Part shown: positions 1 through 64,000 of the stretch, piece after piece
How positions within the stretch are numbered: the first letter of the stretch is position 1
Layout: every line of letters starts with the position of its first letter
Translations under genes and position numbers: made by a program
The notes under the pieces: generated by a model
Told to the model about the DNA's origin: nothing
What the model saw: only the letters and a program-made list of their open reading frames with translations
The model's database searches: none
Assembly: GCA_000002445.1 (NCBI GenBank)
Contig: CM000208.1
Span: 1,792,001-1,856,000 of the forward strand
Length of the DNA stretch: 64,000 nt
Direction: 5' to 3'
From: Trypanosoma brucei
Taxonomy: Eukaryota

Positions 1-212
1 CGCGGATCGTACCGCATTTTCACTTTATCACGCCTTTCCCGTGCCTCAGCCTCGCGGCGACGGGCTTCACGCTCCTCTCGCTTTCGTTCCGCTTCCATGG
101 GATCCTCGTTGAGTATCTCTTGCACTGCGGCGGTAATGTCATCGATGCGGTCAAGCCAATTTTCCACCTCGTGTCGCGATGGTGCCTTGCAATCCAAATT
201 AATTTCTGGCAT
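1..212 (-). CDS. Partial CDS (N-terminal ~70 aa only; continues past window start); hypothetical protein with charged ERKREEREARRREAEARERR stretch
   Basis: Reverse-complement of 1..212 reads ATG (approx 210-212) then MPEINLDCKAPSRHEVENWLDRIDDITAAVQEILNEDPMEAERKREEREARRREAEARERRDKVKMRYDP with no stop before position 1. It is not in the ORF track because the ORF is open at the edge. Same strand as all other genes. Confidence 0.35.
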   Translation of the reverse strand, partial: MPEINLDCKAPSRHEVENWLDRIDDITAAVQEILNEDPMEAERKREEREARRREAEARERRDKVKMRYDP

Positions 213-449
213 TTCTATGTCGTATTTTTTTTTTTAATGTTGTGAAGATTTTCTGTTCCTTTTCTTGTTTTTAAATCTCTCGTACGGATTGCCTTCAACA
301 CCGCCAAAAACACGGAAGAAAAAAACCGTAGCAACCTCTCTCCTATCTCTGTAACACTAACAATTACACACCATCATCATCACAATCATCATCACAACAA
401 CAACAACGATAATAATAATAATAGCAACAAAAAGCGCCATGTTCATGAC

Positions 450-689
450 CTAAACTGGACCTCTGGGATGATTCCCTTTATATTCCTCAAATACACAATT
501 CCATTCCGCAGTATTACCGTTACTTAGCATTTCAATGCTATGATCTTCGAACACAGATACGCGCACAATTTCAGCAAATCGAGGGTCGAGTACATCACTA
601 TCAGTTATGTGTTGTGCTGATAATGTAACCCGCTGAGCGTTAGGTTGTATGTTTGCAGCACTGCCAGTAACGGGAGTTGCATTAGACAT
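450..689 (-). CDS. Small hypothetical ORF (79 aa), non-repetitive composition
   Basis: ORF track 450..689 minus. Sequence is not low-complexity and sits on the same strand as the gene cluster. No recognisable domain. Confidence 0.2.
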   Translation of the reverse strand: MSNATPVTGSAANIQPNAQRVTLSAQHITDSDVLDPRFAEIVRVSVFEDHSIEMLSNGNTAEWNCVFEEYKGNHPRGPV

Positions 690-1877
690 AATCCTTTTTC
701 TTTCCTTTCTTTTTTGTATAACAAAAAGATTAGAATTTTCCCTTTTATACCTGTTTGTTTCTGTGCCTACTTCCTTCTTTCTTTAAATTATTATTATGAT
801 TATTGTCCCGTCGTACGACTCGTGCAGAAGCTTCTAAGTTCCCCCCACCTTTGGCACCAGGGTAAACAGGAAAACGTTTTTTTTTAAAAAAATAAGAAGA
901 GGGATGGAAAATGTATCAAATCTTTAAAACTACAATTTTAAATTTTTAAAAAAAATGAAAAAAAAACAGCAGCCTAACATTGGAGCCACTATCTCCTTCC
1001 CCTTCACGCTGTATACAGGTTTTACAACACAACGTCCCCTCATTTTCTCCCGTCTTTCCTTTTCTAAAAAGAAAAAACAAAACAAGAGAAACAAAAAATT
1101 GTCTCTTTGCCGTTAGCCCTTTCCATCACAGAAATTACGTTAATAATGTTTTTCGCATCAATGCAAATACAAGTGAGGGAGAGAGAAGAATTCAGAATGG
1201 TAACAAATTTGCAACTGCTGCTCTCATTGAAGGAATCTTCCTTTCTCCTACCACATAACCCTACTTCCACACATGTTTTTTTTTCCCACATAATTTCCCT
1301 CGTAATTACCACTACATTTGAAAAATAAAAGCCCCTACCCAACTCCGCGCTCGCTTCAATGGGAAATGGCACATGGCGCTAAGTAAAATGTTAAGTTTTT
1401 TTCTGCTTTTTTTTCCCCCCCCACCCCTTCCATCTAACACCCATTCAAATGAGGGAAGTTGGACACATTTCAGCCCATTATGCTGAACGGAACCGTAACA
1501 TTGCCGTTGCCACAAGAAAAAGAAGAGGAAGGAGAAAATAATCATCATTATTTTCCTTTTTCCCTTTCTAAAAACAATTAAAAAAAATGGAAAACAAATA
1601 CAGCGGTACTGCGCTCAACTAGTTAAACATCATGTTGAGTACCTTCAGGATGTGTTGTAAACACTCGCCCACGCGTAAAACATCATAGGCTGAAGGAGAA
1701 CTAAAAAGAAAAAAAAAGATAGGAAGGGAGGAAACTCAAGACCAAAGCAAAACAAAAATCTTTCTACACGTAGTCGCATACAAATCACACTTTTTAAGCA
1801 CACAACAACAAAAAAAGGGCAAAAATAAGTCTTTTATACGTATGTTTGTCTATAGGCAGGACGAACATGCAATGAAG

Positions 1878-1924
1878 ACCACAACTGGGATTAGCACCAC
1901 AACTGGGATTAGCACCACAACTGT
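1878..1924. repeat. Short tandem repeat, 18-bp unit x ~2.5 (accacaactgggattagc)
   Basis: gaccacaactgggattagcaccacaactgggattagcaccacaactg lies just 3' of the CDS ending at 1959. Confidence 0.8.
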
Positions 1925-1958
1925 ACACAACCAAGTGAATTCTCCATTTGGCTTAATT

Positions 1959-2645
1959 TTATCCTTCATCAGAATCATCCATATCATTCGACACTAAAGG
2001 TACAAGTAATGTAATGCGCATGACGGCATCCACAAGGCCACCAGGGGCTGCGAAGAGTCGCTCCATTGCGATACGGGACCTTTCATTAAATGCGCGAACG
2101 GCTGCCAGGATTCGCCTCCGGCTTCGTGGGGATTCGTCACGTCCTTCCTCGCTATCATCGGGAATTATATCATCACCATACAAAAGATCCGCAAAAGCCA
2201 CTTCATCATAGTCGAAAACGTATTTCCGCATCAACTCCAACTCATCATCACTCAGCCGCTTGGCAACACTAGTGTTATACCGACACAAATCTCTTGGTGT
2301 GAGAAATGGTGTCCCATCAAGAAATGAGTTGAGTGAGCACCGAAACCGACGAGGCCTCGCTGACATGCGATGACGGTTCGGCTTCTCTGTTAGCAACGCA
2401 CTACTCGCACGTATGGCACAAAATATCATTGATGGATCAAAACACCGCGAGCATCTTCTTGGCGCATTATTACGCATATGTTCGCGTATCCGCCGCAGCC
2501 ATCTCTTCGTGTCAGCAATGCGCTGATCGATGTTTTCACTAAGAAGAAACCGAATAAAAGCTGATGCGTCGGTGCTTCTGGAAGGAGTGCCTCCTCTGGG
2601 GCTTCTGTAAGGGGAAGTGCTACGGCTATAAGTGGCGCGGGACAT
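1959..2645 (-). CDS. Hypothetical protein (~229 aa) with Ser/Arg-rich N-terminus and acidic C-terminus
   Basis: ORF track gives 1959..2999. The first ~117 codons translate the (CA)n/(TA)n simple repeat and A/T-rich spacer at ~2700-2999. The first ATG after that is approx 2643-2645 (MSRATYSRSTSPYRSPRGG...). The C-terminus is acidic (DDIIPDDSEEGRDE ... DMDDSDEG). Confidence 0.4.
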   Translation of the reverse strand: MSRATYSRSTSPYRSPRGGTPSRSTDASAFIRFLLSENIDQRIADTKRWLRRIREHMRNNAPRRCSRCFDPSMIFCAIRASSALLTEKPNRHRMSARPRRFRCSLNSFLDGTPFLTPRDLCRYNTSVAKRLSDDELELMRKYVFDYDEVAFADLLYGDDIIPDDSEEGRDESPRSRRRILAAVRAFNERSRIAMERLFAAPGGLVDAVMRITLLVPLVSNDMDDSDEG

Positions 2646-2797
2646 GACACGGCCCTGCGCAGCCGATACCTTTTGCTGTGAAACTAGTCTATTTGTTACT
2701 CCAAAACTACGATAACAAGAGACGCAAACAAAAAAACAAGAGAAAGAGGGAGGAAAAACACGAATAACAACAAAATAGTAAACGAATTTCCACGCAT

Positions 2798-2835
2798 ACA
2801 CACACACACACACACGTATATATATATATATACGT
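2798..2835. repeat. Compound (CA)n(TA)n microsatellite
   Basis: cacacacacacacacacgtatatatatatatatacgtgtatgcatatag. It is read through by the spurious N-terminal extension of ORF 1959..2999. Confidence 0.9.
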
Positions 2836-3338
2836 GTATGCATATAGAATTTTATATACGCGCGCACAAATTTAATAGTTTCCTTCGTATGCTTAGCGGC
2901 ACATCGTGCAGACATATAAAAAACAAAATAAAAACGAAGGGTAAAAACTGTCAGCAACGCATCTAAACAAGGCAAAGTATGCACCCTTTGGAGCCGCAAG
3001 CGTCAACAGTTAAGCTGAAAATGTTGTGGACATACCAACAGGATAATAGGCAAAAAAAAAAACCTCGCGCTCCTTGCAGGTTCATGTAAGGCAAAGAAAC
3101 GTATGTGCGTCAGTAACGGCGTAGGCGTTGGTCCGACGCAAGACTAAAATATATATATATATACGATGGCAATGTGTGAAGAAATAAAAGCAAGAGGGGA
3201 AAGAACATAAGTTGACTTGTGAGGTGCAATCGTGCTCATACAAACACATATAAACAAACATGCGTGTTTGAACACGCCTACCCAAGTTGTAGAGTGCATC
3301 CACACAAAACAATGTTGTGCGTTGGCGTAATATCGCCT

Positions 3339-4700
3339 TCACCTGTGAAGAAAGTCGATAATAAGCCGCAGAGGTCCCTCAACATACGCCTGCAGGCAGC
3401 ACTTCGTTTCCATCATTTGCATCCACTCTGCCTCACGCAACATTTCATCGAGTGTGACCCGAATAATGTCTTCAGCACTACCACCACCAACACAATACTG
3501 CCCAAGCGGGAAAGAACTCCCGGTGCCTGGAAGGCCCTCCAACGCCGCTTTCGCCCGCTGTATCACCTGCTTTAGCACTCGCCTATCATGTTCAGTTAAT
3601 GGCGCTCGCCCTTTGTTGTCATGCGAGAGACAAGAAGGACGGACACCAACCCAGCGAATGGGAAGAAGCGCAGCCACAACGGATGTCGACAATTCGGGGA
3701 CACGTTCCGCTGGCTGACATCGCCGGCCGCGGTTGATATCCTCCCCGAAAAGTCCCATGAAAGTAAGGGCAATGCGCAATCCATGAGGGTCCCCATCAAC
3801 AAGAACAAGAATCGGCAGCTCAGGTAACTCACGATGAAGGCTGCGAAGAAAAAGACGGGAGGCTCGGCACGGATAGCCCTTACTGCACAAGTAAGCACAT
3901 CGGTCTGAAATAGATTCACTCCCCAGTGCGCTCTTAACATCCGCAAGGGTGTGCAGCGTGCTTTCCTTTTCCACTACAACAAGTGCAGCTGTGACACCAT
4001 TGCCACGACCCGCTCCTGCAGCCCTGAAGTTGTGCGCATGTAAACCAAGTGTTGTGCTGACAAGTACACCGGAAATGTGATGTTTGGCATTGACCTCCAC
4101 AGAAGGCACTTTGGCACTGGGAACGCACGTCGGCAACTCCTGTGCACCACCCGACACTAATGAGGTCGAGGTTGCGGAAACTGTAGGAATGTCAAATGCA
4201 AGGTTTCCAAGAAGAATGCTCTTCCCACTCGCTCCAATACGAAGGTCCTCACGGGTGTAGCGACGGCGCTCACCGGCAGATGATGCTGGTGGAAGCGGGC
4301 AAACACAACTCATCCATCGACAGAGTCGCTCAATGCTGCAGTGGGTGTCGCGCTGTCCGTTTGGAAACAGTTCTGTATTGCGGTAGTACACATCCCGTTC
4401 AGTGCACAGTAAACCCTCCTGAACCATATTAACGACGCAACAAAGCACATGCAAAGCCTGGGCATCATACCGCAATAGTTCTGAGCACCTCCCTCTTAAT
4501 GTTTGCATCTCATCACCCACCGCAGTACCATGGGGGAGTAAAGGCACCTGCTGCCCCTGCACAATGAGACTGAGGAAGTGAAAACTGTGCTTTTGTGAAG
4601 TCCTCGCGCGCGCACCAGTGGGAGGTGGAGAAAATAGAGAAGTGAGATACGCCCGAGTGATGGCCTCCGCCGCGTTCATCACCTCCTTGTCACTGAGCAT
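3339..4700 (-). CDS. SPO11: SPO11 / topoisomerase VI subunit A-like meiotic DNA double-strand-break transesterase
   Basis: 453-aa ORF. It has the winged-helix catalytic-tyrosine motif TERDVYYRNTELF (compare RDI(F/Y)Y.N.ELF in SPO11/TopoVIA). Toprim motifs are present: LVVVEKESTLHTL, SKGYPCRASRLFL (compare GKGYPD...R.FL) and DGDPHGLRI (compare DADPYGLEI). Confidence 0.88.
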   Translation of the reverse strand: MLSDKEVMNAAEAITRAYLTSLFSPPPTGARARTSQKHSFHFLSLIVQGQQVPLLPHGTAVGDEMQTLRGRCSELLRYDAQALHVLCCVVNMVQEGLLCTERDVYYRNTELFPNGQRDTHCSIERLCRWMSCVCPLPPASSAGERRRYTREDLRIGASGKSILLGNLAFDIPTVSATSTSLVSGGAQELPTCVPSAKVPSVEVNAKHHISGVLVSTTLGLHAHNFRAAGAGRGNGVTAALVVVEKESTLHTLADVKSALGSESISDRCAYLCSKGYPCRASRLFLRSLHRELPELPILVLVDGDPHGLRIALTFMGLFGEDINRGRRCQPAERVPELSTSVVAALLPIRWVGVRPSCLSHDNKGRAPLTEHDRRVLKQVIQRAKAALEGLPGTGSSFPLGQYCVGGGSAEDIIRVTLDEMLREAEWMQMMETKCCLQAYVEGPLRLIIDFLHR

Positions 4701-5774
4701 ATGGGGAATCTGCTGAGGAACTCTCGTGAGGATAGTGGCAAATAATTACAACACCAGCGATATGTACTATCTTTGCAACGGCCAGAAATGTGTATACACC
4801 CATATAAACAGTGAAAGGGAAGATAGCGGTGAACAACAACAACCAAAATCATTCATTGAAACCGGGGGAAAGCACAAGGAATGAAAAAGGGAATGAATGG
4901 GCATTGACAAATGGTGAGAGCTGCAGCCCCCTCAGATGAATAACAATATTAATGAAGAAGGAGCATGTGTGAAAACAAAAGAAAAAAAAAGAAGAACAGC
5001 ACCCGTAGTATTTGTAATCCGGTACATAAAGAAATGCGCGCACGTAAATAAACAAGTGTATGAACACTTACACTGAAGTTTGAATATCAAAACGTCGTGC
5101 TCGCTGGGCAGACAACTTGATTAATTTGAAACCGTGAAGAATTCAAGCACTTCACAGAAACAACCCGAGAATCCCATTCGTATTAGACATCTTTCCTTCC
5201 TTTAGTCTGAGTCTCTTTGCTAGTTGCGCCCATTCCCCCTTTACGAATGGAAGGATGGCATATAAAACGAATTCTACTATTGACTTCCTTTTTTAAAAAT
5301 TTCTTTCTCACTTTTTTCTACCACTTATCTTTCTTCTACTTGATAATCTGAACGGTTGTACAGGAAACCACGCACCACCTAGGTAGTACACATGTAATGT
5401 TTGGTAATTCTAACATAGAGGGAGGGTGGAAAGCTCAAAAACAAAAAAATGGTCGAAATAATACCAACGGCAATTATTATCCCCCCTCCGTGATAGTTTC
5501 TTTTTTTTTTATTCCTTCGGCTTCCCGTTGGAAAGACCGGAAGAAAGGGGGGGAATCCTCTGAGCCTTTGTTCGAGCGGAATTTGACATCCTCAACATGT
5601 CGTATCTCAATTAACATATGTTTTGCTTACTTTTCTCCTTATTCCTCTGCTCCGCCTTGTTCCGTCCGGATGTTCGCGGTCGGCGACAATTCTATCTCGT
5701 GTCTGCCGGCCTACTTCTGCTGAGGAAAAGGAAGAGGAATGTGGAGGGAAAGAAACAGCCTCCACTACTGTAAA

Positions 5775-8700
5775 CTACATCTGGTGTATCATCGCAAGGG
5801 CAACGCGAAATTCTTCGTATGTCATGCGGCCGTTACCACGTCGCCTCATTCCTTCGAACATCTTTGACATCTTGCCCTTGGACGGAGGCTGTCCAAAGAA
5901 ATCCAACATCTTGATGTCTCTTTCGAAGGCTTCCCCATCGATGGTACTGCGCAAAATGTCGCATATTGAGCTGCGGTTGCCTGCAGACGATGCGGCAACG
6001 CGGGACAAGAGGGAACTGACGTAGCCCTGCTTCCGCAGCTCCTCTTTACACTCGAGTTTGCCGCCATAATGAACCCACAGACGTGGCACATCTTCCGCGG
6101 ACGCGTGCAGAAGACTCTCCCACAACCATCCCTTTAGTGCTGCCTCATCCGAATTTCTGGCGGGATTACCAAAGTAATGCTGTGGGTCGCACACCCAATC
6201 ATCTTCCCTCGATTTCGGTCTTTCGCACTCCACATCGGGCCCATTTCCACTGACCTTTTCATCAAGTCCAATGTGTGCCGGTGCCAGGGGGACAAAAGTC
6301 CCTTCCCTCTCAGTAAGGACGTCAATAAACTGCTTGGTGTCGAGCCCATGCACGAAGCTAAACATGTGACCAGTGTAGTATCCATCGTTTAACTCGTGTC
6401 GCTTACTACCTGTGTAACGAACTAGCGGGTTCTCCGCCCACTCTGACAAGTCGGTGGGGTCATGATCAACGTGACATAACGCACGAACAAGTGGGTCAGG
6501 CGCAAAATCTCCCGTGCCGCACCACAGATCGCGCTCCTTGTACGCTTGCAACGGCCCTTCACTCGCTAACACGACGTTATCGATACGGTTGGGTCTTACT
6601 GGAAGGTCATAATCCTCCCAATCAGAGAAGAGTTCACCGCGGAAAGAAGTGGGAACCGCTCTCTCGGGGTCAGGGTCACCAATGACATCGTGCAGAAACT
6701 TTTTCCAACTGCAGTCCCGCTGGTCCCAGCTCACTATATAACAGTGGACGTCATTGACGCCAGGCTCGCTCTCGATCATGCGTTCGCATTCAAAAGGAAT
6801 AGCGGCGTTGACAACGTAAACATCTTCTGCATGGAACTTCGTTATTTCCATATCGTAGGCAAGATGGACATGCTGCTGTTGCGGGAGGGACCACTTAACG
6901 TAGAGTTGCGAGGGTGTCAACGAGAAGCGGATGAGGGCCTCACGGGCGCCAACAACACGTTGCGACTTCGCGGCCTCTTTCCATTCCTCACCGAACGCGT
7001 CGTAGAAATCGTCCTCTCCACCAGGTGTCACATCCAAATAGCCATTGGTACACGTTGTTGCGTAGAGCATGGGGGAGGAAAACTGTTTTTCGATAAGTGT
7101 CGGGGTCGTTCTCTTGCGAACCTCCCGCTTTATCCGTATACCGTTTTCATTGAGAACCCTCTCCAATAGACCCATCACCTTCACGTTGCCTGCTGCATGA
7201 GGTTTCAAAATGATCATAGCGGTATTCCTGTAGAGCAATGAGGGGCCCGTCTCCGCCGGCTGCGGGGCCCTTGAAGAAACTGTCATGGGCCCTTCGGCTT
7301 CCTCCCCTAGTGTGGAATGTCGCTCCTGCGTTGGCGTGCTAGCGGTGCCATCACGTCCTCCGTCATGAGCACACTCATTAGCGGGGAGTCGCGCCGCTCC
7401 AGTTGGATCAACCTCCTCCTCCTCGCGCTTCAACTCCTCCGACAACGCGGTCATCATAAACATGACACGGGAGGTGTCACATTGGCCAAGATGTTCGAAT
7501 ATGCTCATCTTGATTCCTCCGGACAACACCTCAGGGTTTTCGACCCATGTTTGTAGCACACACTCGAGCACTCCTTTCCGCAAAAGCAAAGAACCAAGAT
7601 AATCTTCTTGAACGGAGTACTTCACACACTTCGTACGCTCTCTAATCGCCTGGATGGCACCTTGACTAACGTGCAGACCGTTACGCAGCTCATCTGGTGG
7701 TTCAGTTATCCCGTAATCTCTCCATCTGCGATTCAGTTGTCCCCGAATGCTCGTTGGCACAGCATCCGCTGGGGACTCGCTCCCAACAACCTCCTCTAAG
7801 AATGTGGGCCAGTCCATCTCACGGGGCTCCCACGACACGACATACCAGTGATGCATCGCCTCAGATGATTCGAGGAAGCATTTCAACCCCGGCATGAGGC
7901 CATTTACGACAAACACGCCATCAAACGGCAACTCAAAAATTTCAAGGCCTGGGCGAACCATCAACCGCCTTGATGCCGCCGTACACTTATAGAAGAGTTG
8001 AACAGGTGTAATGTTACTTAGCGCAACCAGCGCCTCGTACGCGTTTACCAGTACGCCGCCCTCAAGCAGGTTGCACCAACTAACCCCAAAACTCAGCTGC
8101 ACTCTGTCCCTTTCCTTCCGTGACAATTTAATAGTTGAAACATCGCAGTCCGCGTACTCCAGCTCAACAGCGTAAAGGTGCTGAACAAAATCGCGCTCAC
8201 GTAAGGTGGCAGCGCTCACATCACCTTCCTCGTCAATCCGCACCCTCGCGCGCGCAAAGACCGTCTCAACCGTCAAAGCAAAGCCACGGCACAGGGAGCC
8301 GGTCTTCATCAACACAAAAGCAGAGTTACGCGGCGCCTCGGAAAGATGTGCAAAATTCTCCGACTGGAGAAGTTGTAATGCCTCCTTGCTGTTCATCCTG
8401 CGCGCCATATCGAATAGGAATCGGCCGTCGCCACAGGGGGTACGTGGGTTTGTTAGACACCTTCTCATTACGTATGGTGTGATAGACAGTTCATCCATTC
8501 CAAAACGACACACCGCGTCACGTTTGATTCCCAACGAAAGCCACATTTGTTTCAAACGCATCGCCTCCAGAGGACTCGCGGATGCCATCACCGCACCCTC
8601 AAACGAGTCCGGTGGCCGCCGTAGCCCGGCAGCCTTCCACTCCTCACATAGGACCTGCTGCAAGCTTCCCGGTCTGGCTTCCTTAAGGTAAGGATCCCCA

Positions 8701-11700
8701 ATGATGTAATCCATAAAATGAGCGTAATCCATGTCGCTGCTATTCCACGATACTGTCAAAAAATATTTCATGTTGGCCTCACCGCAAAACGTTTCCACAG
8801 TGTGAAGGGCAAACCCGTTAACAACATAAACGTCATGGTCGGGCATCTTACCGACGAAACAGTTTGGGGCTATGCGCGCCAGAGGTTCACACATCAGCCA
8901 CCTATCCCTTAGGTATGCCGCCGAGTAGTCAAACTCCACAGCTGCGTCCACAGCGTTGAACACCTTTCGCGGGTCCCACATCGTTCCAAAAGTGCTGAGG
9001 AAAAGGGACAGGGCCTCCGAGTCGAGTGCATACTGGTAGGGAGATTGTCTGACTGCGTATTTGAATACGCCGTCCTGGACGGCGTGAGCCACGCTGCTTA
9101 GATCCTGATTTCCACCAACCATGCTTCCACTTCCGTCGATCCGTATGTTATAGTGGCGCAGAAAATCGGCGATATAGTTAATCACACGATCACTTGCTTC
9201 CGATGAAGTGCAGGCGGGATTGACCACAATGAAGGCGTAGTTCCGCTTCAAGTTTCCCTCTTCATCCTTCAGGGTTGACGAGGTGTCCCCTTCGGGGCAG
9301 AGAGGCTTCCCTTCCGCCCGCAGCACGCCTTTACATCCGTCAACACACTCTTTTCCAGTGTCCCTTTTCACCTTGTACTCGTGGCTGGACGAGAGCTCGG
9401 GGGGAACCGGCACAAATCTTGGTGCCTGGGGTGAAACGATGTGCATTCCACCAGACGACTGCAGCCCGATTAGTTGCGCTATCAGAAGTGGGTTCTCCGT
9501 GCATAACTTGTCGAACGCATCGCCCATGGACTCCAATGGCTCCTCTCTGTGTCGCACAAGGGGGTTCTCAAGTATCTTACGAAGATACCCGGGGTCTACG
9601 CCACCCATAACCAGTAACCGTCCGAAAACATCCTGTTCCAAGCTTACCCCAAGCCAAGAGACACGATCTGCAAGCCCCTCAACAGGCGTGGCAGAGGCGC
9701 AAAAACCGTTGTCAATACCGTCTGGCTGCCGTTGCAGACCGAGCTCCACCCAAGATTTGTACAGTGTGTGGCGAAGAGATGATTCCTCAGCCTTTTCTGG
9801 CACATCTGTACCGATCACGTACCGGTGGAAATCCCCCCACGTCATTATCTCGCTATCCCATGACACAACGTACCAAGAAACGTGGGAGCCAGCGTACATT
9901 CGCGAACGCAAATAAGGATAGAACCCATTGACAACATAAAGCCCCTCCCTCTCTAAGTAAGCAATGTAAAGGGAAGGAGCCAAGCACACCTTACGTGGTG
10001 CCTCATCCCAATCCTTTAGCAACTGCAAAACGCCAATCCTATCCACCGCCTGCGCTGCATTGATAACCAAATGAAGGTTCATCGCGGTATTCCACGTGAT
10101 ACCGAAGGTAGCATCAAACTCTGCCATCTGTTTTGTGCTGATGGGAATCTCGTGCACTGCGCGTGTCATGGCGTTGCGATAGAGGGTGCACTGCTTGCGG
10201 TCGGCAAGTTCCTTATCAAAGACTTCCGCCATGGGTACGCGACCCGAAGAAATTACCTCAATACGGTGTTGCAACAGTGCTTTTGGGATCCACGCTTCCA
10301 CATGCTTTGTGCATGCGTGCGGTTTGACCCACAGAAATGCGTAATTCATTTTCAAACCGCGCAAAAAACGTGAAGTAATAACCTTCATGCGACGAACCAC
10401 TTCAGAACTCTGTACGTGATACGAAAGATCAGACCTTGTATATTGTGGCAGAAAACATCCGGTTGCGCTCCAGTTCTTCCTTGATGTCCATGACTTCGGA
10501 GGTGGAGACGACGTATCATCAATATTCTTGATCGCCTTTACCCCTTCCTCCTCCTCTTCATCATCCTCATCTTGCGGGTTGCGTTCACCGTCTATGTACG
10601 TCGTAAGCATTGAAAGCGGCACACCTTCCAGTAGGAGGCGCTGTACAAAGTGGTCCTCCGGTAACTGAACGTCCAGCCAAATTTCTCGATCAACGGTACC
10701 CTCCAAAGGACCTTGCGAAACTGAAACGGCAGCAGACCAACGCGAGGCTGGCTTGAATGGCAACCCGAAACCCTTCCACTCATCCGCAAACGTGCGCTGC
10801 AAGCTTCCCTCCGTTGCTTTGTAGGGAATACAGTCGTCACTGAAACCAACCAAGCGCTCAGAGAGGTCGTGCCAAGTCCAAACATCCTCCTTCCACTCCA
10901 CATCAAAGACGTGAGTCACGCTCCCAGGTTTTCCATGGGTCTCCCGAACAAAGGGAACAAAACCATTTAGCACGTATATTTCGTGGTCGGTTAGGTGAAC
11001 CACCCAGCAGTTTGAGTGAAGCTGCACCGGTTGTACTGACTCCCACAGATGAAGGAGCTCCGTTGGTGTTAAACCCAGTACCTCGCAAGCAGAGGTTGCG
11101 CCCATCAACTGTCCACTGATAACACAACCCTCCCACGTATATCCGAATTGTGCATGAAACTGCTTTTTGATCGATGAACTGACGTTTCCGCACATATCAT
11201 CTTTTTTGAAGTCAGCCCAGTGCGCCAGCTTAAGGAATTCATTGCTGCCGAGGTACCGTTTCTCGACGCTTCTGCTCAATAATGTTAGCTCCCGCACCAC
11301 CGCTACATCAGCGGCAGCAAAACAATTCCTCACAGTTTCTATAGTCCACTCGTTGACGGCAAAGGGCCTCAGTACTACCACTGCTCGGTTGACCGATCGT
11401 TCGTTGTACTCTGCAAGAACATGCTGCTCTGCCTCGCACATAAGGTCCACGACTTCAGAAGTTTGTAAGTTCTCTAGAAGGTCAAAAACATGACCGGATC
11501 GCACCCCATCGGCCATTACAACCGCCGGATTCGACCGCCAGCCGTACAGCAGCGCACCTGTCAACCCACGCTCTTGCAGCCGTAGTGTGAGTGGATCGTG
11601 TGTGAGTGGTGATCCGATCCACAGGTAGCGCTCCAGCACTGCCTCCAGCGGACCCGCCGAGGCGTGGACCCCGTTGTTTGTTGTTGTGGGAATGCCCTGC

Positions 11701-13340
11701 AGCCCCAGTTCGCGCCAGCGGTTTTGTATCAACCCGCGCAAACTGGTTGGCGGTGCTTTGGCGGGGTTCGTACACCCAACCAGCTCCTCACGGAAGCTCC
11801 TCCAAGTCAGATGTTCTTCGAGCCATGAAACCACGTAGCACGTTACCTTCGCATCCTTCCGCTCATAGCTGTCCCGAATGTATGGAAAGAAGCCGTTAAT
11901 CACAAAAGCATTCTCCTCAGAGAGGCGCGCAACGTACGCTCCAGGGGCAACCTTCAACACATCAGTGCATGAGCACCACATCTCGTACAACTCGGTGGAG
12001 GATATATCCCCAAGGATGCGCAAGGCAGAATCAGCATTCCACACCCGTCCACTCCGAACCAACTCCTTCCAGGACATGCCAAACCGCTCCTGGAATTCTT
12101 GCATTGTTTTGGGGCTCAACTCGATCAAATCGGGTGTTAAAACAGCGGCGTACTTCGCAATGGTTCCGTAATGCTGCTCCATCACGTGCCTCGACGCTAT
12201 TTCGCTTCCAGAGATATGGTGTTGAGACAAGATTTGTACGCCCTTAACCTGTGTGAGTCGTTCCTCCACCAGCGCTCGGGTTTCGGGGGTGTTGGCGTGG
12301 GGTTTCACAAACAGCAGGGCCCTGTTGCGTACCTCGTCTGGATCTTCATCGTTTAGTACAATAGTCCAATCAGCTATGCGTGAAGGTGAAATCGGAGTAT
12401 CAGCTTGATTCTTCCGTTCACTTAGGCACTTTTGTCTCTCATCAGCATAAACAGCGGCCACTAGACAGGTAGCCTCACTACTCTGCATGTCTTCTGTAAT
12501 CTCAAATACAGAGCGACACGCGCCCTTGTAGCTGATGGGGGGATTTTTCATCAGTCCCTCAACAAAACCTCGCCCAACACCCTCTTGCAGCAGCTGCCGC
12601 CCAAAGTCATCTTCGTTGATACCACGATGCATCCACACAGAGCGGAGCGCAAGTGCCTCAATGGGCCCATTGGCATATATCAGGCCGTTGTCCGCAATGC
12701 TTGGTTGTTCACTGAGCCCGTATTCCTCCCAGTTCTCGTACATCAATCGGCGGAGGGACGTTGAGTCGGCTTCGCTGGGGTCCGCCGCGCCGATCACCTC
12801 TAAACAAAACCGTTTCCACGAGTACCGCGCCTCGGGCCATGAAAGGACGAAGAAACAAATCTTACTAGTGGGAGCGGTGAAGGAATTAAATAGCAGCGGG
12901 TAAAAGCCATTAATTACATATAGCCCTTCCTCTTTGAAATATGATACATAGAACCCGTACTCAAGCCGAACCCGCAATTTGGATGACCACCAACGGGCGT
13001 TTAATCCTTCCATAGTTGTATTGAGGGCTACCATAGCATCCTCGGGGGTCAGCACACGCCGTTCCTCCATCGCGACGGTCCAAGATTCACCAAACGCAGA
13101 GAAAAAAAGCATGGCAGACTCCTCTGAAGCGAATGTCCCCATTTCTAGAGAGGAGGACATGACACGCGCCGCAGTTGCGCTGTAATGTCGCTCCACATAC
13201 GCGCCCCGGCTAACCTCCTGGCCTGTCAGTAGCTGCATGTCGTCCACGCGAATCCCATGGGAGTCAAAATGATCTCGTGCCTTCTCAATAAACGTATCCC
13301 TGCATGCACTGGGTTTAACTAGTACGAATGATGTATTCAT
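5775..13340 (-). CDS. Giant 2521-aa protein built from seven tandem ~330-360-aa modules, each a divergent nucleoside diphosphate kinase (NDK)-like domain with a large insertion. The C-terminal ~200 aa is non-repetitive and ends in a degenerate EF-hand-like motif
   Basis: Uninterrupted 7.5-kb ORF with a genuine ATG at approx 13338-13340. Seven NDK-like motif series recur. Motif 1 (compare NDK IKPDG): LVKPSA, FVKPHA, VLRPFA, WVKPHA, VVNPAC, LMKTGS, ILKPHA. Motif 2 (compare NDK MVWEG): YV(V/I)NGF...VVSW(D/E/N)...W..F....(I/V)G. Motif 3 (compare NDK PGTIRGDF): P(T/G/E)S(L/I/F)R(G/R/H).....W...GL. Motif 4 (compare NDK NIIHGSD...EI.LWF): NGVHASAGPLEA...W, NGFCASATPVEG...W, NGLHVSQGAIQAIRER, NVVLASEGPLQAYKERDLW, NGLIYANGPIEAL..SVW, GAVMASASPLEAM...W, SAAVSVSQGPLEG...W. 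The histidine at the NDK catalytic position is retained in only 2 of 7 modules. Confidence 0.8.
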   Translation of the reverse strand: MNTSFVLVKPSACRDTFIEKARDHFDSHGIRVDDMQLLTGQEVSRGAYVERHYSATAARVMSSSLEMGTFASEESAMLFFSAFGESWTVAMEERRVLTPEDAMVALNTTMEGLNARWWSSKLRVRLEYGFYVSYFKEEGLYVINGFYPLLFNSFTAPTSKICFFVLSWPEARYSWKRFCLEVIGAADPSEADSTSLRRLMYENWEEYGLSEQPSIADNGLIYANGPIEALALRSVWMHRGINEDDFGRQLLQEGVGRGFVEGLMKNPPISYKGACRSVFEITEDMQSSEATCLVAAVYADERQKCLSERKNQADTPISPSRIADWTIVLNDEDPDEVRNRALLFVKPHANTPETRALVEERLTQVKGVQILSQHHISGSEIASRHVMEQHYGTIAKYAAVLTPDLIELSPKTMQEFQERFGMSWKELVRSGRVWNADSALRILGDISSTELYEMWCSCTDVLKVAPGAYVARLSEENAFVINGFFPYIRDSYERKDAKVTCYVVSWLEEHLTWRSFREELVGCTNPAKAPPTSLRGLIQNRWRELGLQGIPTTTNNGVHASAGPLEAVLERYLWIGSPLTHDPLTLRLQERGLTGALLYGWRSNPAVVMADGVRSGHVFDLLENLQTSEVVDLMCEAEQHVLAEYNERSVNRAVVVLRPFAVNEWTIETVRNCFAAADVAVVRELTLLSRSVEKRYLGSNEFLKLAHWADFKKDDMCGNVSSSIKKQFHAQFGYTWEGCVISGQLMGATSACEVLGLTPTELLHLWESVQPVQLHSNCWVVHLTDHEIYVLNGFVPFVRETHGKPGSVTHVFDVEWKEDVWTWHDLSERLVGFSDDCIPYKATEGSLQRTFADEWKGFGLPFKPASRWSAAVSVSQGPLEGTVDREIWLDVQLPEDHFVQRLLLEGVPLSMLTTYIDGERNPQDEDDEEEEEGVKAIKNIDDTSSPPPKSWTSRKNWSATGCFLPQYTRSDLSYHVQSSEVVRRMKVITSRFLRGLKMNYAFLWVKPHACTKHVEAWIPKALLQHRIEVISSGRVPMAEVFDKELADRKQCTLYRNAMTRAVHEIPISTKQMAEFDATFGITWNTAMNLHLVINAAQAVDRIGVLQLLKDWDEAPRKVCLAPSLYIAYLEREGLYVVNGFYPYLRSRMYAGSHVSWYVVSWDSEIMTWGDFHRYVIGTDVPEKAEESSLRHTLYKSWVELGLQRQPDGIDNGFCASATPVEGLADRVSWLGVSLEQDVFGRLLVMGGVDPGYLRKILENPLVRHREEPLESMGDAFDKLCTENPLLIAQLIGLQSSGGMHIVSPQAPRFVPVPPELSSSHEYKVKRDTGKECVDGCKGVLRAEGKPLCPEGDTSSTLKDEEGNLKRNYAFIVVNPACTSSEASDRVINYIADFLRHYNIRIDGSGSMVGGNQDLSSVAHAVQDGVFKYAVRQSPYQYALDSEALSLFLSTFGTMWDPRKVFNAVDAAVEFDYSAAYLRDRWLMCEPLARIAPNCFVGKMPDHDVYVVNGFALHTVETFCGEANMKYFLTVSWNSSDMDYAHFMDYIIGDPYLKEARPGSLQQVLCEEWKAAGLRRPPDSFEGAVMASASPLEAMRLKQMWLSLGIKRDAVCRFGMDELSITPYVMRRCLTNPRTPCGDGRFLFDMARRMNSKEALQLLQSENFAHLSEAPRNSAFVLMKTGSLCRGFALTVETVFARARVRIDEEGDVSAATLRERDFVQHLYAVELEYADCDVSTIKLSRKERDRVQLSFGVSWCNLLEGGVLVNAYEALVALSNITPVQLFYKCTAASRRLMVRPGLEIFELPFDGVFVVNGLMPGLKCFLESSEAMHHWYVVSWEPREMDWPTFLEEVVGSESPADAVPTSIRGQLNRRWRDYGITEPPDELRNGLHVSQGAIQAIRERTKCVKYSVQEDYLGSLLLRKGVLECVLQTWVENPEVLSGGIKMSIFEHLGQCDTSRVMFMMTALSEELKREEEEVDPTGAARLPANECAHDGGRDGTASTPTQERHSTLGEEAEGPMTVSSRAPQPAETGPSLLYRNTAMIILKPHAAGNVKVMGLLERVLNENGIRIKREVRKRTTPTLIEKQFSSPMLYATTCTNGYLDVTPGGEDDFYDAFGEEWKEAAKSQRVVGAREALIRFSLTPSQLYVKWSLPQQQHVHLAYDMEITKFHAEDVYVVNAAIPFECERMIESEPGVNDVHCYIVSWDQRDCSWKKFLHDVIGDPDPERAVPTSFRGELFSDWEDYDLPVRPNRIDNVVLASEGPLQAYKERDLWCGTGDFAPDPLVRALCHVDHDPTDLSEWAENPLVRYTGSKRHELNDGYYTGHMFSFVHGLDTKQFIDVLTEREGTFVPLAPAHIGLDEKVSGNGPDVECERPKSREDDWVCDPQHYFGNPARNSDEAALKGWLWESLLHASAEDVPRLWVHYGGKLECKEELRKQGYVSSLLSRVAASSAGNRSSICDILRSTIDGEAFERDIKMLDFFGQPPSKGKMSKMFEGMRRRGNGRMTYEEFRVALAMIHQM

Positions 13341-13399
13341 CGGTGGTAATACGTCTTGAAAAAGTCTTTGTTACCTTGCTTCTTCTTGTGTATTCTGAA

Positions 13400-13520
13400 A
13401 GGAAGTGCAAAGGTGGTATATGATTTAGGCGGAACAACCAACAAGACAAGTAAAAGGAACAGGCACAAACTGGAAGAAAACGAAAAGCGCAAAATCGGCA
13501 ACAGAACAGGAACATCTAAA
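13400..13520 (-). promoter_or_regulatory. Polypyrimidine tract (coding-strand sense) upstream of the giant ORF; candidate trans-splicing / polyadenylation-coupling signal
   Basis: The plus strand at 13400-13520 is strongly A/G-rich (ggaacaaccaacaagacaagtaaaaggaacaggcacaaactggaagaaaacgaaaagcgcaaaatcggcaacagaacaggaaca), so the minus strand is polypyrimidine. It lies 60-180 nt upstream of the ATG at 13340. This is the typical kinetoplastid arrangement. Confidence 0.4.
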
Positions 13521-13911
13521 TGCATTTCGTCAGGTAGCAGGTACATCCTGCGAAATAAAAAGAACGGATGCTATTGCTCGTAGACGGAAACTGCAAAACA
13601 AATGTATGATATAAAATATATCATACATTTATGCCGACTTTTTTTTTGGGGGGGGAGGGTACAACGAGAAACCCAACAACAGTAAAAACTAAAAAAAAAA
13701 GTGAGAAAACTTTACGCTGAAGCGCATCTAAAGAGAGTATACGTGAAGAGTGAAAAGAAATGGATGCTTGCAGGAGCGTATGACCGAAACATACCAAGGA
13801 GGCAGGAACTTACGTGTACGTCTCAAAATGCGAACCTGCACACCGGAGAACGTATTTCCCCCAACCTCCCCAAACGCACTGAATGTTTGTCTGTTCGCCT
13901 TAGCTTGTTTT

Positions 13912-15969
13912 CTAACGAGGAAATCGGAGCGCCGCGTTATACTCATTTATGAGCGCTACGGCGTCGCCCGGAATAGCCAACATGGCAGTGTTTAACTGAA
14001 CCAAATAAGCGGCCACCTGCATACCCTCCGCCACCCCTGACACAAGGCTCCGAATCTTTTCTACCTGCTGTTGGTGAAGGTGTATAGCGTTTTCATTTTC
14101 TAGAAGCGCACGCATAAGCGTTGCCACGTCATGGCCATGAAACACGCACTCACCCCTGTGGCAACTCTCCCCATAAGTTAGCGGAATGGTTCGTCCAGCG
14201 TTGCGGTCGACAAACATGCTAAAATCCACTAATTTTTCCCAGTGCACTGGAATTAGCAATGCCGAGGTCATGTCCTGAGCACCGCCACCATCAGGTAGAG
14301 CAAAGAAAATGTGGTTCAATCCGTAGAGATTACCGTGCACCGTGCGTCTCGCAACAAGGTCCAACAGCATCTTGAGTATTAGCTTCATACACGTAGGAAA
14401 CGAGCAAGGCGACAGGGGAAGAAGAGAGAGCGGAACGCTGCGGTACCCTTTAGCCAGTGTAATGACGGTCAGCCCCCCATCAGAGTAGCGGTAGCCGGCA
14501 ACATGCACAGCGGATGTACTGCCAGTGACATACGATAATCCAAGTGCCGCACGATGTGCCTCATTTACTCCCTCTTGCACTGCTCTTACGCTCCAGCGGT
14601 AAATAAGAGCCTGCGGAGGTGAGCCCATGGCAGAAGAACAAGAAGGGATAACTGAGGGCACGCCCTGCGTTGGACCCTCCGTCATTTCCTGCGCCTCGTA
14701 CACATCAGCAGAGGCATGGTGGCACACGATACGGTAAAAACGGCCTTCCAGAACCAAAACTTTGCCAGGCGATACCTGCGGTGCGGACGCATCACTTGTG
14801 TAAAATTCGCCACCTGAGCAGAACGCCTCAACGTTTGCGTTAACAAACGACAAAACGCTAGCAGCGGGGATGGTTTGGCTTTGAGCTCCATAAACCTTAG
14901 TAGGTATAGTGACGGGATGATGAACAGTGGACTGCGGCGTCGGTCCGCACTTGGGTGGGAAAAGCTGCTTTGTCGTGCGAAACTCCGACAACCCCTCTCC
15001 TGCGCGTTGCGATGCGGACCCATCCGCAGGACATTCAGGAGACGTTTTGGCGTGGAGCACCGAACTACTTGACGTTACGCCCTCCCCTCCTAGTCTATCG
15101 TTGACGGCACCTTGCCACTCCAAAGGAGACGCTGTGCTGCTTCGCAGAGGTGGCGCCGCCGAGGCTAATTGGCTCGTTTGGTTCTCGGACGACTGCCCAA
15201 GATCTTCACCAGTAGAGAGCAGCACTGGAAACGCGGAATGACGACCATCTGATATCACCTCTGATTGAAATAGTAATTGATCCCGTGGTTGTTGCCGCGG
15301 CTGCCCGACAACACCTTCTGACCATGGAAAGGGGTTCACGCATGGATTCGCTCTCCTATCAGGGTAAGTGGAAAATTGAGACATCGGAACCGTGCCAGCC
15401 GCTGCCGCCGCTGGTGTTAGCGTGTACGACTCCGATGGGGCGACCAAGCTGGAAAACCGCTGAGTTGATGCAGACACCTCAAAGTTACTTTCTGTGTCAT
15501 TCATTGGGGGCAAGTTGACATATGGTGTTGGTCGGTACACGGAGTCCCTGCCCTCGTGGTCCTGTTCCTCCACGTGGCCCACTGGGCGGGTCACAGAAGC
15601 GTGGTTTCTCTCATTACTAACACCAGTACCCGAAGCGAGACGCACAGCAGAGTTTCGTGTGGCATCCCCTCGTCCCTCCACACGGAGGAGTTCGTGTTGC
15701 ACCTCCGACTCGATTATTTGGTAGAGTACACACAGTTCACGACCACAGTTATCACGCACTGGAAACTGGGAACGAAACACTACATTGGGGTCTCGTGAAG
15801 TGAGCAGGCCATTCCTTCTCTTGGCATCATCCGTCTGGCATCGCAAACCCTCCACAGAGGTGGCATCTTCATCCTCTTTCATGTAATCGAGCAATGACAT
15901 GCGCCTGATGTAAGTCCTGTCAAACCCGTAGTAGGCCTTGTAGGGTGAATACGCATTGACTTCTTCCAT
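13912..15969 (-). CDS. Hypothetical 685-aa protein; low-complexity Ser/Pro-rich middle; C-terminal protein-kinase-like domain that is probably catalytically dead (pseudokinase)
   Basis: The C-terminal region has LILKMLLDLVARRTVHGNLYGLNHIFF (compare kinase subdomain VIb HRDLKPxN, with HGN replacing HRD). It is followed by LVDFSMFV (compare DFG, here DFS). No clear Gly-loop or VAIK lysine is seen upstream. Confidence 0.5.
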   Translation of the reverse strand: MEEVNAYSPYKAYYGFDRTYIRRMSLLDYMKEDEDATSVEGLRCQTDDAKRRNGLLTSRDPNVVFRSQFPVRDNCGRELCVLYQIIESEVQHELLRVEGRGDATRNSAVRLASGTGVSNERNHASVTRPVGHVEEQDHEGRDSVYRPTPYVNLPPMNDTESNFEVSASTQRFSSLVAPSESYTLTPAAAAAGTVPMSQFSTYPDRRANPCVNPFPWSEGVVGQPRQQPRDQLLFQSEVISDGRHSAFPVLLSTGEDLGQSSENQTSQLASAAPPLRSSTASPLEWQGAVNDRLGGEGVTSSSSVLHAKTSPECPADGSASQRAGEGLSEFRTTKQLFPPKCGPTPQSTVHHPVTIPTKVYGAQSQTIPAASVLSFVNANVEAFCSGGEFYTSDASAPQVSPGKVLVLEGRFYRIVCHHASADVYEAQEMTEGPTQGVPSVIPSCSSAMGSPPQALIYRWSVRAVQEGVNEAHRAALGLSYVTGSTSAVHVAGYRYSDGGLTVITLAKGYRSVPLSLLPLSPCSFPTCMKLILKMLLDLVARRTVHGNLYGLNHIFFALPDGGGAQDMTSALLIPVHWEKLVDFSMFVDRNAGRTIPLTYGESCHRGECVFHGHDVATLMRALLENENAIHLHQQQVEKIRSLVSGVAEGMQVAAYLVQLNTAMLAIPGDAVALINEYNAALRFPR

Positions 15970-16399
15970 ATTTCCCCCTCACAACTACAAGTTCCCCTTC
16001 TGCTCAAAGAACTCGCACCACAAAACTATGGAAACAACGCCTCACCAACAAGTCTACACACGGCTTCAGCCTTCGACCCACTCCCTTCCGCACACAAAAT
16101 GACACGAAAACGAAAAGACTGTGATGCAAAGGTACACAGAAATTGAAGGCTGCAAGGCAAAGAAAGAAGTTAGAGCTAACGACGATTATGGCACCAATGA
16201 GTATGGTTGGTAAGGGAAAAAAAAACAAATCGAACGGTCCAGAGGTATATGGAAACACAAAAAATAACGAGTACGTACGTGTATATACACAAATAAATAT
16301 ATGTAAAAGTCTCTTTACTACCACATTCAGGATGACGAAGTTTCAGTGATCCAAATCCAATTCGCACTTAGCTCAAAATCAAACGATCGCGCACGCGCC

Positions 16400-17803
16400 T
16401 TACCCACTGGGTGGGGCACTATGCTTTATAACAGTAACACAAATCAACTCCCGACACTCAGGGTAGGACAAAACTTTGTCCAACGATTCACGTGAGGCGT
16501 GCAACCCCACATTCGTCGAGCCTCTAATACCGTTCATTCCCCTACCCGCCGTCTTCTGCTCTGTCTCTCTCTGGCCAGCTTCTTGTGACAGCCACCGCAG
16601 AGCCACACTGTCCAACATTTCAAACACCGTCAACGACAGCTCACCTCCTGCCCTGTTGTCATCGTTTTCCACACTATTGCTATTACTGTTGCCACTGACA
16701 CCGTCCCCACCTCCAGCACTAATCATTATATTGGGAACGAAATGGCCACTATTGGTGTAGCCGTGCACGATGTCACCAATCCGAGTGGTTGCCATCTCTC
16801 GGCGTATTGTGAAGAGGTGCGCCACCATTGGACACAGTAAACCCATCACGTGCGCAGGGGACACCATGACATGGACGAAGCTTGTAATCGGAGTAGTGTC
16901 ACGTGGGAGTTGTTCCTGCCGCTGCTGCCTCTGGTACTTCAACAATGCAGGGCTGCGAAGTGAGAAGGGGGGCTCACGAGCACGGGACAAGAGAGGTCGT
17001 GCGAACAGGAGCGCCACAACTTTCAACAATCGAAAGAGCAACGGGACTCTCCCCGGAATGTAGCATCCCGGTACGCTATGGTGCAACATGGCACCGCGCA
17101 ACACGATTAAAAGGTGCCGCAAGTAGCGGGATACCTCACAAGAGAGCGTCACAGTGTCCACCAGCTCGCAACCATCCTCTGAGAGCATCACTTCAAGCAT
17201 ATTGCGCCTATTGACGACGTTTGACTCATCATTGTCTGTAGACTGAATAACCGCAGCACTTTCCATGGTGAACGATGACATGTACGTGGATAGTGCGAAA
17301 CCTGCACGTAACCATTCCGGGACTGCCGTTGCGAATACACGGGCGTCACAGTACGCCACAATACGCAAAGAAGGCACGCGTCGAACCTCCCCACCCACAC
17401 GGACAACGGAGAACTGCAGCACATCCATGATTGCGGACTGCACGGAGGGTGTAGCGGCAGCCAGGCCAGTTAAGCAGATAATATTCACAGGCCGTTGTTT
17501 CCCCTCTACGATATTGTTACCGGTAGAACTAGCGGTTTCTGCGCGGGATACGAAACTGCAGAAGGTTTCACTACTGGTTTGTTCGGTGAGTCGCAGCTCC
17601 AAGTACGTTGGCCCCTTCGGCATCGATGTCACGGTGGTGTTACAAGCCCCGTCATGAAGTACAAGAAGGTGTGCGGATGGCACGCAACAACATACTGAGA
17701 CAAGCACGTACAGCTGCCGGCACTCGCATAGCACTGGATGGTTCGTAGCGGGCCACTGACTGGAAAGGGGATCGGGAAAACACTGGCTAAACGTGGCCGG
17801 CAT
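16400..17803 (-). CDS. Hypothetical protein, 467 aa, no recognisable domain
   Basis: Long ORF on the cluster strand with non-repetitive composition. The downstream gap to the next gene is ~430 bp. Confidence 0.5.
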   Translation of the reverse strand: MPATFSQCFPDPLSSQWPATNHPVLCECRQLYVLVSVCCCVPSAHLLVLHDGACNTTVTSMPKGPTYLELRLTEQTSSETFCSFVSRAETASSTGNNIVEGKQRPVNIICLTGLAAATPSVQSAIMDVLQFSVVRVGGEVRRVPSLRIVAYCDARVFATAVPEWLRAGFALSTYMSSFTMESAAVIQSTDNDESNVVNRRNMLEVMLSEDGCELVDTVTLSCEVSRYLRHLLIVLRGAMLHHSVPGCYIPGRVPLLFRLLKVVALLFARPLLSRAREPPFSLRSPALLKYQRQQRQEQLPRDTTPITSFVHVMVSPAHVMGLLCPMVAHLFTIRREMATTRIGDIVHGYTNSGHFVPNIMISAGGGDGVSGNSNSNSVENDDNRAGGELSLTVFEMLDSVALRWLSQEAGQRETEQKTAGRGMNGIRGSTNVGLHASRESLDKVLSYPECRELICVTVIKHSAPPSG

Positions 17804-18323
17804 TTCTCCACTGTTGAAGCGTTACAGCTACGGTATGTGTCTCAAGTGCTGTAGGACGACACTCCCAATAACATATCTTGCCACACACGTAGAGAAGGAG
17901 GGGAACGACGTTGCCCAACATTCAGTAACAAAGGAATAACACACAAACAAACCAAGGAGGAAAGGAAAGTTGCGTTTAAAAAACAATAAAGTCGCGAGGG
18001 GAACACAAAAGAAAAGCGGGAAATACTCAAGAAAAAAACGTAACCAACCACGGCTATGGCGCGCGTAAAAAGCACACAGCGCAGGACACCTCAAATAGCG
18101 CTGCGAGAGAAGGAAAAGAGAGGGTAAGAAAACGGCTGTGAGATCAATCGCTACACCACAACCATAAAAGAAATACTGAGAAGGGGCGGCAACGAAACGC
18201 ATCCACTGAGGAAGCGTTCGCCCCGTTGATGGACAGGCCCCTTATCCTTTTTCGTCTTCGTGAAGCAGAAACGATAACGCAGTTTCGTGGAAACGGTATG
18301 GAAAAAAAAAGAAATTGCAAGGT

Positions 18324-19901
18324 CTATAGTGCGTCAGGAGAATCGATGCGTGGGGAAAGTGCGTTATCGTCTCCAAAATTACTTACGTCCCAAAGCTCCT
18401 CCCCACTTAAATTGTGGGGCTCGTGGCTGCCATTGGCTCTAGTACCTGCCACCGCCCCAGTCGCAGTGCGCCGACGGGAAACTACCCTTCTAGTGTCTGA
18501 AATGTTTGTAAATGCGTGAGAAAAATCATCGTTACCCTGCAGGGCGTCAGGAGTAAATGCAGTGCCTCCATCACCAAAGGCTGTGCTTTCATTCTGCCTC
18601 TCTCCCCCAAAGACGTCAGGATACCCTATACTGCCAGGACGCTGCCATTGTTGTACCGTTGCCGCTTGGTTGTCACCTACCGATGCGTCGAAACCCCCCA
18701 CAGCTCCTGGGGCCAAACCCGCTCTATTGAGAGATAAGTCACTGAGGTTATCGACATTAAAAACATCAGCTAAATTGTCAGCACCACGTCCCATCATCCC
18801 TGAGCCAAACGGGGGCACGGTGTCGCCGACACCCTGCACCACAGGAGTCCCATCCGGCCTCAGTGGCTCCGCCTTTTGCAGCCCCGAAGAGCCCCAATGC
18901 ATCGCGCTTCCTCCCGCATGAGGTTCATCCTCCAACAGAGAGTGCATATTTTTGAACTGCTCTTCCTGGGCGCGGGTGGCGAATAGTCTTCGCATTTCCT
19001 CCACCTGTTCGTTGTAGTCGGCTTCTGTCATAAGGGCATAACTTCGCACGATGCGGACTCGTTCCCCTCTCCCAATAGCATCACGAGCCTCCGATATGAT
19101 CCTCTCCCGTGCCGCGGTATGAATGCTGAGTGCTGCCTTATCTACAGAAAGCCTTATACCAGTCTTTTCCCACGGTACGTCTGACATTGAAAAAAGGGCT
19201 ATTGCCGGATCGTGTGATTTATATACCCGTGTGACAAGTCCGATTGTGTATATGATAAGGTTGACAATGGCTGCTCCCATAGCCCACTCGAGCCGGGTTC
19301 CGAACAGATGGAACCCATCAAAGCCAGACTCTAGAAGTTTCTCGTTATCTTCCTCGGCGAGCTTAGCCGCACAGAATTCCAAACTGGCACTGTAGTAAGA
19401 CCGAACAGGACCTGACACCGCCACAAGCGCGATGATCGTGACGGTCAAAACGTATGCCAATACATTTAAAATGAGATGCACTGGTACGTGTAGACCAAAC
19501 AAATGCATATGACGAATATTGGTGGAGTAGCAATACCCACCCGCAACACCGTTGAGGGCCGCCAGGAACTGCACAACTAGAACAGCGCGCATGTGTTGCA
19601 GCATAGAAATAATCGCAAAGGGAAGAGACTTAGCGTTGACACCCACCACCACTCCGACACCGTAAATTGGCATTATGCCTTCGTACTCGCAGTTACTCAT
19701 CACCATTTCTAGCGAATCAGAAAGATTCGCGCCGGGAGCGCTGAAGCTGCCATGCATACCTGCCTGCAATCGAACGTCAGCCTCGGTTAGAAGCACAACG
19801 TAACTAATGACGAAAATCGCCGCACCCAACTGATAAAGTACCCTCATTACTCGTTCAACCCTCTGTCGGGGGGACGTAGGAAACGGAAAGACGAAAAACA
19901 T
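18324..19901 (-). CDS. Multipass membrane protein (about 4 predicted TM helices in the N-terminal half) with a long Gly/Asp/Asn-rich, probably disordered, C-terminal tail
   Basis: Hydrophobic segments include AAIFVISYVVLL, IMPIYGVGVVVGV, VLVVQFLAALNGVAGG, LILNVLAYVLTVTIIALVAV and AIVNLIIYTIGLV. The C-terminal 250 aa is rich in G, D, N, S and FG/GG dipeptides. Confidence 0.55.
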   Translation of the reverse strand: MFFVFPFPTSPRQRVERVMRVLYQLGAAIFVISYVVLLTEADVRLQAGMHGSFSAPGANLSDSLEMVMSNCEYEGIMPIYGVGVVVGVNAKSLPFAIISMLQHMRAVLVVQFLAALNGVAGGYCYSTNIRHMHLFGLHVPVHLILNVLAYVLTVTIIALVAVSGPVRSYYSASLEFCAAKLAEEDNEKLLESGFDGFHLFGTRLEWAMGAAIVNLIIYTIGLVTRVYKSHDPAIALFSMSDVPWEKTGIRLSVDKAALSIHTAARERIISEARDAIGRGERVRIVRSYALMTEADYNEQVEEMRRLFATRAQEEQFKNMHSLLEDEPHAGGSAMHWGSSGLQKAEPLRPDGTPVVQGVGDTVPPFGSGMMGRGADNLADVFNVDNLSDLSLNRAGLAPGAVGGFDASVGDNQAATVQQWQRPGSIGYPDVFGGERQNESTAFGDGGTAFTPDALQGNDDFSHAFTNISDTRRVVSRRRTATGAVAGTRANGSHEPHNLSGEELWDVSNFGDDNALSPRIDSPDAL

Positions 19902-20312
19902 GACAGCTCGCTCAATGTATGCCGAGAGAAGAGCGAAGAAAAAAGGAGGGAGCTGGTTTGGTACAACGCAGCTCCTAAGTTTATGAATATGTGTATTTAT
20001 GTATGTATGGTACGACTTTGCTTCACTAAGGGGAAAACCTGAAGCGTTTGAAAACTCTTGTGTCTCTACTCTACTTTTATCGGAAGTATCGGTGTAAGTT
20101 CTCTCTGCGACAACACCTTAGATAAATTCAAATGGAGGAAAAGAGAAAGTTAGAGCAGAATAAGAAGCAATATAAATAGAAAATGCAAAAGCCACCTCAT
20201 CAAAGCACCTAGCACAACAACGGCGTGAGAGTTACCGGTAAAGGTGTATTAAATAGACACGCTCTCCGCCACGCATCGACATGTACTCCACCACCTGTAT
20301 TCCCCCGTGTGA

Positions 20313-23300
20313 TCACCTGCGACGCCTCTGCTTAGAGATTCTCCACGAGTTTCCGCTCTCCCATGCGCGCAGAATTGGATTAAGGCGTTCGGCACGTTGC
20401 TCTTTCGTTAATTTCCCCTTCCGCGGTTTGCTGTAAAACGCTGGGGCGAGTTCCACAAGCCAACGTGGCTCGATGGCCAGTATCTCACGCATGTACTCGC
20501 GGCTTGTTAATTGAACCTCGTTGTACAAGAGATATTTTGGTGGTGTGTCCCGTAAACAGGACGAAGGATGAACATAAACCTCGCGCCGCTCCGCAAGCGT
20601 GGCGTAGGCCACGTCCGTGATACGTCTTGCAGCATTGAAAAAGTACCCAGCGGTAATGGCCCGTCGCACCTCCGTAAGTGAGGAGTCGTTATGATGCTCA
20701 ATGTTTGTATGTCGCTTCCGCAACATTTCGCTAAGTTGGTCACGGGTATCGCGAGCCTCCATAAGCATGCGGTGTTTTAAGAAGTTCCGCTTACACCAGT
20801 TTTCGCTCAGACCGTTGGCCACCCATGCATCGTACACAGCAAGCAGTGTAATGTGGTCACCCTCCGGTTGGTGAAACTGCCGCTTTGCTGCATCTGCCGC
20901 CTCGTGTTGATCACGCGGCCGGTAAAATACGCCACGCTTTTGAGCTGCGAGCATAGAGACTATGGTGAGCACGGGCTCGCTGCAACCCAAGTCGACAGCC
21001 GTAAGAAGTGTCTTGCTGTGCGAGGGATCAATGGGCAAATGAGCCATACGACCTCCCAGCGGCGTCAGAAGCCCATCCTCATCCAATGCCTCGAGGTAGC
21101 GCAACTTTTGTAACGCCGTCACCAGCGTCTCTTGGGGAGGTGGATCCATGAGGTCCAGAGCGAAGAGGTCATTAATTCCCATTGCCTTCAATTGCAGAAC
21201 TACGTGGAACAAGTTCGAACGCTGAATATCAGGAACGGTGGCAGGGTCCATATCCTGGCGAAACTGAATCTCCGTGTACATACGAAAGCACTTGCCGGGC
21301 CCAATACGCCCTGCACGCCCGGCCCGTTGACGCGCTTGTGCTTGCGAGATGGGCATGATTTTGAGTTGCTCCATCCCTGTCTTCGGGTCGAACACATTTT
21401 GCTTACTATACCCGCTGTCCACCACGTAAGAAAGGTTACTAATTGTAATGGAAGTTTCTGCGACATTTGTGGCGAGCACGACCTTCCTGCAATGTGGCGG
21501 CGTCGGCTCGAAAACGCGTGACTGCACATCTTGTGGCAGTGTCGCAGTTAAGGGGAGGATGAGCATGTCCGGCACCGGGAGGTCACTGAGGCCCCGAAGC
21601 CGCTCCATCCAGCGGAAGAGACGGTCACCACCAAACTCAATCTCCTCTTGTCCTGTAAGAAATACAAGGACATCGCCTGGTGGCTCCTCAAGATGTAACT
21701 TCATCACAGTTTTTAGAGCACAGTCGAGGTAATCCTCCGTTGGCTCCGCAAGGAAATACGTGTCAACAGGAAAAGTGCGACCTTCGATAAAAAACACATC
21801 GTGGACGTTGAAGTACGAACAGAATTTCTCCCTCTCAAGTGTGGCAGAAGTGACAATAACTTTTAGTGTTGGCCGCTTGTGTGTTGCGTTGCGTACAATT
21901 GCAAAGAGCAAATCAGTGTTGACCGACCGCTCGTGTGCCTCATCGAGGATGATAACGCTATACCTCTGAAATGAGTCATCAAGAAGGGCTTCACGCAGCA
22001 ACATACCGTCTGTCATGTACTTTATGCACGTGAGGGAAGATGTGACATCGCGAAACCGGACAGTGTAACCGACTTCCTCACCGAGGCGGCAACCGTACTC
22101 CTCGGCCACACGGATTGCAAGTGTCTCCGCCGCCACTCGCCGGGGTTGGGTGCAACAAACAACACCGTTCTTACCGTAACCGTGCTCAACAAGATACTGA
22201 GGAATTTGTGTTGTTTTGCCACTGCCAGTTTCTCCCACCAACACAGTTACTGCATGTGCATCAACGTGCTGTAGGAACCGATCACGAAATGCATAAATGG
22301 GCAGCGAACGACGCTGCTCTGCAAGGCTCTCAGAGGTTTCCATCATACCGAAGCGGGGCTTCTCCCCGAAACTGTGTTTCATCCACGGTGGAAGCGCAGA
22401 ACGAGAACCACGGCCAAGTCCGCCCCTATGGAGGTGTTCTTCCGGGCGCTCTAATAATTCCCGATCGAGGAACGTATTGCCCTTGTAGTGGGTTCCATCC
22501 TCCTCGTTATTACCCTCCTCATCATCTCCCTCTTCCTTTCTGTCAGCAGCATCATTCGGTTCATAGAAACCGCGCGCCTGCTCTGCCAACCGCTGCTGCC
22601 GCCGCTCCTTCGCTTGAAGAATCTGCCGCTCCTTGTTACGTTGCTGCTGCGCCAAGGCAGCACGCTTCATGGTATTAGTTTCAATCTCTTCGGCGCAAGC
22701 TTGTTGCACGACGCGGCGTGCAATGATGGCTTCTCGCTGTGCCGGTGTGCTCGCCCTCATCAACTGCTCGGACGGCAACAACGCCCGGTAGTTGATGGGT
22801 TTGTGTCGCACCAACCCACGCAAGAACAGGGGTTCTTCTTCATTCAGCTCCACCTGCTCCACATCCTCATCATCCGTCTTAACCTGAAGTAATTCCGACT
22901 CATCCAGTAACCCGGTGCGTACCAACTGCGCCAACTGCATTTTCTCCTCCGCTCTCACCTTCATCGCCGCTCTGCGCTCCGCGGGGTCCACTGAAAGGTC
23001 CTGCAAAGTCCTTTGTCTACCGGCGGCGCTGTCGCCTCCCTCGTTTGCATCCCGTCGGGCCTCCTCTTCCTGCAGAATCTTTTGCCTGAGAGTTTCTTCA
23101 ATTTCCCGCCGTTCCTGCTCCACGATGGCGAGTGCCCCAGCTGCGAGACATTTCGACCAGTCGATGTCACCCAAAAGTGATCGCATTAGGCACGCAAGGT
23201 CCTGCAACTGCGAGAGCTGTATGGGTGGCTCATCATTCTCATCTCCATTGATAGCGCTATCAAGCGCGTCAACCAGCGACTTGTTTCTCTCCTCTGCTGA

Positions 23301-23540
23301 AACTTCCTTCAAGTCATCACTATCCCGTTTTTTTTCATTCGCCTCAGCGAAAAGAGAAACAAGCCCCTCCACGTCATCATAAAGTCCCTCTGCCTCCGCC
23401 GCACTCTCCGGCCTACCAAGCACGTGCTCTAGCCTGTGGTACAGCTCATTTTTGCTGTAAATGAGTTGCAATTTCCTCAGCACACATAACTCATCGCTCA
23501 TTACCTTTTCGCCGCACTTTTTTCCCGGCGCAACCCCCAC
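20313..23540 (-). CDS. DEAH-box ATP-dependent RNA helicase of the spliceosomal PRP2/PRP16/PRP22 (DHX16/38/8) family, with a charged ~400-aa N-terminal extension
   Basis: Helicase motifs are present: GETGSGKTTQIPQYL (I), DEAHERS (II), SATL (III), FLTGQEEIE, TNVAETSITI (V) and QRAGRAGR (VI). A C-terminal HA2/OB region (ITAGYFFNAARR...) is also present. 1075 aa. Confidence 0.9.
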   Translation of the reverse strand: MGVAPGKKCGEKVMSDELCVLRKLQLIYSKNELYHRLEHVLGRPESAAEAEGLYDDVEGLVSLFAEANEKKRDSDDLKEVSAEERNKSLVDALDSAINGDENDEPPIQLSQLQDLACLMRSLLGDIDWSKCLAAGALAIVEQERREIEETLRQKILQEEEARRDANEGGDSAAGRQRTLQDLSVDPAERRAAMKVRAEEKMQLAQLVRTGLLDESELLQVKTDDEDVEQVELNEEEPLFLRGLVRHKPINYRALLPSEQLMRASTPAQREAIIARRVVQQACAEEIETNTMKRAALAQQQRNKERQILQAKERRQQRLAEQARGFYEPNDAADRKEEGDDEEGNNEEDGTHYKGNTFLDRELLERPEEHLHRGGLGRGSRSALPPWMKHSFGEKPRFGMMETSESLAEQRRSLPIYAFRDRFLQHVDAHAVTVLVGETGSGKTTQIPQYLVEHGYGKNGVVCCTQPRRVAAETLAIRVAEEYGCRLGEEVGYTVRFRDVTSSLTCIKYMTDGMLLREALLDDSFQRYSVIILDEAHERSVNTDLLFAIVRNATHKRPTLKVIVTSATLEREKFCSYFNVHDVFFIEGRTFPVDTYFLAEPTEDYLDCALKTVMKLHLEEPPGDVLVFLTGQEEIEFGGDRLFRWMERLRGLSDLPVPDMLILPLTATLPQDVQSRVFEPTPPHCRKVVLATNVAETSITISNLSYVVDSGYSKQNVFDPKTGMEQLKIMPISQAQARQRAGRAGRIGPGKCFRMYTEIQFRQDMDPATVPDIQRSNLFHVVLQLKAMGINDLFALDLMDPPPQETLVTALQKLRYLEALDEDGLLTPLGGRMAHLPIDPSHSKTLLTAVDLGCSEPVLTIVSMLAAQKRGVFYRPRDQHEAADAAKRQFHQPEGDHITLLAVYDAWVANGLSENWCKRNFLKHRMLMEARDTRDQLSEMLRKRHTNIEHHNDSSLTEVRRAITAGYFFNAARRITDVAYATLAERREVYVHPSSCLRDTPPKYLLYNEVQLTSREYMREILAIEPRWLVELAPAFYSKPRKGKLTKEQRAERLNPILRAWESGNSWRISKQRRRR

Positions 23541-25008
23541 TACAGGCGAAGCAGCAGCAGCACTGAGGAAGGCAGAGCCACTGGGCAGTTAATGGAGGAA
23601 ATGGGGAGAAAAGAAAAGAAGAACGCAAGGGGTGTTACAGTTACAGTGATCACGTAATAGAAAAATATGTCATGTATGGAGAGGCACACACACATATATT
23701 ATTTATGTAAGGTATGAACCAAAAATACTCGTAGGGAAGTAAAAGCATGGCCTCCCAATGAAGAGGGACACTGCGTAAAGGGAAATTGGAAATCCCAGGC
23801 TTAACAGAGGGCGGTTGAATTTAAGATAGAGCCAAAAGAAGAGACAATGGGGAAAAAAAAAACAGCGGTACGAACAAGAAACTTTCAAAAAAATAAAATG
23901 AAGTTAACGATCAGGTGTGAAGGGAAGTGGGTCACGTCCGGAAAGAAACACACGCAATAAACCAGCGATGAGGTAAAAAAAGGGGGGAAAAGATGAGAAG
24001 GGAGTCTATCATCGCTTAACGTTGTCAAAACACCTTGAAGAGAAGGAAATTATAAATAACCGCAAACGCACGCAACAACTCTAGTCACTTCGTCCCATCG
24101 CAGTACAATGTAGGCGCAATGGAGTGAGTTGCTACCTTTATTAGCACTAAATGAAGAAGTGGCAGGAAAAAAAAAACATTATCCATCCTTTTCTTCTTTT
24201 CCGTTGTTGATCAATTGTATCCACACAACCACACACACGCACACTGTTTAACAAGTCCCCCTTTTTTTTTTGCATCTGCACAAGTTCTAACGCTTGTGAA
24301 ATCAAACCGAGCGTCCAAGCCACTAAAGTGTAAAACAAAAAAAAACATAAATTACCGCTCCTCCACCGACAAACCTATGTAGAGAAAAACATACACGTAG
24401 TACTGAATTAAAAGTCTCGAAATCAAAATAAGTAAACAAATAAACAAACATATATTTACTTGCACTTCTTTATATATTGAAAGACAGGAAACTTTACGCA
24501 CACGACGCTCACTATGCATTTAATTCAAACTGATGGAGCTACTTCCCCTCGGTTTCTTTTCTCCCGCTCAATTCCCTCCACAGCAAGCGTGGGTACTGCC
24601 ACCGCTGCTGTCATAATCCCTTTTCACTCAGATGATGTACTGTGCACACGAGTGCTGGTATAAGACATATATATATTAAAACATGAAAAAAAAATAACAA
24701 CACTGGAAAAGTTGAAGGATGAGTAAAAAAGAAAAGAAAAAAGAAAAAGAAAAATTAAATAGGGAGTGGTACTGGAATAGTGAAATGGGATTACAGAGAA
24801 GAGTACAAAAAAAAACGAAAAGGAGGAAAGAAGATATCCTCTTACCCCTGGGTGCCCCTTTCTACGTTACCTACGCCCCCAGTCACATTCACGCACGGGT
24901 AAACCACATCTGAAATTCCTCGCAGCGAACATTTCTGGGCATGTATTTTTCATTCATACAAAACATTACTCGACAAATCACACTCTTGTCAACACAAAAC
25001 TCTACTCA

Positions 25009-28000
25009 TCATCGTCTTCTATCCGGCGACTCCTGAGGAGAAAAAAGGAATCTCGTCATCATCTCCCGATTACGTCGTAGCGCCATGGGCCCCGACGGCA
25101 CGTCATCAAATCCCTTCGACGGGCTGCCTCCCTCATGAGCATCGAGGTGTTTCATGAGTGTTCGCCGCCCTGACAACTTCCGCTTTACCTTCTCAAATTT
25201 CACAAGACCGTAAGGACTGCGACCCTTATCCATCAGGTTACCAATTTCAATAAATTTAGGAACATCGACAGTCCAAAACATACCAAAGACAGTGTGCTCC
25301 GCCTCCCACAGCAATACAGACTTGGTATCGGGGTTGTACGCCTTTATCAGTGCTGCACTGCGGCCAAAACCCACCACGTCATGCGCTATGGCAGTGTCGT
25401 AGTTCAGGAGGAGAACTGTGTTATTATTCTCCCGACGTGTGGCATCTCTAAGAATCGAATCGATATTCCCTTCCGTCACATCCTCCATGACCTCCACATG
25501 CACAAGCCACTCTTCATCATTGTGTTCATCGATTTGACTGTCACTTGACCCCCTTGTAGAATTGCGAGATTCCAGAAACATGCGGCAAATCTGGGCGAGA
25601 AATACTGTATCGATTTGCTTGTTAATCACTGAAAGAGATACATCCACGTCACGCCACGCAAATGCCTGAGTCCCCCGGCGACGTTGACGGTTCATTGTCT
25701 GAAGGTACGCCTCGTAAAATATCTCCTCTGGTGAGTAGAAGAATCCAAGCTGGGTGAAGGCGCACGAAAGTGCCTGGAAATGCGGCGATGGGCTAACATG
25801 GAAAATGTTCCGTAGAGGCAGCATACGCAACGGTGTTTCTCGAGAATACTCAAGTGGAAACGATGGTGCCGGAAGAGTCGTGCAGTGTGACACTTTAAGG
25901 AAGCCACAACGGCGGTGAACGGTGTCCGCATCATGCATGGCCCTGAAGAGAGTGTGGAGGCACACGGACCATGTGCGGAAGTATCGGTTGGGATTCGTAT
26001 CCATCACCGTCACGCCGCCGGTTGCCTTATTGTAACCAACAACTAGGCCTGTGGAACCAAATGGACGGGAGTCACCGAACACCTCAATTTCATTTGTGTT
26101 GAACAACATGACGAGGGCCTTGCCACGGTCCGCCAAGCATTCCTCCATGATTTGTTCAAACTCCTCGACGGTTACACGTGCTTTGTTGCCGTTTCGCCTG
26201 TCAGTATGATAGGCCTTTACGCTTACATTAAGACCGACATGCTCCACGTACGTCGTGAGGCAAACAGCCATTGATTCAAGCGTGAAGTAGCGCAGCATCA
26301 ACGACGATATTTCGAAGGGTAGGGCAACAATAACGTCTTCAAATGTCGTAGGACAGCCCAACTCCGTTAAAGTTAGCGCAATCATCGTTGGGCTCAATGG
26401 CAATGATGGAAAACACAATGTTCTCATCACCTCCCTTCTCGTCACACCGAGTGCATCTTGGTCCCTTAGTAGAGCGAGGTATCTTTGCACAGTTGGATCC
26501 ACGCGCCTCAAGGCCCCAACCCGCGGAGCCTGCGATTCATGTCCCAAAGGCAGCGAGTCACACCATGTCTCATCATGACTTAATCCCACATGTGTGCTGG
26601 CTGCGGTGCGCTTGGAGAATATAAGGTATCCGTTTGAGGTCATAGCCCGATGCAGGCGTTCAAGTGAACAAGTCCAGAGCTTCATGAACTTCTTCGGGTG
26701 CGCATCAATAAGCGACACCACCTGTGACTCCTCATCATAACCGGAGAGCACGCACCACTGGGGAGTATTGCTGACGTACAGGACATTGTGCGCAACGTTA
26801 GCATTATACATAATCACCATGACGTGCTCCGGGGCGTCAGGATCCTTGTTTGCATTCTTTACGTCGGTGAGAATTGACTCCAGCTCGAACACAGAGATGG
26901 TTGGCACCGCGTCTTCTCGAGAGGTGTTTGTGAGAATAGGGTAAATGGAGACATCGTAATTACGCTCCGTAAGGCGGATGTACTCTCGCGCGTATTTGAA
27001 TACCTCTCCCAACGGCAGCGTGCTGTCGATGAGCACCTCTGCTGGAAACTTCATGGTGCGGACAATATCCGAAACTGGTAGCCCATTACCGTGGCCGTGC
27101 GCACTTGCTCTGTCACCTCCGAGAAGGTGCATCGCCCACGCAACTGCGATGATGTGAGGGCTGGTGTGGCCTGAGATGGCAGAGGCATGGGTTCCCATAG
27201 ATGTCGTGCCAAGTACATTTCCTCCCGCCAGTTCAGGCGAGAACATGGATTGAACTTCGTCGTGGGACATCACCGGCACGCTATCCTTGCGAAAGATACG
27301 CATGAAACCACGCGCTCGTTCATTCTCCAACGGTACTGTCATCGCCTTGAAAAGGGCTGCGGCAGGAACTTCAAACAACCTTACGTGCAACTGATCATCA
27401 ACGATACCTTCTGCGAGGGTAACCATCAGCTCCACTACACACCGCACCTCCACAATAACAGCGTACACTCCATTGTTATTTTTAGAATATTGCCTCTCCT
27501 GATCCCTTAATCCAACACGGATAGAGTCTGCGAGGGCGGAGACGTCGTCATCTCCATCCACAAAGTTGTCAACGAATGTTTCCTGCTGGAGAACGTATGG
27601 ATCATAATTTACAATGCGTACTGCTTGAATCTGCTCTTCACTGTCGTTGGCTATGGCTTTTGTGAACTCGTGCAACTGCATGCACGTCTGCCGATCGCCC
27701 ACCTCGTTGCGACCAAGTTCCACCTGCCCAACGACGGGCGAGATGTCAAAATGGACAACAGAAAGGCCATACTCGTTCTTGAAGCGATTGTCAACATCAA
27801 TAAACTCACGGAGAATGTCGCTCATGACCTGTAGTGTCTGGACACCGCTGTGGAGGTAGTGGAGGGGTAAGTGGACAGCAAAAAATATATCTTCCATGGT
27901 AACGCACTTTTTGCGATCCCTGCAGCCGCGCGCACCTCCGAGAAGGTAGGAAAGAGCAACTGCAGCAGCACCAAAGTGGCCGCATTCCATAATAGCCTTA

Positions 28001-28476
28001 TGCTCGTAATCCCGCTGCACCTCGTAACTCTTGAAGAATGCCATACGGGCTTTGCGAATTTCTACCACCTGTTGGCGGCTTCTGTGTTGACCTACAAGGG
28101 ATCCAGTCCTCGATTGCTCCGCATTGTTAATGTTACTCGTGTTGCCTGATTGGTTCGTTCCCCACGACCGCCCGTTGTTTTCGTTGGGCGTTTGGTTCTG
28201 TCGCCGTGGGGGCTGGTGCTCGGTACACGACGACTCAGAGCCCCCAGCTGTCGTGCTGAATGAAACCTGCGAGGACCGACACGCTCCGCGCATTGAACCC
28301 TCCAATACCTCTTCATTTCCACTGCGCGCGTCTTCTGCACCGCCGTAGTAAACCCGATCCCTTTCCATTGCACGGCGGCCTGAATTTGACACCTTCTCAA
28401 GTGCTGCCAGAGCGGCTTCCCACTTCCTGAGGTGCTCCTCAGTGGAGGCACGGGCATTAATTTGGCCGTTCCCCAT
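25009..28476 (-). CDS. Hypothetical protein, 1155 aa, no recognisable domain (begins MGNGQ...)
   Basis: Uninterrupted 3.5-kb ORF on the cluster strand with non-repetitive composition. No motif could be assigned by eye. Confidence 0.55.
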   Translation of the reverse strand: MGNGQINARASTEEHLRKWEAALAALEKVSNSGRRAMERDRVYYGGAEDARSGNEEVLEGSMRGACRSSQVSFSTTAGGSESSCTEHQPPRRQNQTPNENNGRSWGTNQSGNTSNINNAEQSRTGSLVGQHRSRQQVVEIRKARMAFFKSYEVQRDYEHKAIMECGHFGAAAVALSYLLGGARGCRDRKKCVTMEDIFFAVHLPLHYLHSGVQTLQVMSDILREFIDVDNRFKNEYGLSVVHFDISPVVGQVELGRNEVGDRQTCMQLHEFTKAIANDSEEQIQAVRIVNYDPYVLQQETFVDNFVDGDDDVSALADSIRVGLRDQERQYSKNNNGVYAVIVEVRCVVELMVTLAEGIVDDQLHVRLFEVPAAALFKAMTVPLENERARGFMRIFRKDSVPVMSHDEVQSMFSPELAGGNVLGTTSMGTHASAISGHTSPHIIAVAWAMHLLGGDRASAHGHGNGLPVSDIVRTMKFPAEVLIDSTLPLGEVFKYAREYIRLTERNYDVSIYPILTNTSREDAVPTISVFELESILTDVKNANKDPDAPEHVMVIMYNANVAHNVLYVSNTPQWCVLSGYDEESQVVSLIDAHPKKFMKLWTCSLERLHRAMTSNGYLIFSKRTAASTHVGLSHDETWCDSLPLGHESQAPRVGALRRVDPTVQRYLALLRDQDALGVTRREVMRTLCFPSLPLSPTMIALTLTELGCPTTFEDVIVALPFEISSLMLRYFTLESMAVCLTTYVEHVGLNVSVKAYHTDRRNGNKARVTVEEFEQIMEECLADRGKALVMLFNTNEIEVFGDSRPFGSTGLVVGYNKATGGVTVMDTNPNRYFRTWSVCLHTLFRAMHDADTVHRRCGFLKVSHCTTLPAPSFPLEYSRETPLRMLPLRNIFHVSPSPHFQALSCAFTQLGFFYSPEEIFYEAYLQTMNRQRRRGTQAFAWRDVDVSLSVINKQIDTVFLAQICRMFLESRNSTRGSSDSQIDEHNDEEWLVHVEVMEDVTEGNIDSILRDATRRENNNTVLLLNYDTAIAHDVVGFGRSAALIKAYNPDTKSVLLWEAEHTVFGMFWTVDVPKFIEIGNLMDKGRSPYGLVKFEKVKRKLSGRRTLMKHLDAHEGGSPSKGFDDVPSGPMALRRNREMMTRFLFSPQESPDRRR

Positions 28477-29552
28477 CTGTCAGATTTCACCCTAAACCGT
28501 CACTATTCTACACCCCGTTTCCGGAAACTCGCTTGATCACTACCTTTAGCCCGTAGTGGTAGAGACACTGCTTCAATAATAAGTTTCGAAGCCACACCCT
28601 TTCCTTCTTACTTGAATACAGCGTACAAGAGTACATATAAATGGAGGTAGACAAATATAGGCATGGTGACATACAAATCAAAAAACTGACCTGTACGAAG
28701 CGACGTACAGGAGTAAAGGTGGTGACGGTGAGGGGAAACAACGAAGAGGAGGAAAAACATCGAAAAAAAAAAATTCTGCCCAACGGTTGAAGCAAACAAA
28801 TCTCTTAACGTGCACTGCTCCTCTTGTTATAGGCAAAATTGCAGAAATTTTGCTCATGTGTGGCGGGGTTCCGCGCACAGCGCTGCTGAATAACAAGATT
28901 TGACGCCGGCGGCATAAATATCACAAGCAAAGCCAAATAGAACCCGTGGGTGTTTTCACGGTCCCCAGAGGGATTTATATCTTTTATTTTTTTTTTTTAG
29001 TCTCCGTTATTGCTAATACTCATCCTTCCCTTTTCTCATTTTTCAACCTAAAAAATTAGAAAAGGAAGCGGGACATCTACGTATTTATTTATTTTTTTTT
29101 ACAAGTTAAAGAAAAACGAGGAGAACCAAAAGGAGGAGAAAAACAAGAAACAACGACAACGACAACAACAATCGGAGACGTGGCCGTTGTCCACTTCCCA
29201 TTGTGGGTTACACTAATCGGGGAATAACAACCAAGATTTAGCGAAAGAAGAAAAATGTGTGTTTTTCCATCAGCAAACAAAAACAGAAATCAGCTAACAG
29301 GAGGAGGCCGCGTATAGCGTTCTCCCCTCACTCCTTTCCCTCTCGTTTATTTTGCATTTTCATTTCTTTTCACTTTCTAAACAAGGGAGGAACAGCGCCG
29401 AGAAGGTGGAGAGACCACAACAAGCAAAAAAAAAAAAAAAGACGAATGTGGACCTTTGAAGAATGGAACTAAACCCGTTACCAATTGTTTTTTTTTCCTC
29501 TTCCTCTCTCCTCTTTGTCTTCCGCATAGCTTGAATTATTATTATTATTGTT

Positions 29553-29575
29553 ATATATATATATATATATATATA
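29553..29575. repeat. (TA)n dinucleotide microsatellite (~12 units)
   Basis: atatatatatatatatatatata is directly visible and is preceded by (ATT)n-like ttattattattattg. Confidence 0.9.
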
Positions 29576-29800
29576 GCCCCCTATATTCTTTTCTCTCCAC
29601 TTCTTCTTCCTTTTGCTTTTCTTTCGGTAATGTTGTGTCACGTGGCCCAAAGGGAGCGTATGGAAGGGAAGGGAGAAGCCTAAATCAAAATGTCAAGTGG
29701 TTGAGCGTAGAGCAAAAGTTGTCACATGACATCATGACGAAACAACGAAGGAAACAATAACGTTACTAGTGACAAAAGTGGGTGCGCCAAAAGAAGACAA

Positions 29801-29826
29801 GGAGGAGGAGGAGGAGGAGGAGGAAG
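29801..29826. repeat. (GGA)8 trinucleotide repeat followed by a long A/G-only tract (to ~29925)
   Basis: ggaggaggaggaggaggaggaggaag, then aaaaaaaaaagcgagagaaaaaaaaaagagaagagaaaagaaaag... This creates the spurious plus-strand RRRRRRRR/KKEKRK ORF 29782..30285. Confidence 0.9.
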
Positions 29827-30451
29827 AACCCAAAGAAGGTAGACAAGTATAATAAAAAAAAAAGCGAGAGAAAAAAAAAAGAGAAGAGAAAAGAAAAGAA
29901 AAAAGAAGAGAGGCGCATGGCATATAAAATACCTGCAGTATCCCGCCCCCGCCCCACACACACACACACACCACGTGTTTTTAAAGCATTCCCTTCATTA
30001 CAACTACTGTTTATACCTCCTTTTTATTTACCCACACCCTTCACCACAAACAATTGCGCGCCCCTCGCCTTTTTTACTCACAGCTCCCGTCCAACATCAA
30101 GCGCCCATCCCACAAATAAAGAGAGAGAGAGGGAGAGAGAAAAAGGGGGAAAGAAAAAGGGTAGAAAACACACACAAACATTAGCATATAAATGCATCAT
30201 TATAAACGCCTCCATCATCGCCTGGAAACTTCAGCATTCACAGGCTTCCATGAACAAATCGGCAACACCCGAACAGCACACATGAACGTCCAGTTTCTCT
30301 TTTTTTAGCATCTCTCCTCCCTCACCCCTTTTTTTTTCTTCTACGCATCCACTTGCATATAAAAATATAAATATACACGAGTTTTATACCTTGCAGCTTC
30401 CCAGCTCCCTCTTTTTTTTTTTATTTGTTCTTTAGATCATCTTCGGTGTGT

Positions 30452-30463
30452 GGGGGGGGGGGG
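30452..30463. repeat. Homopolymeric G12 tract within a GT-rich stretch (30440-30600)
   Basis: ggtgtgtGGGGGGGGGGGGcttttcttttggctgtagtggcgccgttg...gtttgtttttttttctgtat. Confidence 0.85.
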
Positions 30464-30983
30464 CTTTTCTTTTGGCTGTAGTGGCGCCGTTGCCCCGCTA
30501 ATCCGCACACCTTCAGGTTGTTTGTAGCTCATTTATTTACTTTATTTTTACATTTCGTTCTTAGCGTTTGTTTTTTTTTCTGTATATAAAACCGAGAAGA
30601 AAAGAGCCAACTAGACCAAAACGAAGCAAAAAAAAGGAGGAGGAATGTGAACTCCGTTTGTTTTCTTTCGGTTTGTTTCTTCTAATTGTTTTATTTTCTC
30701 TTGAATTCGCATCAAGTTAGAAATACAGGTTAATTACAAAAAAAAAAACCGGAACAAACCAAACGGAGAGGGGGAAAAGGCCACTAGAAGTGAGCTTCAT
30801 GGGGGAGAGAAAGAAGAGGAGAGGCCAACAAAAAACGAAGCGAAAAAAAAAATGTTGATGAGAACCCCTAACCGTACTTTTGTTGTTATTATTATTATTA
30901 TTTTTTTCCCACCCCTTCCAGTCTTCCCCCCTGTCCCTTTCCTCTTCCTCCTCCAAAAAGTAATCAAACCATCACTGTGGTTC

Positions 30984-31271
30984 TCATCGCTTTTTGCATT
31001 TCCCATCATTGGGATCCACTAAACCCAACATAACATTTGATAAAATGGAAGCTCCCGAGTTGCTGCTTTTGGAATCATTGCGGTTACGGCGTCCCGGCAT
31101 GCATTGGCGTTGAAGTTCGTTGATTTCCTTCTCAATGGGCTCAGTGATGGCGGCAATATCTTCCAATTCCTTCTGTAACCTTTCCACCTCTTTTGTCGCT
31201 TGTGCAATTTCATCCCCATTGCGTTTTTTGAGGGTCTCCAACTGTTGGCGGAGCTCCGCCACAGTCGACAT
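30984..31271 (-). CDS. Small (~95 aa) coiled-coil protein candidate
   Basis: ORF track gives 30984..31451. The first 60 codons (FFPLFCYNFHFLVFPFFIFF...) translate a T-rich spacer. A non-repetitive heptad-like sequence starts at the in-frame ATG near 31269-31272: MSTVAELRQQLETLKKRNGDEIAQATKEVERLQKELEDIAAITEPIEKEINELQRQ. Confidence 0.35.
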   Translation of the reverse strand: MSTVAELRQQLETLKKRNGDEIAQATKEVERLQKELEDIAAITEPIEKEINELQRQCMPGRRNRNDSKSSNSGASILSNVMLGLVDPNDGKCKKR

Positions 31272-32131
31272 CGCTCTCCGGTGGGGAAAAAAAATTTGAA
31301 AAAAAAAAAAGATCCTTTCAAATGTGAATATACGCACAACCGGTGCTGGTACCGTTGTGGTGAAGAAAATAAAGAAAGGGAAGACGAGAAAATGGAAATT
31401 GTAACAAAACAAAGGAAAGAAAACCTGATGGCTCGAATACTTCCAAAGCAACTAGACGGTCACACGAAGGAGTTGTGCATGCCTTCACTTCGGGTATACA
31501 CACACATACACAAAATAAAAGAAACGAGAGCGAAGAACGCACGGACAAATTCAGAGGGAAAGTTAAGAGATGAACTTCAACTGATCGTGCGACGTGCAAC
31601 GGATATCGACTGCTGCTTCAAAATAATAAAAAAAATAAAAATAACGGGATGTTACATTAGGCATGCGCACAAGAGAATGAGGAAGTCACCAAAACACCTC
31701 TTTAAAGTTGTTGAACGCATACAACGGAGGGAAATCACGTTTGCACAAATGTGCTGCTTTCATCCACCATTCGCGTTGAAATCTCGCAGTGTTTACTTGC
31801 GTTAGGAGCTACAAATTAAATGGAACGCCCATTTGTAAGACATCTAACGCCCAGAAACACTGCTTTGAGTAGTGCCCACAGTAATACGCCCACGTATAGC
31901 GTGTGTGGAAAGGGGGGAATGGGAGAGAGAGAGAGAGAACAAAAAGGAGGGAAAAGAAAAAAGGGAGTTGCGGCCGGCCCGGGGAGCTCCAGTGAGATTC
32001 AGAGAATTCAGTGGGTGCCGTAGTCACATCGGTGAGTTAAACGCATGTCATCTCACGCCGCTTTGGTGGTGCCACTCCTATCCCAACATGAATTCAACAT
32101 GCGTACGAAGCACACCGCGTAGCAGACGTTT

Positions 32132-32159
32132 GGGTTAGGGTTAGGGTTAGGGTTAGGGG
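32132..32159 (+). repeat. Interstitial telomere-type hexamer repeat, (TTAGGG)~4.5 / GGGTTA units
   Basis: The plus strand reads tttgGGTTAGGGTTAGGGTTAGGGTTAGGGGa at about 32129-32160. This is the trypanosomatid/vertebrate telomeric hexamer, located internally between genes. Confidence 0.9.
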
Positions 32160-33108
32160 ACAGAAACTCATCAGAATATTACTAAATAGGAGGATCTGTA
32201 TCCATATGAACACATATATTCGTGTAAAAATGGAAAGGGTAAGAGGAGGGGAATAAATTAAGTGGTTATCGCAATCACGAAGGAAAGGCGGGCTCAGCTG
32301 AAAATAATCTCGGGTTGATGTACTAAGCAACCGCCAGTATTGTAAGGTAACAAGCGGTACCGGAAATACAACCCTTGTCTGCCATTACCACCACCGCAAC
32401 CGTAAAGAACGGCACCTATACACACATGCCCAACCACGCGTATTCACATATACAGATGCGTACGGTTAAAGGGGCAATTCCGAACCCCATCGAAACAAAA
32501 GGAATGTGAGGGCCGACGAATTTGTACATGGTGACTAAACATTAACCGCAGCGGCTACAATATTGCCGTCATCTGAGTTTTATTACCATAGTCCCTGTCT
32601 TACCTGACACTTAAATAACTTAGCTTCACTCCCGACTTCTGAATCATCGGAGGAGACGTGTCGTTCTAAAAAACAACGATGGAGAAAAGAACGTCTAGAG
32701 CTCTTGCGTTAAAGCAGGCAGAAACATTACAAGCGATCCTTTTCTAAGAAAAGTATTTTCTGGAAGTAATGTGAGAGAGTAGGTAATACAAGTTCAAGAA
32801 AAGATGACAAGCACCCTCGAATATTGTCCAAGAGAAGCTTAAGGTATGTCAACAGGCGTGGATGGCGTATCTCCTTCTTTCGCACAGCAACTAACGTAGC
32901 CCGGCAACCGATCGGAGGACGCAGGAGCTACCCATGTGGAAAAGAAGCGAAACGTAACAAAACAAGAAAAAGCGAAGTGCTTGGTGCAGAGTAAGAATAA
33001 AAACAAAAAATAAATGATAATCAAATGCATGTGGCCAAACAGGACGTCCACAATGTGTCAACAAATTGACATCAAACCTCCACTTCAGCGAAGAAGTACC
33101 AACATCAA

Positions 33109-35592
33109 CTAGTTTTTCTGACAGTTGTACGCCTTCCAGCACGCACCGCAGTAAAGACCATCATCCGCAGATTTGTCGGATGCCTCCCACAGATCAGTGC
33201 CCGATGCACCGCATTCGCTACACGTCCCTTGACCTGCATGATTCCCACGCCGTACAGCATTCTTCCGTTTTTTTGAACCCTTGGACTTTTTGCGCTGCAC
33301 AGTCTCAGCACATCGGGTCTCCACCACAACCGGCGACTGCACTGTGATATTTTCCTCACTACCGGAAACTAAAAGGTCGTCAAGTAAAGTGCCATTCCGT
33401 ACAATTGATGGGATGGCATCCGCAACCCTCTCTAAGATCTCCTCCCGCGTCGTGCATCCCCGCGCCCGCGCGGCGGATACAGCTTCAGCGTGCATCAGAA
33501 AATTGTCGCGATCCTCCGCGGTTCGAAAGGCCCTCCCGCGTGCCAAAAAGTACACGCCAAGTAAACCAGCAGGAATATTAGCATCGGATACGCCGAGCGG
33601 ACCCGCTACCAACAATGCGTCATCGATGCTATGCATTTTTGAGCAGAGTAGGTGCCGCCGCGGTGCTTCACAGCTCTCCACATGGTCAGGGGGTTCTCCT
33701 TCTTGATTATTTGTTACTCCTTCAGCATCATCATCCCCCTCTTTGCTTTTATTGTTGAGAGTGGAGGCCATGTCAAGTAAGGTCTCCCAATTGTGGCTTG
33801 CTTCGTAGATAGCAACACAGTCTGCGCCTGCGCTATCTATCAACAACTGCCGTAACGCCGAAACAGTCACCGGTCGCAAATTGCGTAACTCCCCCTGCAC
33901 AGAAAGCCGGGTCACGTAGGCAGGCATCGTTTCCTCTGCAAACTTCTGCTCGTCAACGAGCAGCTGCTGAGGTCTGCCTGCTACAATTGACGCCAGCGCA
34001 CGCATAAACTGCACCTTCACAAAGGAAGCTTTGTCAGGGGATAGGTGACGGCCGAGGTTAAAGTTATCTTCGTACGGATCATCAATGCACAGACGGTACC
34101 AGACGCGATCGCGAAGGGGGCCGCACTTCACTTCATTAGCCTCCACCCAGCCAAGGGAATCAGGTGTTACCGGCGGCCCCCCTCCAGGGACCCGTAGCGT
34201 CACCACAACTTTGTCCCACCGAATCCTTGTATAGTACAAAAAAAACAAGGGAATCAAACCACCAAGCGCACCCCGCAACATCGTGAGTTCTGGAGACTTT
34301 AAAACATCACTAGGCCGTTCACCACCATCCCCATCATCGCGCAAAAGGGGTAAGTACGACATTTTCTGTTGTGACAAGTCTGGAATAGGCTCCACATCAG
34401 CCGGTCTAACGAACTTTACGAGCCCGTTCTCCAACAAGAAGTGCACCCACAAAATGGACATAGCGTAGGAAGTAAGATACCCATTCTTTGCATTGTTTAT
34501 ACCATACAACTTGCTCCATTTCTTCAGAAACAAATAACCAGTCCGTACAAAAGGATCCTGTTGAAAATACTTGCGAAGAAACAAGCTATTTCTCACTCCT
34601 TGTGCTCTACAACTTAAATCGAAGTCAAGTGAAAACATTTCAGGCAATTGTGAGCCAGTCTTCCATGAAACTTCCATGTCGCGTGGTCCACACATGGCCG
34701 AATTGCAGAAGAACTTTACTGCCTTCAAACTATCCTTAAAGTGAAACGTTACCGTATCACTGTCTTTTCGCTCAACCGTAGAGCTAATGGCCGCCTCGAC
34801 TAACATGCGGGGCGGAGAAGAAAACTCCTTACTGTTCGACCACACAACGCTGTACGTGTCGTGCTCACCATGTGAACGCAGTGGGACCCGAACCTTTTGA
34901 ACACGCCGCACAACGGGGACGCGGGTCCGCACAAGGGGCTCCAGCTCTCCAAAAAAGAAACCCGCCTTCCTCAGCGCCGCGGTGAGCCGAAGTATAACTT
35001 TTTTCTCGTCCTCGGGTGGCCATTTACCCTTCTTCATATCCTGCAGACCAATTGCGGTGAAATCAGCATCACTCACCCCGTCCCAACAACCACACGACAC
35101 GCAACTTCCAAAAGGAAATAACACTAAGTTGCGAACAAAACAAGAAATGACTTGGCTCATTTGAGAGAACGCACGCTCAATTACATCGAACGTCTTCCTG
35201 CCCATGTCAAGGGTTGCCGCGCTTTCCAACACAAAATTGCCACACGAGACAATGTGTCCAGAAGGAATGCATCCATAATGGAGCAGATTATCTTTACTCG
35301 CTAGAATCTCTCTGCACCAGAGAGAGAGCGCGGCATGGTGCACCTGAAAGTGTTCTTGGATTTGCTCCTCATCCCGGCTTTCTATCATTTTTGCACAAAG
35401 GTCACAACGGACACTCTGAGAGTTCCGACTCGTCAATTTTTCTTTTATTTGTTTTGTTGCGCCGTCTCCCTCACTATGTATGAGACAACCATCCAATAAC
35501 TTCTGCTCTGCCTCCTTCCACTCTTCATGAACACCACTGCTGTACACCACACCCGGAACTACAGTCGGAGCTACAGGCACCGATGTGAACAT
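33109..35592 (-). CDS. Non-canonical nucleotidyltransferase of the Cid1 / terminal uridylyltransferase (TUTase) / ncPAP family, with an N-terminal C2H2 zinc finger and a C-terminal CxxC...CxxC zinc finger. Possibly a TUT3-like enzyme
   Basis: Pol-beta-type catalytic motif FPFGSCVSCGCWDGVSDADFTAIGL (GS...DxD). The N-terminal C2H2 finger is CDLCAKMIESRDEEQIQEHFQVHH. The C-terminal finger is CSECGASGTDLWEASDKSADDGLYCGACWKAYNC. The ORF track starts at 35778, but the first 62 codons read through an upstream poly-T spacer (MIFFFKKRYHVFLK...FFSSLSG). The first non-repetitive in-frame ATG (MFTSVPVAP...) is at approx 35590-35592. Confidence 0.8.
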   Translation of the reverse strand: MFTSVPVAPTVVPGVVYSSGVHEEWKEAEQKLLDGCLIHSEGDGATKQIKEKLTSRNSQSVRCDLCAKMIESRDEEQIQEHFQVHHAALSLWCREILASKDNLLHYGCIPSGHIVSCGNFVLESAATLDMGRKTFDVIERAFSQMSQVISCFVRNLVLFPFGSCVSCGCWDGVSDADFTAIGLQDMKKGKWPPEDEKKVILRLTAALRKAGFFFGELEPLVRTRVPVVRRVQKVRVPLRSHGEHDTYSVVWSNSKEFSSPPRMLVEAAISSTVERKDSDTVTFHFKDSLKAVKFFCNSAMCGPRDMEVSWKTGSQLPEMFSLDFDLSCRAQGVRNSLFLRKYFQQDPFVRTGYLFLKKWSKLYGINNAKNGYLTSYAMSILWVHFLLENGLVKFVRPADVEPIPDLSQQKMSYLPLLRDDGDGGERPSDVLKSPELTMLRGALGGLIPLFFLYYTRIRWDKVVVTLRVPGGGPPVTPDSLGWVEANEVKCGPLRDRVWYRLCIDDPYEDNFNLGRHLSPDKASFVKVQFMRALASIVAGRPQQLLVDEQKFAEETMPAYVTRLSVQGELRNLRPVTVSALRQLLIDSAGADCVAIYEASHNWETLLDMASTLNNKSKEGDDDAEGVTNNQEGEPPDHVESCEAPRRHLLCSKMHSIDDALLVAGPLGVSDANIPAGLLGVYFLARGRAFRTAEDRDNFLMHAEAVSAARARGCTTREEILERVADAIPSIVRNGTLLDDLLVSGSEENITVQSPVVVETRCAETVQRKKSKGSKKRKNAVRRGNHAGQGTCSECGASGTDLWEASDKSADDGLYCGACWKAYNCQKN

Positions 35593-36516
35593 GCAAGCTA
35601 AGGTACTTCTCGACCTTTGCGTTGGGCAGCTATCACCCGACAGAGAAGAAAAAAAAATACAACGAATTATAAAAATTACTTTGATGAAAGAGCGGAAAAA
35701 AAAAAAAGAGCACGGCATGAGGCGAATTGAGGGAGCTTTCAAGAACACGTGGTATCGTTTTTTAAAAAAAAATATCATATCCTGGTAAATGGGCTATGAT
35801 ACACAATTGAGTACAGATACAAAGGTGGTACATATACCTATCTTTCCCACTTAAAATCATTTCTTCCTTGCTTGCCACCACCAAAAGGCAAAACAAAGAG
35901 GCAACAGTAAACCACCTCCATCTTATTATAATCCACTTGCCCTGTGCCCTACTCAGCACCCCTTTAGGGATCACAGCAATAAGTGGCTGCGGATCACCTC
36001 CCTTCTCATGTACAGTCACATATCACACACATATACACACATACATACATACATTTGCATAATGAGATTCAATGATGCACGATCGCACAAAACTACACGG
36101 AATAAAGGAATATCCACAGTATGGAGAAAAATTAGTAGTAAACAGTAGCAGCGCCAGAAGTGGTACCGTTAGTAGCGGTCATGGAAAAAAAAAACAAGAC
36201 CCTGGAAAATGAGAAAAGAAGGGGGAAAAAATAGGTTAAAACACTTCAGAAAAAAATAGAATGTGGAACAAAGAAACAAAATCGCGAAGGCTAAAGACAA
36301 AATAACCAGGAAAATAATAAAAGACAGGGAAACGGGAAAATGTGAGCACTGAAGTGAAAACAAAGCGCACAACAAAGGTCAACGGAAGTTGTTGTTGAAA
36401 TGCCATGCGTCCCCACTTTCCCCTTCCACCAGCTACAACCCACGCACAAACACCTCTCCATCCTCCCTCCTTCCGCACACATGGTCGATTTCGCAAAAAC
36501 AGAGGGAACTTTTCCT

Positions 36517-37212
36517 TCAAGCTGTACTTGCGATAATTTTCCTCGGTGGCACGACGGAGGCACTGCTTTTGTTTGCCTCAGCTCCCGCACCGCACGTGGG
36601 AGGAGCGTCCAGCGCTATGCACGGCCGAAGTTTCTTCCCCTTAAAACCGGTAGCGGTGTCGGCAATGAGCCCCTGATATTCACCATTGACATAAAGCTGG
36701 ACGGCGCCCTCGTCGGTATTAACAAGAAACCCGAAGCGCGCGCCTGCCGAGGGAACTAACAACCGCCATAAACTCCTGACCTCCACACCATTCACCTCAA
36801 CGGCGCATGTCAGGCAGTTAAAGAGGCAGCAATTAGCTTCGGACAGCCGGCTATTTAAAGAGCTGCTCGGCTGCGCTGCATGCAGCTCAACGTCCCCCAA
36901 GTTAACATTCGAAAGAAATGCATCTTCCGTACACACACCGACTTTGCACCTCGTATCGCTTGTTTGGATCTCATAGAAATACTTCCCATGTCCTGCGGGC
37001 ATCTCTAAACCTCCAATGGCAGGTTGATATGATCCTAAACAACCAGAATGATACACGTGTGGACCGTCTAAAGTGTACGCCGGACCAGCGCGGACCCACT
37101 CAAACGTAACGCTATTGATTGAGTCCATACCGAAATTCTCAACTACCTTTATTCCCTCCTGTAATGCACCCCACCTTTTCCCTTCGTTTCTTCGCACTTC
37201 CTCACCAACCAC
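36517..37212 (-). CDS. SPRY (B30.2-like) domain protein, 231 aa
   Basis: GKYFYEIQTSDTRCKVGVCTEDAF matches the SPRY core (GK(H/Y)Y(W/F)E(V/I)...G). LYVNGEYQG is also present. Confidence 0.55.
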   Translation of the reverse strand: MVGEEVRRNEGKRWGALQEGIKVVENFGMDSINSVTFEWVRAGPAYTLDGPHVYHSGCLGSYQPAIGGLEMPAGHGKYFYEIQTSDTRCKVGVCTEDAFLSNVNLGDVELHAAQPSSSLNSRLSEANCCLFNCLTCAVEVNGVEVRSLWRLLVPSAGARFGFLVNTDEGAVQLYVNGEYQGLIADTATGFKGKKLRPCIALDAPPTCGAGAEANKSSASVVPPRKIIASTA

Positions 37213-37566
37213 TTAATCAAATTCAGAGAGGGTAAGCGACCAACAACCTCCACGTCTTCACTCGCGGAGACACAACGGCCTTTCAACTTTGCATTCAGAC
37301 ATGCCACAAAAAATAAGGGAGATACAGAGAGGAAAGAAGTAAGATGAATAAGTTATGTGAATGCATTTGGCAAGCATTGGATATGGGCCTGCGCGAGGGT
37401 CGACAGCAACAACAACAACGATGTCCAGCCACGTTCCTTTTCGACCATTTGGTCTTGAATTAAATAATAAATTGAAACAATAAAAACGAAAAAAAACATG
37501 AAGGAAGTGAGAAACCTAGGATACGAGACGACGAGAATACCAGGCAGCTGTCCGCCGCATCGTCAC

Positions 37567-37980
37567 TTACTTCTTCTTTGTCTGCATCTTGCCCTTCGCC
37601 TTGCCACGAATCTTCTTGTTTCGGTTGCGGCGTTCCTTCACTGACTTACGAGCCGGAAGCTTCTTCTTACCCATACCCAAGCGAGCCTTACGGTAGTTGG
37701 GCTCAATGCGCTTCATGGCAGCAAGGTCATCATAGATAAGACCGAAACCAGTCGTTTTCCCGCCACCGAATTTCGTCTTGAAGCCAAAGACGGAAATTTG
37801 GTTCTCGTCAGCGACCTTGTAGAGCGACGCGAGGCGGTTGCGAATGAGTTTCGCGGGAACAGTGCCGCACCACCCGGGGTGGTTCACCTCAACAACGAAT
37901 TGCTTGCGGTTCAGCAGTTTGTTCACCTTGAACTGCGAGGTTCGCACCGTCACCTCTGCCTTCTTCTTCTGGAAGACCAT
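37567..37980 (-). CDS. RPS24: 40S ribosomal protein S24 (eS24), copy A
   Basis: 137 aa: MVFQKKKAEVTVRTSQFKVNKLLNRKQFVVEVNHPGWCGTVPAKLIRNRLASLYKVADENQISVFGFKTKFGGGKTTGFGLIYDDLAAMKRIEPNYRKARLGMGKKKLPARKSVKERRNRNKKIRGKAKG. This is characteristic of eS24 (FGF.T.FGGGK(T/S)TGFG.IYD). Confidence 0.92.
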   Translation of the reverse strand: MVFQKKKAEVTVRTSQFKVNKLLNRKQFVVEVNHPGWCGTVPAKLIRNRLASLYKVADENQISVFGFKTKFGGGKTTGFGLIYDDLAAMKRIEPNYRKARLGMGKKKLPARKSVKERRNRNKKIRGKAKGKMQTKKK

Positions 37981-38034
37981 CGTTACCCACTACCTTGGTT
38001 GAAGACAGGCGGCCAAATGTGCGATAAAAATATT

Positions 38035-38105
38035 TTATGAAGAAATGGTGAAAAGCATTGGGGAAAAGAACAAGGTTGAGTAAACCGTGATATTGGGGGG
38101 AAAGG
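38035..38105 (-). promoter_or_regulatory. Polypyrimidine tract upstream of RPS24 copy A (trans-splice signal candidate)
   Basis: The plus strand at 38035-38105 is A/G-rich (aaatggtgaaaagcattggggaaaagaacaaggttgag...ggggggaaaggggct), so it is polypyrimidine on the coding strand, 55-125 nt upstream of the ATG at 37980. Confidence 0.35.
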
Positions 38106-38309
38106 GGCTCCAACGCGGTCGCTCTGCAGGGCTTCTTACGCACCACATTGCGCACGCGTCACAGGGCTCGACAGCCCATCACGCAAAGTGCACCAAGGGG
38201 AGGGAGCTGAGCCCAACCGCAAGAATAGAAATATGATAAAATTAAAAGAAAAATATACGAAAAAAGCCTTGCATCCAAGGAGTGTATGGTCTGTCCGCCA
38301 CATCGTCAC

Positions 38310-38723
38310 TTACTTCTTCTTTGTCTGCATCTTGCCCTTCGCCTTGCCACGAATCTTCTTGTTTCGGTTGCGGCGTTCCTTCACTGACTTACGAGCCGGA
38401 AGCTTCTTCTTACCCATACCCAGGCGAGCCTTACGGTAGTTGGGCTCAATGCGCTTCATGGCAGCAAGGTCATCATAGATAAGACCGAAACCAGTCGTTT
38501 TCCCGCCACCGAATTTCGTCTTGAAGCCAAAGACGGAAATTTGGTTCTCGTCAGCGACCTTGTAGAGCGACGCGAGGCGGTTGCGAATGAGTTTCGCGGG
38601 AACAGTGCCGCACCACCCGGGGTGGTTCACCTCAACAACGAATTGCTTGCGGTTCAGCAGTTTGTTCACCTTGAACTGCGAGGTTCGCACCGTCACCTCC
38701 GCCTTCTTCTTCTGGAAGACCAT
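38310..38723 (-). CDS. RPS24: 40S ribosomal protein S24 (eS24), copy B (tandem duplicate)
   Basis: The protein is identical to copy A. The ORF track lists 38310..38726 (138 aa, MMVFQ...), but codon 38724-38726 is GTG on the coding strand, so the true ATG is at 38721-38723. Copy B differs from copy A by two synonymous substitutions only (TTG/CTG Leu; GCA/GCG Ala). Confidence 0.92.
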   Translation of the reverse strand: MVFQKKKAEVTVRTSQFKVNKLLNRKQFVVEVNHPGWCGTVPAKLIRNRLASLYKVADENQISVFGFKTKFGGGKTTGFGLIYDDLAAMKRIEPNYRKARLGMGKKKLPARKSVKERRNRNKKIRGKAKGKMQTKKK

Positions 38724-39102
38724 CACTGCTATCCTGAACTGGGGGAGGTTTCGGCAAACATTGAAATATCAGAGTCGATATTCAAAGGGGGATAAAATCA
38801 CAGATACATAAGAAACACCAACGATTAGTTAGCGACAATCATAATAGTTAGTAGGGCACATTACCAAAACAGAAAGAGGGGTCTAAAACAAACCGGTGGG
38901 AGAACTCGATTGAACATCGATAGTTTTCCTTGTTCGCATTCACTTCCATTTCTCTATCCATATTGTATTTCGTTTTCATAGTTCTAAACCGTCACACATT
39001 AACAATATTGTTTTTGTTTTCTACTGTTACATCTTGGTAAGCACAGACTTGTGTGCATAATCATCGGGTGGACAGTATCTGGTCCATGGTCCAACCGACA
39101 CT

Positions 39103-42100
39103 TTAGCTTCGGCGGCCCAGTAAACCAGCTCCCATATCCTGCGTAATGGTGCGCACGGCCACATCGTTAAGTAATTTCTCCACCAAGTTCAGCAATGCGC
39201 TATTATTCCACGGTGGCAGGACACCCTGATCCTTGCACGGGGTTCCTGCCGTTGTAGTGAGCCGTTGTGTGACTCCTGTAGTGGGAGGCATGGCCTCAGT
39301 TGCGCCTGCTGCGCCTGAACCGGGGTCACTTGACTTGTTCGCCCCATATGTCGATGATGGAGGATCCCTCACAAAAGAGTTGGAGGCCATAGACACCAAC
39401 TCCCTGTATTGTGGAATCTCCTCTTTGATAGTCTCGGTGAATGCATTTCGAACCGGTGGGCAGTCGACAACAGTTCGCAACAGCCCTTCAAGCATCCTTC
39501 GCACAATTCTCACATTACCTCGAGTGAAATCTTTTATTGTTTGCTTGAGCCTATCTCCCACCAAAGATGCACTCTGAGGCCGTACGTAGTTCTCGTAGAG
39601 CGGGGGAAAGTACACCTGCCGGACCGCACACTCCCCGTAGAGCCGCTGGTACTCGTCGACGGGCATAATACGCGCCTGCACCAACACCTCAAGCGAGTGG
39701 GCCAAGACAGGTCCTTCATCTGCGCGTTTTTTTAGTGGTAGAGACATCGTGTTATGATCCGCAACACCAGAATGTAGAGCAGGTGCAGCTGCCGCGGAGA
39801 GCACACGAAGGCTCTGATACTCCGGCGGGGCCTCAATTACAGAGGGCCGCTTTTTACCCATGTAGGTGGCTCGACGCTTCGTGCAGGTGGACCTCTCGAA
39901 CCGCGTTTTCGTCTGTGGTTTGACGTCGAGCAACGGATCGGTATCATCTTCTTCATCGGCCTCTTCGTCCTCAGGAGCTGCTGCCGCTTCCACATACATT
40001 GGGCTCACACTCTTGTCCTCAATCAACGTCTCGTTGACTACACGGCAGAATATCGGGGCCTCGATAATTTGGCTGAGCTTGCCGCATTGTAGCGCAAGAA
40101 CGCACCGCACGCGCTGCCCAGGTCTCACCACGCCACTGTTCGGCGACACAGAAATTGTTGAGCTCCCCGGTTCTAGCGATGTAGCCCACGAAAAGCTGTA
40201 TGAAAATGAGTTGTGCCTGTTTTCAACATAACAAATTCGGCGGTGCAGCGAGAAGCGGGGCACCGCACCAATACGCATGACGTCGATGGAAAGGGAAACT
40301 GGGCAAAGCCTTGAAGGCAGACGCAACGAGGGCGAAACGGGGATGGGCAGGAAGGCATCATTAATCGTGTTACATGCTTCCCCAGTAGACGTCTTCTTTG
40401 GATGGTATCCGACACCGCAGAATCGCATACTGTATCCCTCACCATTCACGATCTGAAGGCCAACGTCAATCGTGTAGGTACGCACCTCGAGGGGGCGGAA
40501 ATACCAATGGAGCTGGGTTGATCCGCCGGGGGGAATAACACCCTCTGGATTCATACACTGAAACACGGGAACACCGCAGTTGGCCGCACAAACCTGCTCA
40601 ACAAGATCTTCCTGTACAACGTAAGTCATCGGATGCGACGAGGTGTTCTCAATTGTTGAGCTTTGCAACGGTGGCTCGACATCGCCGAGTGCTATGGGGT
40701 GTAACTGATAAACAGGTGGATGGTGAAAGGCGAGAGCGTGAGTGTTGTCCGCCACTGTGCGCCCCTCAAGGACCAGAAGAGCCTTCTTACCCTTGTCCAG
40801 CCGAAGCAAAACGGGCAAGCAGTGCGTGCCGACACTAACATGGCGGTACGTAATGGTGATAACGGCGTGGGAGTTCACGGGGATGGTCCCCTCTCGAGGA
40901 GAAATTTCCAACAAGCGGTTAGAAAGAATTTGCTGCACATCCTCCAACTCTTCATCTTCAACGAACCACGTCTCGTTCCCACCTTCGTGATCAATCGGGT
41001 ACCAGAACCGGAACGGGGCTGCACACGATCCAGCATTCTCAACGCACAGCATAATCTCCTTATCATCATCATCCACACAACCTACGCCGACATCCATGTA
41101 AATTGGCTCAACGCCCTGTACATACTGCGGGAAGGCGAATGAGTCCCTCTCTACGTCCACGCTCTGTACAGGGGCAGCAAGCACGTTATTAATGCTATTA
41201 ATAGCTAACTGGCACCACAACTGCGAGCGGTGCTGCTGTAACGAGCGTACGTCAGTGATCTGAACAGCCGGGCGTGTACCTTTCAAGCGAACCTCGCAGT
41301 GTGGGTGCTGTTGAACCTCGTGCAGGTTTGTGGGGCAAGCAATACTACTCAAATCTACCCCCCTGCCGCCAACGAGTGTGTACAAGATACAGTCAGTCAC
41401 GCCGGCCGGAGGCCGCAACGTAACAAGTACTACAGTGTGCGAGCGGGCGGCCAATGCTCCGCACCTGTTGTTACTGAGGTGAATCATTGGGGTGTCTTCA
41501 CCCTCCCAATTCATCCTCCTTGTTTTCGTGAGCCACCTCACCTCATAGCATACTTCACACACACTGCTGTTGTATATGGTCCACTCAAATGTTTTCTCCT
41601 GTGCGGCTGGACCCTCGTGCTCAATCACCACCGGTTCAACCTCAACTACAGATTGACGACCTTCACCCATAAAGGGGCAAGAGATGATGCGCTTGCCATC
41701 ACTTAAGCTCAGCTCTCTTGGTGTGTTGTTGCAACTGCTGCTTTGTGACTCCCGTTCCCGCCCAACCAAAGGATCAACAGCTCTCCGTGTTGCGTTTGAA
41801 CTCGGCTGTGTTTCATCATGTGTCGAAATTGAGAATGTTATATGCCCCTCATACAACACAGGATCTTGGGGGCAGAAGGAAACAACCAAATTCATCCCCA
41901 TCCCTGCTTGTAGGACGCCAACCGGTGGTTCCACAAACACTACACCCTGAAGTGGCTGTGAAGGAGATGACTCGAAGCTAATCGGTACGGTTGTTGGGTT
42001 CGTGATTCTCAACGACCGCTCCGTGACGCCTGTTACGCACGCGGGGCGCATTGTAATCATAGAGCTGTCCTCTACGAGAAGCTCTGGTCTAAACCCCTCA

Positions 42101-44508
42101 CCGTGCAGCACTATGCGGAGCTCGTCTTTAGGACTATTGCTCAACTGAACGAGCATCTCTCCACGCATCCACGCCGCGCCTTTGGCACTAAAAGAAAGCA
42201 TCAAAGGAACGCGACTACGTGCTGGTATTATGCCGTACACGGGGTTGCACCCGAAAACTGAATTTGATCCATGGCCGCTAATGGCATCACTTCCGCAATC
42301 CTTCCCTTTCGACTCTTGGCTCTCCAGACGTAGGGCGACCGCGAAGGAAACAATCACACCTCCACGATTCTCCAGTTCAATAACCGTGTGCGTGGTGCCG
42401 TCAACAAGGCACTTAGGAAAGACGATGTGCTTCGGTGCCCCCACACAGGAAACAATGCTTCCAGCCTCCGCATCGGAGCACTGAATAATCTGTTGGCAGT
42501 GCACGGTAAAGTAATGAGGAGGAGTGAAACTTCCCTCCTCGATTAAAAGGAAGGACTGCATCTGCTTGTAGTTTACATAGCACTCAAGATGCTGGTCGCG
42601 GAGTGAAGTGCCTGCTGCCCGCGACCGAGTAACGGTGAAGGTGCAGTAAGAGTGAGGCAATATATCTTCCTGCATGGGCGTCACGCTGAAACTGCAGTCG
42701 GCGGGGAGGCACCAGTACGCCGTCGCCACCGTGTTGCTCCGGTTGTACACGTTCACATATTGAGGTTCGTTCCTTGAATCCACAAAAACTAATGCCTCTG
42801 TGCTCAACACGAAGGGGGCGCCGGTGGAGAAAGACGAGTTCCACCGAGCGAAACTAATACGGCCCCCGCTCTTTTTGCGACAACCTCCCGTCACCAACTC
42901 ACTGGAGGTCGTCGGGTCACGATGAAGATCTCGCAGCATTGCCAAACTAGAGGTGGAAAGTAGATGCATCAACGTGTCGGGCACCTTGCCACCCCGCAGA
43001 ACCTTCGAAAGGAGGAACAAATCCTGCGGTTCAGATGCCCCAAGGCCGACCTCGTGACGCCAAAAAAACTCCTCCACCTCCTTCAACCCGAACGACATGG
43101 GGCGGATGCTGTCATCGTACGCAGAGCCAAATAAGTCGACGAAAACAACGTGTCTCGTGAGGTTCATGATAATGTGCAATCGCCGTAGATAATTCATCGG
43201 GTATGTAGGACAGAACTCCACCCACATCCGCTGGGTGCCTTTAGCAGGGAGTTCTCCGGTCGTCGGTGTTACAACAAATGACGCGCCTGGAGAAACACCA
43301 AGAACATAGAAGTTCACAGACACGTCTGAGAGGTTCTTGATGTAAAAAGAACGCCGCAATGCCCGGCGGTGCTCATAAACAACGATGTTCTTTTCCATCC
43401 GGATGTCACCAAAGTTCATGGAAGTCACTGAAGCAACCACAGTGGGCGCAACCACAACACCGCGCAGCAGCAACGTAACCGTGTTCCCAGCGAGTGCTTT
43501 TACGCACAGCTTGTCAGAAAAGGCAGCACCCACCGACGTCGCAGCGAAGGTAACTTTGAACTTCTGTGCCTTCCCCCGCGGAATAACACCGGTCCGCGGT
43601 GCGGCAGTAAAGGGGCATGAGAAGTCCTCCCTTTCCACCTCCAAACTGAACACCGCGTCAACCACTGAGGGATTTTCGACATCAAACTCCATAGTGTGCA
43701 CCTTACCAACGTATACGGTACCAAAATCTAACAAGAGACTCCTGCCATCCTGCAACAACTGCATCTCACGACCGCTGAGGCAGCTGTCGTCAGGGGTAGT
43801 TGAGCCGGTTACGGTGCTAGGCTCCTTCGACACGCGGATGAAGGGGTACTTGGCAACACCAGATATCTTTATTGTTGAGAGTAAAGAACCACACGCAGCC
43901 ATTTTGCACACCGCCTGAGCAATCAAAACACACGCCTCCGACGGCGTGAAAGTTATGCACAGGTCCACTGTTTCATTTTCCCGAAGCTCCCCGCTTGTGG
44001 GTGTAATGCCGAAGGGCGCCGGCACCTCCCATTCGTACGAGACGGTGGTGGTACCCACGTTCTTCATGGCGACGATTTCCCTCGCAGTGGTAGCGGTTGG
44101 AACATAGCCAAAGTCATGGTGTGGAGGCACTTCGACCCTCGCCGTCGGTATTTTCCCTTCCAATTTCACGAAAAAGCTACCCCGACCAACGACAGTCACC
44201 TCAAACATGTCACAAATATCAACAAGCTCCGTTGGGCGGAAAGATACTTTAATATCGGTGGCCATGCCACTGCTGAGTGTAACCGGATCGGGGAAATCCA
44301 TGATAAAAACTGTCTTTCGCAGCGGCAGTCGGTACACTATAGTTTGCTTTTTCATGTCTAAATTTCGTATCCGCAGCCTCTGGGTATATTCGCCGCCTGG
44401 CTCCCAGTGGCGCCATAGGAGTCGACCAACGCAATCAACGCCGAGCGTTCGCTTCCGCTGCTCCCGGCCATCTGGCTCAAAAGACATTTGACAACTAAAC
44501 AAAAGCAC
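39103..44508 (-). CDS. Large (1801 aa) protein composed of many MSP/ASH (PapD-like) immunoglobulin-fold repeats; resembles flagellar/ciliary CFAP65-, CFAP74- or hydin-like proteins
   Basis: Recurrent ~100-aa beta-sandwich units carry the ASH-type pattern (L.F..V.VG.....F.I.N.S..P..F....P..F...P..G.L.PG....I.V.F.P). Examples are IRNLDMKKQTIVYRLPLRKTVFIMDFPDPVTLSSGMATDIKVSFRP, HDFGYVPTATTAREIVAMKNVGTTTVSYEWEVPAPFGITPTSGELRENETVDLCITFTP and LDFGTVYVGKVHTMEFDVENPSVVDAVFSLEV...GVIPRGKAQKFKVTF. Confidence 0.65.
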   Translation of the reverse strand: MLLFSCQMSFEPDGREQRKRTLGVDCVGRLLWRHWEPGGEYTQRLRIRNLDMKKQTIVYRLPLRKTVFIMDFPDPVTLSSGMATDIKVSFRPTELVDICDMFEVTVVGRGSFFVKLEGKIPTARVEVPPHHDFGYVPTATTAREIVAMKNVGTTTVSYEWEVPAPFGITPTSGELRENETVDLCITFTPSEACVLIAQAVCKMAACGSLLSTIKISGVAKYPFIRVSKEPSTVTGSTTPDDSCLSGREMQLLQDGRSLLLDFGTVYVGKVHTMEFDVENPSVVDAVFSLEVEREDFSCPFTAAPRTGVIPRGKAQKFKVTFAATSVGAAFSDKLCVKALAGNTVTLLLRGVVVAPTVVASVTSMNFGDIRMEKNIVVYEHRRALRRSFYIKNLSDVSVNFYVLGVSPGASFVVTPTTGELPAKGTQRMWVEFCPTYPMNYLRRLHIIMNLTRHVVFVDLFGSAYDDSIRPMSFGLKEVEEFFWRHEVGLGASEPQDLFLLSKVLRGGKVPDTLMHLLSTSSLAMLRDLHRDPTTSSELVTGGCRKKSGGRISFARWNSSFSTGAPFVLSTEALVFVDSRNEPQYVNVYNRSNTVATAYWCLPADCSFSVTPMQEDILPHSYCTFTVTRSRAAGTSLRDQHLECYVNYKQMQSFLLIEEGSFTPPHYFTVHCQQIIQCSDAEAGSIVSCVGAPKHIVFPKCLVDGTTHTVIELENRGGVIVSFAVALRLESQESKGKDCGSDAISGHGSNSVFGCNPVYGIIPARSRVPLMLSFSAKGAAWMRGEMLVQLSNSPKDELRIVLHGEGFRPELLVEDSSMITMRPACVTGVTERSLRITNPTTVPISFESSPSQPLQGVVFVEPPVGVLQAGMGMNLVVSFCPQDPVLYEGHITFSISTHDETQPSSNATRRAVDPLVGRERESQSSSCNNTPRELSLSDGKRIISCPFMGEGRQSVVEVEPVVIEHEGPAAQEKTFEWTIYNSSVCEVCYEVRWLTKTRRMNWEGEDTPMIHLSNNRCGALAARSHTVVLVTLRPPAGVTDCILYTLVGGRGVDLSSIACPTNLHEVQQHPHCEVRLKGTRPAVQITDVRSLQQHRSQLWCQLAINSINNVLAAPVQSVDVERDSFAFPQYVQGVEPIYMDVGVGCVDDDDKEIMLCVENAGSCAAPFRFWYPIDHEGGNETWFVEDEELEDVQQILSNRLLEISPREGTIPVNSHAVITITYRHVSVGTHCLPVLLRLDKGKKALLVLEGRTVADNTHALAFHHPPVYQLHPIALGDVEPPLQSSTIENTSSHPMTYVVQEDLVEQVCAANCGVPVFQCMNPEGVIPPGGSTQLHWYFRPLEVRTYTIDVGLQIVNGEGYSMRFCGVGYHPKKTSTGEACNTINDAFLPIPVSPSLRLPSRLCPVSLSIDVMRIGAVPRFSLHRRICYVENRHNSFSYSFSWATSLEPGSSTISVSPNSGVVRPGQRVRCVLALQCGKLSQIIEAPIFCRVVNETLIEDKSVSPMYVEAAAAPEDEEADEEDDTDPLLDVKPQTKTRFERSTCTKRRATYMGKKRPSVIEAPPEYQSLRVLSAAAAPALHSGVADHNTMSLPLKKRADEGPVLAHSLEVLVQARIMPVDEYQRLYGECAVRQVYFPPLYENYVRPQSASLVGDRLKQTIKDFTRGNVRIVRRMLEGLLRTVVDCPPVRNAFTETIKEEIPQYRELVSMASNSFVRDPPSSTYGANKSSDPGSGAAGATEAMPPTTGVTQRLTTTAGTPCKDQGVLPPWNNSALLNLVEKLLNDVAVRTITQDMGAGLLGRRS

Positions 44509-45424
44509 TACTGACTACGGTCCTGCACAGGGCAGAAATACAAAAACTCGCGCACCCTTCTCCGTCCCGTCTATGAATCCTGTGTATCTTCCCAGCAAGC
44601 GATCACAAAACGTAAAAAGAAAGGGGAAAAAATAGAGGCAAGTGACACACAATTTGCATTTTTCACTTCACCAAACCCAACGTAGAAGACAACTCCAAAA
44701 TGCGCAACGGAAGAAACCTGAATGTGCCCGCTTACACCACACGAGATGGCAGCTTCCGCATCCTCTTCCCCTCCGGGTTAGATGCTTGTGGAGAGAATGG
44801 AAAGGAAAGAACCGGCAGGAATTAAATAGCTACCCCTAATAACTTTGTATTCTGCGGCGCTCGGGTTGTACGTGGTAAAAAGATAAAACAAGTGCGTTGC
44901 AAACAATGGCAACGCAGAAAAGGGTCACAAAGAAGAGGTGAACTCCGGTATTCGCTTGCCCCATAAACTCAAACAAACAAACAAGAAATAAAAGGAGATG
45001 GGGGAAACAGCGATAACAATGTTAGTGACATAAGTAAATGGTGCAATAGAGGTCGACAATAAACCGAAAACCAGTGACAGAACTAATGAGGACCATTATA
45101 TTGGAGTAAAACAGGAAGTATAAAGTGGTAGTATACGAAAAGCGGGGTGAAGAGAACTAAAGCAATGGTAGTCAGACACCTGGCCGCAATTTATAAAGTG
45201 AGAAAGTGGAAAACGGTGCATGTTATGCTCTGGAACCCCACTACTTCGGACGTCTACGAAGAGACGAGCAGCCACGAAGAACAATAGCGATAACCTTACC
45301 AAAGAAGGTGCAACATGGAAGCAATTGCCTCCTCACATAGCAGACCATACAATGATGTTTGCCGCGGATACCGCGGCAAACCATAGTACACAAGCACGTT
45401 GGAAAAAAAACGTTGGAAGTTTCC

Positions 45425-47419
45425 TCACTGAAGATACTTCGCACGCGCCAACAAAGCGAAGAATGCCAACACCATGTAAACCGCAACACTTGCTGCGCAC
45501 GCGACGATGTATTCCGGGAGTTCTTCCGGAAAATACCCCTGCAACCTTGCATACGTCGCGCCATCCGGAAAGCAGAAGGGCACCTTCGGCTCACACACGA
45601 ACTTCAAACCATCAAATTCGTTCACCACAAGCCCCGCTAGGCCGTAGCGCACAAACGAAACATATTTGAGCCAACGCCAAAAGAATGGAAGGCTCTGAGT
45701 GCCCATCAAGACACCCCCCGAGGGTAGAAGCAAAAGCACAAGCACCAACGGTGCCACAATGTTCGCCACTTGTATGTTTCTCGACAAGCTCGAGAGGAAT
45801 AAACAAAGAAAGTAGCTGTTCAGCACAACAAATGTGCACGTACAGGAAAAGAGGAGGAACTTACCCACACCCTGTTGCAGACCCATCGTGAAGTACACTA
45901 TAATGTCGAACAGGAGGTTTGTCACAACGGTTATCGGCACGTCCTGAACAATCTTCCCTATGTAGTACGCAAGCACACAATACATCCCGGCACGATGCTC
46001 TCTCACGAAAATAGCACGCTCCTCGATGAAAAGATTAAGGGTTGCTAGGCACGAAAGCGCTGTATTCATGGTTACAAAAAATAGCGAGCCCATTCGATTC
46101 CGAATAGACAGCTGATCGTTACCCAACTGAAAGTACACAGAGCCGATCACTGTCCCGAAAAATGCCGCTGCAACGATACGGGCCACCGCCGCGCTGGAAT
46201 CCCGTAGTTTGCTTAACACCGCACGCCACGCCACGACATAGATTTGTTTCGTGATGCCACGGTAATATGGTGACGGGTCTCCCCCTGGAAGACCATCATA
46301 TCCATAACTGCACCTTTCGTTGATGGCACCAATCTCACGCTCCACCACGGCGAGCAGTGAAGTGTGGAAGGCGGTGACAATGCCGGAGCACGTTCGTGAC
46401 ATGGCTAAAGCACAGTTTTGACCTACACCACTTTTAAAAAACTCCTCACTTGGTGGCAGAGCCACAGCGTCCAGTAAAACATCTGCTGGATTGTCCAGCT
46501 GCGGCGGCGCGACGCCTACACCCTCGAGGAATCGCATGACTGCACTCGCGGGCCCGAAGTACGCCTGCTCACCTGACCCGGTTAACAGCAGCAACTTGTC
46601 AAACAGCTGGAATATGCTTTTGCGTGGCTGATGAATTGAAAAGACAACAGCAACACCACCAGCTGCTATCTCCTTAAGGACAGTAAGGAGATGTTGGGCA
46701 GTAAAGGTGTCAAGGCCTGTGGTTGGTTCGTCAAGGAATAAAATGGATGGCTGGGACACCAGCTCCATGGCGATCGCGCAGCGCTTCTTTTCTCCCCCGC
46801 TGATTCCACGGACCATCTGCGACCCAATTCGTGAGTTCTGTACGTGATCGATGCCCAGAAGTCGCATGACACGCTGAATGTGTGTTTCCAGCACACTGCG
46901 TGTGAACGACGGCGGAGTGCGCAGCTGGGCGGCGTATGAAATGCTTTCTTTCACAGTCAAATAAGGCCAAAGCAGGTCTTCCTGCTGTACGTACGCACTG
47001 ATGCGGCGAAACGATCCCAGGTGAATTGGGTGCCCCTGCAACAGCACCTCACCACCTATAGTCCCACTCTTTTGTCTTTGCGCCATTATGTCAAGAAGCG
47101 TCGACTTACCGGCACCAGACGGACCGAGCAAGGCAAGCAACTCACCACCTCTCACATAGCCCGAGATACCGCGTAAAATTTCTTTTGGCCTCCCTTTGTC
47201 ACCTTGGACAGTGTATGTGATATTTCTAAACGTTAAGGCCACAGGCTTCTCTGGCCCCAATGAAGCGGGGTCTTCTTGCTTTGGGCCCTTAACTAGAAAA
47301 GAGGTCTCCTCTTCTTCGGCATCTGTAAACTGTGTGAAACAAGGAGAGCTGCCATTGCCCTCCATTGGACCCGTCCTTACTGCTGGTGCAAAAACTTCGA
47401 GCAAGTTAATGAAATGCAT
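45425..47419 (-). CDS. ABC transporter, ABCG (white/half-transporter) subfamily: N-terminal nucleotide-binding domain followed by a 6-TM domain
   Basis: Walker A LLALLGPSGAGKSTLLDIMAQR; ABC signature ISGGEKKRCAIAMELV; Walker B ILFLDEPTTGLD. The C-terminal half has hydrophobic helices. NBD-then-TMD order is typical of ABCG. Confidence 0.88.
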   Translation of the reverse strand: MHFINLLEVFAPAVRTGPMEGNGSSPCFTQFTDAEEEETSFLVKGPKQEDPASLGPEKPVALTFRNITYTVQGDKGRPKEILRGISGYVRGGELLALLGPSGAGKSTLLDIMAQRQKSGTIGGEVLLQGHPIHLGSFRRISAYVQQEDLLWPYLTVKESISYAAQLRTPPSFTRSVLETHIQRVMRLLGIDHVQNSRIGSQMVRGISGGEKKRCAIAMELVSQPSILFLDEPTTGLDTFTAQHLLTVLKEIAAGGVAVVFSIHQPRKSIFQLFDKLLLLTGSGEQAYFGPASAVMRFLEGVGVAPPQLDNPADVLLDAVALPPSEEFFKSGVGQNCALAMSRTCSGIVTAFHTSLLAVVEREIGAINERCSYGYDGLPGGDPSPYYRGITKQIYVVAWRAVLSKLRDSSAAVARIVAAAFFGTVIGSVYFQLGNDQLSIRNRMGSLFFVTMNTALSCLATLNLFIEERAIFVREHRAGMYCVLAYYIGKIVQDVPITVVTNLLFDIIVYFTMGLQQGVGKFLLFSCTCTFVVLNSYFLCLFLSSLSRNIQVANIVAPLVLVLLLLPSGGVLMGTQSLPFFWRWLKYVSFVRYGLAGLVVNEFDGLKFVCEPKVPFCFPDGATYARLQGYFPEELPEYIVACAASVAVYMVLAFFALLARAKYLQ

Positions 47420-47887
47420 TCAAAAGTAGTGGGGCACAACTGAAGCGCAACAATCGTACTCACGGGACAGAGTGGTTGGAGAATAAAGCGGAGGGAATGT
47501 TTGTGGGCACAAAAGTGCCACGAGCAGAAGCACCAGTATGGAGGGGGGACGACGATCAACCCCAAGTAAACATCCAAAACAGTGACAAAAAACGATGTAA
47601 AATAGAAGAAAGGTAAAATAACTCCCGTAAACCTGCATGTCCATGTCTGGCAGCGGAAACGAAAAGGCGTTGCACGCAGCACGATGAAAAACAAAGGAAA
47701 CAATGTCTCCCAGTTTTGTCTTGTTTTCATTGAAATGTAAAAGGAATCTCCGGATCGAAGTAAGATCAAAACGAATGGTATTTAAATAAAAGAAGAACAC
47801 AAATTCCTGAAACACGCATGCGTGTACGTAAACGTAATGAGACGTAAGCTTCCCCCCCCCATCATGCCACCAGTGTCAACGAGTAGG

Positions 47888-50044
47888 TCAAACTTCAGCG
47901 ACGACAGCATAAGCGTTTAACCTCCTTATTATAAGGCCGGCATCCAGAAGCTGCTGAATCACCGAACTTAAACACATTCCAATATGATGTTCTCCACCCA
48001 TTCGCTCAAAAAGACACCTCACAACCTCTTCAGGCACTGCTGAGCCATTACACGCCCGCTGTTCAGCCAACATCTGGCGCAACAGCACAAGGCAAGCGGC
48101 CTTTTTTCCTACCCTTTTTCGCTTGTGTGCACCAGCAGCGGAACGTGATGCGGGACCATAGACCGGTCCTTCCGATACGAAGTGATCTAGTGAGCTCAAA
48201 CCAGCTGAGGTCGTGGCAACGGACACGGCTGACTGGAGAGTCGTGGACGAAGCTGAAGCAGCCGTATCCGCAGTCCACAGGTGATGTTTGTAACACAACC
48301 AGACCTCCTCCGCAAGGGTTTCGTTCCATCCAGCGACACAGGCACGACGACAATCGCCGCTCTGAGCTTCAGCCTCAACATTGCAAATCCCGTTGAGTAT
48401 GAGCCGTGCAATGTTTAACTCCCATAGCACTACCAAATGTGAGCCGAAGGTCTTTTCGCATTCGGTGACCCCGTATTGGCACCGCTCGGAAAGACGGCTA
48501 AGGTAAAACGCTGTGAATTCGTTAACAGGAATGGCCGCCTCCAAGGATGCGGCACACGGCGCCTCCTTCACAATGATGTGAAGTGTTGCGCTGCTTAACG
48601 GTCCGTGGCACATCGAGACCCTGCTGCTACCTAATGAGGTAGAGCGAGACCGAGGTGCCGACTTCGACTGCGAGCGGGCCACGGAAGCAGCAATAACCTC
48701 ATCGCCGACTAACGCAGCGTTCTGTAACAGCAAGTTGGCGGTGGTGCGAGCCACAAGAGTAAACTGCGGTACGATAGCCGCGATGCCGAGGTTGTCATCA
48801 TTGGAAGCAGCGGTAATCTGAGCACGGGTACGGACCACCCCACCACGCAGGGTGGCAGCCCCACCAGTACCGCTGCCGCCTCCACTGTTTATGGGACACA
48901 GGCCACATAGGAGGCCTCCCACATGATTCGTGAAAGCACCGCTGCCGTTGGCAGGCAACTCATCGATGACGAGTGAGTCCACCGCGGAAACCGCACCAGC
49001 CATAAGAAGTTGCTGATGCACGTGTGGGTACGCTGCAGTGATAGCCTGCGAAGCAACTGTGGATCGCTGCCCTCCGCGCATAACGTGGGCACCAACAAGT
49101 GTGGCGCAGGAGCCTAAAAAGTGAAGAAAAGCGCGCAAAAGCGCCGACTTCCCCGAACGGGAGGGACCGAGTAGTAACAAGTGAAGAGGCCGCCGACTGC
49201 GGCAACGAAGTGAACGATATATCGTGTGTGTGGCGACAAGAAGAAGCATCGACTTGCACAATTCTTGACCCGCAATCTCTGGAGCAAATGCTCTCGTAAG
49301 CTGTTTAAAAGTAAGAGGTGGCGTAGCCGACACAAGGGAGAATGGGTCCCTAGTCACTTCGGCGGTTGCTAGCATTGGCCGCATCACCCACTCCACATCG
49401 CTACATCGTTCAGTGTTGTGAATAACGTAAGCAGTACTTCCATCATCCATACTGCTTGCATACATAACGGCGCATAGTACATCCCCCAGGCGCATCTGCG
49501 TACCAACATCACCATAGGCCCATGCGGAGAAATGCCGCATGCTGTCCAGCAGCTGTATGACGAAGTGTGTGCGGCTGCAGAGAGCAGGTTGAAGTCGCTC
49601 AGTTGATGATGACACAAAATCTGTACCACGCCAACCAAGCTGAACAATGTCCGTCGTAGTAGGCAGAAGACGCAACGCGACGACTCGTATGGGACGTCGA
49701 TGCAGCACACCATGGATGTCAGAACCATGCGGCAACCTGGGAAAGGGCGAAGAGGAGGTTGCGCTGATTAGAAACGCACATTCCGAAAAACTATAAACAT
49801 TTTCAAAGGAAGAAGCCAAGCACCGAAGGTAATACAGCGCTAGCGGTTCGTCCTGTAGATTCCAGACTCTCTTTTCCCAAGTAGCACACAACGATGGTGG
49901 TGCTGGCGGCCCGTCTTGCAACAAGTTGAGCAAATCTGTGTACGTTAATCCGCCAACACCAGAATTTTTCTTAGAAAAATCGTGCTGCTGAAGCCATTCC
50001 CTCACGTAGCGCATCCATTCTCCCGCCAAACAGTCAACTGCCAT
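47888..50044 (-). CDS. Divergent MCM-family AAA+ protein with degenerate ATPase motifs (candidate MCM-BP / MCMDC2-like paralogue, not a core MCM2-7)
   Basis: APEIAGQELCKSMLLLV matches the MCM P(S)IYGHE.IK.ALLL element just before Walker A. Walker A is LLLGPSRSGKSALL (GKS present, GDPG absent). Walker B is degenerate, LVIDELPANGSG instead of CIDEFDKM. ARTTANLLLQNAAL is sensor-1-like. No clear arginine-finger SRFD. Confidence 0.45.
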   Translation of the reverse strand: MAVDCLAGEWMRYVREWLQQHDFSKKNSGVGGLTYTDLLNLLQDGPPAPPSLCATWEKRVWNLQDEPLALYYLRCLASSFENVYSFSECAFLISATSSSPFPRLPHGSDIHGVLHRRPIRVVALRLLPTTTDIVQLGWRGTDFVSSSTERLQPALCSRTHFVIQLLDSMRHFSAWAYGDVGTQMRLGDVLCAVMYASSMDDGSTAYVIHNTERCSDVEWVMRPMLATAEVTRDPFSLVSATPPLTFKQLTRAFAPEIAGQELCKSMLLLVATHTIYRSLRCRSRRPLHLLLLGPSRSGKSALLRAFLHFLGSCATLVGAHVMRGGQRSTVASQAITAAYPHVHQQLLMAGAVSAVDSLVIDELPANGSGAFTNHVGGLLCGLCPINSGGGSGTGGAATLRGGVVRTRAQITAASNDDNLGIAAIVPQFTLVARTTANLLLQNAALVGDEVIAASVARSQSKSAPRSRSTSLGSSRVSMCHGPLSSATLHIIVKEAPCAASLEAAIPVNEFTAFYLSRLSERCQYGVTECEKTFGSHLVVLWELNIARLILNGICNVEAEAQSGDCRRACVAGWNETLAEEVWLCYKHHLWTADTAASASSTTLQSAVSVATTSAGLSSLDHFVSEGPVYGPASRSAAGAHKRKRVGKKAACLVLLRQMLAEQRACNGSAVPEEVVRCLFERMGGEHHIGMCLSSVIQQLLDAGLIIRRLNAYAVVAEV

Positions 50045-50789
50045 CAGTTAGCTTTACACGCCTTTACTTGCACATCCTTGGGAAATTTAGACAGGAAGAG
50101 AAACGTGAGGATAACAGCAGACGCACAGTACATGCACCGGGGGGTTGGTGAGAAGCACCTGCAATGGAGCACCAGCAAGCACAGTCTCCGCTATATCCTT
50201 CGTGAAAAATACGAGCAGCACGCACATTAACTTTCAAACACGTTCATTTGCTATACTACTGGTGGTTCAAGAGCAGCATACCAGACCTCGCAACGGCGTG
50301 CCGCAGGTTGACGTCCCAGGCGTAGAAGGAGAAAAATTACTCGGCGTGGAGCAGATCAAAAGGAGGAGCCACAGCCCTGTTTTTCGCCCAAATGAGGTAT
50401 TCAATGGCCCCTTATGCGGAATGTTGCTCTTACTCCTCCCTTCACCACTCGGACGTTTACGTGCAGGATGGGGGTGTTCTACAAGCCGTCCCCACTAGTG
50501 AATGCCCCCTTTTCCCCTTCCCCCGGAGAGCAGCAGCAGAACAGTAACCTCAAACTGCCGTTCCAGCCCCCGCTGGTACCATTAAAGTGGAGCGTACAGG
50601 TGTCATACGATCCCCTCTCCTTTGGTGCTACCACCTACGCCTGACGTCCATTTGAAGCAGGACATGCTCTGCAAAATGCTGGATGCGTCTCCATGGCGCA
50701 ACGCATGCGTATCGGGTGCCATTATGAGAGGTCAGTGCCACCGGTACCCGTCGCTGCCACTTTTCCCCACCGGCCCTACCCTCGAACGG

Positions 50790-51050
50790 CTATAGGGGTG
50801 TAATACCCCACTCTGTTCGGTGCTTCCGCATTGCCTCACAAAAGGTCTTTGTGTACACCGATTCGTAAACCTCACCAGCAACTTCGCTCAGAGCCTGCCG
50901 GTAGGCTTCATTGCGCAACGCTTTTACTCGCAGCTCGTAATCCAGTGATGCCATCAGCAGTTCCTGGCCGGCACCGTCACCGTCACTGTCACTATTGCTA
51001 CCACAAGGTTGCGGCGTAATACCTAGCATTTTCTTTCCTCCTGTCTTCAC
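50790..51050 (-). CDS. Possible small protein (86 aa)
   Basis: Non-repetitive ORF on the cluster strand in a 1.6-kb gap between larger genes. No domain recognised. Confidence 0.2.
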   Translation of the reverse strand: MKTGGKKMLGITPQPCGSNSDSDGDGAGQELLMASLDYELRVKALRNEAYRQALSEVAGEVYESVYTKTFCEAMRKHRTEWGITPL

Positions 51051-51705
51051 TACGGCGACCGATGAGAAAGCGGAAACAGGAAAAGTTAGTAATAAATGAC
51101 GTTATCCTGTTTGCATGCGGGCGCATAGGGAGCCTTGGTCGCAATGACGGACACAACAAAATGAAAGAGGCGAGCACTATCAGAACACAAGGGGGGCGGC
51201 GCCCACGTTGTTGGGAACTGCACGTGAGCACCAGCACTCGATAGGAGGGATTCCCTGTGCCTAATCCTATTGTTTCTGTCTTCACCGAGCTAAGGTCCTC
51301 TCAGCATCTGCCCCAAAGTTGAAAAAAAAAGGGGGTACACACATGCAGACCCCGACAAAGTGGCCTGGCAACACGAAGCCGACGCCACATCGCAGTTAGA
51401 TGTGGACTCACTTCACGCGCAATGCTCGCGCTCGCCGTAATAAACGCAAAGCTTTCAGTACAAGCTCCCGTAGACATCACAACATCGTGCTCACGTTCAG
51501 TGTCTGCATACACGTGAGAGTCACCTAAAACATCAACGTCTGAATACAGAAAAAAAAAAAAGGCAGCCACCTCCCTCCACAAGAAAATGCTACCCGCCAC
51601 AACAGCGGAATGGCCCGAACGAACGGAGCGCCGTGTACTGTCCAAGCAGAAAATGCCAGGGCGGCTCAACAGCACTCACAACTCGTACGCCGCTGCAAAG
51701 AAATC

Positions 51706-52755
51706 TTACTTCCCTACAGCTGCCTGCCCACCAAAGCGAGAAGAACGCGCGTTAGCACGGGAGCCAGCCGAGTTGTAAAACGTTCGTGGGCCCGCTACTG
51801 TACGCGGGGCCTTCTGTCGCGCCTTCTCCCTCATAGCATTGACATGCACGGCGCGATGCGTTGGTAGGTTACCGTCGTAGTTCAGCCAATCCAGCACATG
51901 CCTCGTACGGTGCCGGATTTTCGGCTCGATCTGTTCAGGTTCAAATTCCCAGCGTACCAAATGGCTCGCACGTTCATCTGGTGTATCACCGAACCACTGG
52001 TAGTCAACACGTACGTACTGATTTTGCAGCGGCCTTTCGTTTAGCACGCGCGTTGCCGTCACAGGGTCCGCGACCGAGGCGCCCAGTGCCTCGCAGCCCT
52101 GAACAACCTCAGCAAGCAGCTGTTCCACGGCAGTGTGAGCAGGCGTTCCCTCAACTGGAGCTACGGGTAGAATGCGAGGCTTCTGCCCGTTATCAAGAGA
52201 GTGCAAAACCACCCATGGGGTTTCGCTATATTCCAACAGCATCTCTGCTTCCGTATACACCTGCGAGTTGTGGAACGTAATAGGGATAAGGAACTCACGT
52301 GCGAAGGACCGTGCGATCTCCGCGGCAAGTTTCCCTCGAGCGGTACTCTGCCGTTGTGCATAGTAGACGTATATTGACTTGGTGAAAGGATGGACCTTAA
52401 CAACACGCTCTAGTAGTAGTGCATAAGGCCATATTACCTCCGCAGCTTCATTTCCGAACTGCCGTTTTGGCTTCGGTAAACCCTTGAACGGCTCTAGCTG
52501 ATCCCACTCATCACGCATTTGCAACTCCCACCGACGGATAAATTTGTACTGGGCGGCCTCTCGCTCACTTGTTTGTCTCTTTCCTGGTCCCCGATGCAGC
52601 CCAGTTGGTCGGCGGCTGGTCGAGGTCGGCACATCCTGAAGCTGCTCAAGTCCAAAAAGAGTACATGTCGTCGAGAAGCCTCGAACAACGTGGAGGGGCC
52701 GGCAACAGGAGCTGGTCACCGCACGTCGCGTTAGAGACAACCCGGGAACAAGCAT
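51706..52755 (-). CDS. Hypothetical protein, 349 aa (possibly a mitochondrial protein; no confident domain)
   Basis: Long ORF on the cluster strand. The N-terminus MLVPGLSLTRRAVTSSCCRPLHVVRGFST is Arg/Ser-rich and resembles a mitochondrial presequence. Confidence 0.5.
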   Translation of the reverse strand: MLVPGLSLTRRAVTSSCCRPLHVVRGFSTTCTLFGLEQLQDVPTSTSRRPTGLHRGPGKRQTSEREAAQYKFIRRWELQMRDEWDQLEPFKGLPKPKRQFGNEAAEVIWPYALLLERVVKVHPFTKSIYVYYAQRQSTARGKLAAEIARSFAREFLIPITFHNSQVYTEAEMLLEYSETPWVVLHSLDNGQKPRILPVAPVEGTPAHTAVEQLLAEVVQGCEALGASVADPVTATRVLNERPLQNQYVRVDYQWFGDTPDERASHLVRWEFEPEQIEPKIRHRTRHVLDWLNYDGNLPTHRAVHVNAMREKARQKAPRTVAGPRTFYNSAGSRANARSSRFGGQAAVGK

Positions 52756-53121
52756 ATATTTACTTGTGCAATTAACATTTTATTGTTCAAATGAGAAGGG
52801 TTGGGTGAGAACGATGGGGGGAAGAATATGGCCGGGGAGAAGCTAACACCAGGTGGAATAGTTGATACGCAGAATCGTAAAAACATGCGCAAAAATGGGG
52901 GGAGGAAGCACTTGATGTCACGATGAACCTTTCTTGGGTAGGCCATAGGATGGTAAACATCAACTCTATTCTTACCCAGTCGTCTTCGACAATAACCAAC
53001 GTACATAAACGACAACACTCAAAGGGACATGACAAATCATACCCAAATGCAGCATACACACGCCACCACGACCACTTTACCATCAGCTACCCTCTTTGTG
53101 GAAATCGGGTGCACTAAATGC

Positions 53122-53454
53122 TTAGCGTGTGCGTACCGTCGCTATGCGCTGATGCCTTGACTGGTTCAGCACACGTGGGCAGCCATCACGGTCCTTCTCC
53201 AGGGCAACGCAGTACTGGCAATAATAAGCCACTTCTGTTGGTTTGCTTGCGTTACACATTACGCAACGCTCGTCTCCCTCGCGGCCAAAACCACAGTCAC
53301 TACAGATACGGACTTCCCGCATGGTTGGCAACACTTCGTCGAACTGAAGATCACATATAACACACCGACCTTCGTGTTGCTGACATACATAGCCTATATC
53401 CACACCTGGCAACTTGCGGCACATCTGCTGCTCCTGCTTGGAGTGGCGAAGCAT
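53122..53454 (-). CDS. PHF5A: PHF5A / Rds3 / SF3b14b-like zinc-knot splicing factor (SF3b complex subunit)
   Basis: 110 aa: [27 protein letters not shown]...[50 protein letters not shown]. The Cys spacing matches human PHF5A ([27 protein letters not shown]...[48 protein letters not shown]). Confidence 0.88.
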   Translation of the reverse strand: [110 protein letters not shown]

Positions 53455-53948
53455 GGCGACAGAGAGCTACAGTGGTGCACCGAATCCCTTGTATACAGTT
53501 CTTCGAAGGCTACAGAGCTACAAACCGGAAAAAAGACGTTGAGAGATGAACAAATACCCCCACCTACGCAGGCGAATTTACACAAACTATGAAAAAACTT
53601 GGAGATTTAACATGAAAAGTCACTCAGGCGGAGCGTACATGGAATTAAAGGCACTAGGAAAATACGGAAGAGGAGGCTGGGAAACGAGAGAAAAGAATGA
53701 AGGCCTCCGTATACATCCTGTTCTCGATAGCAACACTGCGACGTGTGCGTTGGAAGCGCCTTTGAGCGTGCAAGGTTTATCTTACCCGAGTACCGGCAAG
53801 GGAAGCTAGCACACCCACACGCCCCCTTACCTGGGGAAAGGGGGTATCTGTTTTAAAAACAACCAAAATAACGAACGCCGTAACACACGTTCGCGCACGC
53901 GCGCACAACGCATCTGCACAAGCCAACCATGACCAACCCGCAGGCACT

Positions 53949-55520
53949 TCAGCTAGAGTCCCTCTGCCGTTTCCTCCCCCGACCGCCACTCCGGGTGGAG
54001 ACGACCGTACAAGCCTCACGGCCGCCCCCATCAATATTTGTTGCCTCCACCGCTGATCTCTCTCCTAACCCCCCTCCGACACTCAATTCGCCACCACTTT
54101 TGTATCGTGTGGCCGCTGTTACCCCCCTCTGCCTAACTACTACTGGAACGGCTGCAATAGGCGTATCGGTGAACTCATCCGAATGAACAGACGCAATCAC
54201 CGCCTCCCTAGTCGACGACGCTGCAGACCGAACAGACGGCCCGCCCGGCGTGAAAGCGACCTCATCGGCAAATGTAACACCGTAGCCCAGAGCGGTCTCC
54301 ACTGCAGGACTTGAAGAAATGGCCACATGGCGGGATGGTGCATGACCGCCGACAGGGAATAAGCTTTGGTAAACAGGTGTTTGCACGCCAACACTCCGCC
54401 CGGCATATGGCAACTCCCGCGGCCGCCGCCCCCGCTGCGCATCCTCATCACCAACACCGCGGTGGCGTATATTAGCTCGAAAGTCATAAAACAGTTCAAC
54501 GGGAAACAGTGCATTTTCTTGGTGAAAAACATACTGGCGGCACGTGGGGCAGCGTGCTGCCCGCATTAACCATCTGCGCAGACAGCGACTGTGGAAAATA
54601 TGCCCACAGCGCAGCTGCCGTCCACGTGCTGAGTCAGTGACAGGATCAAAGCAGATCACACAGTCCGCCGCAGTACCAACCTCCGGGAAAGAGTCCACAA
54701 CGTGTCGGAAGCGAAACAGGATCGAGGCCGCATACAGGACATCAAGGAAGGGTGCCAGTACCACAACATGTACTAAAATTCCGGTAAAATTTGGCAGGTG
54801 TTCACCAGACACAACCAGCAAGATCAAAGAGCAGCAGATACGGATGGACAGACCCACCTCCTCCATGGGGTCGAAGTCCACACTTCCAGCCCGTCCCGTC
54901 AAAACGTTAGATGTGTGCCATGCGTGCAAAGTGGCAAACAATAATAGTTTCAGGAGTCCAGTGGTAAGTGCAGCAGTCCACATGATAACCGCAAATTGCG
55001 CTAACGACCCCATGGAGCTTTCCTCCCTTGGAGAAGTTACGTGGAAAGACCACAGTAGAGCAGTACAAAAGAGAGCAAACCCGCACAAAGTGCAACTCAC
55101 CACGCGAAACTTCAGGTCCCGCCGACGGGGCCACATTTCCAACTGTTGCTCCAGAAATGCTACACAACCAGAGGCAACCCCGCCTAGTAGTAGAGAGTCA
55201 CGCCACGCTAGAGTTACAGAAACACCAGCGCTGAATGTCAGTAAGAGAGGGTAAAACAAGGCCATGAAGACAGTCTTGCGCAAGGGAGTACCGGAAGAAC
55301 TTGGGTTAACCAGCTGCCCATGCGCATTAGCTTCGCAAAGACCGCAGACCCGCTCCACAAGAAGCATTGTGGACCACGACGCTGAAATCACTGCTGTCAT
55401 CACAGCTAACCAAACAGCAGCGACAACGGTTTGCGGAAGGCGCAGAAGGAGGTTCCACTGCGCCACAACGGCCACACCCAGCAAGATGAACAATACTTGA
55501 AGCGGTGTCATCTCACGCAC
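53949..55520 (-). CDS. Polytopic membrane RING-H2 E3 ubiquitin ligase (HRD1/synoviolin- or TRC8-like)
   Basis: Several N-terminal hydrophobic helices are followed by the RING-H2 CVICFDPVTDSARGRQLRCGHIFHSRCLRRWLMRAARCPTCR (C3H2C3 pattern; compare HRD1 CIICREEM...[26 protein letters not shown]). Confidence 0.75.
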   Translation of the reverse strand: MREMTPLQVLFILLGVAVVAQWNLLLRLPQTVVAAVWLAVMTAVISASWSTMLLVERVCGLCEANAHGQLVNPSSSGTPLRKTVFMALFYPLLLTFSAGVSVTLAWRDSLLLGGVASGCVAFLEQQLEMWPRRRDLKFRVVSCTLCGFALFCTALLWSFHVTSPREESSMGSLAQFAVIMWTAALTTGLLKLLLFATLHAWHTSNVLTGRAGSVDFDPMEEVGLSIRICCSLILLVVSGEHLPNFTGILVHVVVLAPFLDVLYAASILFRFRHVVDSFPEVGTAADCVICFDPVTDSARGRQLRCGHIFHSRCLRRWLMRAARCPTCRQYVFHQENALFPVELFYDFRANIRHRGVGDEDAQRGRRPRELPYAGRSVGVQTPVYQSLFPVGGHAPSRHVAISSSPAVETALGYGVTFADEVAFTPGGPSVRSAASSTREAVIASVHSDEFTDTPIAAVPVVVRQRGVTAATRYKSGGELSVGGGLGERSAVEATNIDGGGREACTVVSTRSGGRGRKRQRDSS

Positions 55521-56882
55521 ACTGAACCTCTATGTTCTGCTATTCACTACTATTCTCCCTTTTTTCTTCACCAAAAATGTCGCGGCAATATTACCCGAAT
55601 GCACCTCGTGCGGAAAGCGCCCACCAACTCCTACAACCACGGAGAGCTATGGAAGCAAAGGGACAGCGACTAAACGTGTTTTTTTTTTTTAAAAAAAGGG
55701 GGGCGATAAGAAGCGAGAGCGGAAAGGTAATGATACCTGTGTGGCATTTCTCGGGTGATGACACAGGAGCGCAAGGGTTAGCGAAACCAAAGCTAATCAA
55801 GGATAGGAACGAGGAAAACAGAATGCACCACTCTCCTTTCCTGCGTGCAAAACGGACGGAGGGCGACAACGAACGCAAAGTCACAACAAGTCACGTAACG
55901 AGACGCCATTCTCCACACTTTTTTTTACGAAACGCCGACGTTATTTTCCTACGCTAATTGCCCTTCCCCTTTTTTAAAAAAAAAAATCCCTCAACATTTT
56001 TTCCCTATTTTTCGTCAGGCACTTGGCAACCAGTCTCCGGCTTCCTCCGTCTCCTCAGCCTCCGTCCGTCTCCACCACGCACGTACGGAAACATAGAAAC
56101 AGAGAGGGAGGATGACAAATTGCCCCTACGATTGTTCGCATCCGCCTGTTACCCCGGAGGGATTTTGTTAATTGAAAGGATCCTTATTATTGTCTCATAT
56201 GATTCATCCCCACGCGCTTATACGTATACGTGAGCAGGGGGTCTGTGTCAACACATCTGCTGTTTACTGCAACTCGTATTGACTTTCCCCCCCCCCTCCT
56301 TCGGGGCACACTTGCACATCATTTCCCCTCCTCCTTTCTTGTCGCCTCACTCACGCTTCATCGATAAAACACGGTGCAAGACGTTAGAAAACTCCCAACT
56401 CAATCGTTCTTTTCCTCCTCCCCCTGGACTTACAAACTCCTTTCGATCTTTTCTTTGAATACGCTCATCAGTTAATTTGAAATGCCTTACCTCTCCCACC
56501 CCACCCCGGCGGCATATGAAGAATAAAAATAAAAAATACCCCCTTCTCTCGCTCATCCCGCTCAGCATGCATTGCTTATACCACCGTGGATTAAACATGC
56601 ACGAGGTAAAAAACCTTTCTGAATCTTCTTTATCTGTGGCCCAGTCCACTTACTTCCGTACTTCGCACAAACAACGAGTATAAAATATGTAACAAATATA
56701 CATATATCACGTGTGTGGGTTCTTCCTGTTTCTTTTATCTTGTTTTCGTATCGTTACTGCATTTTTACCGCTTGAATTTGCTTAGCTATGTGACGTATGT
56801 GAAGGGAGGAGATGGAATGGGATGCAGACGTTAAGGTTCTGCTACCAACAGAACCGCCTCCTTTCAAGTGACACCCGCAGCA

Positions 56883-58142
56883 TCACGCGGCGAGTTTGCA
56901 TGCCAGCGCCGCTGCCTCCTCAAAGTTCTGTGCGGGATGCAGGGGGAGGCCGCTTTCCTTCAAGATACGCTTGCCTTCTTCTTCCTTGCTGCCGCTTAGT
57001 CGCACAACAACAGGCACCTCCCGCACCCCCTTTGACTTCAGCATTCGAGACGCCGCAACGATACCCTCGGCAATGGTGTCGCAGCGCATGATGCCACCGA
57101 AGATGTTCACGAGGATGCTGCGAACCGCCTCGTCACCAGTAATAATTTCAAACGCTGCGACAATCTGCTCTTTTGTCGCGCTCCCACCGACATCAAGGAA
57201 GTTTGCAGGCTTGCCGCCACCGTGGGAGATGAGGTCCATTGTGGCCATGGCAAGGCCAGCACCGTTTACGAGGCAACCAACGTTGCCGTCGAGGGCGATG
57301 TAGTTTAAGTCATACTTTTTGGCTACCACCTCTTTGGGGTCGATCTGCGTGGCGTCAGCGAGGGCAAAGATGTCATGCTGGCGGAACTCTGCGTTATCAT
57401 CAAACGACAACTTAGCATCAATGCACATCACATCGCCATTTTCCAGCTCCACTAGGGGGTTAATCTCCACCATCGTGCAATCCTTTGACTTGCCAACGTT
57501 ATACAGTGCCTTTATTTGCTCGGCAGCATTTTCAGCGGCGCGTCCCGTGAAGCCCAGTTCGTGTGCGAAGGTAAGGCAGTTGTCGTGGTTAATTCCCTCT
57601 TGGACGTTAATGCGCATCTTCTTGATCTTATCCGGCTGTTTCTGTGCAAGCTCCTCAATGCCCATACCTCCCTCTGCACTGCCAATGAAGACAGGTGAGG
57701 CGGTTTTGCGGTCGAGGAGCAGTGCCAGATACAATTCACGCTTAATTCCAGAAATCGCCTCAGTGACGTAGAGCCTGCTCACCTTCTGTCCCTTCGGTCC
57801 AGTCTGCTTCGTTACAAGAGTATTATTCAGCATACGGCGAGCGCATGCGAGCGCCTCCGCCGCATCCTTGCACACATGCACACCACCCTTGAAACCGTCA
57901 ACGAAGGTACCCATGCCGCGACCTCCTGCGAGAATCTGTGACTTGACGACTTTCTTATCTCCTTTGATCTTCCCGAGTGCCGCCTCCACTTCCTCAATAC
58001 TGGAGCACGCAACACCAAACTCCGTCTTGCATCCACCCTCCTTCAGCAGGGCCTTTGATTGGTACTCGTGAATGTTGAGGTAGCGGCACTGCGTCAGCGC
58101 AGCCTTCGTGGGAAGGCAGACACGACCAATGCGAGTAAACAT
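56883..58142 (-). CDS. Succinyl-CoA ligase (succinyl-CoA synthetase) beta subunit, mitochondrial
   Basis: LNIHEYQSKALLKEGG N-terminal motif; ATP-grasp region; ligase-CoA region MVEINPLVELENGDVMCIDAKLSFDDNAEFRQ; C-terminal GIVAASRML...VPVVVRLSG. The ORF track start 58403 adds 87 upstream codons. The conserved N-terminus begins at the ATG at approx 58140-58142 (MFTRIGRVCLPTKAALTQCRY..., a short presequence). Confidence 0.9.
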   Translation of the reverse strand: MFTRIGRVCLPTKAALTQCRYLNIHEYQSKALLKEGGCKTEFGVACSSIEEVEAALGKIKGDKKVVKSQILAGGRGMGTFVDGFKGGVHVCKDAAEALACARRMLNNTLVTKQTGPKGQKVSRLYVTEAISGIKRELYLALLLDRKTASPVFIGSAEGGMGIEELAQKQPDKIKKMRINVQEGINHDNCLTFAHELGFTGRAAENAAEQIKALYNVGKSKDCTMVEINPLVELENGDVMCIDAKLSFDDNAEFRQHDIFALADATQIDPKEVVAKKYDLNYIALDGNVGCLVNGAGLAMATMDLISHGGGKPANFLDVGGSATKEQIVAAFEIITGDEAVRSILVNIFGGIMRCDTIAEGIVAASRMLKSKGVREVPVVVRLSGSKEEEGKRILKESGLPLHPAQNFEEAAALACKLAA

Positions 58143-59622
58143 ACTCGTTACTGTAATGTGGCTTTGTAGTTTATACGATACCCTCAGCGAAATAAATAAA
58201 AAGTAACTTCTCCGCTCCCTTTCTGGACCTTTTTTCGTGGCTAGCGCAACCTCTGCCGTTTGGTTTGTGGAGACGGAAAGAAAGAAAGAGAGGAGAAAAA
58301 TGAAGGGTGAAGGAGAAGAAATCACCGAAAAAGTACCTGTCCGCCTCCGAGATCCCGGCCGGAGGCTACGGAAGCAAAACGAACGGTCCGTGTTACAGGT
58401 CATAACAAGAAATTAATCCGCGTAGCAGCAACGAATAGTCGATTCAAGCACTCAACGAGAACTTAGTATGATAACACAAGCTTACATCGCTTTTACCCGC
58501 TTTTGTATTGTTTCTCAATGATAAAGCGAACGACGGTCCTCTTCGGCAACCAACAACTGAGGCGGTGACCCCTACCACGGTATCAAGTCACGCAACAACA
58601 CTCATCGGTGCTGAGCACAAAAGGAAATAAGTCAGAACCACGTGGCAGGGGGTTACCGCGCGTGGAAAAAAAAAACGAACATGCTACTAGGTGGGATTTA
58701 AATGGTTAGTACAAGTGCTCTCCCGTCACCATGACGAACGCAGCGCATCGGTACACGCAAAGCCAGGCATAACCTACCTCTGCACAGAAAAGAAACAACC
58801 ATGACCTCAGGCACACACTTTGCCACATCCTTCCTCATTGCGCCATGTGCTGCAGTGCTGCGAAAGAGGGGAGATTAGTTAATGAAAACAGGGATTCTAT
58901 GTAGTGCATGCTAAAGACTTTCCCTTCCACTCGCTGTCCTCGATCCTCCTTCACACTGGCATCCGCCAACAGAGTGATTACCGTCGCGGGAAAAGGACAG
59001 TTTGTTATTGACACATATGAATGGAAGGAAGCCGTTCTAACAATAAAAATGAGAATAATTGGTGTGTATTCCGGGTGCTGGTGATCTCACTGATTTCTCG
59101 ACTGTCACAGTGGCCGAAACCAGTAACACGAAGCGGTGTATGCTGGCACAGAAAACCTCACCCAAAAAAAAACAAGGCGCACAGGTCCGCTCCACGCCAA
59201 GAAGACAAAGCACGGCAAAACGCAGGTGTACGGACAGAGTTGATTCTCAGTCAGAAGAACATCCAGCGGCCACGCCGCTCAGCCTATCAAACGACGTGAT
59301 GAGGAAAGAGCCTCAGCCGTGGCCCAGCGGAGCGCTAACCTCCTCTGTACATGCAGAGATATGGGGGTAATTAAATTGCACCGTTGCTACACCGAGGCAA
59401 CGCGTGGCGAAACAAGCTATCCGTTTGTCCTCCGAGAAGAATGCACCCCCGACAACCCATTACGCGGCCCAAACAACACTGATGGCGAGAAAGGAGGAGC
59501 GTTAAGTTTGAGGTGGATCAGGAATCAAAGGACTCGTGGTCGATACCAGTAGGCCGTGCCGTTAAATACACATGGCATAAACGCCTTAATGCGTGCCCCC
59601 CCTTCACACGCTCGAAAAACCT

Positions 59623-60297
59623 CTACGAGCTGTCGTAATCGCTGCCCTCACTTTCCTCAACCTCCTCTGAGGCGCATGAGTCTTCCTCATCATCGTCCTC
59701 CTCATCACTTCCCTCTTCATCACTTTCCTCGTCCTCCCCTTGCTCGCTGCTGTCTACATCGTCAGCTCCGCGGGCTTCGGTGATGTTCTCCACGCGGCGG
59801 TACTTCGCTCTAAGCTCCTCCAGAGGCACATCTTTCTCCGCCTCGAGGCCGCGGAGGACTTCGTCGAGGTCCTCCTTGTTCCGTTTTTCTGCACGACGCA
59901 GTGTTGATTCGTCGTCCTTAAAGCTGCGGGATGGGATGTAAGCCTCGTCGTCGTCCACAACGAGTCCCGACTGCCGTGCAAGGTCAAGGTAAGTTTTACG
60001 AAATGACATTGCCTCCTGATACCACGTGCTGCCCTTCGCATTGTACTCCAAAGCGTTCGTAATCATGCGAGCGACGTCGTTCTGTACGTCCACGTCAGTT
60101 GCATAAGTGCCCTTTTCAATCCCATCGCGTATGGAAGAGAGGTCAACAGGACGCTTTATCACAGTGTGGTAGTCCGGCAGTTCTTCGGCACTAACTGGGT
60201 GATGAAACATTCCAAGCTTGTCAAGATCCCACAGACGGGATACAAAAACAAGACAGCCATTCTTGTTAAAAGAAGTATCTCGCTCGTTCTTGCTCAT
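59623..60297 (-). CDS. Bromodomain-containing protein (bromodomain factor) with an acidic C-terminal tail
   Basis: FHHPVSAEELPDYHTVIKRPVDLSSIRDGIEKGTYATDVDVQNDVARMITNALEYNAKGSTWYQEAMSF fits the bromodomain consensus (F..PV...PDY...I..PMDL..I......Y.....D..LM..NA..YN). The C-terminal tail is Asp/Glu-rich. Confidence 0.8.
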   Translation of the reverse strand: MSKNERDTSFNKNGCLVFVSRLWDLDKLGMFHHPVSAEELPDYHTVIKRPVDLSSIRDGIEKGTYATDVDVQNDVARMITNALEYNAKGSTWYQEAMSFRKTYLDLARQSGLVVDDDEAYIPSRSFKDDESTLRRAEKRNKEDLDEVLRGLEAEKDVPLEELRAKYRRVENITEARGADDVDSSEQGEDEESDEEGSDEEDDDEEDSCASEEVEESEGSDYDSS

Positions 60298-60730
60298 TGC
60301 TCTAACGCAGATGTTCGGCGCCGCCCGAGCTCGCTCACCCTCCTCCTTCCCACCCTCGCGTCTGTATGCGAATCTTCGCCGCGACCGCTATTGTTTGGTA
60401 CCCGGCGCCTCCCAGATTAAAACTAAAAATTATATATTGAGCTTGAGCTGCCGCCCCACGTGTCCAATGTTCAACTCAATAGACGACTATGCAGACGTGG
60501 ATACGCAAATGCACGTGTGAAGAAACGAAGAAAAAATTTTCCACATGCATGTCACACACAGATGTTTATGTACAGACTTTCGCCCAACTAACATATCATG
60601 AGCGTTTCGCTGGAAGGAAGTGGAAACAAGAACGATATTTGTCGTTGGAAAGTTTTCCTCTAGGTTCACCCACCAAGCATGCGGCTGGAACGAAAGAAAA
60701 CACAAGACCGTGACCAACTTTCTCTTTAAA

Positions 60731-62149
60731 TCACTGCCACTTCTCACTGGTGACACGCTCTCCATTTCGCCGTGTTAGTGACCAATACCTCCCTTTCATT
60801 GTCAAATCCCGAAAATCGTGCAGCCTCCCGCGGGCTGCAGTTGCCTGCTGATAGGCGCTGAATTCCTCGCCCAACCCACTGAATCCACAGGGTTCGAATT
60901 GTTGATCCACTAGGGAAGTGTCACCTTTCCTCTGTTCAGTATCCCCGGAGGGAATGAAAACACCAATGTTCTTGTCACAAAAAGTTTTGTCCAATGTGAA
61001 AGTCTCCAATCTCCGTTGAGCTTCACGCATATCTTTACAGCGTTGTTTCTTCTGGAACACTACCTTGCACATGAGTTCTACCGCACACTTGAATCCAGCC
61101 TGTGGATGTTCAGCGCCCAGTGCAATACCCAATGCTGCGGACACGGGGAAAACGGGAAGCTGGACTCTTCTCTGCAGTTCCTCAGCCTTCTCCTTTAAAA
61201 AGTTTCCCTTGGTGTCCTTATACATATCCATCTTGTTAGCGAAAATCATCATCGCTCTGCTACTTAACCCCGGTAGGTAATACTCTAATTCCCTGCGCAG
61301 AGTCTCCACAGCCTCCCACGGTTCTAGAGGTTTTGTGGAGGACGAAGGATTGTACGACTCAGCCATATCTATAACGTACGCTAATGATTGTGTCCGCTCA
61401 GCGTGACGCAGAAACCTATGCCCAAGCCCACGGTTTTCAAAGGCACCTTCAATGAGTCCAGGTAAGTCCGCCACCCTACATGTATTACCGTAAAGGTCAT
61501 AAATAAAACCAACGTATGGCCTCTTCGTAGTGAATGCATACGGTGCAATCGTAGGTTTGCTGCTACTTATGGCTGAAAGAATAGACGATTTTCCTGCATT
61601 TGGGTACCCGACGAGACCCACATCCGCGAGCGATTTAAGTTCAAGTTGTGCGAGCATAGTGTTTCCGGGGAGGCCGCGAGTCGACTCAGTGGGAGAGTGG
61701 TGCCACTTGTTGGCAAAAGCCGCGTTCCCCTTCCCACCCTGACCACCTTGAAGAAGTAGCAGTTCTACGCCATCCTCGTCCACATCATACACAACCTCGT
61801 TGGTGTCGACATCAACAACGGTCGTACCAACGGGTAGCTCAAGGAGAAGATCCTTGCCCTTTTTACCATGTGCCGTTCGAGCGAAACCAACGCTGCCGGG
61901 TGCAGCACTGATTTGGGTTCCCATAGCCTTGATGTGCGAGAGATCATTTACTTTTTTACTGCCCTTTAGCATTACATTCCCACCCCTCCCGCCATTCCCA
62001 CCCCCGGGGCCGGCGAACTCGTTCCCGTGTTCATGCGACATGACACTGGCACCGTCACCTCCGGCGCCACTGGAAATCAGTACCTTCACTGCATCCACAA
62101 AAGGATGCGAACTACACTTGCTCATGCGACGCAGGCAGGGTTGAAGCAT
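60731..62149 (-). CDS. Obg/CgtA-family GTPase (organellar-type)
   Basis: Obg fold N-terminus FVDAVKVLISSGAGGDGASV...GGGNGGRGGNV (compare FVDEAKI.V.AGDGGNG..SF...GGPDGGDGGRGG). G1 GLVGYPNAGKSS, G3 DLPGLIEGA. The ORF track start 62359 includes 70 hydrophobic upstream codons. The ATG at approx 62147-62149 (MLQPCLRRMSKCSSHPFVD) is the likely start. Confidence 0.85.
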   Translation of the reverse strand: MLQPCLRRMSKCSSHPFVDAVKVLISSGAGGDGASVMSHEHGNEFAGPGGGNGGRGGNVMLKGSKKVNDLSHIKAMGTQISAAPGSVGFARTAHGKKGKDLLLELPVGTTVVDVDTNEVVYDVDEDGVELLLLQGGQGGKGNAAFANKWHHSPTESTRGLPGNTMLAQLELKSLADVGLVGYPNAGKSSILSAISSSKPTIAPYAFTTKRPYVGFIYDLYGNTCRVADLPGLIEGAFENRGLGHRFLRHAERTQSLAYVIDMAESYNPSSSTKPLEPWEAVETLRRELEYYLPGLSSRAMMIFANKMDMYKDTKGNFLKEKAEELQRRVQLPVFPVSAALGIALGAEHPQAGFKCAVELMCKVVFQKKQRCKDMREAQRRLETFTLDKTFCDKNIGVFIPSGDTEQRKGDTSLVDQQFEPCGFSGLGEEFSAYQQATAARGRLHDFRDLTMKGRYWSLTRRNGERVTSEKWQ

Positions 62150-62458
62150 CGGACTTGTGGCAGTATTGTCGATGTCCACGTACCGTAGGGTGCAGACTGT
62201 CGGTGGAAGGAAGTAAAAGAGAAAAGAATGAAGTAGGCATTTGTAACAAGCAATATACCAACAAAGCAAAACGCACGAAGCGGTGAAGGGGAAAGGAGTG
62301 CGGAAACTCCCGCGGCAAAAGAAAAACAACCCTACAAGTGCCACCGTTACGCTGCCCACAGCTTGTGGCGAAGCCTTCGTGTATTTTAATCATTCATGGG
62401 CTCCTTTTAATTCATCACTTAAAAAAAGACGACGGGGGGTACGATGGTCTTTGTGCGG

Positions 62459-64000
62459 CTACAGGTACAGCGACGACGCGAAAACAATATCCCTCTTGAT
62501 GAGCTGAATACCCTTCAGGAATTTGTCGTGCAGCTCCATACACCCAATGGCTGGAGACCGCGCTGCACCTGCCATCTGACGCAACTGCTCCTCAAGGCGA
62601 CGCATCATACGAACGATATCCCCTTCGTAGGCATTAGTTTTGGTCACAATGTCCGAAAACTTTGCTCCTTTTGCCCACAAATAAGTAACTTCCATGAGCG
62701 AAGGCATCGTCTTTTCAACACTTGTATTTTCCTGTGTAATACCGCTTTCAATGCTCAGTGTCGCTATGCGGTTGACGATCTCGTTAAGGTCATTTAAAGG
62801 TTGTCTGAACTCTTCAGGTAGCGAGAAACCATCGGGAGTTCGGTGGACATTCACCAAACAAGACATCAGTGCAACAATCATTTCAGTCTCCATAGAGTTT
62901 AGTACACCTTTGAAGAGCAACTCCGTGAGAAGTAGCTCGTTCTCATCCGACGTCGTGATCTCACATGCCACGCGTGCTTTGCGCAAAATAATGTTATCCT
63001 TGTCGATATAATCCAACCGCCGCAGCACACGCATCATCTTCTTAAGCTCATCAGAGAATATAGCCTGTGTTACCTGGTCAAGCTCCTGTTTGATGGCGTC
63101 CAGTTCCCTCTCAAGATTAGCACGCTTTTTGAAAGACTCGTAATCGGCTTCTAACGCTTCTGTTGGGTTGCACACAAGTTCACATTTTTGTACCTGCTTC
63201 TCTATGTTTCCCAACTGCTCGCATAACTTTTTAAACTTCGGGTCCTTCACTCCCAACTCCTCGCTTGTGAGTAGCGGGACATCATCCCCATGGTTTTTGT
63301 ATAATTTCTCCAAACTTTGTATCACCTCTGCACGGCTTGATGCCGAGTCAAGGTCGGCTGGGAGATTTACCCGGAAGCGGGAGACAGCCTCGATGTCGGT
63401 AAAATCAAACGTTACGGTGTACAAATCCGCCGTATTAATAGTGTGGTCCTTGACGTGGCATGGCACCAGCTGAGTCGGTTGCGATGGATCAGCCTTGCGG
63501 CAAATAACCAAAGCATCCACAGAAAAAGAGGACGGGTCCTTCTCGTCAGCATTAGAAGTTTTTGCTCGAGATGAACGGCAGATACCCCAGTTAAACAAGG
63601 CTCCGTCTGTCGAACGTCGAATGCGGAGGAGTCGGCCAGTATTGGTGAATCTTCTGATAAAAACAGGCTGTTTCAGAAAGTCGCCAATTTGCTTACGCTT
63701 CTTTTCGAGTTGCTCCTGGCAGTGGGCGTATTGACGGAACATTTCCTCGTGCTCCACACAAATCGAAGTGATATCCTTCGTCAACTCTTCTGCCTTCATC
63801 TCCAGCGCCGGCCGGTTACGTAGTCGCTGAAACTGAGCGAAACTGCGCCGCATCATAAACTCTGGGTCTACATCCTCCACGCGAAGCAAGTTGAGCACCA
63901 TATTGTACGTGAGGTGAAAACTGCTATTTAGCACGTCAGCACCTCCACCGGTGACCTGCTTCAGAATCTCCGGCTCCACTGCTTCGTCAACCATCGCTAT
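62459..64000 (-). CDS. MTR4/SKI2-like DExH RNA helicase (exosome cofactor), C-terminal half only (arch/KOW and DSHCT domains). The N-terminal helicase core lies beyond the window end
   Basis: [38 protein letters not shown] matches the MTR4 region [35 protein letters not shown]. The C-terminal end ...[13 protein letters not shown] matches the MTR4 DSHCT terminus. The reading frame stays open through 63995-64000 (..IAM..), so the M at 63994 chosen by the ORF track is internal. Confidence 0.8.
   Translation of the reverse strand: [513 protein letters not shown]

What the first reader, a model, noticed from the sequence alone, without database searches (positions are those of the whole stretch)
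5775..13340. Giant protein made of seven tandem, mostly catalytically degenerate NDK-like modules
A single 7.5-kb ORF encodes seven consecutive ~330-360-aa modules. Each reproduces the order of nucleoside-diphosphate-kinase landmarks: a (V/I)KP(H/S)A start, YVVNGF...VVSW, P.SLRG...W, and an NG.HAS.GPLEA...W tail equivalent to NIIHGSD...EI.LWF. Each module carries a ~100-aa insertion. The histidine at the catalytic position is kept in only two modules, in NGVHAS (module 2) and NGLHVS (module 6). In the others it is C, L, Y, M or V, which suggests a scaffold or nucleotide-binding role rather than seven active kinases. The protein ends in a degenerate EF-hand-like motif, FEGMRRRGNGRMTYEEF. Multi-NDK-domain proteins (NME7/8/9, TXNDC3/6) are axonemal in other eukaryotes. 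A seven-fold array of this size is unusual. I cannot tell whether it is already annotated as such.
Basis: partly seen in the sequence, partly recalled or inferred. Interest (0 to 1): 0.7.

Follow-up and report, generated by a model that had tools for sequence, protein, structure and literature searches.

The report
FLAM1: seven-module NDK-like flagellar giant
This is the trypanosome flagellar protein FLAM1, a 2521-residue chain of seven enlarged nucleoside-diphosphate-kinase-like units of which only one still has a complete active site, while free-living relatives keep all seven intact.

Summary
Window 5775-13340 (minus strand) is one 2521-aa ORF made of seven homologous modules of about 310 aa (pairwise BLASTP E 1e-13 to 1e-42). 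The gene is already catalogued. Its 90% cluster holds T. brucei XP_822958.1 and T. equiperdum 'Flagellar Member 1', and databases call it 'nucleoside-diphosphate kinase'.

Each module adds three things to the NDK core:
- an 11-aa Kpn-loop insert (shown for module 2);
- a 70-105-aa C-terminal extension.

The same 300-aa module occurs as single-copy proteins in many protists, where the catalytic His is 122/122 conserved.

In the window only module 2 keeps all ten active-site residues. Module 6 keeps the His but has lost three binding residues. Bodo saltans keeps the His motif in all seven modules, so the array decayed in the parasites. The C-terminal EF-hand pair is also degenerate.

Known gene, ordinary enzyme superfamily, undescribed subfamily and decay pattern. 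Moderate interest.

The parts
5775..13340 (-). Complete ORF, 2521 aa plus stop: the Trypanosoma brucei-group FLAM1 (Flagellar Member 1) gene, annotated 'nucleoside-diphosphate kinase, putative'.
   Evidence: The 90% cluster of the closest hit holds T. b. brucei XP_822958.1 / Q38AP0 and T. equiperdum 'Flagellar Member 1'.
12384..13340 (-). Module 1 (aa 1-319), a degenerate long-NDK module. It keeps K9, Y53, F146, R197 and N218. The catalytic His is replaced by I221, and the T94, S120 and E129 equivalents are lost.
   Evidence: Weak Pfam NDK hit to the N-terminal half (17.8 bits).
11391..12332 (-). Module 2 (aa 337-650), the only module with all ten NDK active-site equivalents: K346, Y391, F484, R517, T524, R535, N556, H559, S561 and E570. 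The His559 codon is at nt 11664-11666.
11892..12167 (-). Inserted domain of module 2 (aa 392-483, 92 aa), between the Tyr52 and Phe60 equivalents of NDK, in the alphaA-alpha2 hairpin. It is a helical plus three-strand domain with no solved structural neighbour. Equivalent insertions lie at nt 12906-13181, 10962-11234, 9924-10190, 8814-9074, 7899-8171 and 6804-7079.
10353..11396 (-). Module 3 (aa 649-996), strongly degenerate: R658, F702, Q848, A870, S873 at the His position, D884. It has an acidic, low-complexity stretch in its C-terminal extension.
   Evidence: It is among the least conserved modules across species (49% identity to T. cruzi).
9399..10352 (-). Module 4 (aa 997-1314). The His position is C1214 here and in T. 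congolense, but His in T. vivax, T. theileri, T. melophagium, T. cruzi and T. rangeli. It is followed by a linker of about 50 aa.
8328..9248 (-). Module 5 (aa 1365-1671), the most degenerate: N1374, Q1422, Q1561, G1582, M1585 at the His position, L1596.
7404..8333 (-). Module 6 (aa 1670-1979). It keeps K1679, Y1723, R1866, N1887, H1890, S1892 and E1901, but has lost the Phe60 (L1815), Arg88-like (L1848) and Thr94 (E1855) equivalents. The His1890 codon is at nt 7671-7673. It is followed by a linker of about 57 aa.
6279..7232 (-). Module 7 (aa 2037-2354). The His position is L2258. The F2087, L2216 and P2223 substitutions are shared with module 7 of the distant orthologue P0010.
5778..6023 (-). 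C-terminal tail (aa 2440-2521): a degenerate EF-hand pair. The second loop, RRRGNGRMTYEE, has Arg at Ca-ligand positions 1 and 3.
   Evidence: window tail scores EF-hand_1 11.8 bits (below cut-off); the aligned tail of orthologue P0010 scores EF-hand_7 38.1 bits (above cut-off); the Bodo saltans orthologue is named 'EF-hand domain-containing protein'; tail sequences.

Best explanation
SHOWN. The ORF is the T. brucei-group gene for FLAM1, a flagellar protein. It is a single chain of seven homologous modules of about 310 aa, followed by a degenerate EF-hand pair.

Each module is a nucleoside-diphosphate-kinase fold enlarged by three additions:
- an 87-92-aa domain inserted at the tip of the alphaA-alpha2 hairpin, which in canonical NDKs forms one wall of the nucleotide pocket;
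- an 11-aa insert in the Kpn loop (shown for module 2);
- a 70-105-aa C-terminal extension.

This module type is an unnamed 'long NDK' subfamily. It is common as single-module proteins in protists, and there the whole NDK catalytic set is almost invariant.

The seven-module array arose before trypanosomatids diverged from bodonids. In Bodo saltans the catalytic His motif is intact in all seven modules, and the six modules tabulated keep the catalytic set (five completely). In a related metagenomic orthologue (P0010) all seven keep the His and five keep the full set. In Trypanosoma the array has decayed. Only module 2 keeps every active-site residue. Module 6 keeps the His but has lost three nucleotide-binding residues. 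The other five have lost the His.

INFERRED. Module 2 still works as a ping-pong phosphotransferase: NTP phosphorylates His559, which passes the phosphate to an NDP. This would give a nucleotide-regenerating activity anchored in the flagellum. The six decayed modules persist under purifying selection (46-64% identity between T. brucei and T. cruzi) as pseudo-enzyme scaffold or docking units. Ca2+ control through the EF-hand pair, probably present in the bodonid ancestor, has been lost or weakened.
For: - Repeat structure.
- NDK homology: Pfam PF00334 32.1 bits against GA 27. A module profile searched against PDB sequences returns NDKs for 22 of 24 hits, including all the best, in colinear order. 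hhalign to NME2 aligns NxxHxS...E...W.
- Active-site table: for the window, for orthologues.
- Family: 2249 representative proteins at E<1e-3 and 567 at E<1e-30, most of them single-module. In 122 single-module proteins His is 122/122, R105 122/122 and N115 121/122.
- Ancestral state: Bodo saltans has DNG[IV]H[AG]S in seven modules.
- Common origin of the array: linkers after modules 4 and 6 are shared, and module-7 substitutions are shared with P0010.
- Enzyme-type fusions of the module elsewhere: enolase and glutamine synthetase. Cytoskeletal or regulatory fusions: CAP-Gly, MORN and four EF-hands.
- Flagellar location: the name Flagellar Member 1. FLAM1-8 came from the T. brucei intact-flagella proteome and were re-found by APEX2 proximity proteomics. 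FLAM1 was detected in T. cruzi flagellar proximity proteomes.
Against: - No enzyme assay exists, and activity of module 2 is inferred from residue conservation only.
- The Arg88 equivalent is displaced by one helical position (G-5 rather than G-4). It is conserved in the family, but I could not inspect model coordinates to confirm that it reaches the phosphate.
- In Leishmania (Viannia) FLAM1, module 2 is itself heavily decayed and only module 4 keeps a His. Catalysis may therefore be dispensable for whatever FLAM1 does in trypanosomatids.
- The sub-flagellar position (axoneme, paraflagellar rod or matrix) could not be checked, because the primary paper (Subota 2014) is not in the library.
- The protein is absent from the sequences of solved T. 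brucei doublet-microtubule structures.
- Canonical NDKs need oligomers for stability. How a seven-module chain packs is unknown.
Confidence: 0.6

Rival explanations
1. FLAM1 is now purely structural in trypanosomatids. All seven modules, including module 2, are pseudo-enzymes that at most bind nucleotide. The chain serves as a long modular scaffold or spacer in the flagellar cytoskeleton. In this reading, conservation of the module-2 pocket reflects nucleotide binding for folding or sensing, not turnover.
For: - Five of the seven modules have lost the His and module 6 has lost three binding residues.
- Leishmania (Viannia) FLAM1 has a decayed module 2 as well, which shows that the protein can persist without it.
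- Degenerate modules remain 46-64% identical between T. brucei and T. cruzi, so they are under selection for something other than catalysis.
- The EF-hand pair is degenerate.
Against: Eight active-site residues of module 2 were tabulated and are invariant in all seven Trypanosoma species, in Phytomonas and in four further trypanosomatid-like orthologues, although overall module identity falls to 42%. Phytomonas also keeps the two remaining residues (F60, R(G-5)). That pattern is what selection for chemistry would produce; selection for fold alone would not.
Confidence: 0.25
2. The long-NDK module has a different substrate from canonical NDKs. Candidates are a protein (histidine-kinase-type transfer), a dinucleotide, or a cyclic or other nucleotide. 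In this reading the inserted domain at the mouth of the nucleotide pocket sets that specificity, and FLAM1 module 2 performs this alternative reaction in the flagellum.
For: - The 92-aa insertion replaces the short loop between Tyr52 and Phe60, next to the base-binding wall.
- It is a confidently modelled domain with no known structural relative.
- The Kpn loop carries an 11-aa insert.
- The subfamily is separated from canonical NDKs by weak sequence scores (25-32 bits on PF00334).
Against: Every residue that contacts the phosphates and ribose in canonical NDKs is conserved in the family, which argues for the standard NTP/NDP chemistry. Nothing found here points to a particular alternative substrate.
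Confidence: 0.13
3. The resemblance to NDK is a chance match of short motifs, and the repeats are an unrelated kinetoplastid-specific repeat.
For: Individual modules fall below the Pfam NDK threshold (17.8 and 16.7 bits, none for five modules).
Against: - The whole protein passes the Pfam threshold.
- All the best profile hits in the PDB sequence search are colinear NDKs.
- The catalytic motif is in register.
Confidence: 0.01

Closest known systems
Canonical nucleoside diphosphate kinases (NME1-4; Pfam PF00334), e.g. human NME2 and T. brucei NDKB (PDB 4fkx)
   Same: - Same order of elements.
- Module 2 keeps K12, Y52, F60, T94, R105, N115, H118, S120 and E129, with the NxxHxS...E..LW spacing identical.
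   Different: - About 310 aa rather than about 150.
- A 92-aa domain is inserted between Y52 and F60, 11 aa are inserted in the Kpn loop, and there is a C-terminal extension of about 75 aa.
- The Arg88 equivalent is shifted by one position.
- Seven copies sit in one chain rather than forming a homo-hexamer or tetramer.
- Six of the seven copies are degenerate.
Group II axonemal multi-NDK proteins: NME7/CFAP67/FAP67 (DM10 + 2 NDK), NME8/TXNDC3 (thioredoxin + 3 NDK), NME9, NME5/RSP23
   Same: - Flagellar or ciliary proteins with tandem NDK-fold domains, several of them catalytically impaired.
- Association with Ca2+ sensing: RSP23 is reported as a Ca2+-stimulated NDK, known to me only from a title in a reference list.
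   Different: - No DM10, thioredoxin or Dpy-30 domain (nothing at E<=10).
- The modules carry the insertion and extension, which those proteins lack.
- Seven modules rather than one to three.
- FLAM1 is not among the chains of the solved T. brucei doublet structures.
Unnamed 'long NDK' single-module proteins of protists, e.g. Guillardia theta XP_005837392.1 (300 aa, 'NDK-like domain-containing protein')
   Same: - The whole 300-aa module matches, including the insertion and C-terminal extension (E 1e-60 to 1e-75).
- Window module 2 is 28-39% identical to these proteins, in most cases more than to its sister modules.
   Different: - Those proteins have one module (two or three in diplonemid and dinoflagellate sequences) with an almost invariant catalytic set.
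- FLAM1 has seven, mostly decayed.
Bodo saltans CUF98075.1 / B6DT84 ('EF-hand domain-containing protein', 2366 aa)
   Same: It is the orthologue. It has seven modules in the same arrangement, linkers after modules 4 and 6, and a C-terminal EF-hand region.
   Different: All seven Bodo modules keep the DNG[IV]H[AG]S catalytic motif, and five of the six modules tabulated keep the full set. The tail of the related orthologue P0010 passes the Pfam EF-hand thresholds.
XRP2 / RP2 C-terminal NDK-like domain
   Different: Much more distant structurally and in sequence. It is a single domain and has no insertion.

Membership tests
NDK superfamily (Pfam PF00334, NDK fold) | Score at or above the Pfam gathering threshold (27 bits) | tested here: met
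   The whole protein scores 32.1 bits, E 1.2e-7. Single modules fall below it: M1 17.8, M2 16.7, and the other five no hit. Single-module relatives score 24.5-32.3 bits, and one of the ten scanned gave no hit.
NDK superfamily (Pfam PF00334, NDK fold) | beta-alpha-beta-beta-alpha-beta NDK fold with alphaA-alpha2 hairpin and Kpn loop | tested here: met
   [not shown]
NDK superfamily (Pfam PF00334, NDK fold) | Catalytic histidine in the NxxHxS motif | tested here: inconclusive
   Met in M2 (H559) and M6 (H1890). Not met in M1 (I221), M3 (S873), M4 (C1214), M5 (M1585) or M7 (L2258).
NDK superfamily (Pfam PF00334, NDK fold) | Complete nucleotide-binding set (K12, Y52, F60, R88, T94, R105, N115, S120, E129) | tested here: inconclusive
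   Only M2 has all of them, with the Arg one position earlier than R88. M6 lacks the F60, Arg and T94 equivalents. Geometry could not be checked on coordinates.
NDK superfamily (Pfam PF00334, NDK fold) | NDP kinase activity through a phospho-His intermediate | not testable with these tools
   This needs a biochemical assay of recombinant module 2.
NME7/CFAP67, NME8/TXNDC3 and NME9 (group II multi-NDK axonemal proteins) | N-terminal DM10 or thioredoxin domain followed by canonical-length NDK domains | tested here: not met
   No DM10, thioredoxin or Dpy-30 hit even at E<=10. The modules are about 310 aa with an inserted domain.
NME7/CFAP67, NME8/TXNDC3 and NME9 (group II multi-NDK axonemal proteins) | Resolved component of the doublet microtubule | tested here: not met
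   phmmer of the full protein against all PDB chain sequences gave no hit at E<=1. The same PDB copy contains the T. brucei 48-nm and 96-nm doublet structures (9e2g and 9e5c, seen).
Long-NDK module family (unnamed; e.g. Guillardia XP_005837392.1) | End-to-end match of the roughly 300-aa module, including the inserted domain and C-terminal extension | tested here: met
   The module profile matches positions 2-29x of the 316 profile positions in hundreds of single-module proteins, E 1e-60 to 1e-75. The consensus and near-invariant columns are shared.
FLAM1 (Flagellar Member 1) orthologue group of kinetoplastids | Full-length colinear orthology with proteins named FLAM1 | tested here: met
   Coverage is 97-100% of the query for the Trypanosoma orthologues, at 64% identity (T. 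congolense) down to 52%. The T. cruzi and Leishmania proteins are named Flagellar Member 1. The 90% cluster holds T. equiperdum 'Flagellar Member 1' and T. b. brucei XP_822958.1.
EF-hand Ca2+-binding pair (C-terminal tail) | Pfam EF-hand score above threshold and acidic ligands at loop positions 1, 3, 5 and 12 | tested here: not met
   The window tail scores EF-hand_1 11.8 bits against a 25.4 cut-off. The loop RRRGNGRMTYEE has Arg at positions 1 and 3. The homologous tail of P0010 passes (EF-hand_7 38.1 bits against 30).

The most novel reading that the evidence does not exclude
The roughly 300-aa module defines a third, so far unnamed, branch of the NDK/NME superfamily. It would be an ancient eukaryotic 'long NDK' whose active-site hairpin carries an inserted domain of a fold not yet seen in any solved structure, and which is often coupled to Ca2+ sensors or cytoskeletal adaptors. 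FLAM1 would then be a natural experiment: a seven-fold, all-active bodonid enzyme array was converted in the parasitic trypanosomatids into a scaffold with one active module and six pseudo-enzymes. Which module is retained differs between Trypanosoma (module 2) and Leishmania (module 4).
Probability: 0.35. Interest if true: 0.65.

Novelty: new variant of a known kind. Interest (0 to 1): 0.5.

Why it matters
FLAM1 is one of the larger named but functionally unstudied components of the trypanosome flagellum, an organelle needed for motility, division and transmission.

Showing that it is a seven-fold array of an enlarged NDK with exactly one intact active site gives a precise, cheap experiment: mutate H559 and assay module 2. 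It also gives a clean example of progressive pseudo-enzyme formation within a single polypeptide, with the all-active ancestor still living in Bodo.

Beyond trypanosomes, the work exposes a widespread protist NDK subfamily that current domain libraries catch only at borderline scores. This subfamily carries an inserted domain with no structural precedent, placed next to the nucleotide pocket. That may matter for how flagella and other compartments regenerate or sense nucleotides.

Tried and rejected
1. phmmer of the full protein against PDB sequences gave no hit. Only the module profile reached NDKs.
2. Pfam on single modules gave sub-threshold hits for M1 and M2 and nothing for M3-M7. Per-module Pfam would therefore wrongly 'refute' the finding, so profile and structure methods were needed.
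3. The search for homologous proteins with the seven-module alignment returned only 2 hits because of its word index. With the 64-sequence alignment it returned 22, few of them named. The exhaustive representative search was the informative one.
4. The primary FLAM paper (Subota 2014) could not be read by DOI or PMC id, so the sub-flagellar location of FLAM1 remains unverified here.
5. My remembered gene ID Tb927.8.4640 was wrong: it is CARP9/CMF19. No TriTrypDB ID is asserted.
6. Six literature searches for FLAM1 or NDK in the paraflagellar rod or axoneme found no description of the seven-module architecture. One paper loosely groups FLAM1 with paraflagellar-rod function.
7. Foldseek against AFDB50 was unavailable, so the inserted domain was compared with solved structures only.
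8. I considered an NME7/TXNDC3-type identity and rejected it, because the accessory domains are absent.
9. I tried assigning P0010 modules to Trypanosoma modules by pairwise identity. All seven are closest to module 2, which is a rate artefact. Shared linker positions and shared module-7 substitutions were used instead.
Full report
**1. The observation**

Window 5775-13340 is a single minus-strand ORF of 2521 codons plus a stop. It lies in a run of large ORFs that are nearly all on the minus strand, as in a trypanosomatid polycistronic unit.

I cut the protein at the recurring VKPxA starts. All 21 module pairs are significantly similar by BLASTP, with E 1e-13 to 1e-42 and 21-31% identity; most alignments cover about 250-330 residues and a few only 120-245. 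An HMM built from the seven-module alignment (A1) finds exactly seven full copies: aa 1-319, 337-650, 649-996, 997-1314, 1365-1671, 1670-1979 and 2037-2354. The repeat is therefore real and far beyond chance.

**2. Identity of the gene**

The closest database protein is essentially identical. Its 90% cluster holds T. brucei brucei TREU927 XP_822958.1 / EAN78130.1 / Q38AP0. NCBI calls this 'hypothetical protein, conserved' and UniRef calls it 'Nucleoside-diphosphate kinase'; it sits on a 4.05-Mb chromosome record. The same cluster holds the T. equiperdum protein named 'Flagellar Member 1'.

Full-length orthologues exist in several taxa:
- T. congolense (64% identity), T. vivax, T. theileri, T. 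melophagium, T. cruzi ('Flagellar Member 1') and T. rangeli;
- Leishmania ('Flagellar Member 1' / 'nucleoside diphosphate kinase, putative', 2697 aa) and Phytomonas;
- Bodo saltans (2366 aa, 'EF-hand domain-containing protein').

FLAM1-8 were defined from the proteome of intact T. brucei flagella, and a later paper reports that they were re-detected by APEX2 proximity labelling. FLAM1 was also detected in T. cruzi flagellar proximity proteomes (bioRxiv 10.1101/2023.07.09.548290). The protein is seen at protein level in T. cruzi metacyclogenesis proteomics (PMC11493278).

The primary paper (Subota et al. 2014) is not in the library, so I cannot state the sub-flagellar compartment. One Leishmania paper loosely lists FLAM1 with paraflagellar-rod function (PMC6022219). 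The gene is thus known and annotated. I found no open-access text that describes its seven-module anatomy.

**3. Are the modules NDK-like?**

Yes, by four independent routes.
- **Pfam.** NDK (PF00334) scores 32.1 bits for the whole protein against a gathering threshold of 27. Single modules are sub-threshold or silent.
- **Profile against PDB sequences.** A profile of the seven modules returns NDKs for 22 of 24 hits, including all the best ones. The match is colinear: module positions 3-53 align to NDK 2-53, and 179-200 to NDK 84-105.
- **Profile-profile.** A 64-sequence profile aligned to human NME2 by hhalign gives 82% probability and E 1.1e-5. It aligns ...VGCTNP..A.PTSLRG...NNGVHASAGPLEAVLERYLW with ...LGETNP..S.PGTIRGDF...[20 protein letters not shown]. 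This puts His559 on His118 and reveals an 11-residue insert in the Kpn loop.

**4. What is added to the NDK core**

The motif NGFFP of module 2 corresponds to RPFFP of NME2. The 87-92 residues between the Tyr52 equivalent (HY) and the Phe60 equivalent are therefore an insertion at the tip of the alphaA-alpha2 hairpin. It is present in all seven modules.

After helix alpha4, each module has a conserved 70-105-residue extension with the pattern D..FG..LL..G.....L..W..(D/N)P.V.

**5. The module is a widespread, unnamed subfamily**

An exhaustive HMMER search of 1.84 billion representative proteins found 2249 proteins at E<1e-3 and 567 at E<1e-30. Most are single-module proteins of 300-450 aa that match the module end to end. 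Named examples and other sources:
- Guillardia theta XP_005837392.1, 'NDK-like domain-containing protein';
- Aplanochytrium;
- the diplonemid Lacrimia (two modules), the dinoflagellate Gymnodinium (three modules) and a protein in the same 90% cluster as one from the choanoflagellate Bicosta;
- the dinoflagellate Polykrikos, three modules.

In 122 single-module proteins the catalytic set is almost invariant:

| Residue (NME numbering) | Conserved in |
|---|---|
| H118 | 122/122 |
| R105 | 122/122 |
| N115 | 121/122 |
| S120 | 121/122 |
| F60 | 120/122 |
| E129 | 119/122 |
| K12 | 116/122 |
| Arg at G-5 | 115/122 |
| Y52 | 114/122 |
| T94 | 113/122 |

This is the signature of an active enzyme family. 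Elsewhere the module is fused to four EF-hands, enolase, glutamine synthetase, CAP-Gly plus PH, MORN or ankyrin repeats. Window module 2 is 28-39% identical to these single-module proteins, in most cases more than to its sister modules.

**6. Pattern of decay**

In the window only module 2 keeps 10 of 10 residues: K346, Y391, F484, R517, T524, R535, N556, H559, S561 and E570. Module 6 keeps K, Y, R105, N, H1890, S and E, but has L1815, L1848 and E1855 at the F60, Arg and T94 positions. At the His position, module 1 has I221, module 3 S873, module 4 C1214, module 5 M1585 and module 7 L2258. Modules 3 and 5 have also lost R105 and N115.

Across species:
- For module 2, eight residues were tabulated (K12, Y52, T94, R105, N115, H118, S120, E129). 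They are invariant in all seven Trypanosoma species and in four unnamed trypanosomatid-like orthologues. Phytomonas keeps all ten.
- Module 4 has His in T. vivax, T. theileri, T. melophagium, T. cruzi and T. rangeli, but Cys in the window and in T. congolense.
- Bodo saltans has DNG[IV]H[AG]S in all seven modules, and five of the six modules tabulated keep the full set.
- The metagenomic orthologue P0010 keeps His, N, S, E and R105 in all seven, and the full set in five.
- In Leishmania (Viannia), module 2 is itself badly decayed and only module 4 retains a His.

The seven-fold array has a single origin, for two reasons. The window protein, Bodo and P0010 all have modules 1-4 contiguous, a linker, modules 5-6, a linker, then module 7 and an EF-hand tail. 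Module 7 of P0010 also shares the F/L/P substitutions of window module 7.

The decayed modules are still 46-64% identical between T. brucei and T. cruzi, so they are maintained by selection.

**7. The tail**

The last 80 or so residues align with a region that passes the Pfam EF-hand-pair thresholds in P0010 (38.1 bits). The window tail reaches only 11.8 bits, and its second loop, RRRGNGRMTYEE, has Arg at ligand positions 1 and 3. By homology it is the remnant of a pair.

**8. Mechanism**

Shown: the anatomy, the homology, the conservation pattern and the flagellar association by name and proteomics.

Inferred: module 2 still carries out the ping-pong NDK reaction through phospho-His559, anchored in the flagellum by six pseudo-enzyme modules. 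The ancestral Ca2+ control has been lost.

The main rival is that the whole protein is now a scaffold. The decay of module 2 in Leishmania supports this rival; the strict conservation of the module-2 pocket in Trypanosoma argues against it. A second rival is an altered substrate dictated by the inserted domain at the pocket mouth.

The protein is not in any solved structure, including the T. brucei doublet-microtubule entries present in the PDB copy. It is therefore not a modelled doublet component.

**9. Comparison and verdict**

This is a member of the NDK superfamily but not of the NME7/8/9 group. It has no DM10 or thioredoxin domain, and its module type is different. It belongs to an unnamed 'long NDK' subfamily.

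The gene is already catalogued, so the bare finding is not new. As far as I could find, three things are undescribed:
- the single surviving active site;
- the all-active bodonid ancestor;
- the inserted domain without structural precedent.

I rate it a new variant of a known kind, of moderate interest.

Noticed in passing
window 39103-44508 (-): An 1801-aa ORF with a full set of CFAP65 Ig-like domains (E down to 1e-66). It is a second flagellar gene in the same window. Trypanosomatid gene order implies no functional link.
   Followed up: partly
window 3339-4700 (-): The 453-aa ORF immediately downstream of FLAM1 carries the Spo11/TopoVI-A N-terminal and Toprim domains (E 1e-8 and 3e-14).
   Followed up: partly
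window 25009-28476 (-): A 1155-aa ORF with a partial phytochelatin-synthase-like (papain-fold) domain at aa 751-855 (31.5 bits). The rest of the protein has no Pfam match.
   Followed up: no
window 1-64000: 19 of the 22 ORFs of at least 200 aa, including all the long ones, are on the minus strand (one polycistronic unit). The first 2 kb are AT-rich (GC 0.39, against about 0.5 elsewhere). GC skew is negative throughout.
   Followed up: no
window 20313-23540 (-), 33109-35778 (-), 45425-47419 (-): Other neighbours are a DEAH-box RNA helicase with HA2/OB domains, a Cid1-type nucleotidyltransferase (PAP/TUTase-like), and an ABCG-type half transporter.
   Followed up: partly
P0022 (Leishmania lindenbergi/braziliensis FLAM1, 2697 aa): In Leishmania (Viannia), module 2, which is the intact one in Trypanosoma, is heavily decayed. 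Module 4 is the only one with a His in an ...HAS context. The surviving module therefore differs between genera.
   Followed up: partly
P0088, P0074, P0072, P0065, P0058, P0047 (family members from the representative search): The long-NDK module occurs fused to enolase, glutamine synthetase, CAP-Gly plus PH, MORN repeats, ankyrin repeats, or a calmodulin-like four-EF-hand domain. These fusions hint at energy metabolism and at cytoskeletal or Ca2+ coupling.
   Followed up: partly
P0043 cluster: A 1349-aa protein with two degenerate long-NDK modules shares a 90% cluster with a Bicosta minor (choanoflagellate) protein. The family therefore reaches Opisthokonta. No animal, fungal or plant member was seen among the named hits.
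   Followed up: no
[not shown]
   Followed up: no

Follow-up and report, generated by a model that had tools for sequence, protein, structure and literature searches.

A repeat-rich tract on Trypanosoma brucei chromosome 10: a small conserved gene, a non-coding transcript with three H/ACA-like snoRNA candidates, and a species-specific spacer

Results

Composition of the tract

The window, that is, the whole 64-kb stretch of DNA that we analyzed, comprises bases 1,792,001-1,856,000 of chromosome 10 of T. brucei TREU927, and its minus strand is the coding strand of every gene that it contains. Subtracting 1,792,000 from chromosome coordinates gives window coordinates, an offset with which both ends of the TUT3 coding sequence agree. 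A tract of 4,632 nt (28477-33108) separates the start of an 1155-aa ORF (28476) from the end of an 889-aa nucleotidyltransferase ORF (33109), both on the minus strand, as the earlier note had correctly placed them. The 1155-aa gene is Tb10.6k15.3400, and the nucleotidyltransferase is TUT3 (PMC8608314; Pfam PAP_assoc/MTPAP matches). The tract consists of four parts, namely the TUT3 3'UTR, the transcript Tb10.NT.77, a gene for a 95-aa protein, and a 2.5-kb repeat spacer found only in T. brucei, with the following features:

32768..33108, minus strand: TUT3 3'UTR, 341 nt (Tb927.10.7310 = Tb10.6k15.3370)
31486..32759, minus strand: Tb10.NT.77, a 1,273-nt spliced-leader-capped, polyadenylated RNA
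32305..32374, minus strand: e0, H/ACA-like (AGA-box) snoRNA candidate, 70 nt
32128..32159, minus strand: (CCCTAA)4 on the transcribed strand, interstitial telomeric repeat
32048..32129, minus strand: e1, H/ACA-like snoRNA candidate, 82 nt
31779..31863, minus strand: e2, H/ACA-like snoRNA candidate, 85 nt
30984..31271, minus strand: conserved coiled-coil protein gene, 95 aa, with syntenic orthologues
28477..30983, minus strand: low-complexity spacer, 2.5 kb, with the highest repeat density in the window

The tract is indeed unusual within the window. Its sub-gaps of 2,507 and 1,837 nt are the longest among 21 intergenic gaps (the rest measure 99-1,661 nt), exact tandem repeats make up 5.4% of it compared with 0.9% of the other intergenic DNA, a roughly sixfold excess, and uninterrupted purine or pyrimidine runs of 15 nt or more make up 9.7% compared with 3.3%. 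It had been described as repeat-dense throughout, which is true of 28477-30983 (7.1% tandem repeats, 14.4% purine or pyrimidine runs) but not of 31272-33108 (3.0% and 3.3%), where complexity is near normal. Tandem Repeats Finder (TRF) and direct reading located the repeat types listed in the earlier note:

29535-29554: (ATT)6.7
29552-29575: (TA)12
29800-29824: (AGG)8.3
29955-29971: (CA)8.5
30120-30140: (AG)n
30452-30463: G12, with flanking GT at 30446-30463
32135-32158: (TTAGGG)4

The exception was a supposed stretch of more than 100 nt of pure A/G; the longest strict run is 48 nt (29866-29913), and the 118 nt at 29796-29913 are purine-rich with interruptions.

The 95-aa gene and the 2.5-kb spacer

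The 95-aa ORF, previously singled out as the one coding candidate, is the only conserved ORF in the tract. Syntenic orthologues of 92-95 aa are present in T. vivax, T. cruzi, T. conorhini, T. melophagium, Leishmania and Leptomonas, and have in common an MST..EL start and a C-terminal LVD.DD motif, while a Pfam search with the protein returned only sub-threshold coiled-coil matches. This is a real gene.

No similarity was found between the adjoining spacer (28477-30983) and the other compared species. Leishmaniinae have 0.7-0.85 kb in the corresponding slot and T. vivax has 1.29 kb; T. cruzi, T. conorhini and T. melophagium carry a Peptidase_S28 gene there. The sense strand of the spacer carries many pyrimidine tracts, and the spacer presumably comprises the 3'UTR of the 95-aa gene together with the polypyrimidine tract and 5'UTR of Tb10.6k15.3400. 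It is unlikely, although compatible with our main explanation, that it is the remnant of a decayed S28 gene. The synteny is the same, the interval has nearly the same length (2.5 kb in T. brucei vs 2.3-2.5 kb with the gene), and decay of the gene at this locus can occur, as its T. melophagium copy, broken up into three reading frames, shows. However, tblastn and an S28 profile applied to all six frames detected nothing in the interval (best E about 8-10, negative scores), and since T. vivax and the Leishmaniinae have short spacers without the gene, a single gain in the non-salivarian lineage is at least as parsimonious.

A separate transcript downstream of TUT3

Published transcript maps place the TUT3 coding sequence at 1827778..1825109 and its transcript at 1827678..1824768, so that the mRNA ends at window position 32768, after a 3'UTR of 341 nt (Kolev 2010, Table S1). 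They also list Tb10.NT.77 as a "novel transcript" running from 1824759 to 1823486 on the minus strand (Table S7), with an abundance of 1.37 RNAs per cell. Directly upstream of 32759, an AG dinucleotide behind a pyrimidine-rich tract provides a trans-splice acceptor where one is expected. The longest ATG-initiated ORF of Tb10.NT.77 is 37 aa, tblastx against other species revealed no conserved ORF, and outside three hairpins its sequence is unconserved beyond the T. brucei group.

The length of the TUT3 3'UTR bears on the earlier suggestion that the tract is an exceptionally long pair of 3' and 5'UTRs, which is not supported on the TUT3 side and is possible for 28477-30983 as the 3'UTR of the 95-aa gene. 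It is extremely unlikely that the tract yields no other RNA and consists of UTR alone, with a very long 3'UTR from TUT3, the 95-aa gene or both and a 5'UTR from the 1155-aa gene. T. brucei does have 3'UTRs of several kilobases, and no novel transcript is listed within 28477-30983 (Kolev 2010), but a separate spliced-leader/poly(A) RNA directly after the TUT3 mRNA contradicts this explanation for 31486-32759. Moreover, three genus-wide elements with hairpin covariation would be unexpected in a trypanosome UTR, and other UTR sequence fails to align between the compared species.

Three conserved hairpins within Tb10.NT.77

Tb10.NT.77 contains three single hairpins of 70-85 nt, each ending in an AGA box. 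Counterparts in like order and orientation lie at the syntenic place in T. vivax, T. cruzi, T. conorhini and T. melophagium. Of the 1.8-kb T. brucei spacer between TUT3 and the 95-aa gene, nothing but the arms of these hairpins aligns to any of the four species. Stem I has 5-6 bp, one unpaired nucleotide precedes the AGA, a perfect stem II lies beside the pocket, and the distance from pocket to AGA is 14-16 nt in all 15 orthologues, a geometry that agrees with the published H/ACA-like consensus (Psiscan, PMC2613932). The pattern of conservation resembles that of guide RNAs, with invariant pocket strands and G/A-AGA box, co-varying stems and a free, variable apex. Among TREU927, T. equiperdum and T. 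b. gambiense, none of the 237 nt of the hairpins is variable, whereas most flanks have 2-5 variable sites per 100 nt.

In e0, stem I (GGGUUG/CAACCC) shows compensatory changes at three pairs; the 5' pocket is UAUUUCC and the 3' pocket UUAGUACA, followed by G-AGA-UUA. Paired cells amount to 93.8%, compared with 23-52% in slid controls, and each locus yields a single match to a covariance model (R2), scoring 74-85 bits; a candidate in Leptomonas is weak (23.6 bits). The e1 blocks AAACGTCTGCTACGCGGTG and GCACCACCAAAGCGGCGTGAGA differ little or not at all among the five Trypanosoma species; stem I consists of ACGUC/GGCGU, each of the two pockets measures 8 nt, the pocket-to-AGA distance is 14 nt, paired cells reach 98.2% (16-60% in slid controls), and the covariance model (R1) again finds one copy per locus, at 80-94 bits. 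Changes in e1 are one-sided only, with no double compensatory pair. For e2, T. brucei has GCAGUG/CACUGC as stem I, whereas T. cruzi and T. conorhini both have GCGGCA/UGCCGC, a difference of three compensatory pairs; in T. vivax, only three pairs of this stem are good. The e2 pockets UUCUGGG and CAAGU are invariant, and the pocket lies 15 nt from the AGA in all five species. A leave-one-out model built without T. brucei (R3) recovers the T. brucei e2 as its single match in the window (52 bits, E 1.2e-9).

Taken by themselves, the structural rules carry little weight, with about 1.46 million sites in T. brucei satisfying the crude Psiscan model (PMC2613932), and the case therefore rests on conservation and covariation in only five species. 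On these grounds the hairpins carry the features of trypanosomatid H/ACA-like snoRNAs, and we regard them as candidates. The earlier idea of a hidden snoRNA cluster thus gains support from both the conserved hairpins and the separate RNA that contains them. The Rfam scan that had been proposed for finding such genes would yield nothing, since no Rfam family matches any of the three. Nor were their sequences found in the literature supplements that we searched.

In three independent contigs with eukaryotic LSU rRNA, the e1 pocket pattern TTGGTTNGCGTAGCA matches one and the same conserved site, forming a duplex of 5 + 8 bp, free of G-U pairs, with the U correctly placed; these rRNA genes are environmental, of unknown taxon and not from T. 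brucei, and the same scan gave more than 100 chance matches elsewhere. The predicted role of e1 is to guide pseudouridylation of LSU rRNA at UUGGU[U]GGCGUAGCA. For e0 and e2, no convincing target was found in partial LSU sequences, which could favor a different explanation, namely that the hairpins act in cis, as RNA or DNA elements such as signals for the processing or stability of neighboring mRNAs, or are protein-binding sites or CBF5-independent "AGA-like" RNAs. Psiscan (PMC2613932) includes AGA-like RNAs of the same shape that are not destabilized by CBF5 knock-down. We nevertheless consider this explanation quite unlikely, given the guide-RNA type of conservation with its constant pocket-to-box spacing, the correctly placed U in the e1 match, and the location of the elements inside their own spliced-leader/poly(A) RNA, as in known snoRNA precursors.

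A telomeric-type repeat beside e1

The telomeric-type block, previously given as (TTAGGG)4.5, lies directly 5' of e1, where it ends 2-3 nt before stem I, the coordinates of the two features overlapping by 2 nt. It is the sole telomeric repeat of at least two units in the window. The block is an insertion confined to the T. brucei group: it is also present in T. equiperdum and, with one substitution, in T. b. gambiense, whereas the same spacer lacks it in T. vivax, T. cruzi, T. conorhini and T. melophagium. Like the telomerase RNA TbTER/TbTR, Tb10.NT.77 is a trans-spliced non-coding RNA containing CCCUAACCCUA, the TbTER template sequence. However, TbTER is located on chromosome 11, between Tb927.11.830 and Tb927.11.840, whereas the repeat in Tb10.NT.77 has four units and is missing from the orthologous spacer of trypanosomes outside the T. 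brucei group.

Discussion

The 95-aa gene, Tb10.NT.77 with its three snoRNA-like hairpins and the species-specific repeat spacer together indicate that the tract is an RNA-gene locus of an ordinary, known kind and not a promoter. The earlier note had also raised a possible zone of transcription initiation or termination inside the polycistron, pointing to G-tract and GT-rich elements as linked to Pol II initiation, and the tract does resemble non-divergent Pol II start regions (Siegel 2009; Kolev 2010; Wedel 2017, PMC5579346) in being an unusually long spacer within a unidirectional cluster, with many homopolymer tracts, those of G and T among them, and a G12 run with flanking GT. Internal start sites exist in T. 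brucei (Kolev 2010; Wedel 2017), and base J peaks within transcription units tend to sit in spacers. However, it is very unlikely that such elements drive a head-to-tail start or termination region here. In the 5'-triphosphate RNA data, the whole window falls within a single uninterrupted minus-strand unit, Tb10.6k15.3160-3540, which begins "next to snRNA", and no internal site is marked at this locus although others are labelled "Internal" (Kolev 2010, Table S14). GT-rich promoters work from the coding strand and lose activity in reverse orientation (Wedel 2017), whereas the G12/GT element of the tract is found on the opposite, non-coding strand. In G+T content, the coding strand of the tract matches the window mean (z between -1 and +0.65), and its GT-only 10-mers exceed those of the non-coding strand by a lower factor (2.3) than in the window as a whole (3.1). 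A search of the window for tRNA and snRNA genes found none.

We compared the hairpins with trypanosomatid H/ACA-like snoRNAs, including "solitary" and H/ACA-only T. brucei loci (Liang 2005; Psiscan, PMC2613932; Michaeli 2012, PMC3273796; Chikne 2016, PMC4855143). Beyond size and architecture (a single hairpin with stem I, pocket, stem II, variable apex and the spaced AGA box), e0, e1 and e2 resemble them in being oriented with the flanking genes, without tandem repetition and within a spliced-leader/poly(A) precursor, and in keeping their guide strands between T. brucei and T. cruzi while their stems show compensatory changes. They differ in matching no named TB10Cs snoRNA or Rfam family, in having a predicted target for e1 only, and in the telomeric-repeat insert beside e1 in the T. 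brucei copy. In addition, the 10 genes in 5 H/ACA-only clusters described by Chikne 2016 do not obviously accommodate a cluster of three.

T. brucei snoRNAs come from long precursors with a spliced leader and poly(A) tail (Kolev 2010), and transcripts of this kind also give rise to the RNAs of existing H/ACA-only clusters and of solitary H/ACA genes (Chikne 2016). Tb10.NT.77 is likewise of low abundance, trans-spliced, polyadenylated, non-coding and located between genes of a polycistron, with snoRNA-like sequence, and we take it to be the precursor or host RNA of snoRNAs. The lncRNA "grumpy", reportedly described by Guegan in 2022 as a snoRNA host in T. brucei, is said to be of similar build. 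Unlike such host lncRNAs, Tb10.NT.77 gives no indication of a function of its own, and its sequence outside the hairpins is confined to the T. brucei group.

We therefore consider it likely that the tract is a composite of ordinary parts within one Pol II polycistron, in which Tb10.NT.77 is the precursor of three H/ACA-like snoRNAs. The polycistronic unit is read from right to left across the tract. The 95-aa protein gene follows Tb10.NT.77. Beyond it lie the remaining 2.5 kb, probably its 3'UTR, a simple-repeat spacer that evolves fast and has expanded in the T. brucei lineage. Past the short TUT3 3'UTR, the primary transcript is trans-spliced at 32759 and polyadenylated at 31486, giving the 1.27-kb RNA from which the single-hairpin e0, e1 and e2 may be released. 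From the mode of action of the family, we infer that CBF5, NHP2, NOP10 and GAR1 would bind each hairpin, and that exonucleases would afterwards remove the flanking sequence and, with it, the (CCCUAA)4 insert specific to T. brucei. In the mature RNAs of 70-85 nt, the internal pockets would choose the rRNA uridine for conversion to pseudouridine, which for e1 would be the predicted site in LSU rRNA.

Locus and composition of the tract

The proteins flanking the tract have counterparts on chromosome 10 of T. b. gambiense and T. equiperdum, and the 95-aa ORF inside it is 100% identical to a T. equiperdum and T. brucei protein. TUT3, the 889-aa nucleotidyltransferase gene, is Tb927.10.7310; its minus-strand CDS, Tb927_10_v4 1827778..1825109 (Kolev 2010 Table S1, PMC2936537), falls at window 35778..33109, so the window is the plus strand of chr10 1,792,001-1,856,000, with an offset of 1,792,000. 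The published poly(A) site of the 1155-aa gene, Tb10.6k15.3400 (1816721, with a 3'UTR of 288 nt; Kolev 2010, PMC2936537), places its stop at window 25009, in agreement with this offset, and an AG acceptor directly upstream of a published splice site provided a second confirmation. All ORFs of at least 220 aa in the window are on the minus strand.

The tract described in the earlier note is real, spanning 4,632 nt and containing the microsatellites named there. When it was divided at the 95-aa ORF and set against all 21 intergenic gaps of the window, its halves (2,507 and 1,837 nt) were the longest, the remaining gaps measuring 99-1,661 nt. Exact tandem repeats make up 5.4% of the tract vs 0.9% elsewhere, and purine-only or pyrimidine-only runs of at least 15 nt make up 9.7% vs 3.3%. 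The description as dense in simple repeats holds for 28477-30983, where nearly all of them lie, and not for the remaining part; the longest strict A/G run is only 48 nt, rather than the >100 nt that had been reported. Elsewhere in the window, what otherwise resembles a 1.9-kb gap is occupied by a tandem pair of genes for the 137-aa ribosomal protein S24e, whose N-termini are identical, a duplication common to T. cruzi, T. melophagium, Leishmania and Leptomonas:

37567-37980, minus strand, S24e copy
38310-38723, minus strand, S24e copy

Transcripts on the TUT3 side

The TUT3 mRNA ends at window 32768, with a 3'UTR of 341 nt (Kolev 2010 supplements, PMC2936537). Nine bases past this end begins Tb10.NT.77, a published 'novel transcript' with a spliced leader and poly(A) tail (1824759->1823486, or window 32759->31486), which measures 1,273 nt and has an abundance of 1.37 copies per cell (Kolev 2010, PMC2936537). 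That study groups novel transcripts by conserved ORF, by peptide support and by lack of any ORF of at least 25 aa, and Tb10.NT.77 is in none of these lists (Kolev 2010, PMC2936537); its longest ATG ORF encodes 37 aa. The Logan contig L010 carries neither spliced-leader nor poly(A) sequence, and is therefore uninformative on transcript ends. Two more novel transcripts from the same source (Kolev 2010, PMC2936537) lie within the window:

44695-44967, minus strand, Tb10.NT.78, 272 nt
50201-51049, minus strand, Tb10.NT.79, 848 nt

The published TUT3 trans-splice site, window 35678, falls within the 889-aa ORF (5' end region 35592-35778), and TUT3 is among the genes with a mis-annotated start codon (Kolev 2010, PMC2936537). 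Records of T. b. gambiense and T. equiperdum call the TUT3 protein at 827 aa, so the 62 low-complexity residues that begin the 889-aa ORF are probably untranslated.

Conserved hairpins within Tb10.NT.77

The comparison drew on the corresponding locus in T. b. gambiense, T. equiperdum, T. cruzi, T. vivax, T. melophagium, T. conorhini, one Leishmania species and Leptomonas pyrrhocoris, together with an environmental contig carrying a 38%-identical homologue of the 1155-aa protein. In blastn comparisons with other trypanosomes, the spacer between TUT3 and the 95-aa gene gave short matches that were collinear and on the same strand, including two, of 19 and 22 nt, in which T. brucei and T. conorhini are 100% identical. 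These comparisons delimit three elements, each present as a single copy in each species and in the same order:

32374->32305, minus strand, e0, candidate H/ACA-like hairpin, 70 nt
32129->32048, minus strand, e1, candidate H/ACA-like hairpin, 82 nt
31863->31779, minus strand, e2, candidate H/ACA-like hairpin, 85 nt

All three lie within Tb10.NT.77 in the orientation of the neighbouring genes, and thus within a spliced-leader and poly(A) transcript such as T. brucei snoRNA precursors are known to be (Kolev 2010, PMC2936537). Together they span Tb927_10_v4 1,823,779-1,824,374. Among TREU927, T. equiperdum and T. b. gambiense, none of the 237 nt of the three elements varies, while most flanking stretches show 2-5 variable sites per 100 nt. 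Orthologues retain the 5' arm and pocket, vary in the upper stem and loop, and show compensatory changes in the stems.

Each element is a single hairpin with a basal stem of 5-6 bp and an internal loop with two invariant strands, above which stand a second stem and a variable apex; an unpaired G and then AGA come after the basal stem's 3' strand. This shape was found in all five species (T. brucei, T. vivax, T. cruzi, T. conorhini and T. melophagium) in both constrained and unconstrained folds, and AGA follows the one unpaired base in 15/15 orthologues, the G being replaced by A in T. melophagium e2. The published H/ACA-like consensus has a stem I of 5-8 bp, 1-3 unpaired nt before AGA and a distance of 13-16 nt from the top of the 3' pocket to AGA, with a 5' pocket of 5-11 nt, a perfect stem II of 3-7 bp beside the pocket, a poorly conserved apex, and the AGA box 3 nt from the mature 3' end (PMC2613932). 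In our elements the corresponding distance measures 15-16 nt for e0, 14 nt for e1 and 15 nt for e2; stem I has 6 bp in e0, 5 bp in e1 and 6 bp in e2; the 5' pocket has 7, 8 and 8-10 nt in e0, e1 and e2, respectively; and stem II has 3-7 bp. In these dimensions the elements agree with the consensus except for T. vivax e2, which has just 3 good stem I pairs. Because a crude structural model fits about 1.46 million T. brucei sites (PMC2613932), structural rules alone are undiscriminating, and our argument rests on conservation and covariation.

For the structure test, an explicit structure was written for each element, and base-paired cells were counted and compared with slid controls.

Pairing in the alignments of the three elements
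e0: 93.8% of cells paired; slid controls 23-52%; three stem I pairs changed on both sides
e1: 98.2% of cells paired; slid controls 16-60%; six one-sided pairing-preserving changes, no double change
e2 (four non-brucei species): 85.4% of cells paired; slid controls 25-52%; three double-sided pair changes

Stem I of e2 reads GCAGUG/CACUGC in T. brucei vs GCGGCA/UGCCGC in T. cruzi and T. conorhini, so that three pairs are fully compensated. An e2 covariance model built without T. brucei found window 31863-31779 (minus strand) as its only significant match in 133 kb, at 52 bits and E 1.2e-9 and with every stem pair formed. The e0 and e1 models each gave a single match per locus, with no further match in the window.

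Neither covariance models, with filters off as well, nor regular expressions detected e1 or e2 orthologues in Leishmania or Leptomonas. The sole Leishmaniinae candidate is a weak e0-like hairpin of Leptomonas pyrrhocoris (23.6 bits, at 8124-8194 of its locus, L008), upstream of the 94-aa gene. No TUT3 homologue was found by tblastn (E<=0.01) at this locus in Leishmania sp. or Leptomonas pyrrhocoris. Between a SPRY-domain gene and the 92/94-aa gene, the Leishmaniinae have 2.3-3.4 kb with no called gene:

L005 5454-8875, Leishmania sp., gene-free interval
L008 6699-9010, Leptomonas pyrrhocoris, gene-free interval

The Rfam route suggested in the earlier note revealed none of this: across the whole window, Rfam 15 returned no snoRNA, tRNA or miRNA at the gathering threshold. 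At E<=10, the sole match in 31740-32420 was a chance-level one to the C/D family snR67 (12.7 bits vs 55), and the other matches were sub-threshold plant and insect miRNA-like families on A/T-rich hairpins. Just 3' of e1 there is a C/D-like arrangement (31997-32093, minus strand), GUGAG-AUGA ... CUGA..CUGA-AUCUCAC, with a terminal stem of 5-6 bp. We rejected its GUGAG-AUGA...CUGA-CUCAC form (about 31997-32060) as a T. brucei-only C/D snoRNA, as it is unconserved elsewhere and its Rfam score, to snR67, is at chance level.

The T. b. gambiense record has two hypothetical ORFs in the spacer, of 101 aa and 106 aa (positions in its locus, L002):

L002 5414-5719, plus strand (about window 32727-33031, minus strand), hypothetical ORF
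L002 6308-6628, minus strand (about window 31820-32138, plus strand), hypothetical ORF

The 106-aa ORF is antisense over e1 and e2. Since neither ORF is conserved beyond the T. brucei group, both are probably spurious calls over the putative snoRNA precursor.

Predicted targets

One-sided changes in e1 suggest that pairing with substrate is limited to ACCAA (3' pocket strand) and UGCUACGC (5' strand), which predicts a target of the form UUGGU-U-N-GCGUAGCA. A search of metagenome contigs for TTGGTTNGCGTAGCA gave >120 matches, mainly unrelated singletons, of which 3 share the context ...CCUCUAGUGCAGAUC UUGGUUGGCGUAGCA AAGAUC.... These three environmental contigs are eukaryotic LSU rRNA genes (Rfam, 757-1,098 bits). 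At the site in these contigs e1 forms 5 + 8 bp flanking a U, with no G-U pair; the pairing site predicted for LSU-alpha is ...CUUGGU[U]GGCGUAGCA.... Its likely counterpart in yeast 25S rRNA is GCAGAUCUUGGUGGUAGUAGCAAAUAUUC, a segment immediately 5' of the GTPase-associated centre. The match is supportive rather than decisive: it comes from environmental LSU rRNA genes, in a search whose other matches were mostly unrelated. The motifs expected from the pockets are about UGYACUA-UN-GGAAAG for e0 and ACUUG-UN-CCCAGAA, or a register shifted by 1 nt, for e2. Within the three partial contigs, in LSU upstream of its 3' third, neither e0 nor e2 had a site with 10 bp or more of pairing.

Telomeric repeat beside e1

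On the transcribed strand, the (TTAGGG)4.5 block reads CCCC(TAACCC)4; 2-3 nt separate its end from stem I of e1. Vertebrate telomerase RNA combines a template with an H/ACA domain, and a (CCCUAA)4 sequence 2-3 nt ahead of an H/ACA-like hairpin recalls that arrangement. The position of the repeat next to a conserved block raised telomerase RNA as a candidate, which we rejected: the known TbTER locus maps to chromosome 11, and the putative template is unconserved in relatives. T. equiperdum has the repeat, and T. b. gambiense has it with a single substitution; the corresponding spacers of T. vivax, T. cruzi, T. conorhini and T. melophagium lack it. Being limited to the T. brucei group, it is a lineage-specific insertion of interstitial telomeric sequence between e0 and e1, and nothing supports a function for it. 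It seems to us very improbable that Tb10.NT.77 acts beyond a putative role as snoRNA precursor, whether by a 5'-extended e1 or host RNA pairing with the telomeric G-overhang or TERRA, or by the DNA repeat recruiting telomere-repeat-binding proteins or base J at a chromosome-internal site.

The 95-aa gene and the adjoining spacer

Syntenic orthologues of the 95-aa ORF, 92-95 aa in length, occur in all seven trypanosomatid lineages, and share an MST..EL start and a conserved C-terminal motif. The 95-aa ORF is a real gene. The slot between it and the 1155-aa gene differs among species:

T. brucei, 2.5 kb
T. vivax, 1.29 kb
Leishmaniinae, 0.7-0.85 kb
T. cruzi, T. conorhini and T. melophagium, 2.3-2.5 kb, with a Peptidase_S28 gene inside

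No T. brucei sequence in the spacer 28477-30983 aligned to any other species compared. An S28 peptidase pseudogene in the spacer was rejected after tblastn and a six-frame profile search proved negative in T. brucei and T. vivax; a 4.6-bit S28 profile match over e2 is noise. In T. melophagium, the Peptidase_S28 gene (about 8012-9404 of its locus, L006) is spread over three frames (profile positions 22-118, 123-155 and 147-483), and this copy is either a decaying pseudogene or an assembly error.

A pair of exceptionally long UTRs had been offered as one explanation of the tract. Such a UTR may account for 28.5-31.0 kb; on the TUT3 side, the short 3'UTR contradicts it. Within the presumed 3'UTR of the 95-aa gene lies a 117-nt imperfect inverted repeat (30652-30768, both strands). 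Its hairpin has a folding energy of -35.3 kcal/mol (z = -4.95; 0/200 shuffles as stable), is the source of sub-threshold Rfam miRNA-family matches (MIR7504, 33 bits vs 83), and is also present in L010; it was not seen in other species.

Transcription unit

An internal Pol II start or termination zone had also been proposed, from the GT-rich and G-tract elements of the tract. Published transcript mapping speaks against it: Kolev 2010 Table S14, built on 5'-triphosphate RNA, lists a single unit over the tract, from Tb10.6k15.3160 to Tb10.6k15.3540 on the minus strand, which starts 'next to snRNA' and covers the whole window, and the table labels other units 'Internal' and none at this locus (PMC2936537). 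GT-rich promoter elements are active from the coding strand in a direction-dependent manner (Wedel 2017, PMC5579346), whereas the G12/GT element here (30446-30463) is on the non-coding strand. Coding-strand G+T in the tract equals the window mean (z between -1 and +0.65). The coding to non-coding ratio of GT-only 10-mers is 2.3 in the tract vs 3.1 in the window, and their excess is greater on the non-coding strand, a pattern that low complexity by itself would produce. ARAGORN and Rfam found no tRNA or snRNA genes in the window. We assign an internal promoter or terminator region a low but non-zero probability.

Discussion

The suspicion that the tract hides snoRNA genes is probably right for 31.5-32.8 kb. 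'Solitary' non-repeated snoRNA genes and H/ACA-only clusters have been documented (Chikne 2016, PMC4855143). Since such loci, and precursors of this form, have precedent, the e0, e1 and e2 locus would be of a known kind, a candidate snoRNA cluster. The three sequences had no match among the main texts of published papers, or in the supplements of Chikne 2016, Rajan 2023, Chikne 2019 and Psiscan, a search that did not include the Michaeli 2012 Suppl. Fig. S4 catalogue, and they may well already be named as TB10Cs snoRNAs.

An odd gap in a well-studied parasite genome is accounted for without a new promoter or terminator, and two T. b. gambiense ORF annotations over the cluster are flagged as probably spurious. 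Comparison of syntenic spacers between T. brucei and T. cruzi can recover single-hairpin H/ACA-like RNAs that Rfam scans miss. If e0, e1 and e2 are uncatalogued, they would add three genus-wide candidate pseudouridine guides, one of which, e1, has a predicted site in LSU rRNA.

Follow-up and report, generated by a model that had tools for sequence, protein, structure and literature searches.

The 64,000-nucleotide stretch of Trypanosoma brucei DNA analysed here (the window) contains a complete open reading frame of 718 amino acids at exactly 47888..50044 on the minus strand, as are all features described below, and the frame encodes a divergent MCM-family paralogue. Its product shares 99% identity with T. 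b. equiperdum DPX39_100079900, and we infer that the gene is Tb927.10.7370 because the neighbours ABCG6 and a PHF5-like gene are Tb927.10.7360 and Tb927.10.7390, respectively. One chromosomal locus holds the family across Trypanosoma, Leishmania and Phytomonas, with orthologs sharing the gene order RING-PHF5-ORF-Tb927.10.7370-CFAP65; the most divergent member (P0022) is located on a 3.8-kb contig with no recognisable synteny. A SPO11-like gene lies 43 kb away. A preliminary description of this DNA had called the presence of SPO11 in the same transcription unit suggestive, adding that co-location in a kinetoplastid polycistron does not show a shared function; nothing ties Tb927.10.7370 to SPO11. 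Literature searches returned no study of Tb927.10.7370 and no kinetoplastid MCMDC2 or described 'MCM-like' protein, and the gene is absent from the searched supplements of the TrypTag paper, the nuclear proteome, the MMS RNAi screen and the sexual-stage scRNA-seq. The Leishmania orthologs are automatically named "MCM domain-containing protein" in UniProt.

Searches of Pfam and, by phmmer, of PDB with the single T. brucei sequence gave only marginal MCM matches, as did a Trypanosoma-only profile. The PF00493 score of 19.8 bits is below the Pfam cut-off of 23.3 and similar to the score for AAA_16; 10/10 Trypanosoma orthologs match PF00493 weakly. When a profile of the family was searched against PDB sequences using HMMER, MCM3 (8ouw_3) was matched with E=1e-7, and hhalign against a profile of real MCM cores gave a match at 96.3% (E=1.7e-9) over 192 columns. 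Identity to MCMs is only about 12-17%. The matching AAA+ core spans aa 243-452 (48689..49318) and includes the pre-Walker-A element FAPEIAGQ; the string quoted for this element in the preliminary description (PEIAGQELCKSMLLLV) is present at aa 255-270, and the element aligns with MCMs. The hhalign match ends at residue 452, and it went no further than the AAA+ core when the MCM fragments took in some of the OB fold. Neither an N-terminal-only profile nor a lid-plus-winged-helix-only profile found MCM among PDB sequences. When 1.84 billion representatives were searched exhaustively with a profile, distant orthologs were recovered, but no canonical MCM and nothing outside the family (one hit, P0023, was rejected as a coiled-coil repeat false positive), and a word-indexed search with a broad profile returned the known Trypanosoma set only. 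Short G-alpha P-loop matches reached HMMER scores comparable to those of the MCM matches; a G-alpha identity was rejected, the match being limited to 30 residues at the P-loop. Judged by these profile comparisons, the resemblance to MCMs is above chance, the AAA+ core is homologous to the MCM P-loop domain, and the protein belongs to the PF00493 family at the profile level.

The Walker A P-loop, GPSRSGKS at aa 293-300 (49145..49168; motif and family alignment), conforms to GxxxxGK[ST] in 21/21 family members and has the classical P-loop form, not the MCM-specific A/S-K-S form (GDPxx[AS]KS). Walker B is SLVIDE at aa 357-362 (48959..48976; hhalign and family alignment); Asp361 is conserved in at least 90% of the family, and the catalytic acidic pair D361 and E362 is intact in T. 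brucei. The sensor-1 strand, QITAASN at aa 409-415 (48800..48820), was placed opposite MCM ILAAANP by HMMER and hhalign, with N415 aligned to the sensor-1 Asn of AAANP. D361-E362 and N415 are together retained in 8/9 Trypanosoma; outside this genus N415 is kept in one deep-lineage member, P0017, and lost in most other orthologs. Walker B appears degenerate at the family level only, its Glu being replaced by D, R, Q, G or S in many orthologs. The 'crippled Walker B' of the preliminary description thus holds for the MCM-specific FDKM extension, which is lost (SLVIDE is followed by LPANGSG, aa 357-369), but not for D361/E362 or sensor-1 N415 in T. brucei. The full cis set of T. brucei (Walker A, Walker B D-E and sensor-1 N) is compatible with ATP hydrolysis via a neighbour's finger, a counterpoint to a non-motor reading.

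At the position of the arginine finger (LSRFD in MCMs) the T. brucei protein has VPQFT, aa 425-429 (48758..48772), and three independent alignments (one HMMER, two hhalign) agree that Q427 replaces the finger Arg (SRF to PQF). The column is occupied by Q, R, H, A, F, Y, S or G across orthologs, with no conserved Arg, and on sequence grounds the trans-acting arginine finger is lost. Both the GKS P-loop and the absence of SRFD had been noted in the preliminary description, and both were confirmed. R433 (VARTT) is invariant within Trypanosoma, and P0017-P0021, from the deep clade, have in common an Arg located two residues past the finger column. In T. congolense and Phytomonas the finger column itself is Arg, a counterpoint to reading the finger as dead.

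The structure was predicted as one model built from 21 sequences; a first AF2 model from 10 Trypanosoma sequences had a pLDDT of 47 and was unusable. Short strands are predicted at 341-348, 382-384 and 403-415, the helix-2-insert region is 3 residues shorter than that of MCMs by hhalign, and the pre-sensor-1 (PS1) loop is Gly-rich and of low confidence in the model. No conserved Lys aligns with the Lys of MCM IAKAG in the pre-sensor-1 hairpin region of the family, and conserved lysine hairpins for DNA contact are absent from the helix-2-insert and pre-sensor-1 regions. A pre-sensor-2-insert-like helix is followed by a conserved Ser/Arg-rich linker at aa 455-479 (48608..48682; consensus AASxARSxSxSxxxSRS), which is predicted to be disordered (pLDDT <50 for 451-479 in the model). 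S460 within the linker is invariant in the 12-sequence subset A7, and the segment may have a phosphoregulatory role. The lid region, aa 484-607 (48224..48595), consists of predicted helices and contains R547 (LARL), which is conserved in at least 90% of sequences; the lid has no sequence-level MCM match, and a candidate sensor-2 column holds V in Trypanosoma and either R or E in other lineages.

A predicted N-terminal helical subdomain at aa 1-83 (49796..50044) is marked by conserved, family-specific residues (PPPxSL 47-52, W56, E66-P67 and R74). The OB-fold for which the preliminary description had proposed to look is predicted by the model at aa 114-213 (49406..49705), with six beta-strands and a last hairpin whose tip is acidic/polar (SSMDD 199-203), not basic. 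A short connector, aa 139-152 (49589..49630), occupies the zinc-motif position (Alignment A2, columns about 340-425), at which orthologs from outside Trypanosoma have a Cx2-4C...Cx2C zinc motif of about 35 residues. The cysteine pairs occur in 10/10 full-length non-Trypanosoma trypanosomatid orthologs versus 0/9 Trypanosoma, and in Leishmania, Phytomonas and deeper lineages CxxC...CxxC occupies the same place as in MCMs. The zinc motif sought alongside the OB-fold is accordingly missing from T. brucei and all 9 Trypanosoma and present in other trypanosomatids; given its presence in all 10 non-Trypanosoma orthologs, it is ancestral to the family and was secondarily lost in Trypanosoma. A basic cluster, KRKRVGKK at aa 641-648 (48101..48124), in which K648 is conserved in at least 90% of sequences, is a candidate nuclear localisation signal. 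It overlaps the start of a predicted C-terminal winged-helix-like domain at aa 646-718 (47891..48109), modelled with pLDDT of about 90 as helices 647-664, 672-681, 684-688 and 692-701 followed by strands 705-708 and 711-714, a unit of three to four helices and two strands covering aa 646-714. Foldseek alignments of the model to full-length MCMs extend to about 830 columns, and the N-terminal (helical and OB), lid and winged-helix domains are predicted to be of MCM type.

The core homology, motif states, conservation pattern and synteny are best explained if Tb927.10.7370 is a trypanosomatid-specific, highly divergent MCM paralogue that binds ATP without acting as a motor and is additional to the canonical MCM2-9 and MCM-BP; we put the probability of this reading at roughly 0.6. 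The MCM domain order would be complete, with helical subdomain, OB fold, AAA+ core, lid and winged helix, and outside Trypanosoma the zinc subdomain too. Selection appears to have kept the nucleotide-binding P-loop (invariant Walker A, conserved Walker B Asp) and not the motor features, which comprise the arginine finger, the basic DNA-hairpin residues and, outside Trypanosoma, also the Walker B Glu and sensor-1 Asn. With the P-loop kept and the motor residues not, an ATP-binding, poorly or non-hydrolysing, non-translocating MCM-like subunit is therefore most likely. Such a subunit would probably be nuclear and serve as a structural or regulatory partner, probably of other MCM-family proteins; a neighbour's arginine finger could dock on its P-loop face, and its own finger face would be dead. 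The reading given in the preliminary description, a regulator rather than a helicase, is borne out in part. A distinctly speculative extension, which we think improbable, is that this tenth MCM-fold trypanosomatid protein joins a subset of canonical MCMs (e.g., TbMCM-BP/MCM4-8 or MCM8/9) as an ATP-loaded, finger-dead 'capping' or gate subunit of a non-unwinding complex. That complex might then serve chromatin processes particular to the lineage, for instance VSG silencing, the control of recombination, or the coordination of replication with transcription at the boundaries of polycistrons.

The protein could instead be a working ATPase or helicase subunit, its cis site being completed by the finger of a hetero-oligomer neighbour or the finger being substituted by a non-canonical Arg (R433 in VARTT, or the Arg two positions downstream in the deep lineages). 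We consider this credible but unlikely. The retention of D361-E362 and N415 in 8/9 Trypanosoma, the invariance of R433 within that genus, the Arg shared by P0017-P0021 and the finger-column Arg of T. congolense and Phytomonas are all in its favour, but not one of the residues concerned is maintained throughout the syntenic orthologs. In several of them the Walker B Glu is R, Q, G or S, sensor 1 is lost outside Trypanosoma, and the alternation of Q, R and H at the finger column among close Trypanosoma relatives suggests relaxed constraint. The missing conserved pre-sensor-1 Lys and the helix-2-insert region, three residues short of that of MCMs, also argue against a working motor.

Very doubtful, in our estimate, is a kinetoplastid counterpart of the meiotic MCM-domain proteins (MCMDC2, MEI-217/218 and Tetrahymena Mcmd1) that would act in recombination downstream of SPO11, possibly with MCM8/9; Tb927.10.7370 is not among the sexual-stage scRNA-seq markers, which is weak negative evidence. 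A generic P-loop/AAA+ protein whose likeness to MCMs is a by-product of shared P-loop motifs would fit the sub-threshold single-sequence score, the similar AAA_16 score and the comparable G-alpha matches in HMMER; we regard this as extremely improbable. Taken together, we favour the ATP-binding, non-motor MCM paralogue.

The DNA replication and recombination toolkit of trypanosomes is divergent, with an unusual ORC and an MCM-BP linked to antigen-gene silencing, and degenerate MCM paralogues are well known. The Tb927.10.7370 family is an uncharacterised addition to these paralogues and a candidate missing regulator of MCM complexes in trypanosomatid parasites. It may also represent a natural experiment in the decay of a helicase subunit to a nucleotide-binding pseudo-motor, with the P-loop invariant, the finger dead, and the zinc motif kept in Leishmania and deleted in Trypanosoma. 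The 'hypothetical protein' could be re-annotated as 'MCM domain-containing protein, degenerate'. The advance is incremental and not a surprise, since degenerate MCM paralogues are known and the Leishmania orthologs are already picked up by automatic annotation.

Like canonical MCMs (eukaryotic MCM2-7 and archaeal MCM; PF00493), the family has a homologous AAA+ core in which the pre-Walker-A element, P-loop Lys/Ser, Walker B Asp and sensor-1 strand align, and the same predicted domain order, with the zinc motif only in non-Trypanosoma orthologs. Unlike them, it has lost the finger (Q427) and FDKM, does not conserve the Walker B Glu or sensor-1 Asn family-wide, has no conserved pre-sensor-1 Lys and a shorter helix-2-insert, and in Trypanosoma has a deleted zinc subdomain. 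An identity with TbMCM8 was rejected, as T. brucei carries its own annotated MCM8, a separate gene (Tb927.10.10410), and MCM9; the family scores do not discriminate between MCM9 and MCM5, 6 or 7. MCM8-type proteins generally keep their catalytic motifs (PMC6553819, PMC6922451). Tb927.10.7370 is not MCM-BP, one of the degenerate MCM relatives named in the preliminary description: TbMCM-BP is Tb927.7.1770, another gene on another chromosome, and no family member matched PF09739 (MCM_bind) at E up to 1-10. TbMCM-BP co-purifies with MCM4-8, and MCM-BP, a relative of the MCMs, is not a helicase but a regulator that associates with MCM subunits (PMC3581582). The present protein is likewise MCM-related but, unlike MCM-BP, has a P-loop and a predicted full MCM-like fold. 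The Methanopyrus kandleri MCM homolog (PDB 3f8t) belongs to an unrelated archaeal lineage, and any resemblance to it would reflect parallel degeneration, not shared degenerate ancestry.

MCMDC2, MEI-217/MEI-218 and Mcmd1 have the layout of an MCM, their ATPase and DNA-binding motifs are degenerate, and they are considered non-motor partners (PMC6553819, PMC6922451); the exhaustive search of the 1.84 billion representatives with the profile gave no sequence link to MCMDC2, MEI-218 or Mcmd1. In Tetrahymena Mcmd1, helices and a zinc finger are combined with an MCM-like core, a WH domain and an OB fold that lacks basic hinge residues. The trypanosomatid family resembles it in its MCM-like core, in the predicted helices, WH domain and OB fold without a basic tip and, outside Trypanosoma, in the zinc motif. 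In contrast to the meiotic MCM-domain proteins, which lack conserved Walker A and B residues, it has an invariant Walker A and a conserved Walker B Asp.

Searched as a single sequence, the protein encoded at 47888..50044 on the minus strand (718 aa) scores only marginally against MCMs: it reaches 19.8 bits against the first half of PF00493, the Pfam MCM domain (cut-off 23.3 bits), and a search of PDB sequences returns MCM3 at an E of about 0.05. These scores explain why it is labelled a 'hypothetical protein'. When 1.84 billion representative proteins were searched exhaustively with a profile, twelve further and much more distant relatives (22-28% identity) were added, and no canonical MCM was among the matches. 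The MCM relationship becomes significant with the resulting 21-member family alignment. When the profile of this alignment was compared with PDB sequences using HMMER, MCM3 came first (E=1e-7, about 220 positions), followed by MCM7, 5, 4, 8, 2 and archaeal MCMs. Profile-profile comparison of the family with 30 genuine MCM2/3/7 cores, which were retrieved from the database by bait sequences (bait excluded), gave 96.3% probability (E=1.7e-9, 192 columns, residues 243-451), and a second MCM set reproduced this result. The profile checks thus bear out the MCM-family membership proposed in the preliminary description, and we put the probability that the protein is an MCM homolog at about 0.93.

Sequence-level support for this relationship is limited to the AAA+ core. 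Neither the N-terminal region nor the lid plus winged-helix region, each profiled alone, matched an MCM, and Pfam MCM_N, MCM_OB and MCM_lid were not matched in any family member; the N-terminal, lid and winged-helix assignments consequently come from a single predicted model. Modeling from 10 Trypanosoma sequences yielded pLDDT 47 and pTM 0.32, and from the 21-member alignment pLDDT 75 and pTM 0.70. MCM chains made up all of the top 50 Foldseek matches of the latter model in the PDB (E 7e-16 to 2e-13), with alignments spanning up to about 830 columns. In its N-terminal domain, six strands (aa 114-213) are predicted after a helical subdomain (aa 1-83), a pattern consistent with the OB-fold that the preliminary description had suggested seeking. 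The zinc motif, which it had likewise suggested, is missing from T. brucei and from all 9/9 Trypanosoma, where the region has shrunk from some 55 residues to some 20, and is present as Cx2-4C...Cx2C on a segment of about 35 residues in every full-length ortholog from other trypanosomatids. That segment is placed between the second and third strands of the N-terminal domain, which is topologically where MCMs carry their zinc subdomain. It follows that the family had the zinc subdomain ancestrally and that the genus Trypanosoma has lost it by deletion. P0022 (582 aa; L001, a Logan SRR7085473 contig, gene 673..2421), which has diverged furthest of all family members, has neither the zinc motif nor the N-terminal helical subdomain, and no synteny is recognizable on its short contig.

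Motif correspondences on which HMMER and hhalign agreed were scored over the 21 family members. The pre-Walker-A element (FAPEIAGQ in T. brucei, IAPSIYGH in MCMs) aligns in all, and GK[ST] of Walker A is invariant (21/21; GPSRSGKS, residues 293-300, opposite MCM GDPGVAKS). Walker B (VIDE, with D361 and E362, opposite CIDEFDKM) retains its acidic residue in 21/21 members (Asp in 19, Glu in 2); the Walker B glutamate is kept in 8/9 Trypanosoma, and other members have D, R, Q, G or S in its place. The sensor 1 asparagine (N415 in QITAASN; MCM ILAAANP) is essentially confined to Trypanosoma (8/9, plus the family member P0017). Opposite the MCM arginine finger LSRFD lies VPQFT, with Q427 at the finger column; the residue there is Q in seven Trypanosoma and H in T. 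vivax, whereas T. congolense and Phytomonas have R and the remaining members A, F, Y, S, G or K. In the helix-2-insert region the family is three residues short of MCMs. The pre-sensor-1 loop is rich in glycine and modeled with low confidence, and no conserved Lys stands opposite MCM IAKAG in the family alignment. The last OB hairpin of the model, which may be equivalent to the MCM N-terminal hairpin, has an acidic rather than basic tip, and no sensor 2 position could be mapped from the family-MCM alignments. The strings originally quoted (PEIAGQELCKSMLLLV, the GKS P-loop and IDELPANGSG) all occur in the protein, and the reported loss of the SRFD finger is confirmed. The description of Walker B as crippled is only partly right: the D-E pair is intact in T. 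brucei, and degeneracy is seen only across the family.

The ORF lies in the orientation of all large ORFs in the window, which therefore falls within a single directional gene cluster. Its neighborhood reads CFAP65, ABCG6 (45425..47419, minus strand; Tb927.10.7360), the MCM-like gene, a 349-aa ORF, a PHF5-like gene (53122..53454, 110 aa; Tb927.10.7390), a RING protein, succinyl-CoA ligase beta, a bromodomain protein, OBG and MTR4. Because the flanking genes carry these identifiers, the MCM-like gene is by position inferred to be Tb927.10.7370, and the 349-aa ORF directly upstream (51706..52755, minus strand), which has no Pfam match and whose counterparts in all syntenic relatives (337-369 aa) lie at the same place, is probably Tb927.10.7380. 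The latter ID appears beside succinyl-CoA ligase in a gene list in the supplement of a nuclear-proteome paper. Elsewhere on the minus strand are a 2521-aa ORF (5775..13340), three ORFs between 467 and 685 aa long that match no Pfam entry at E<=0.001 (13912..15969, 16400..17803 and 18324..19901), and an 1155-aa ORF (25009..28476) whose sole Pfam match is partial and phytochelatin-synthase-like (PF05023, E=1.3e-7, residues 751-855), an unusual setting for this papain-like fold.

The protein shares 99% identity with a hypothetical protein encoded on chromosome 10 of T. brucei equiperdum, and full-length orthologs occur in nine other Trypanosoma species (44-53% identity). The order RING, PHF5, 340-370-aa ORF, MCM-like gene, CFAP65 is common to Phytomonas (P0012), a Leishmaniinae metagenome contig, whose PHF5 groups with the Leishmania, Leptomonas and Lotmaria sequences, and a deep lineage at roughly 23% identity; these three are therefore positional orthologs. 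ABCG6 is not found between the MCM-like gene and CFAP65 in Phytomonas or the deep-lineage contig, which indicates a T. brucei-lineage insertion into an otherwise conserved order. Viannia orthologs, among which is Leishmania braziliensis A4HPF6 (P0014), bear the automatic UniProt names 'MCM domain-containing protein' or 'MCM C-terminal AAA(+) ATPase domain-containing protein', so databases have already flagged the likeness in one branch; Trypanosoma entries are 'uncharacterized' or 'AAA+ ATPase domain-containing'. Literature searches found no published description of the family.

Identity with an already named factor was also considered. T. brucei already carries MCM2-9 and an MCM10-like protein. 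The gene is neither TbMCM8 (Tb927.10.10410) nor TbMCM-BP (Tb927.7.1770), and the MCM-BP domain matched no family member. Nothing was found in support of the suggested association with SPO11. A SPO11/TopoVI-A-like gene is present at 3339..4700 (minus strand, 453 aa; PF21180 E=2.7e-14, PF04406 E=1.2e-8), about 43 kb away with more than ten unrelated genes between, and the MCM-like gene was not found among sexual-stage markers. The gene usually called TbSPO11 we take to be Tb927.5.3760 on chromosome 5, an ID that also occurs in two indexed papers; the gene at 3339..4700 would then be the second trypanosomatid paralogue. Trypanosomatids have two SPO11 paralogues, both recently shown to matter in Leishmania hybridisation (PMC13143177).

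The MCM motifs that work in cis are Walker A, Walker B and sensor 1; those working in trans, on the neighboring subunit, are the arginine finger and sensor 2. Selection in the family has kept the P-loop and the acidic residue that coordinates Mg and has left hydrolysis and DNA-contact residues to drift, a pattern from which we propose a nucleotide-binding, non-translocating MCM-like subunit. Its role would be structural or regulatory, with other MCM-family proteins as the most plausible partners; through its finger face it would be unable to activate a neighbor, and in Trypanosoma its own site might still fire via a neighbor's finger. We regard this non-motor role, taken as a whole, as moderately probable. 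Two further elements are no more than suggestive: a basic cluster that immediately precedes the winged helix (KRKRVGKK, aa 641-648, 48101..48124, minus strand), a candidate NLS that hints at nuclear import, and a conserved Ser/Arg-rich linker predicted to be disordered (AASVARSQSKSAPRSRSTS, aa 455-479, 48608..48682, minus strand), a candidate phosphoregulation site in which Ser460 is invariant in a 12-sequence subset of the family.

The family is trypanosomatid-wide and syntenic, with a clean pattern of retained and lost motifs and a zinc subdomain gone in one lineage, and is of moderate relevance to kinetoplastid replication biology. MCMDC2/MEI-218 lacks the catalytic Walker A and B residues, whereas Walker A is invariant here. 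The gene is a real one, and its still uncharacterised product belongs with the degenerate MCM paralogues, a class already known, rather than to a new kind of system.
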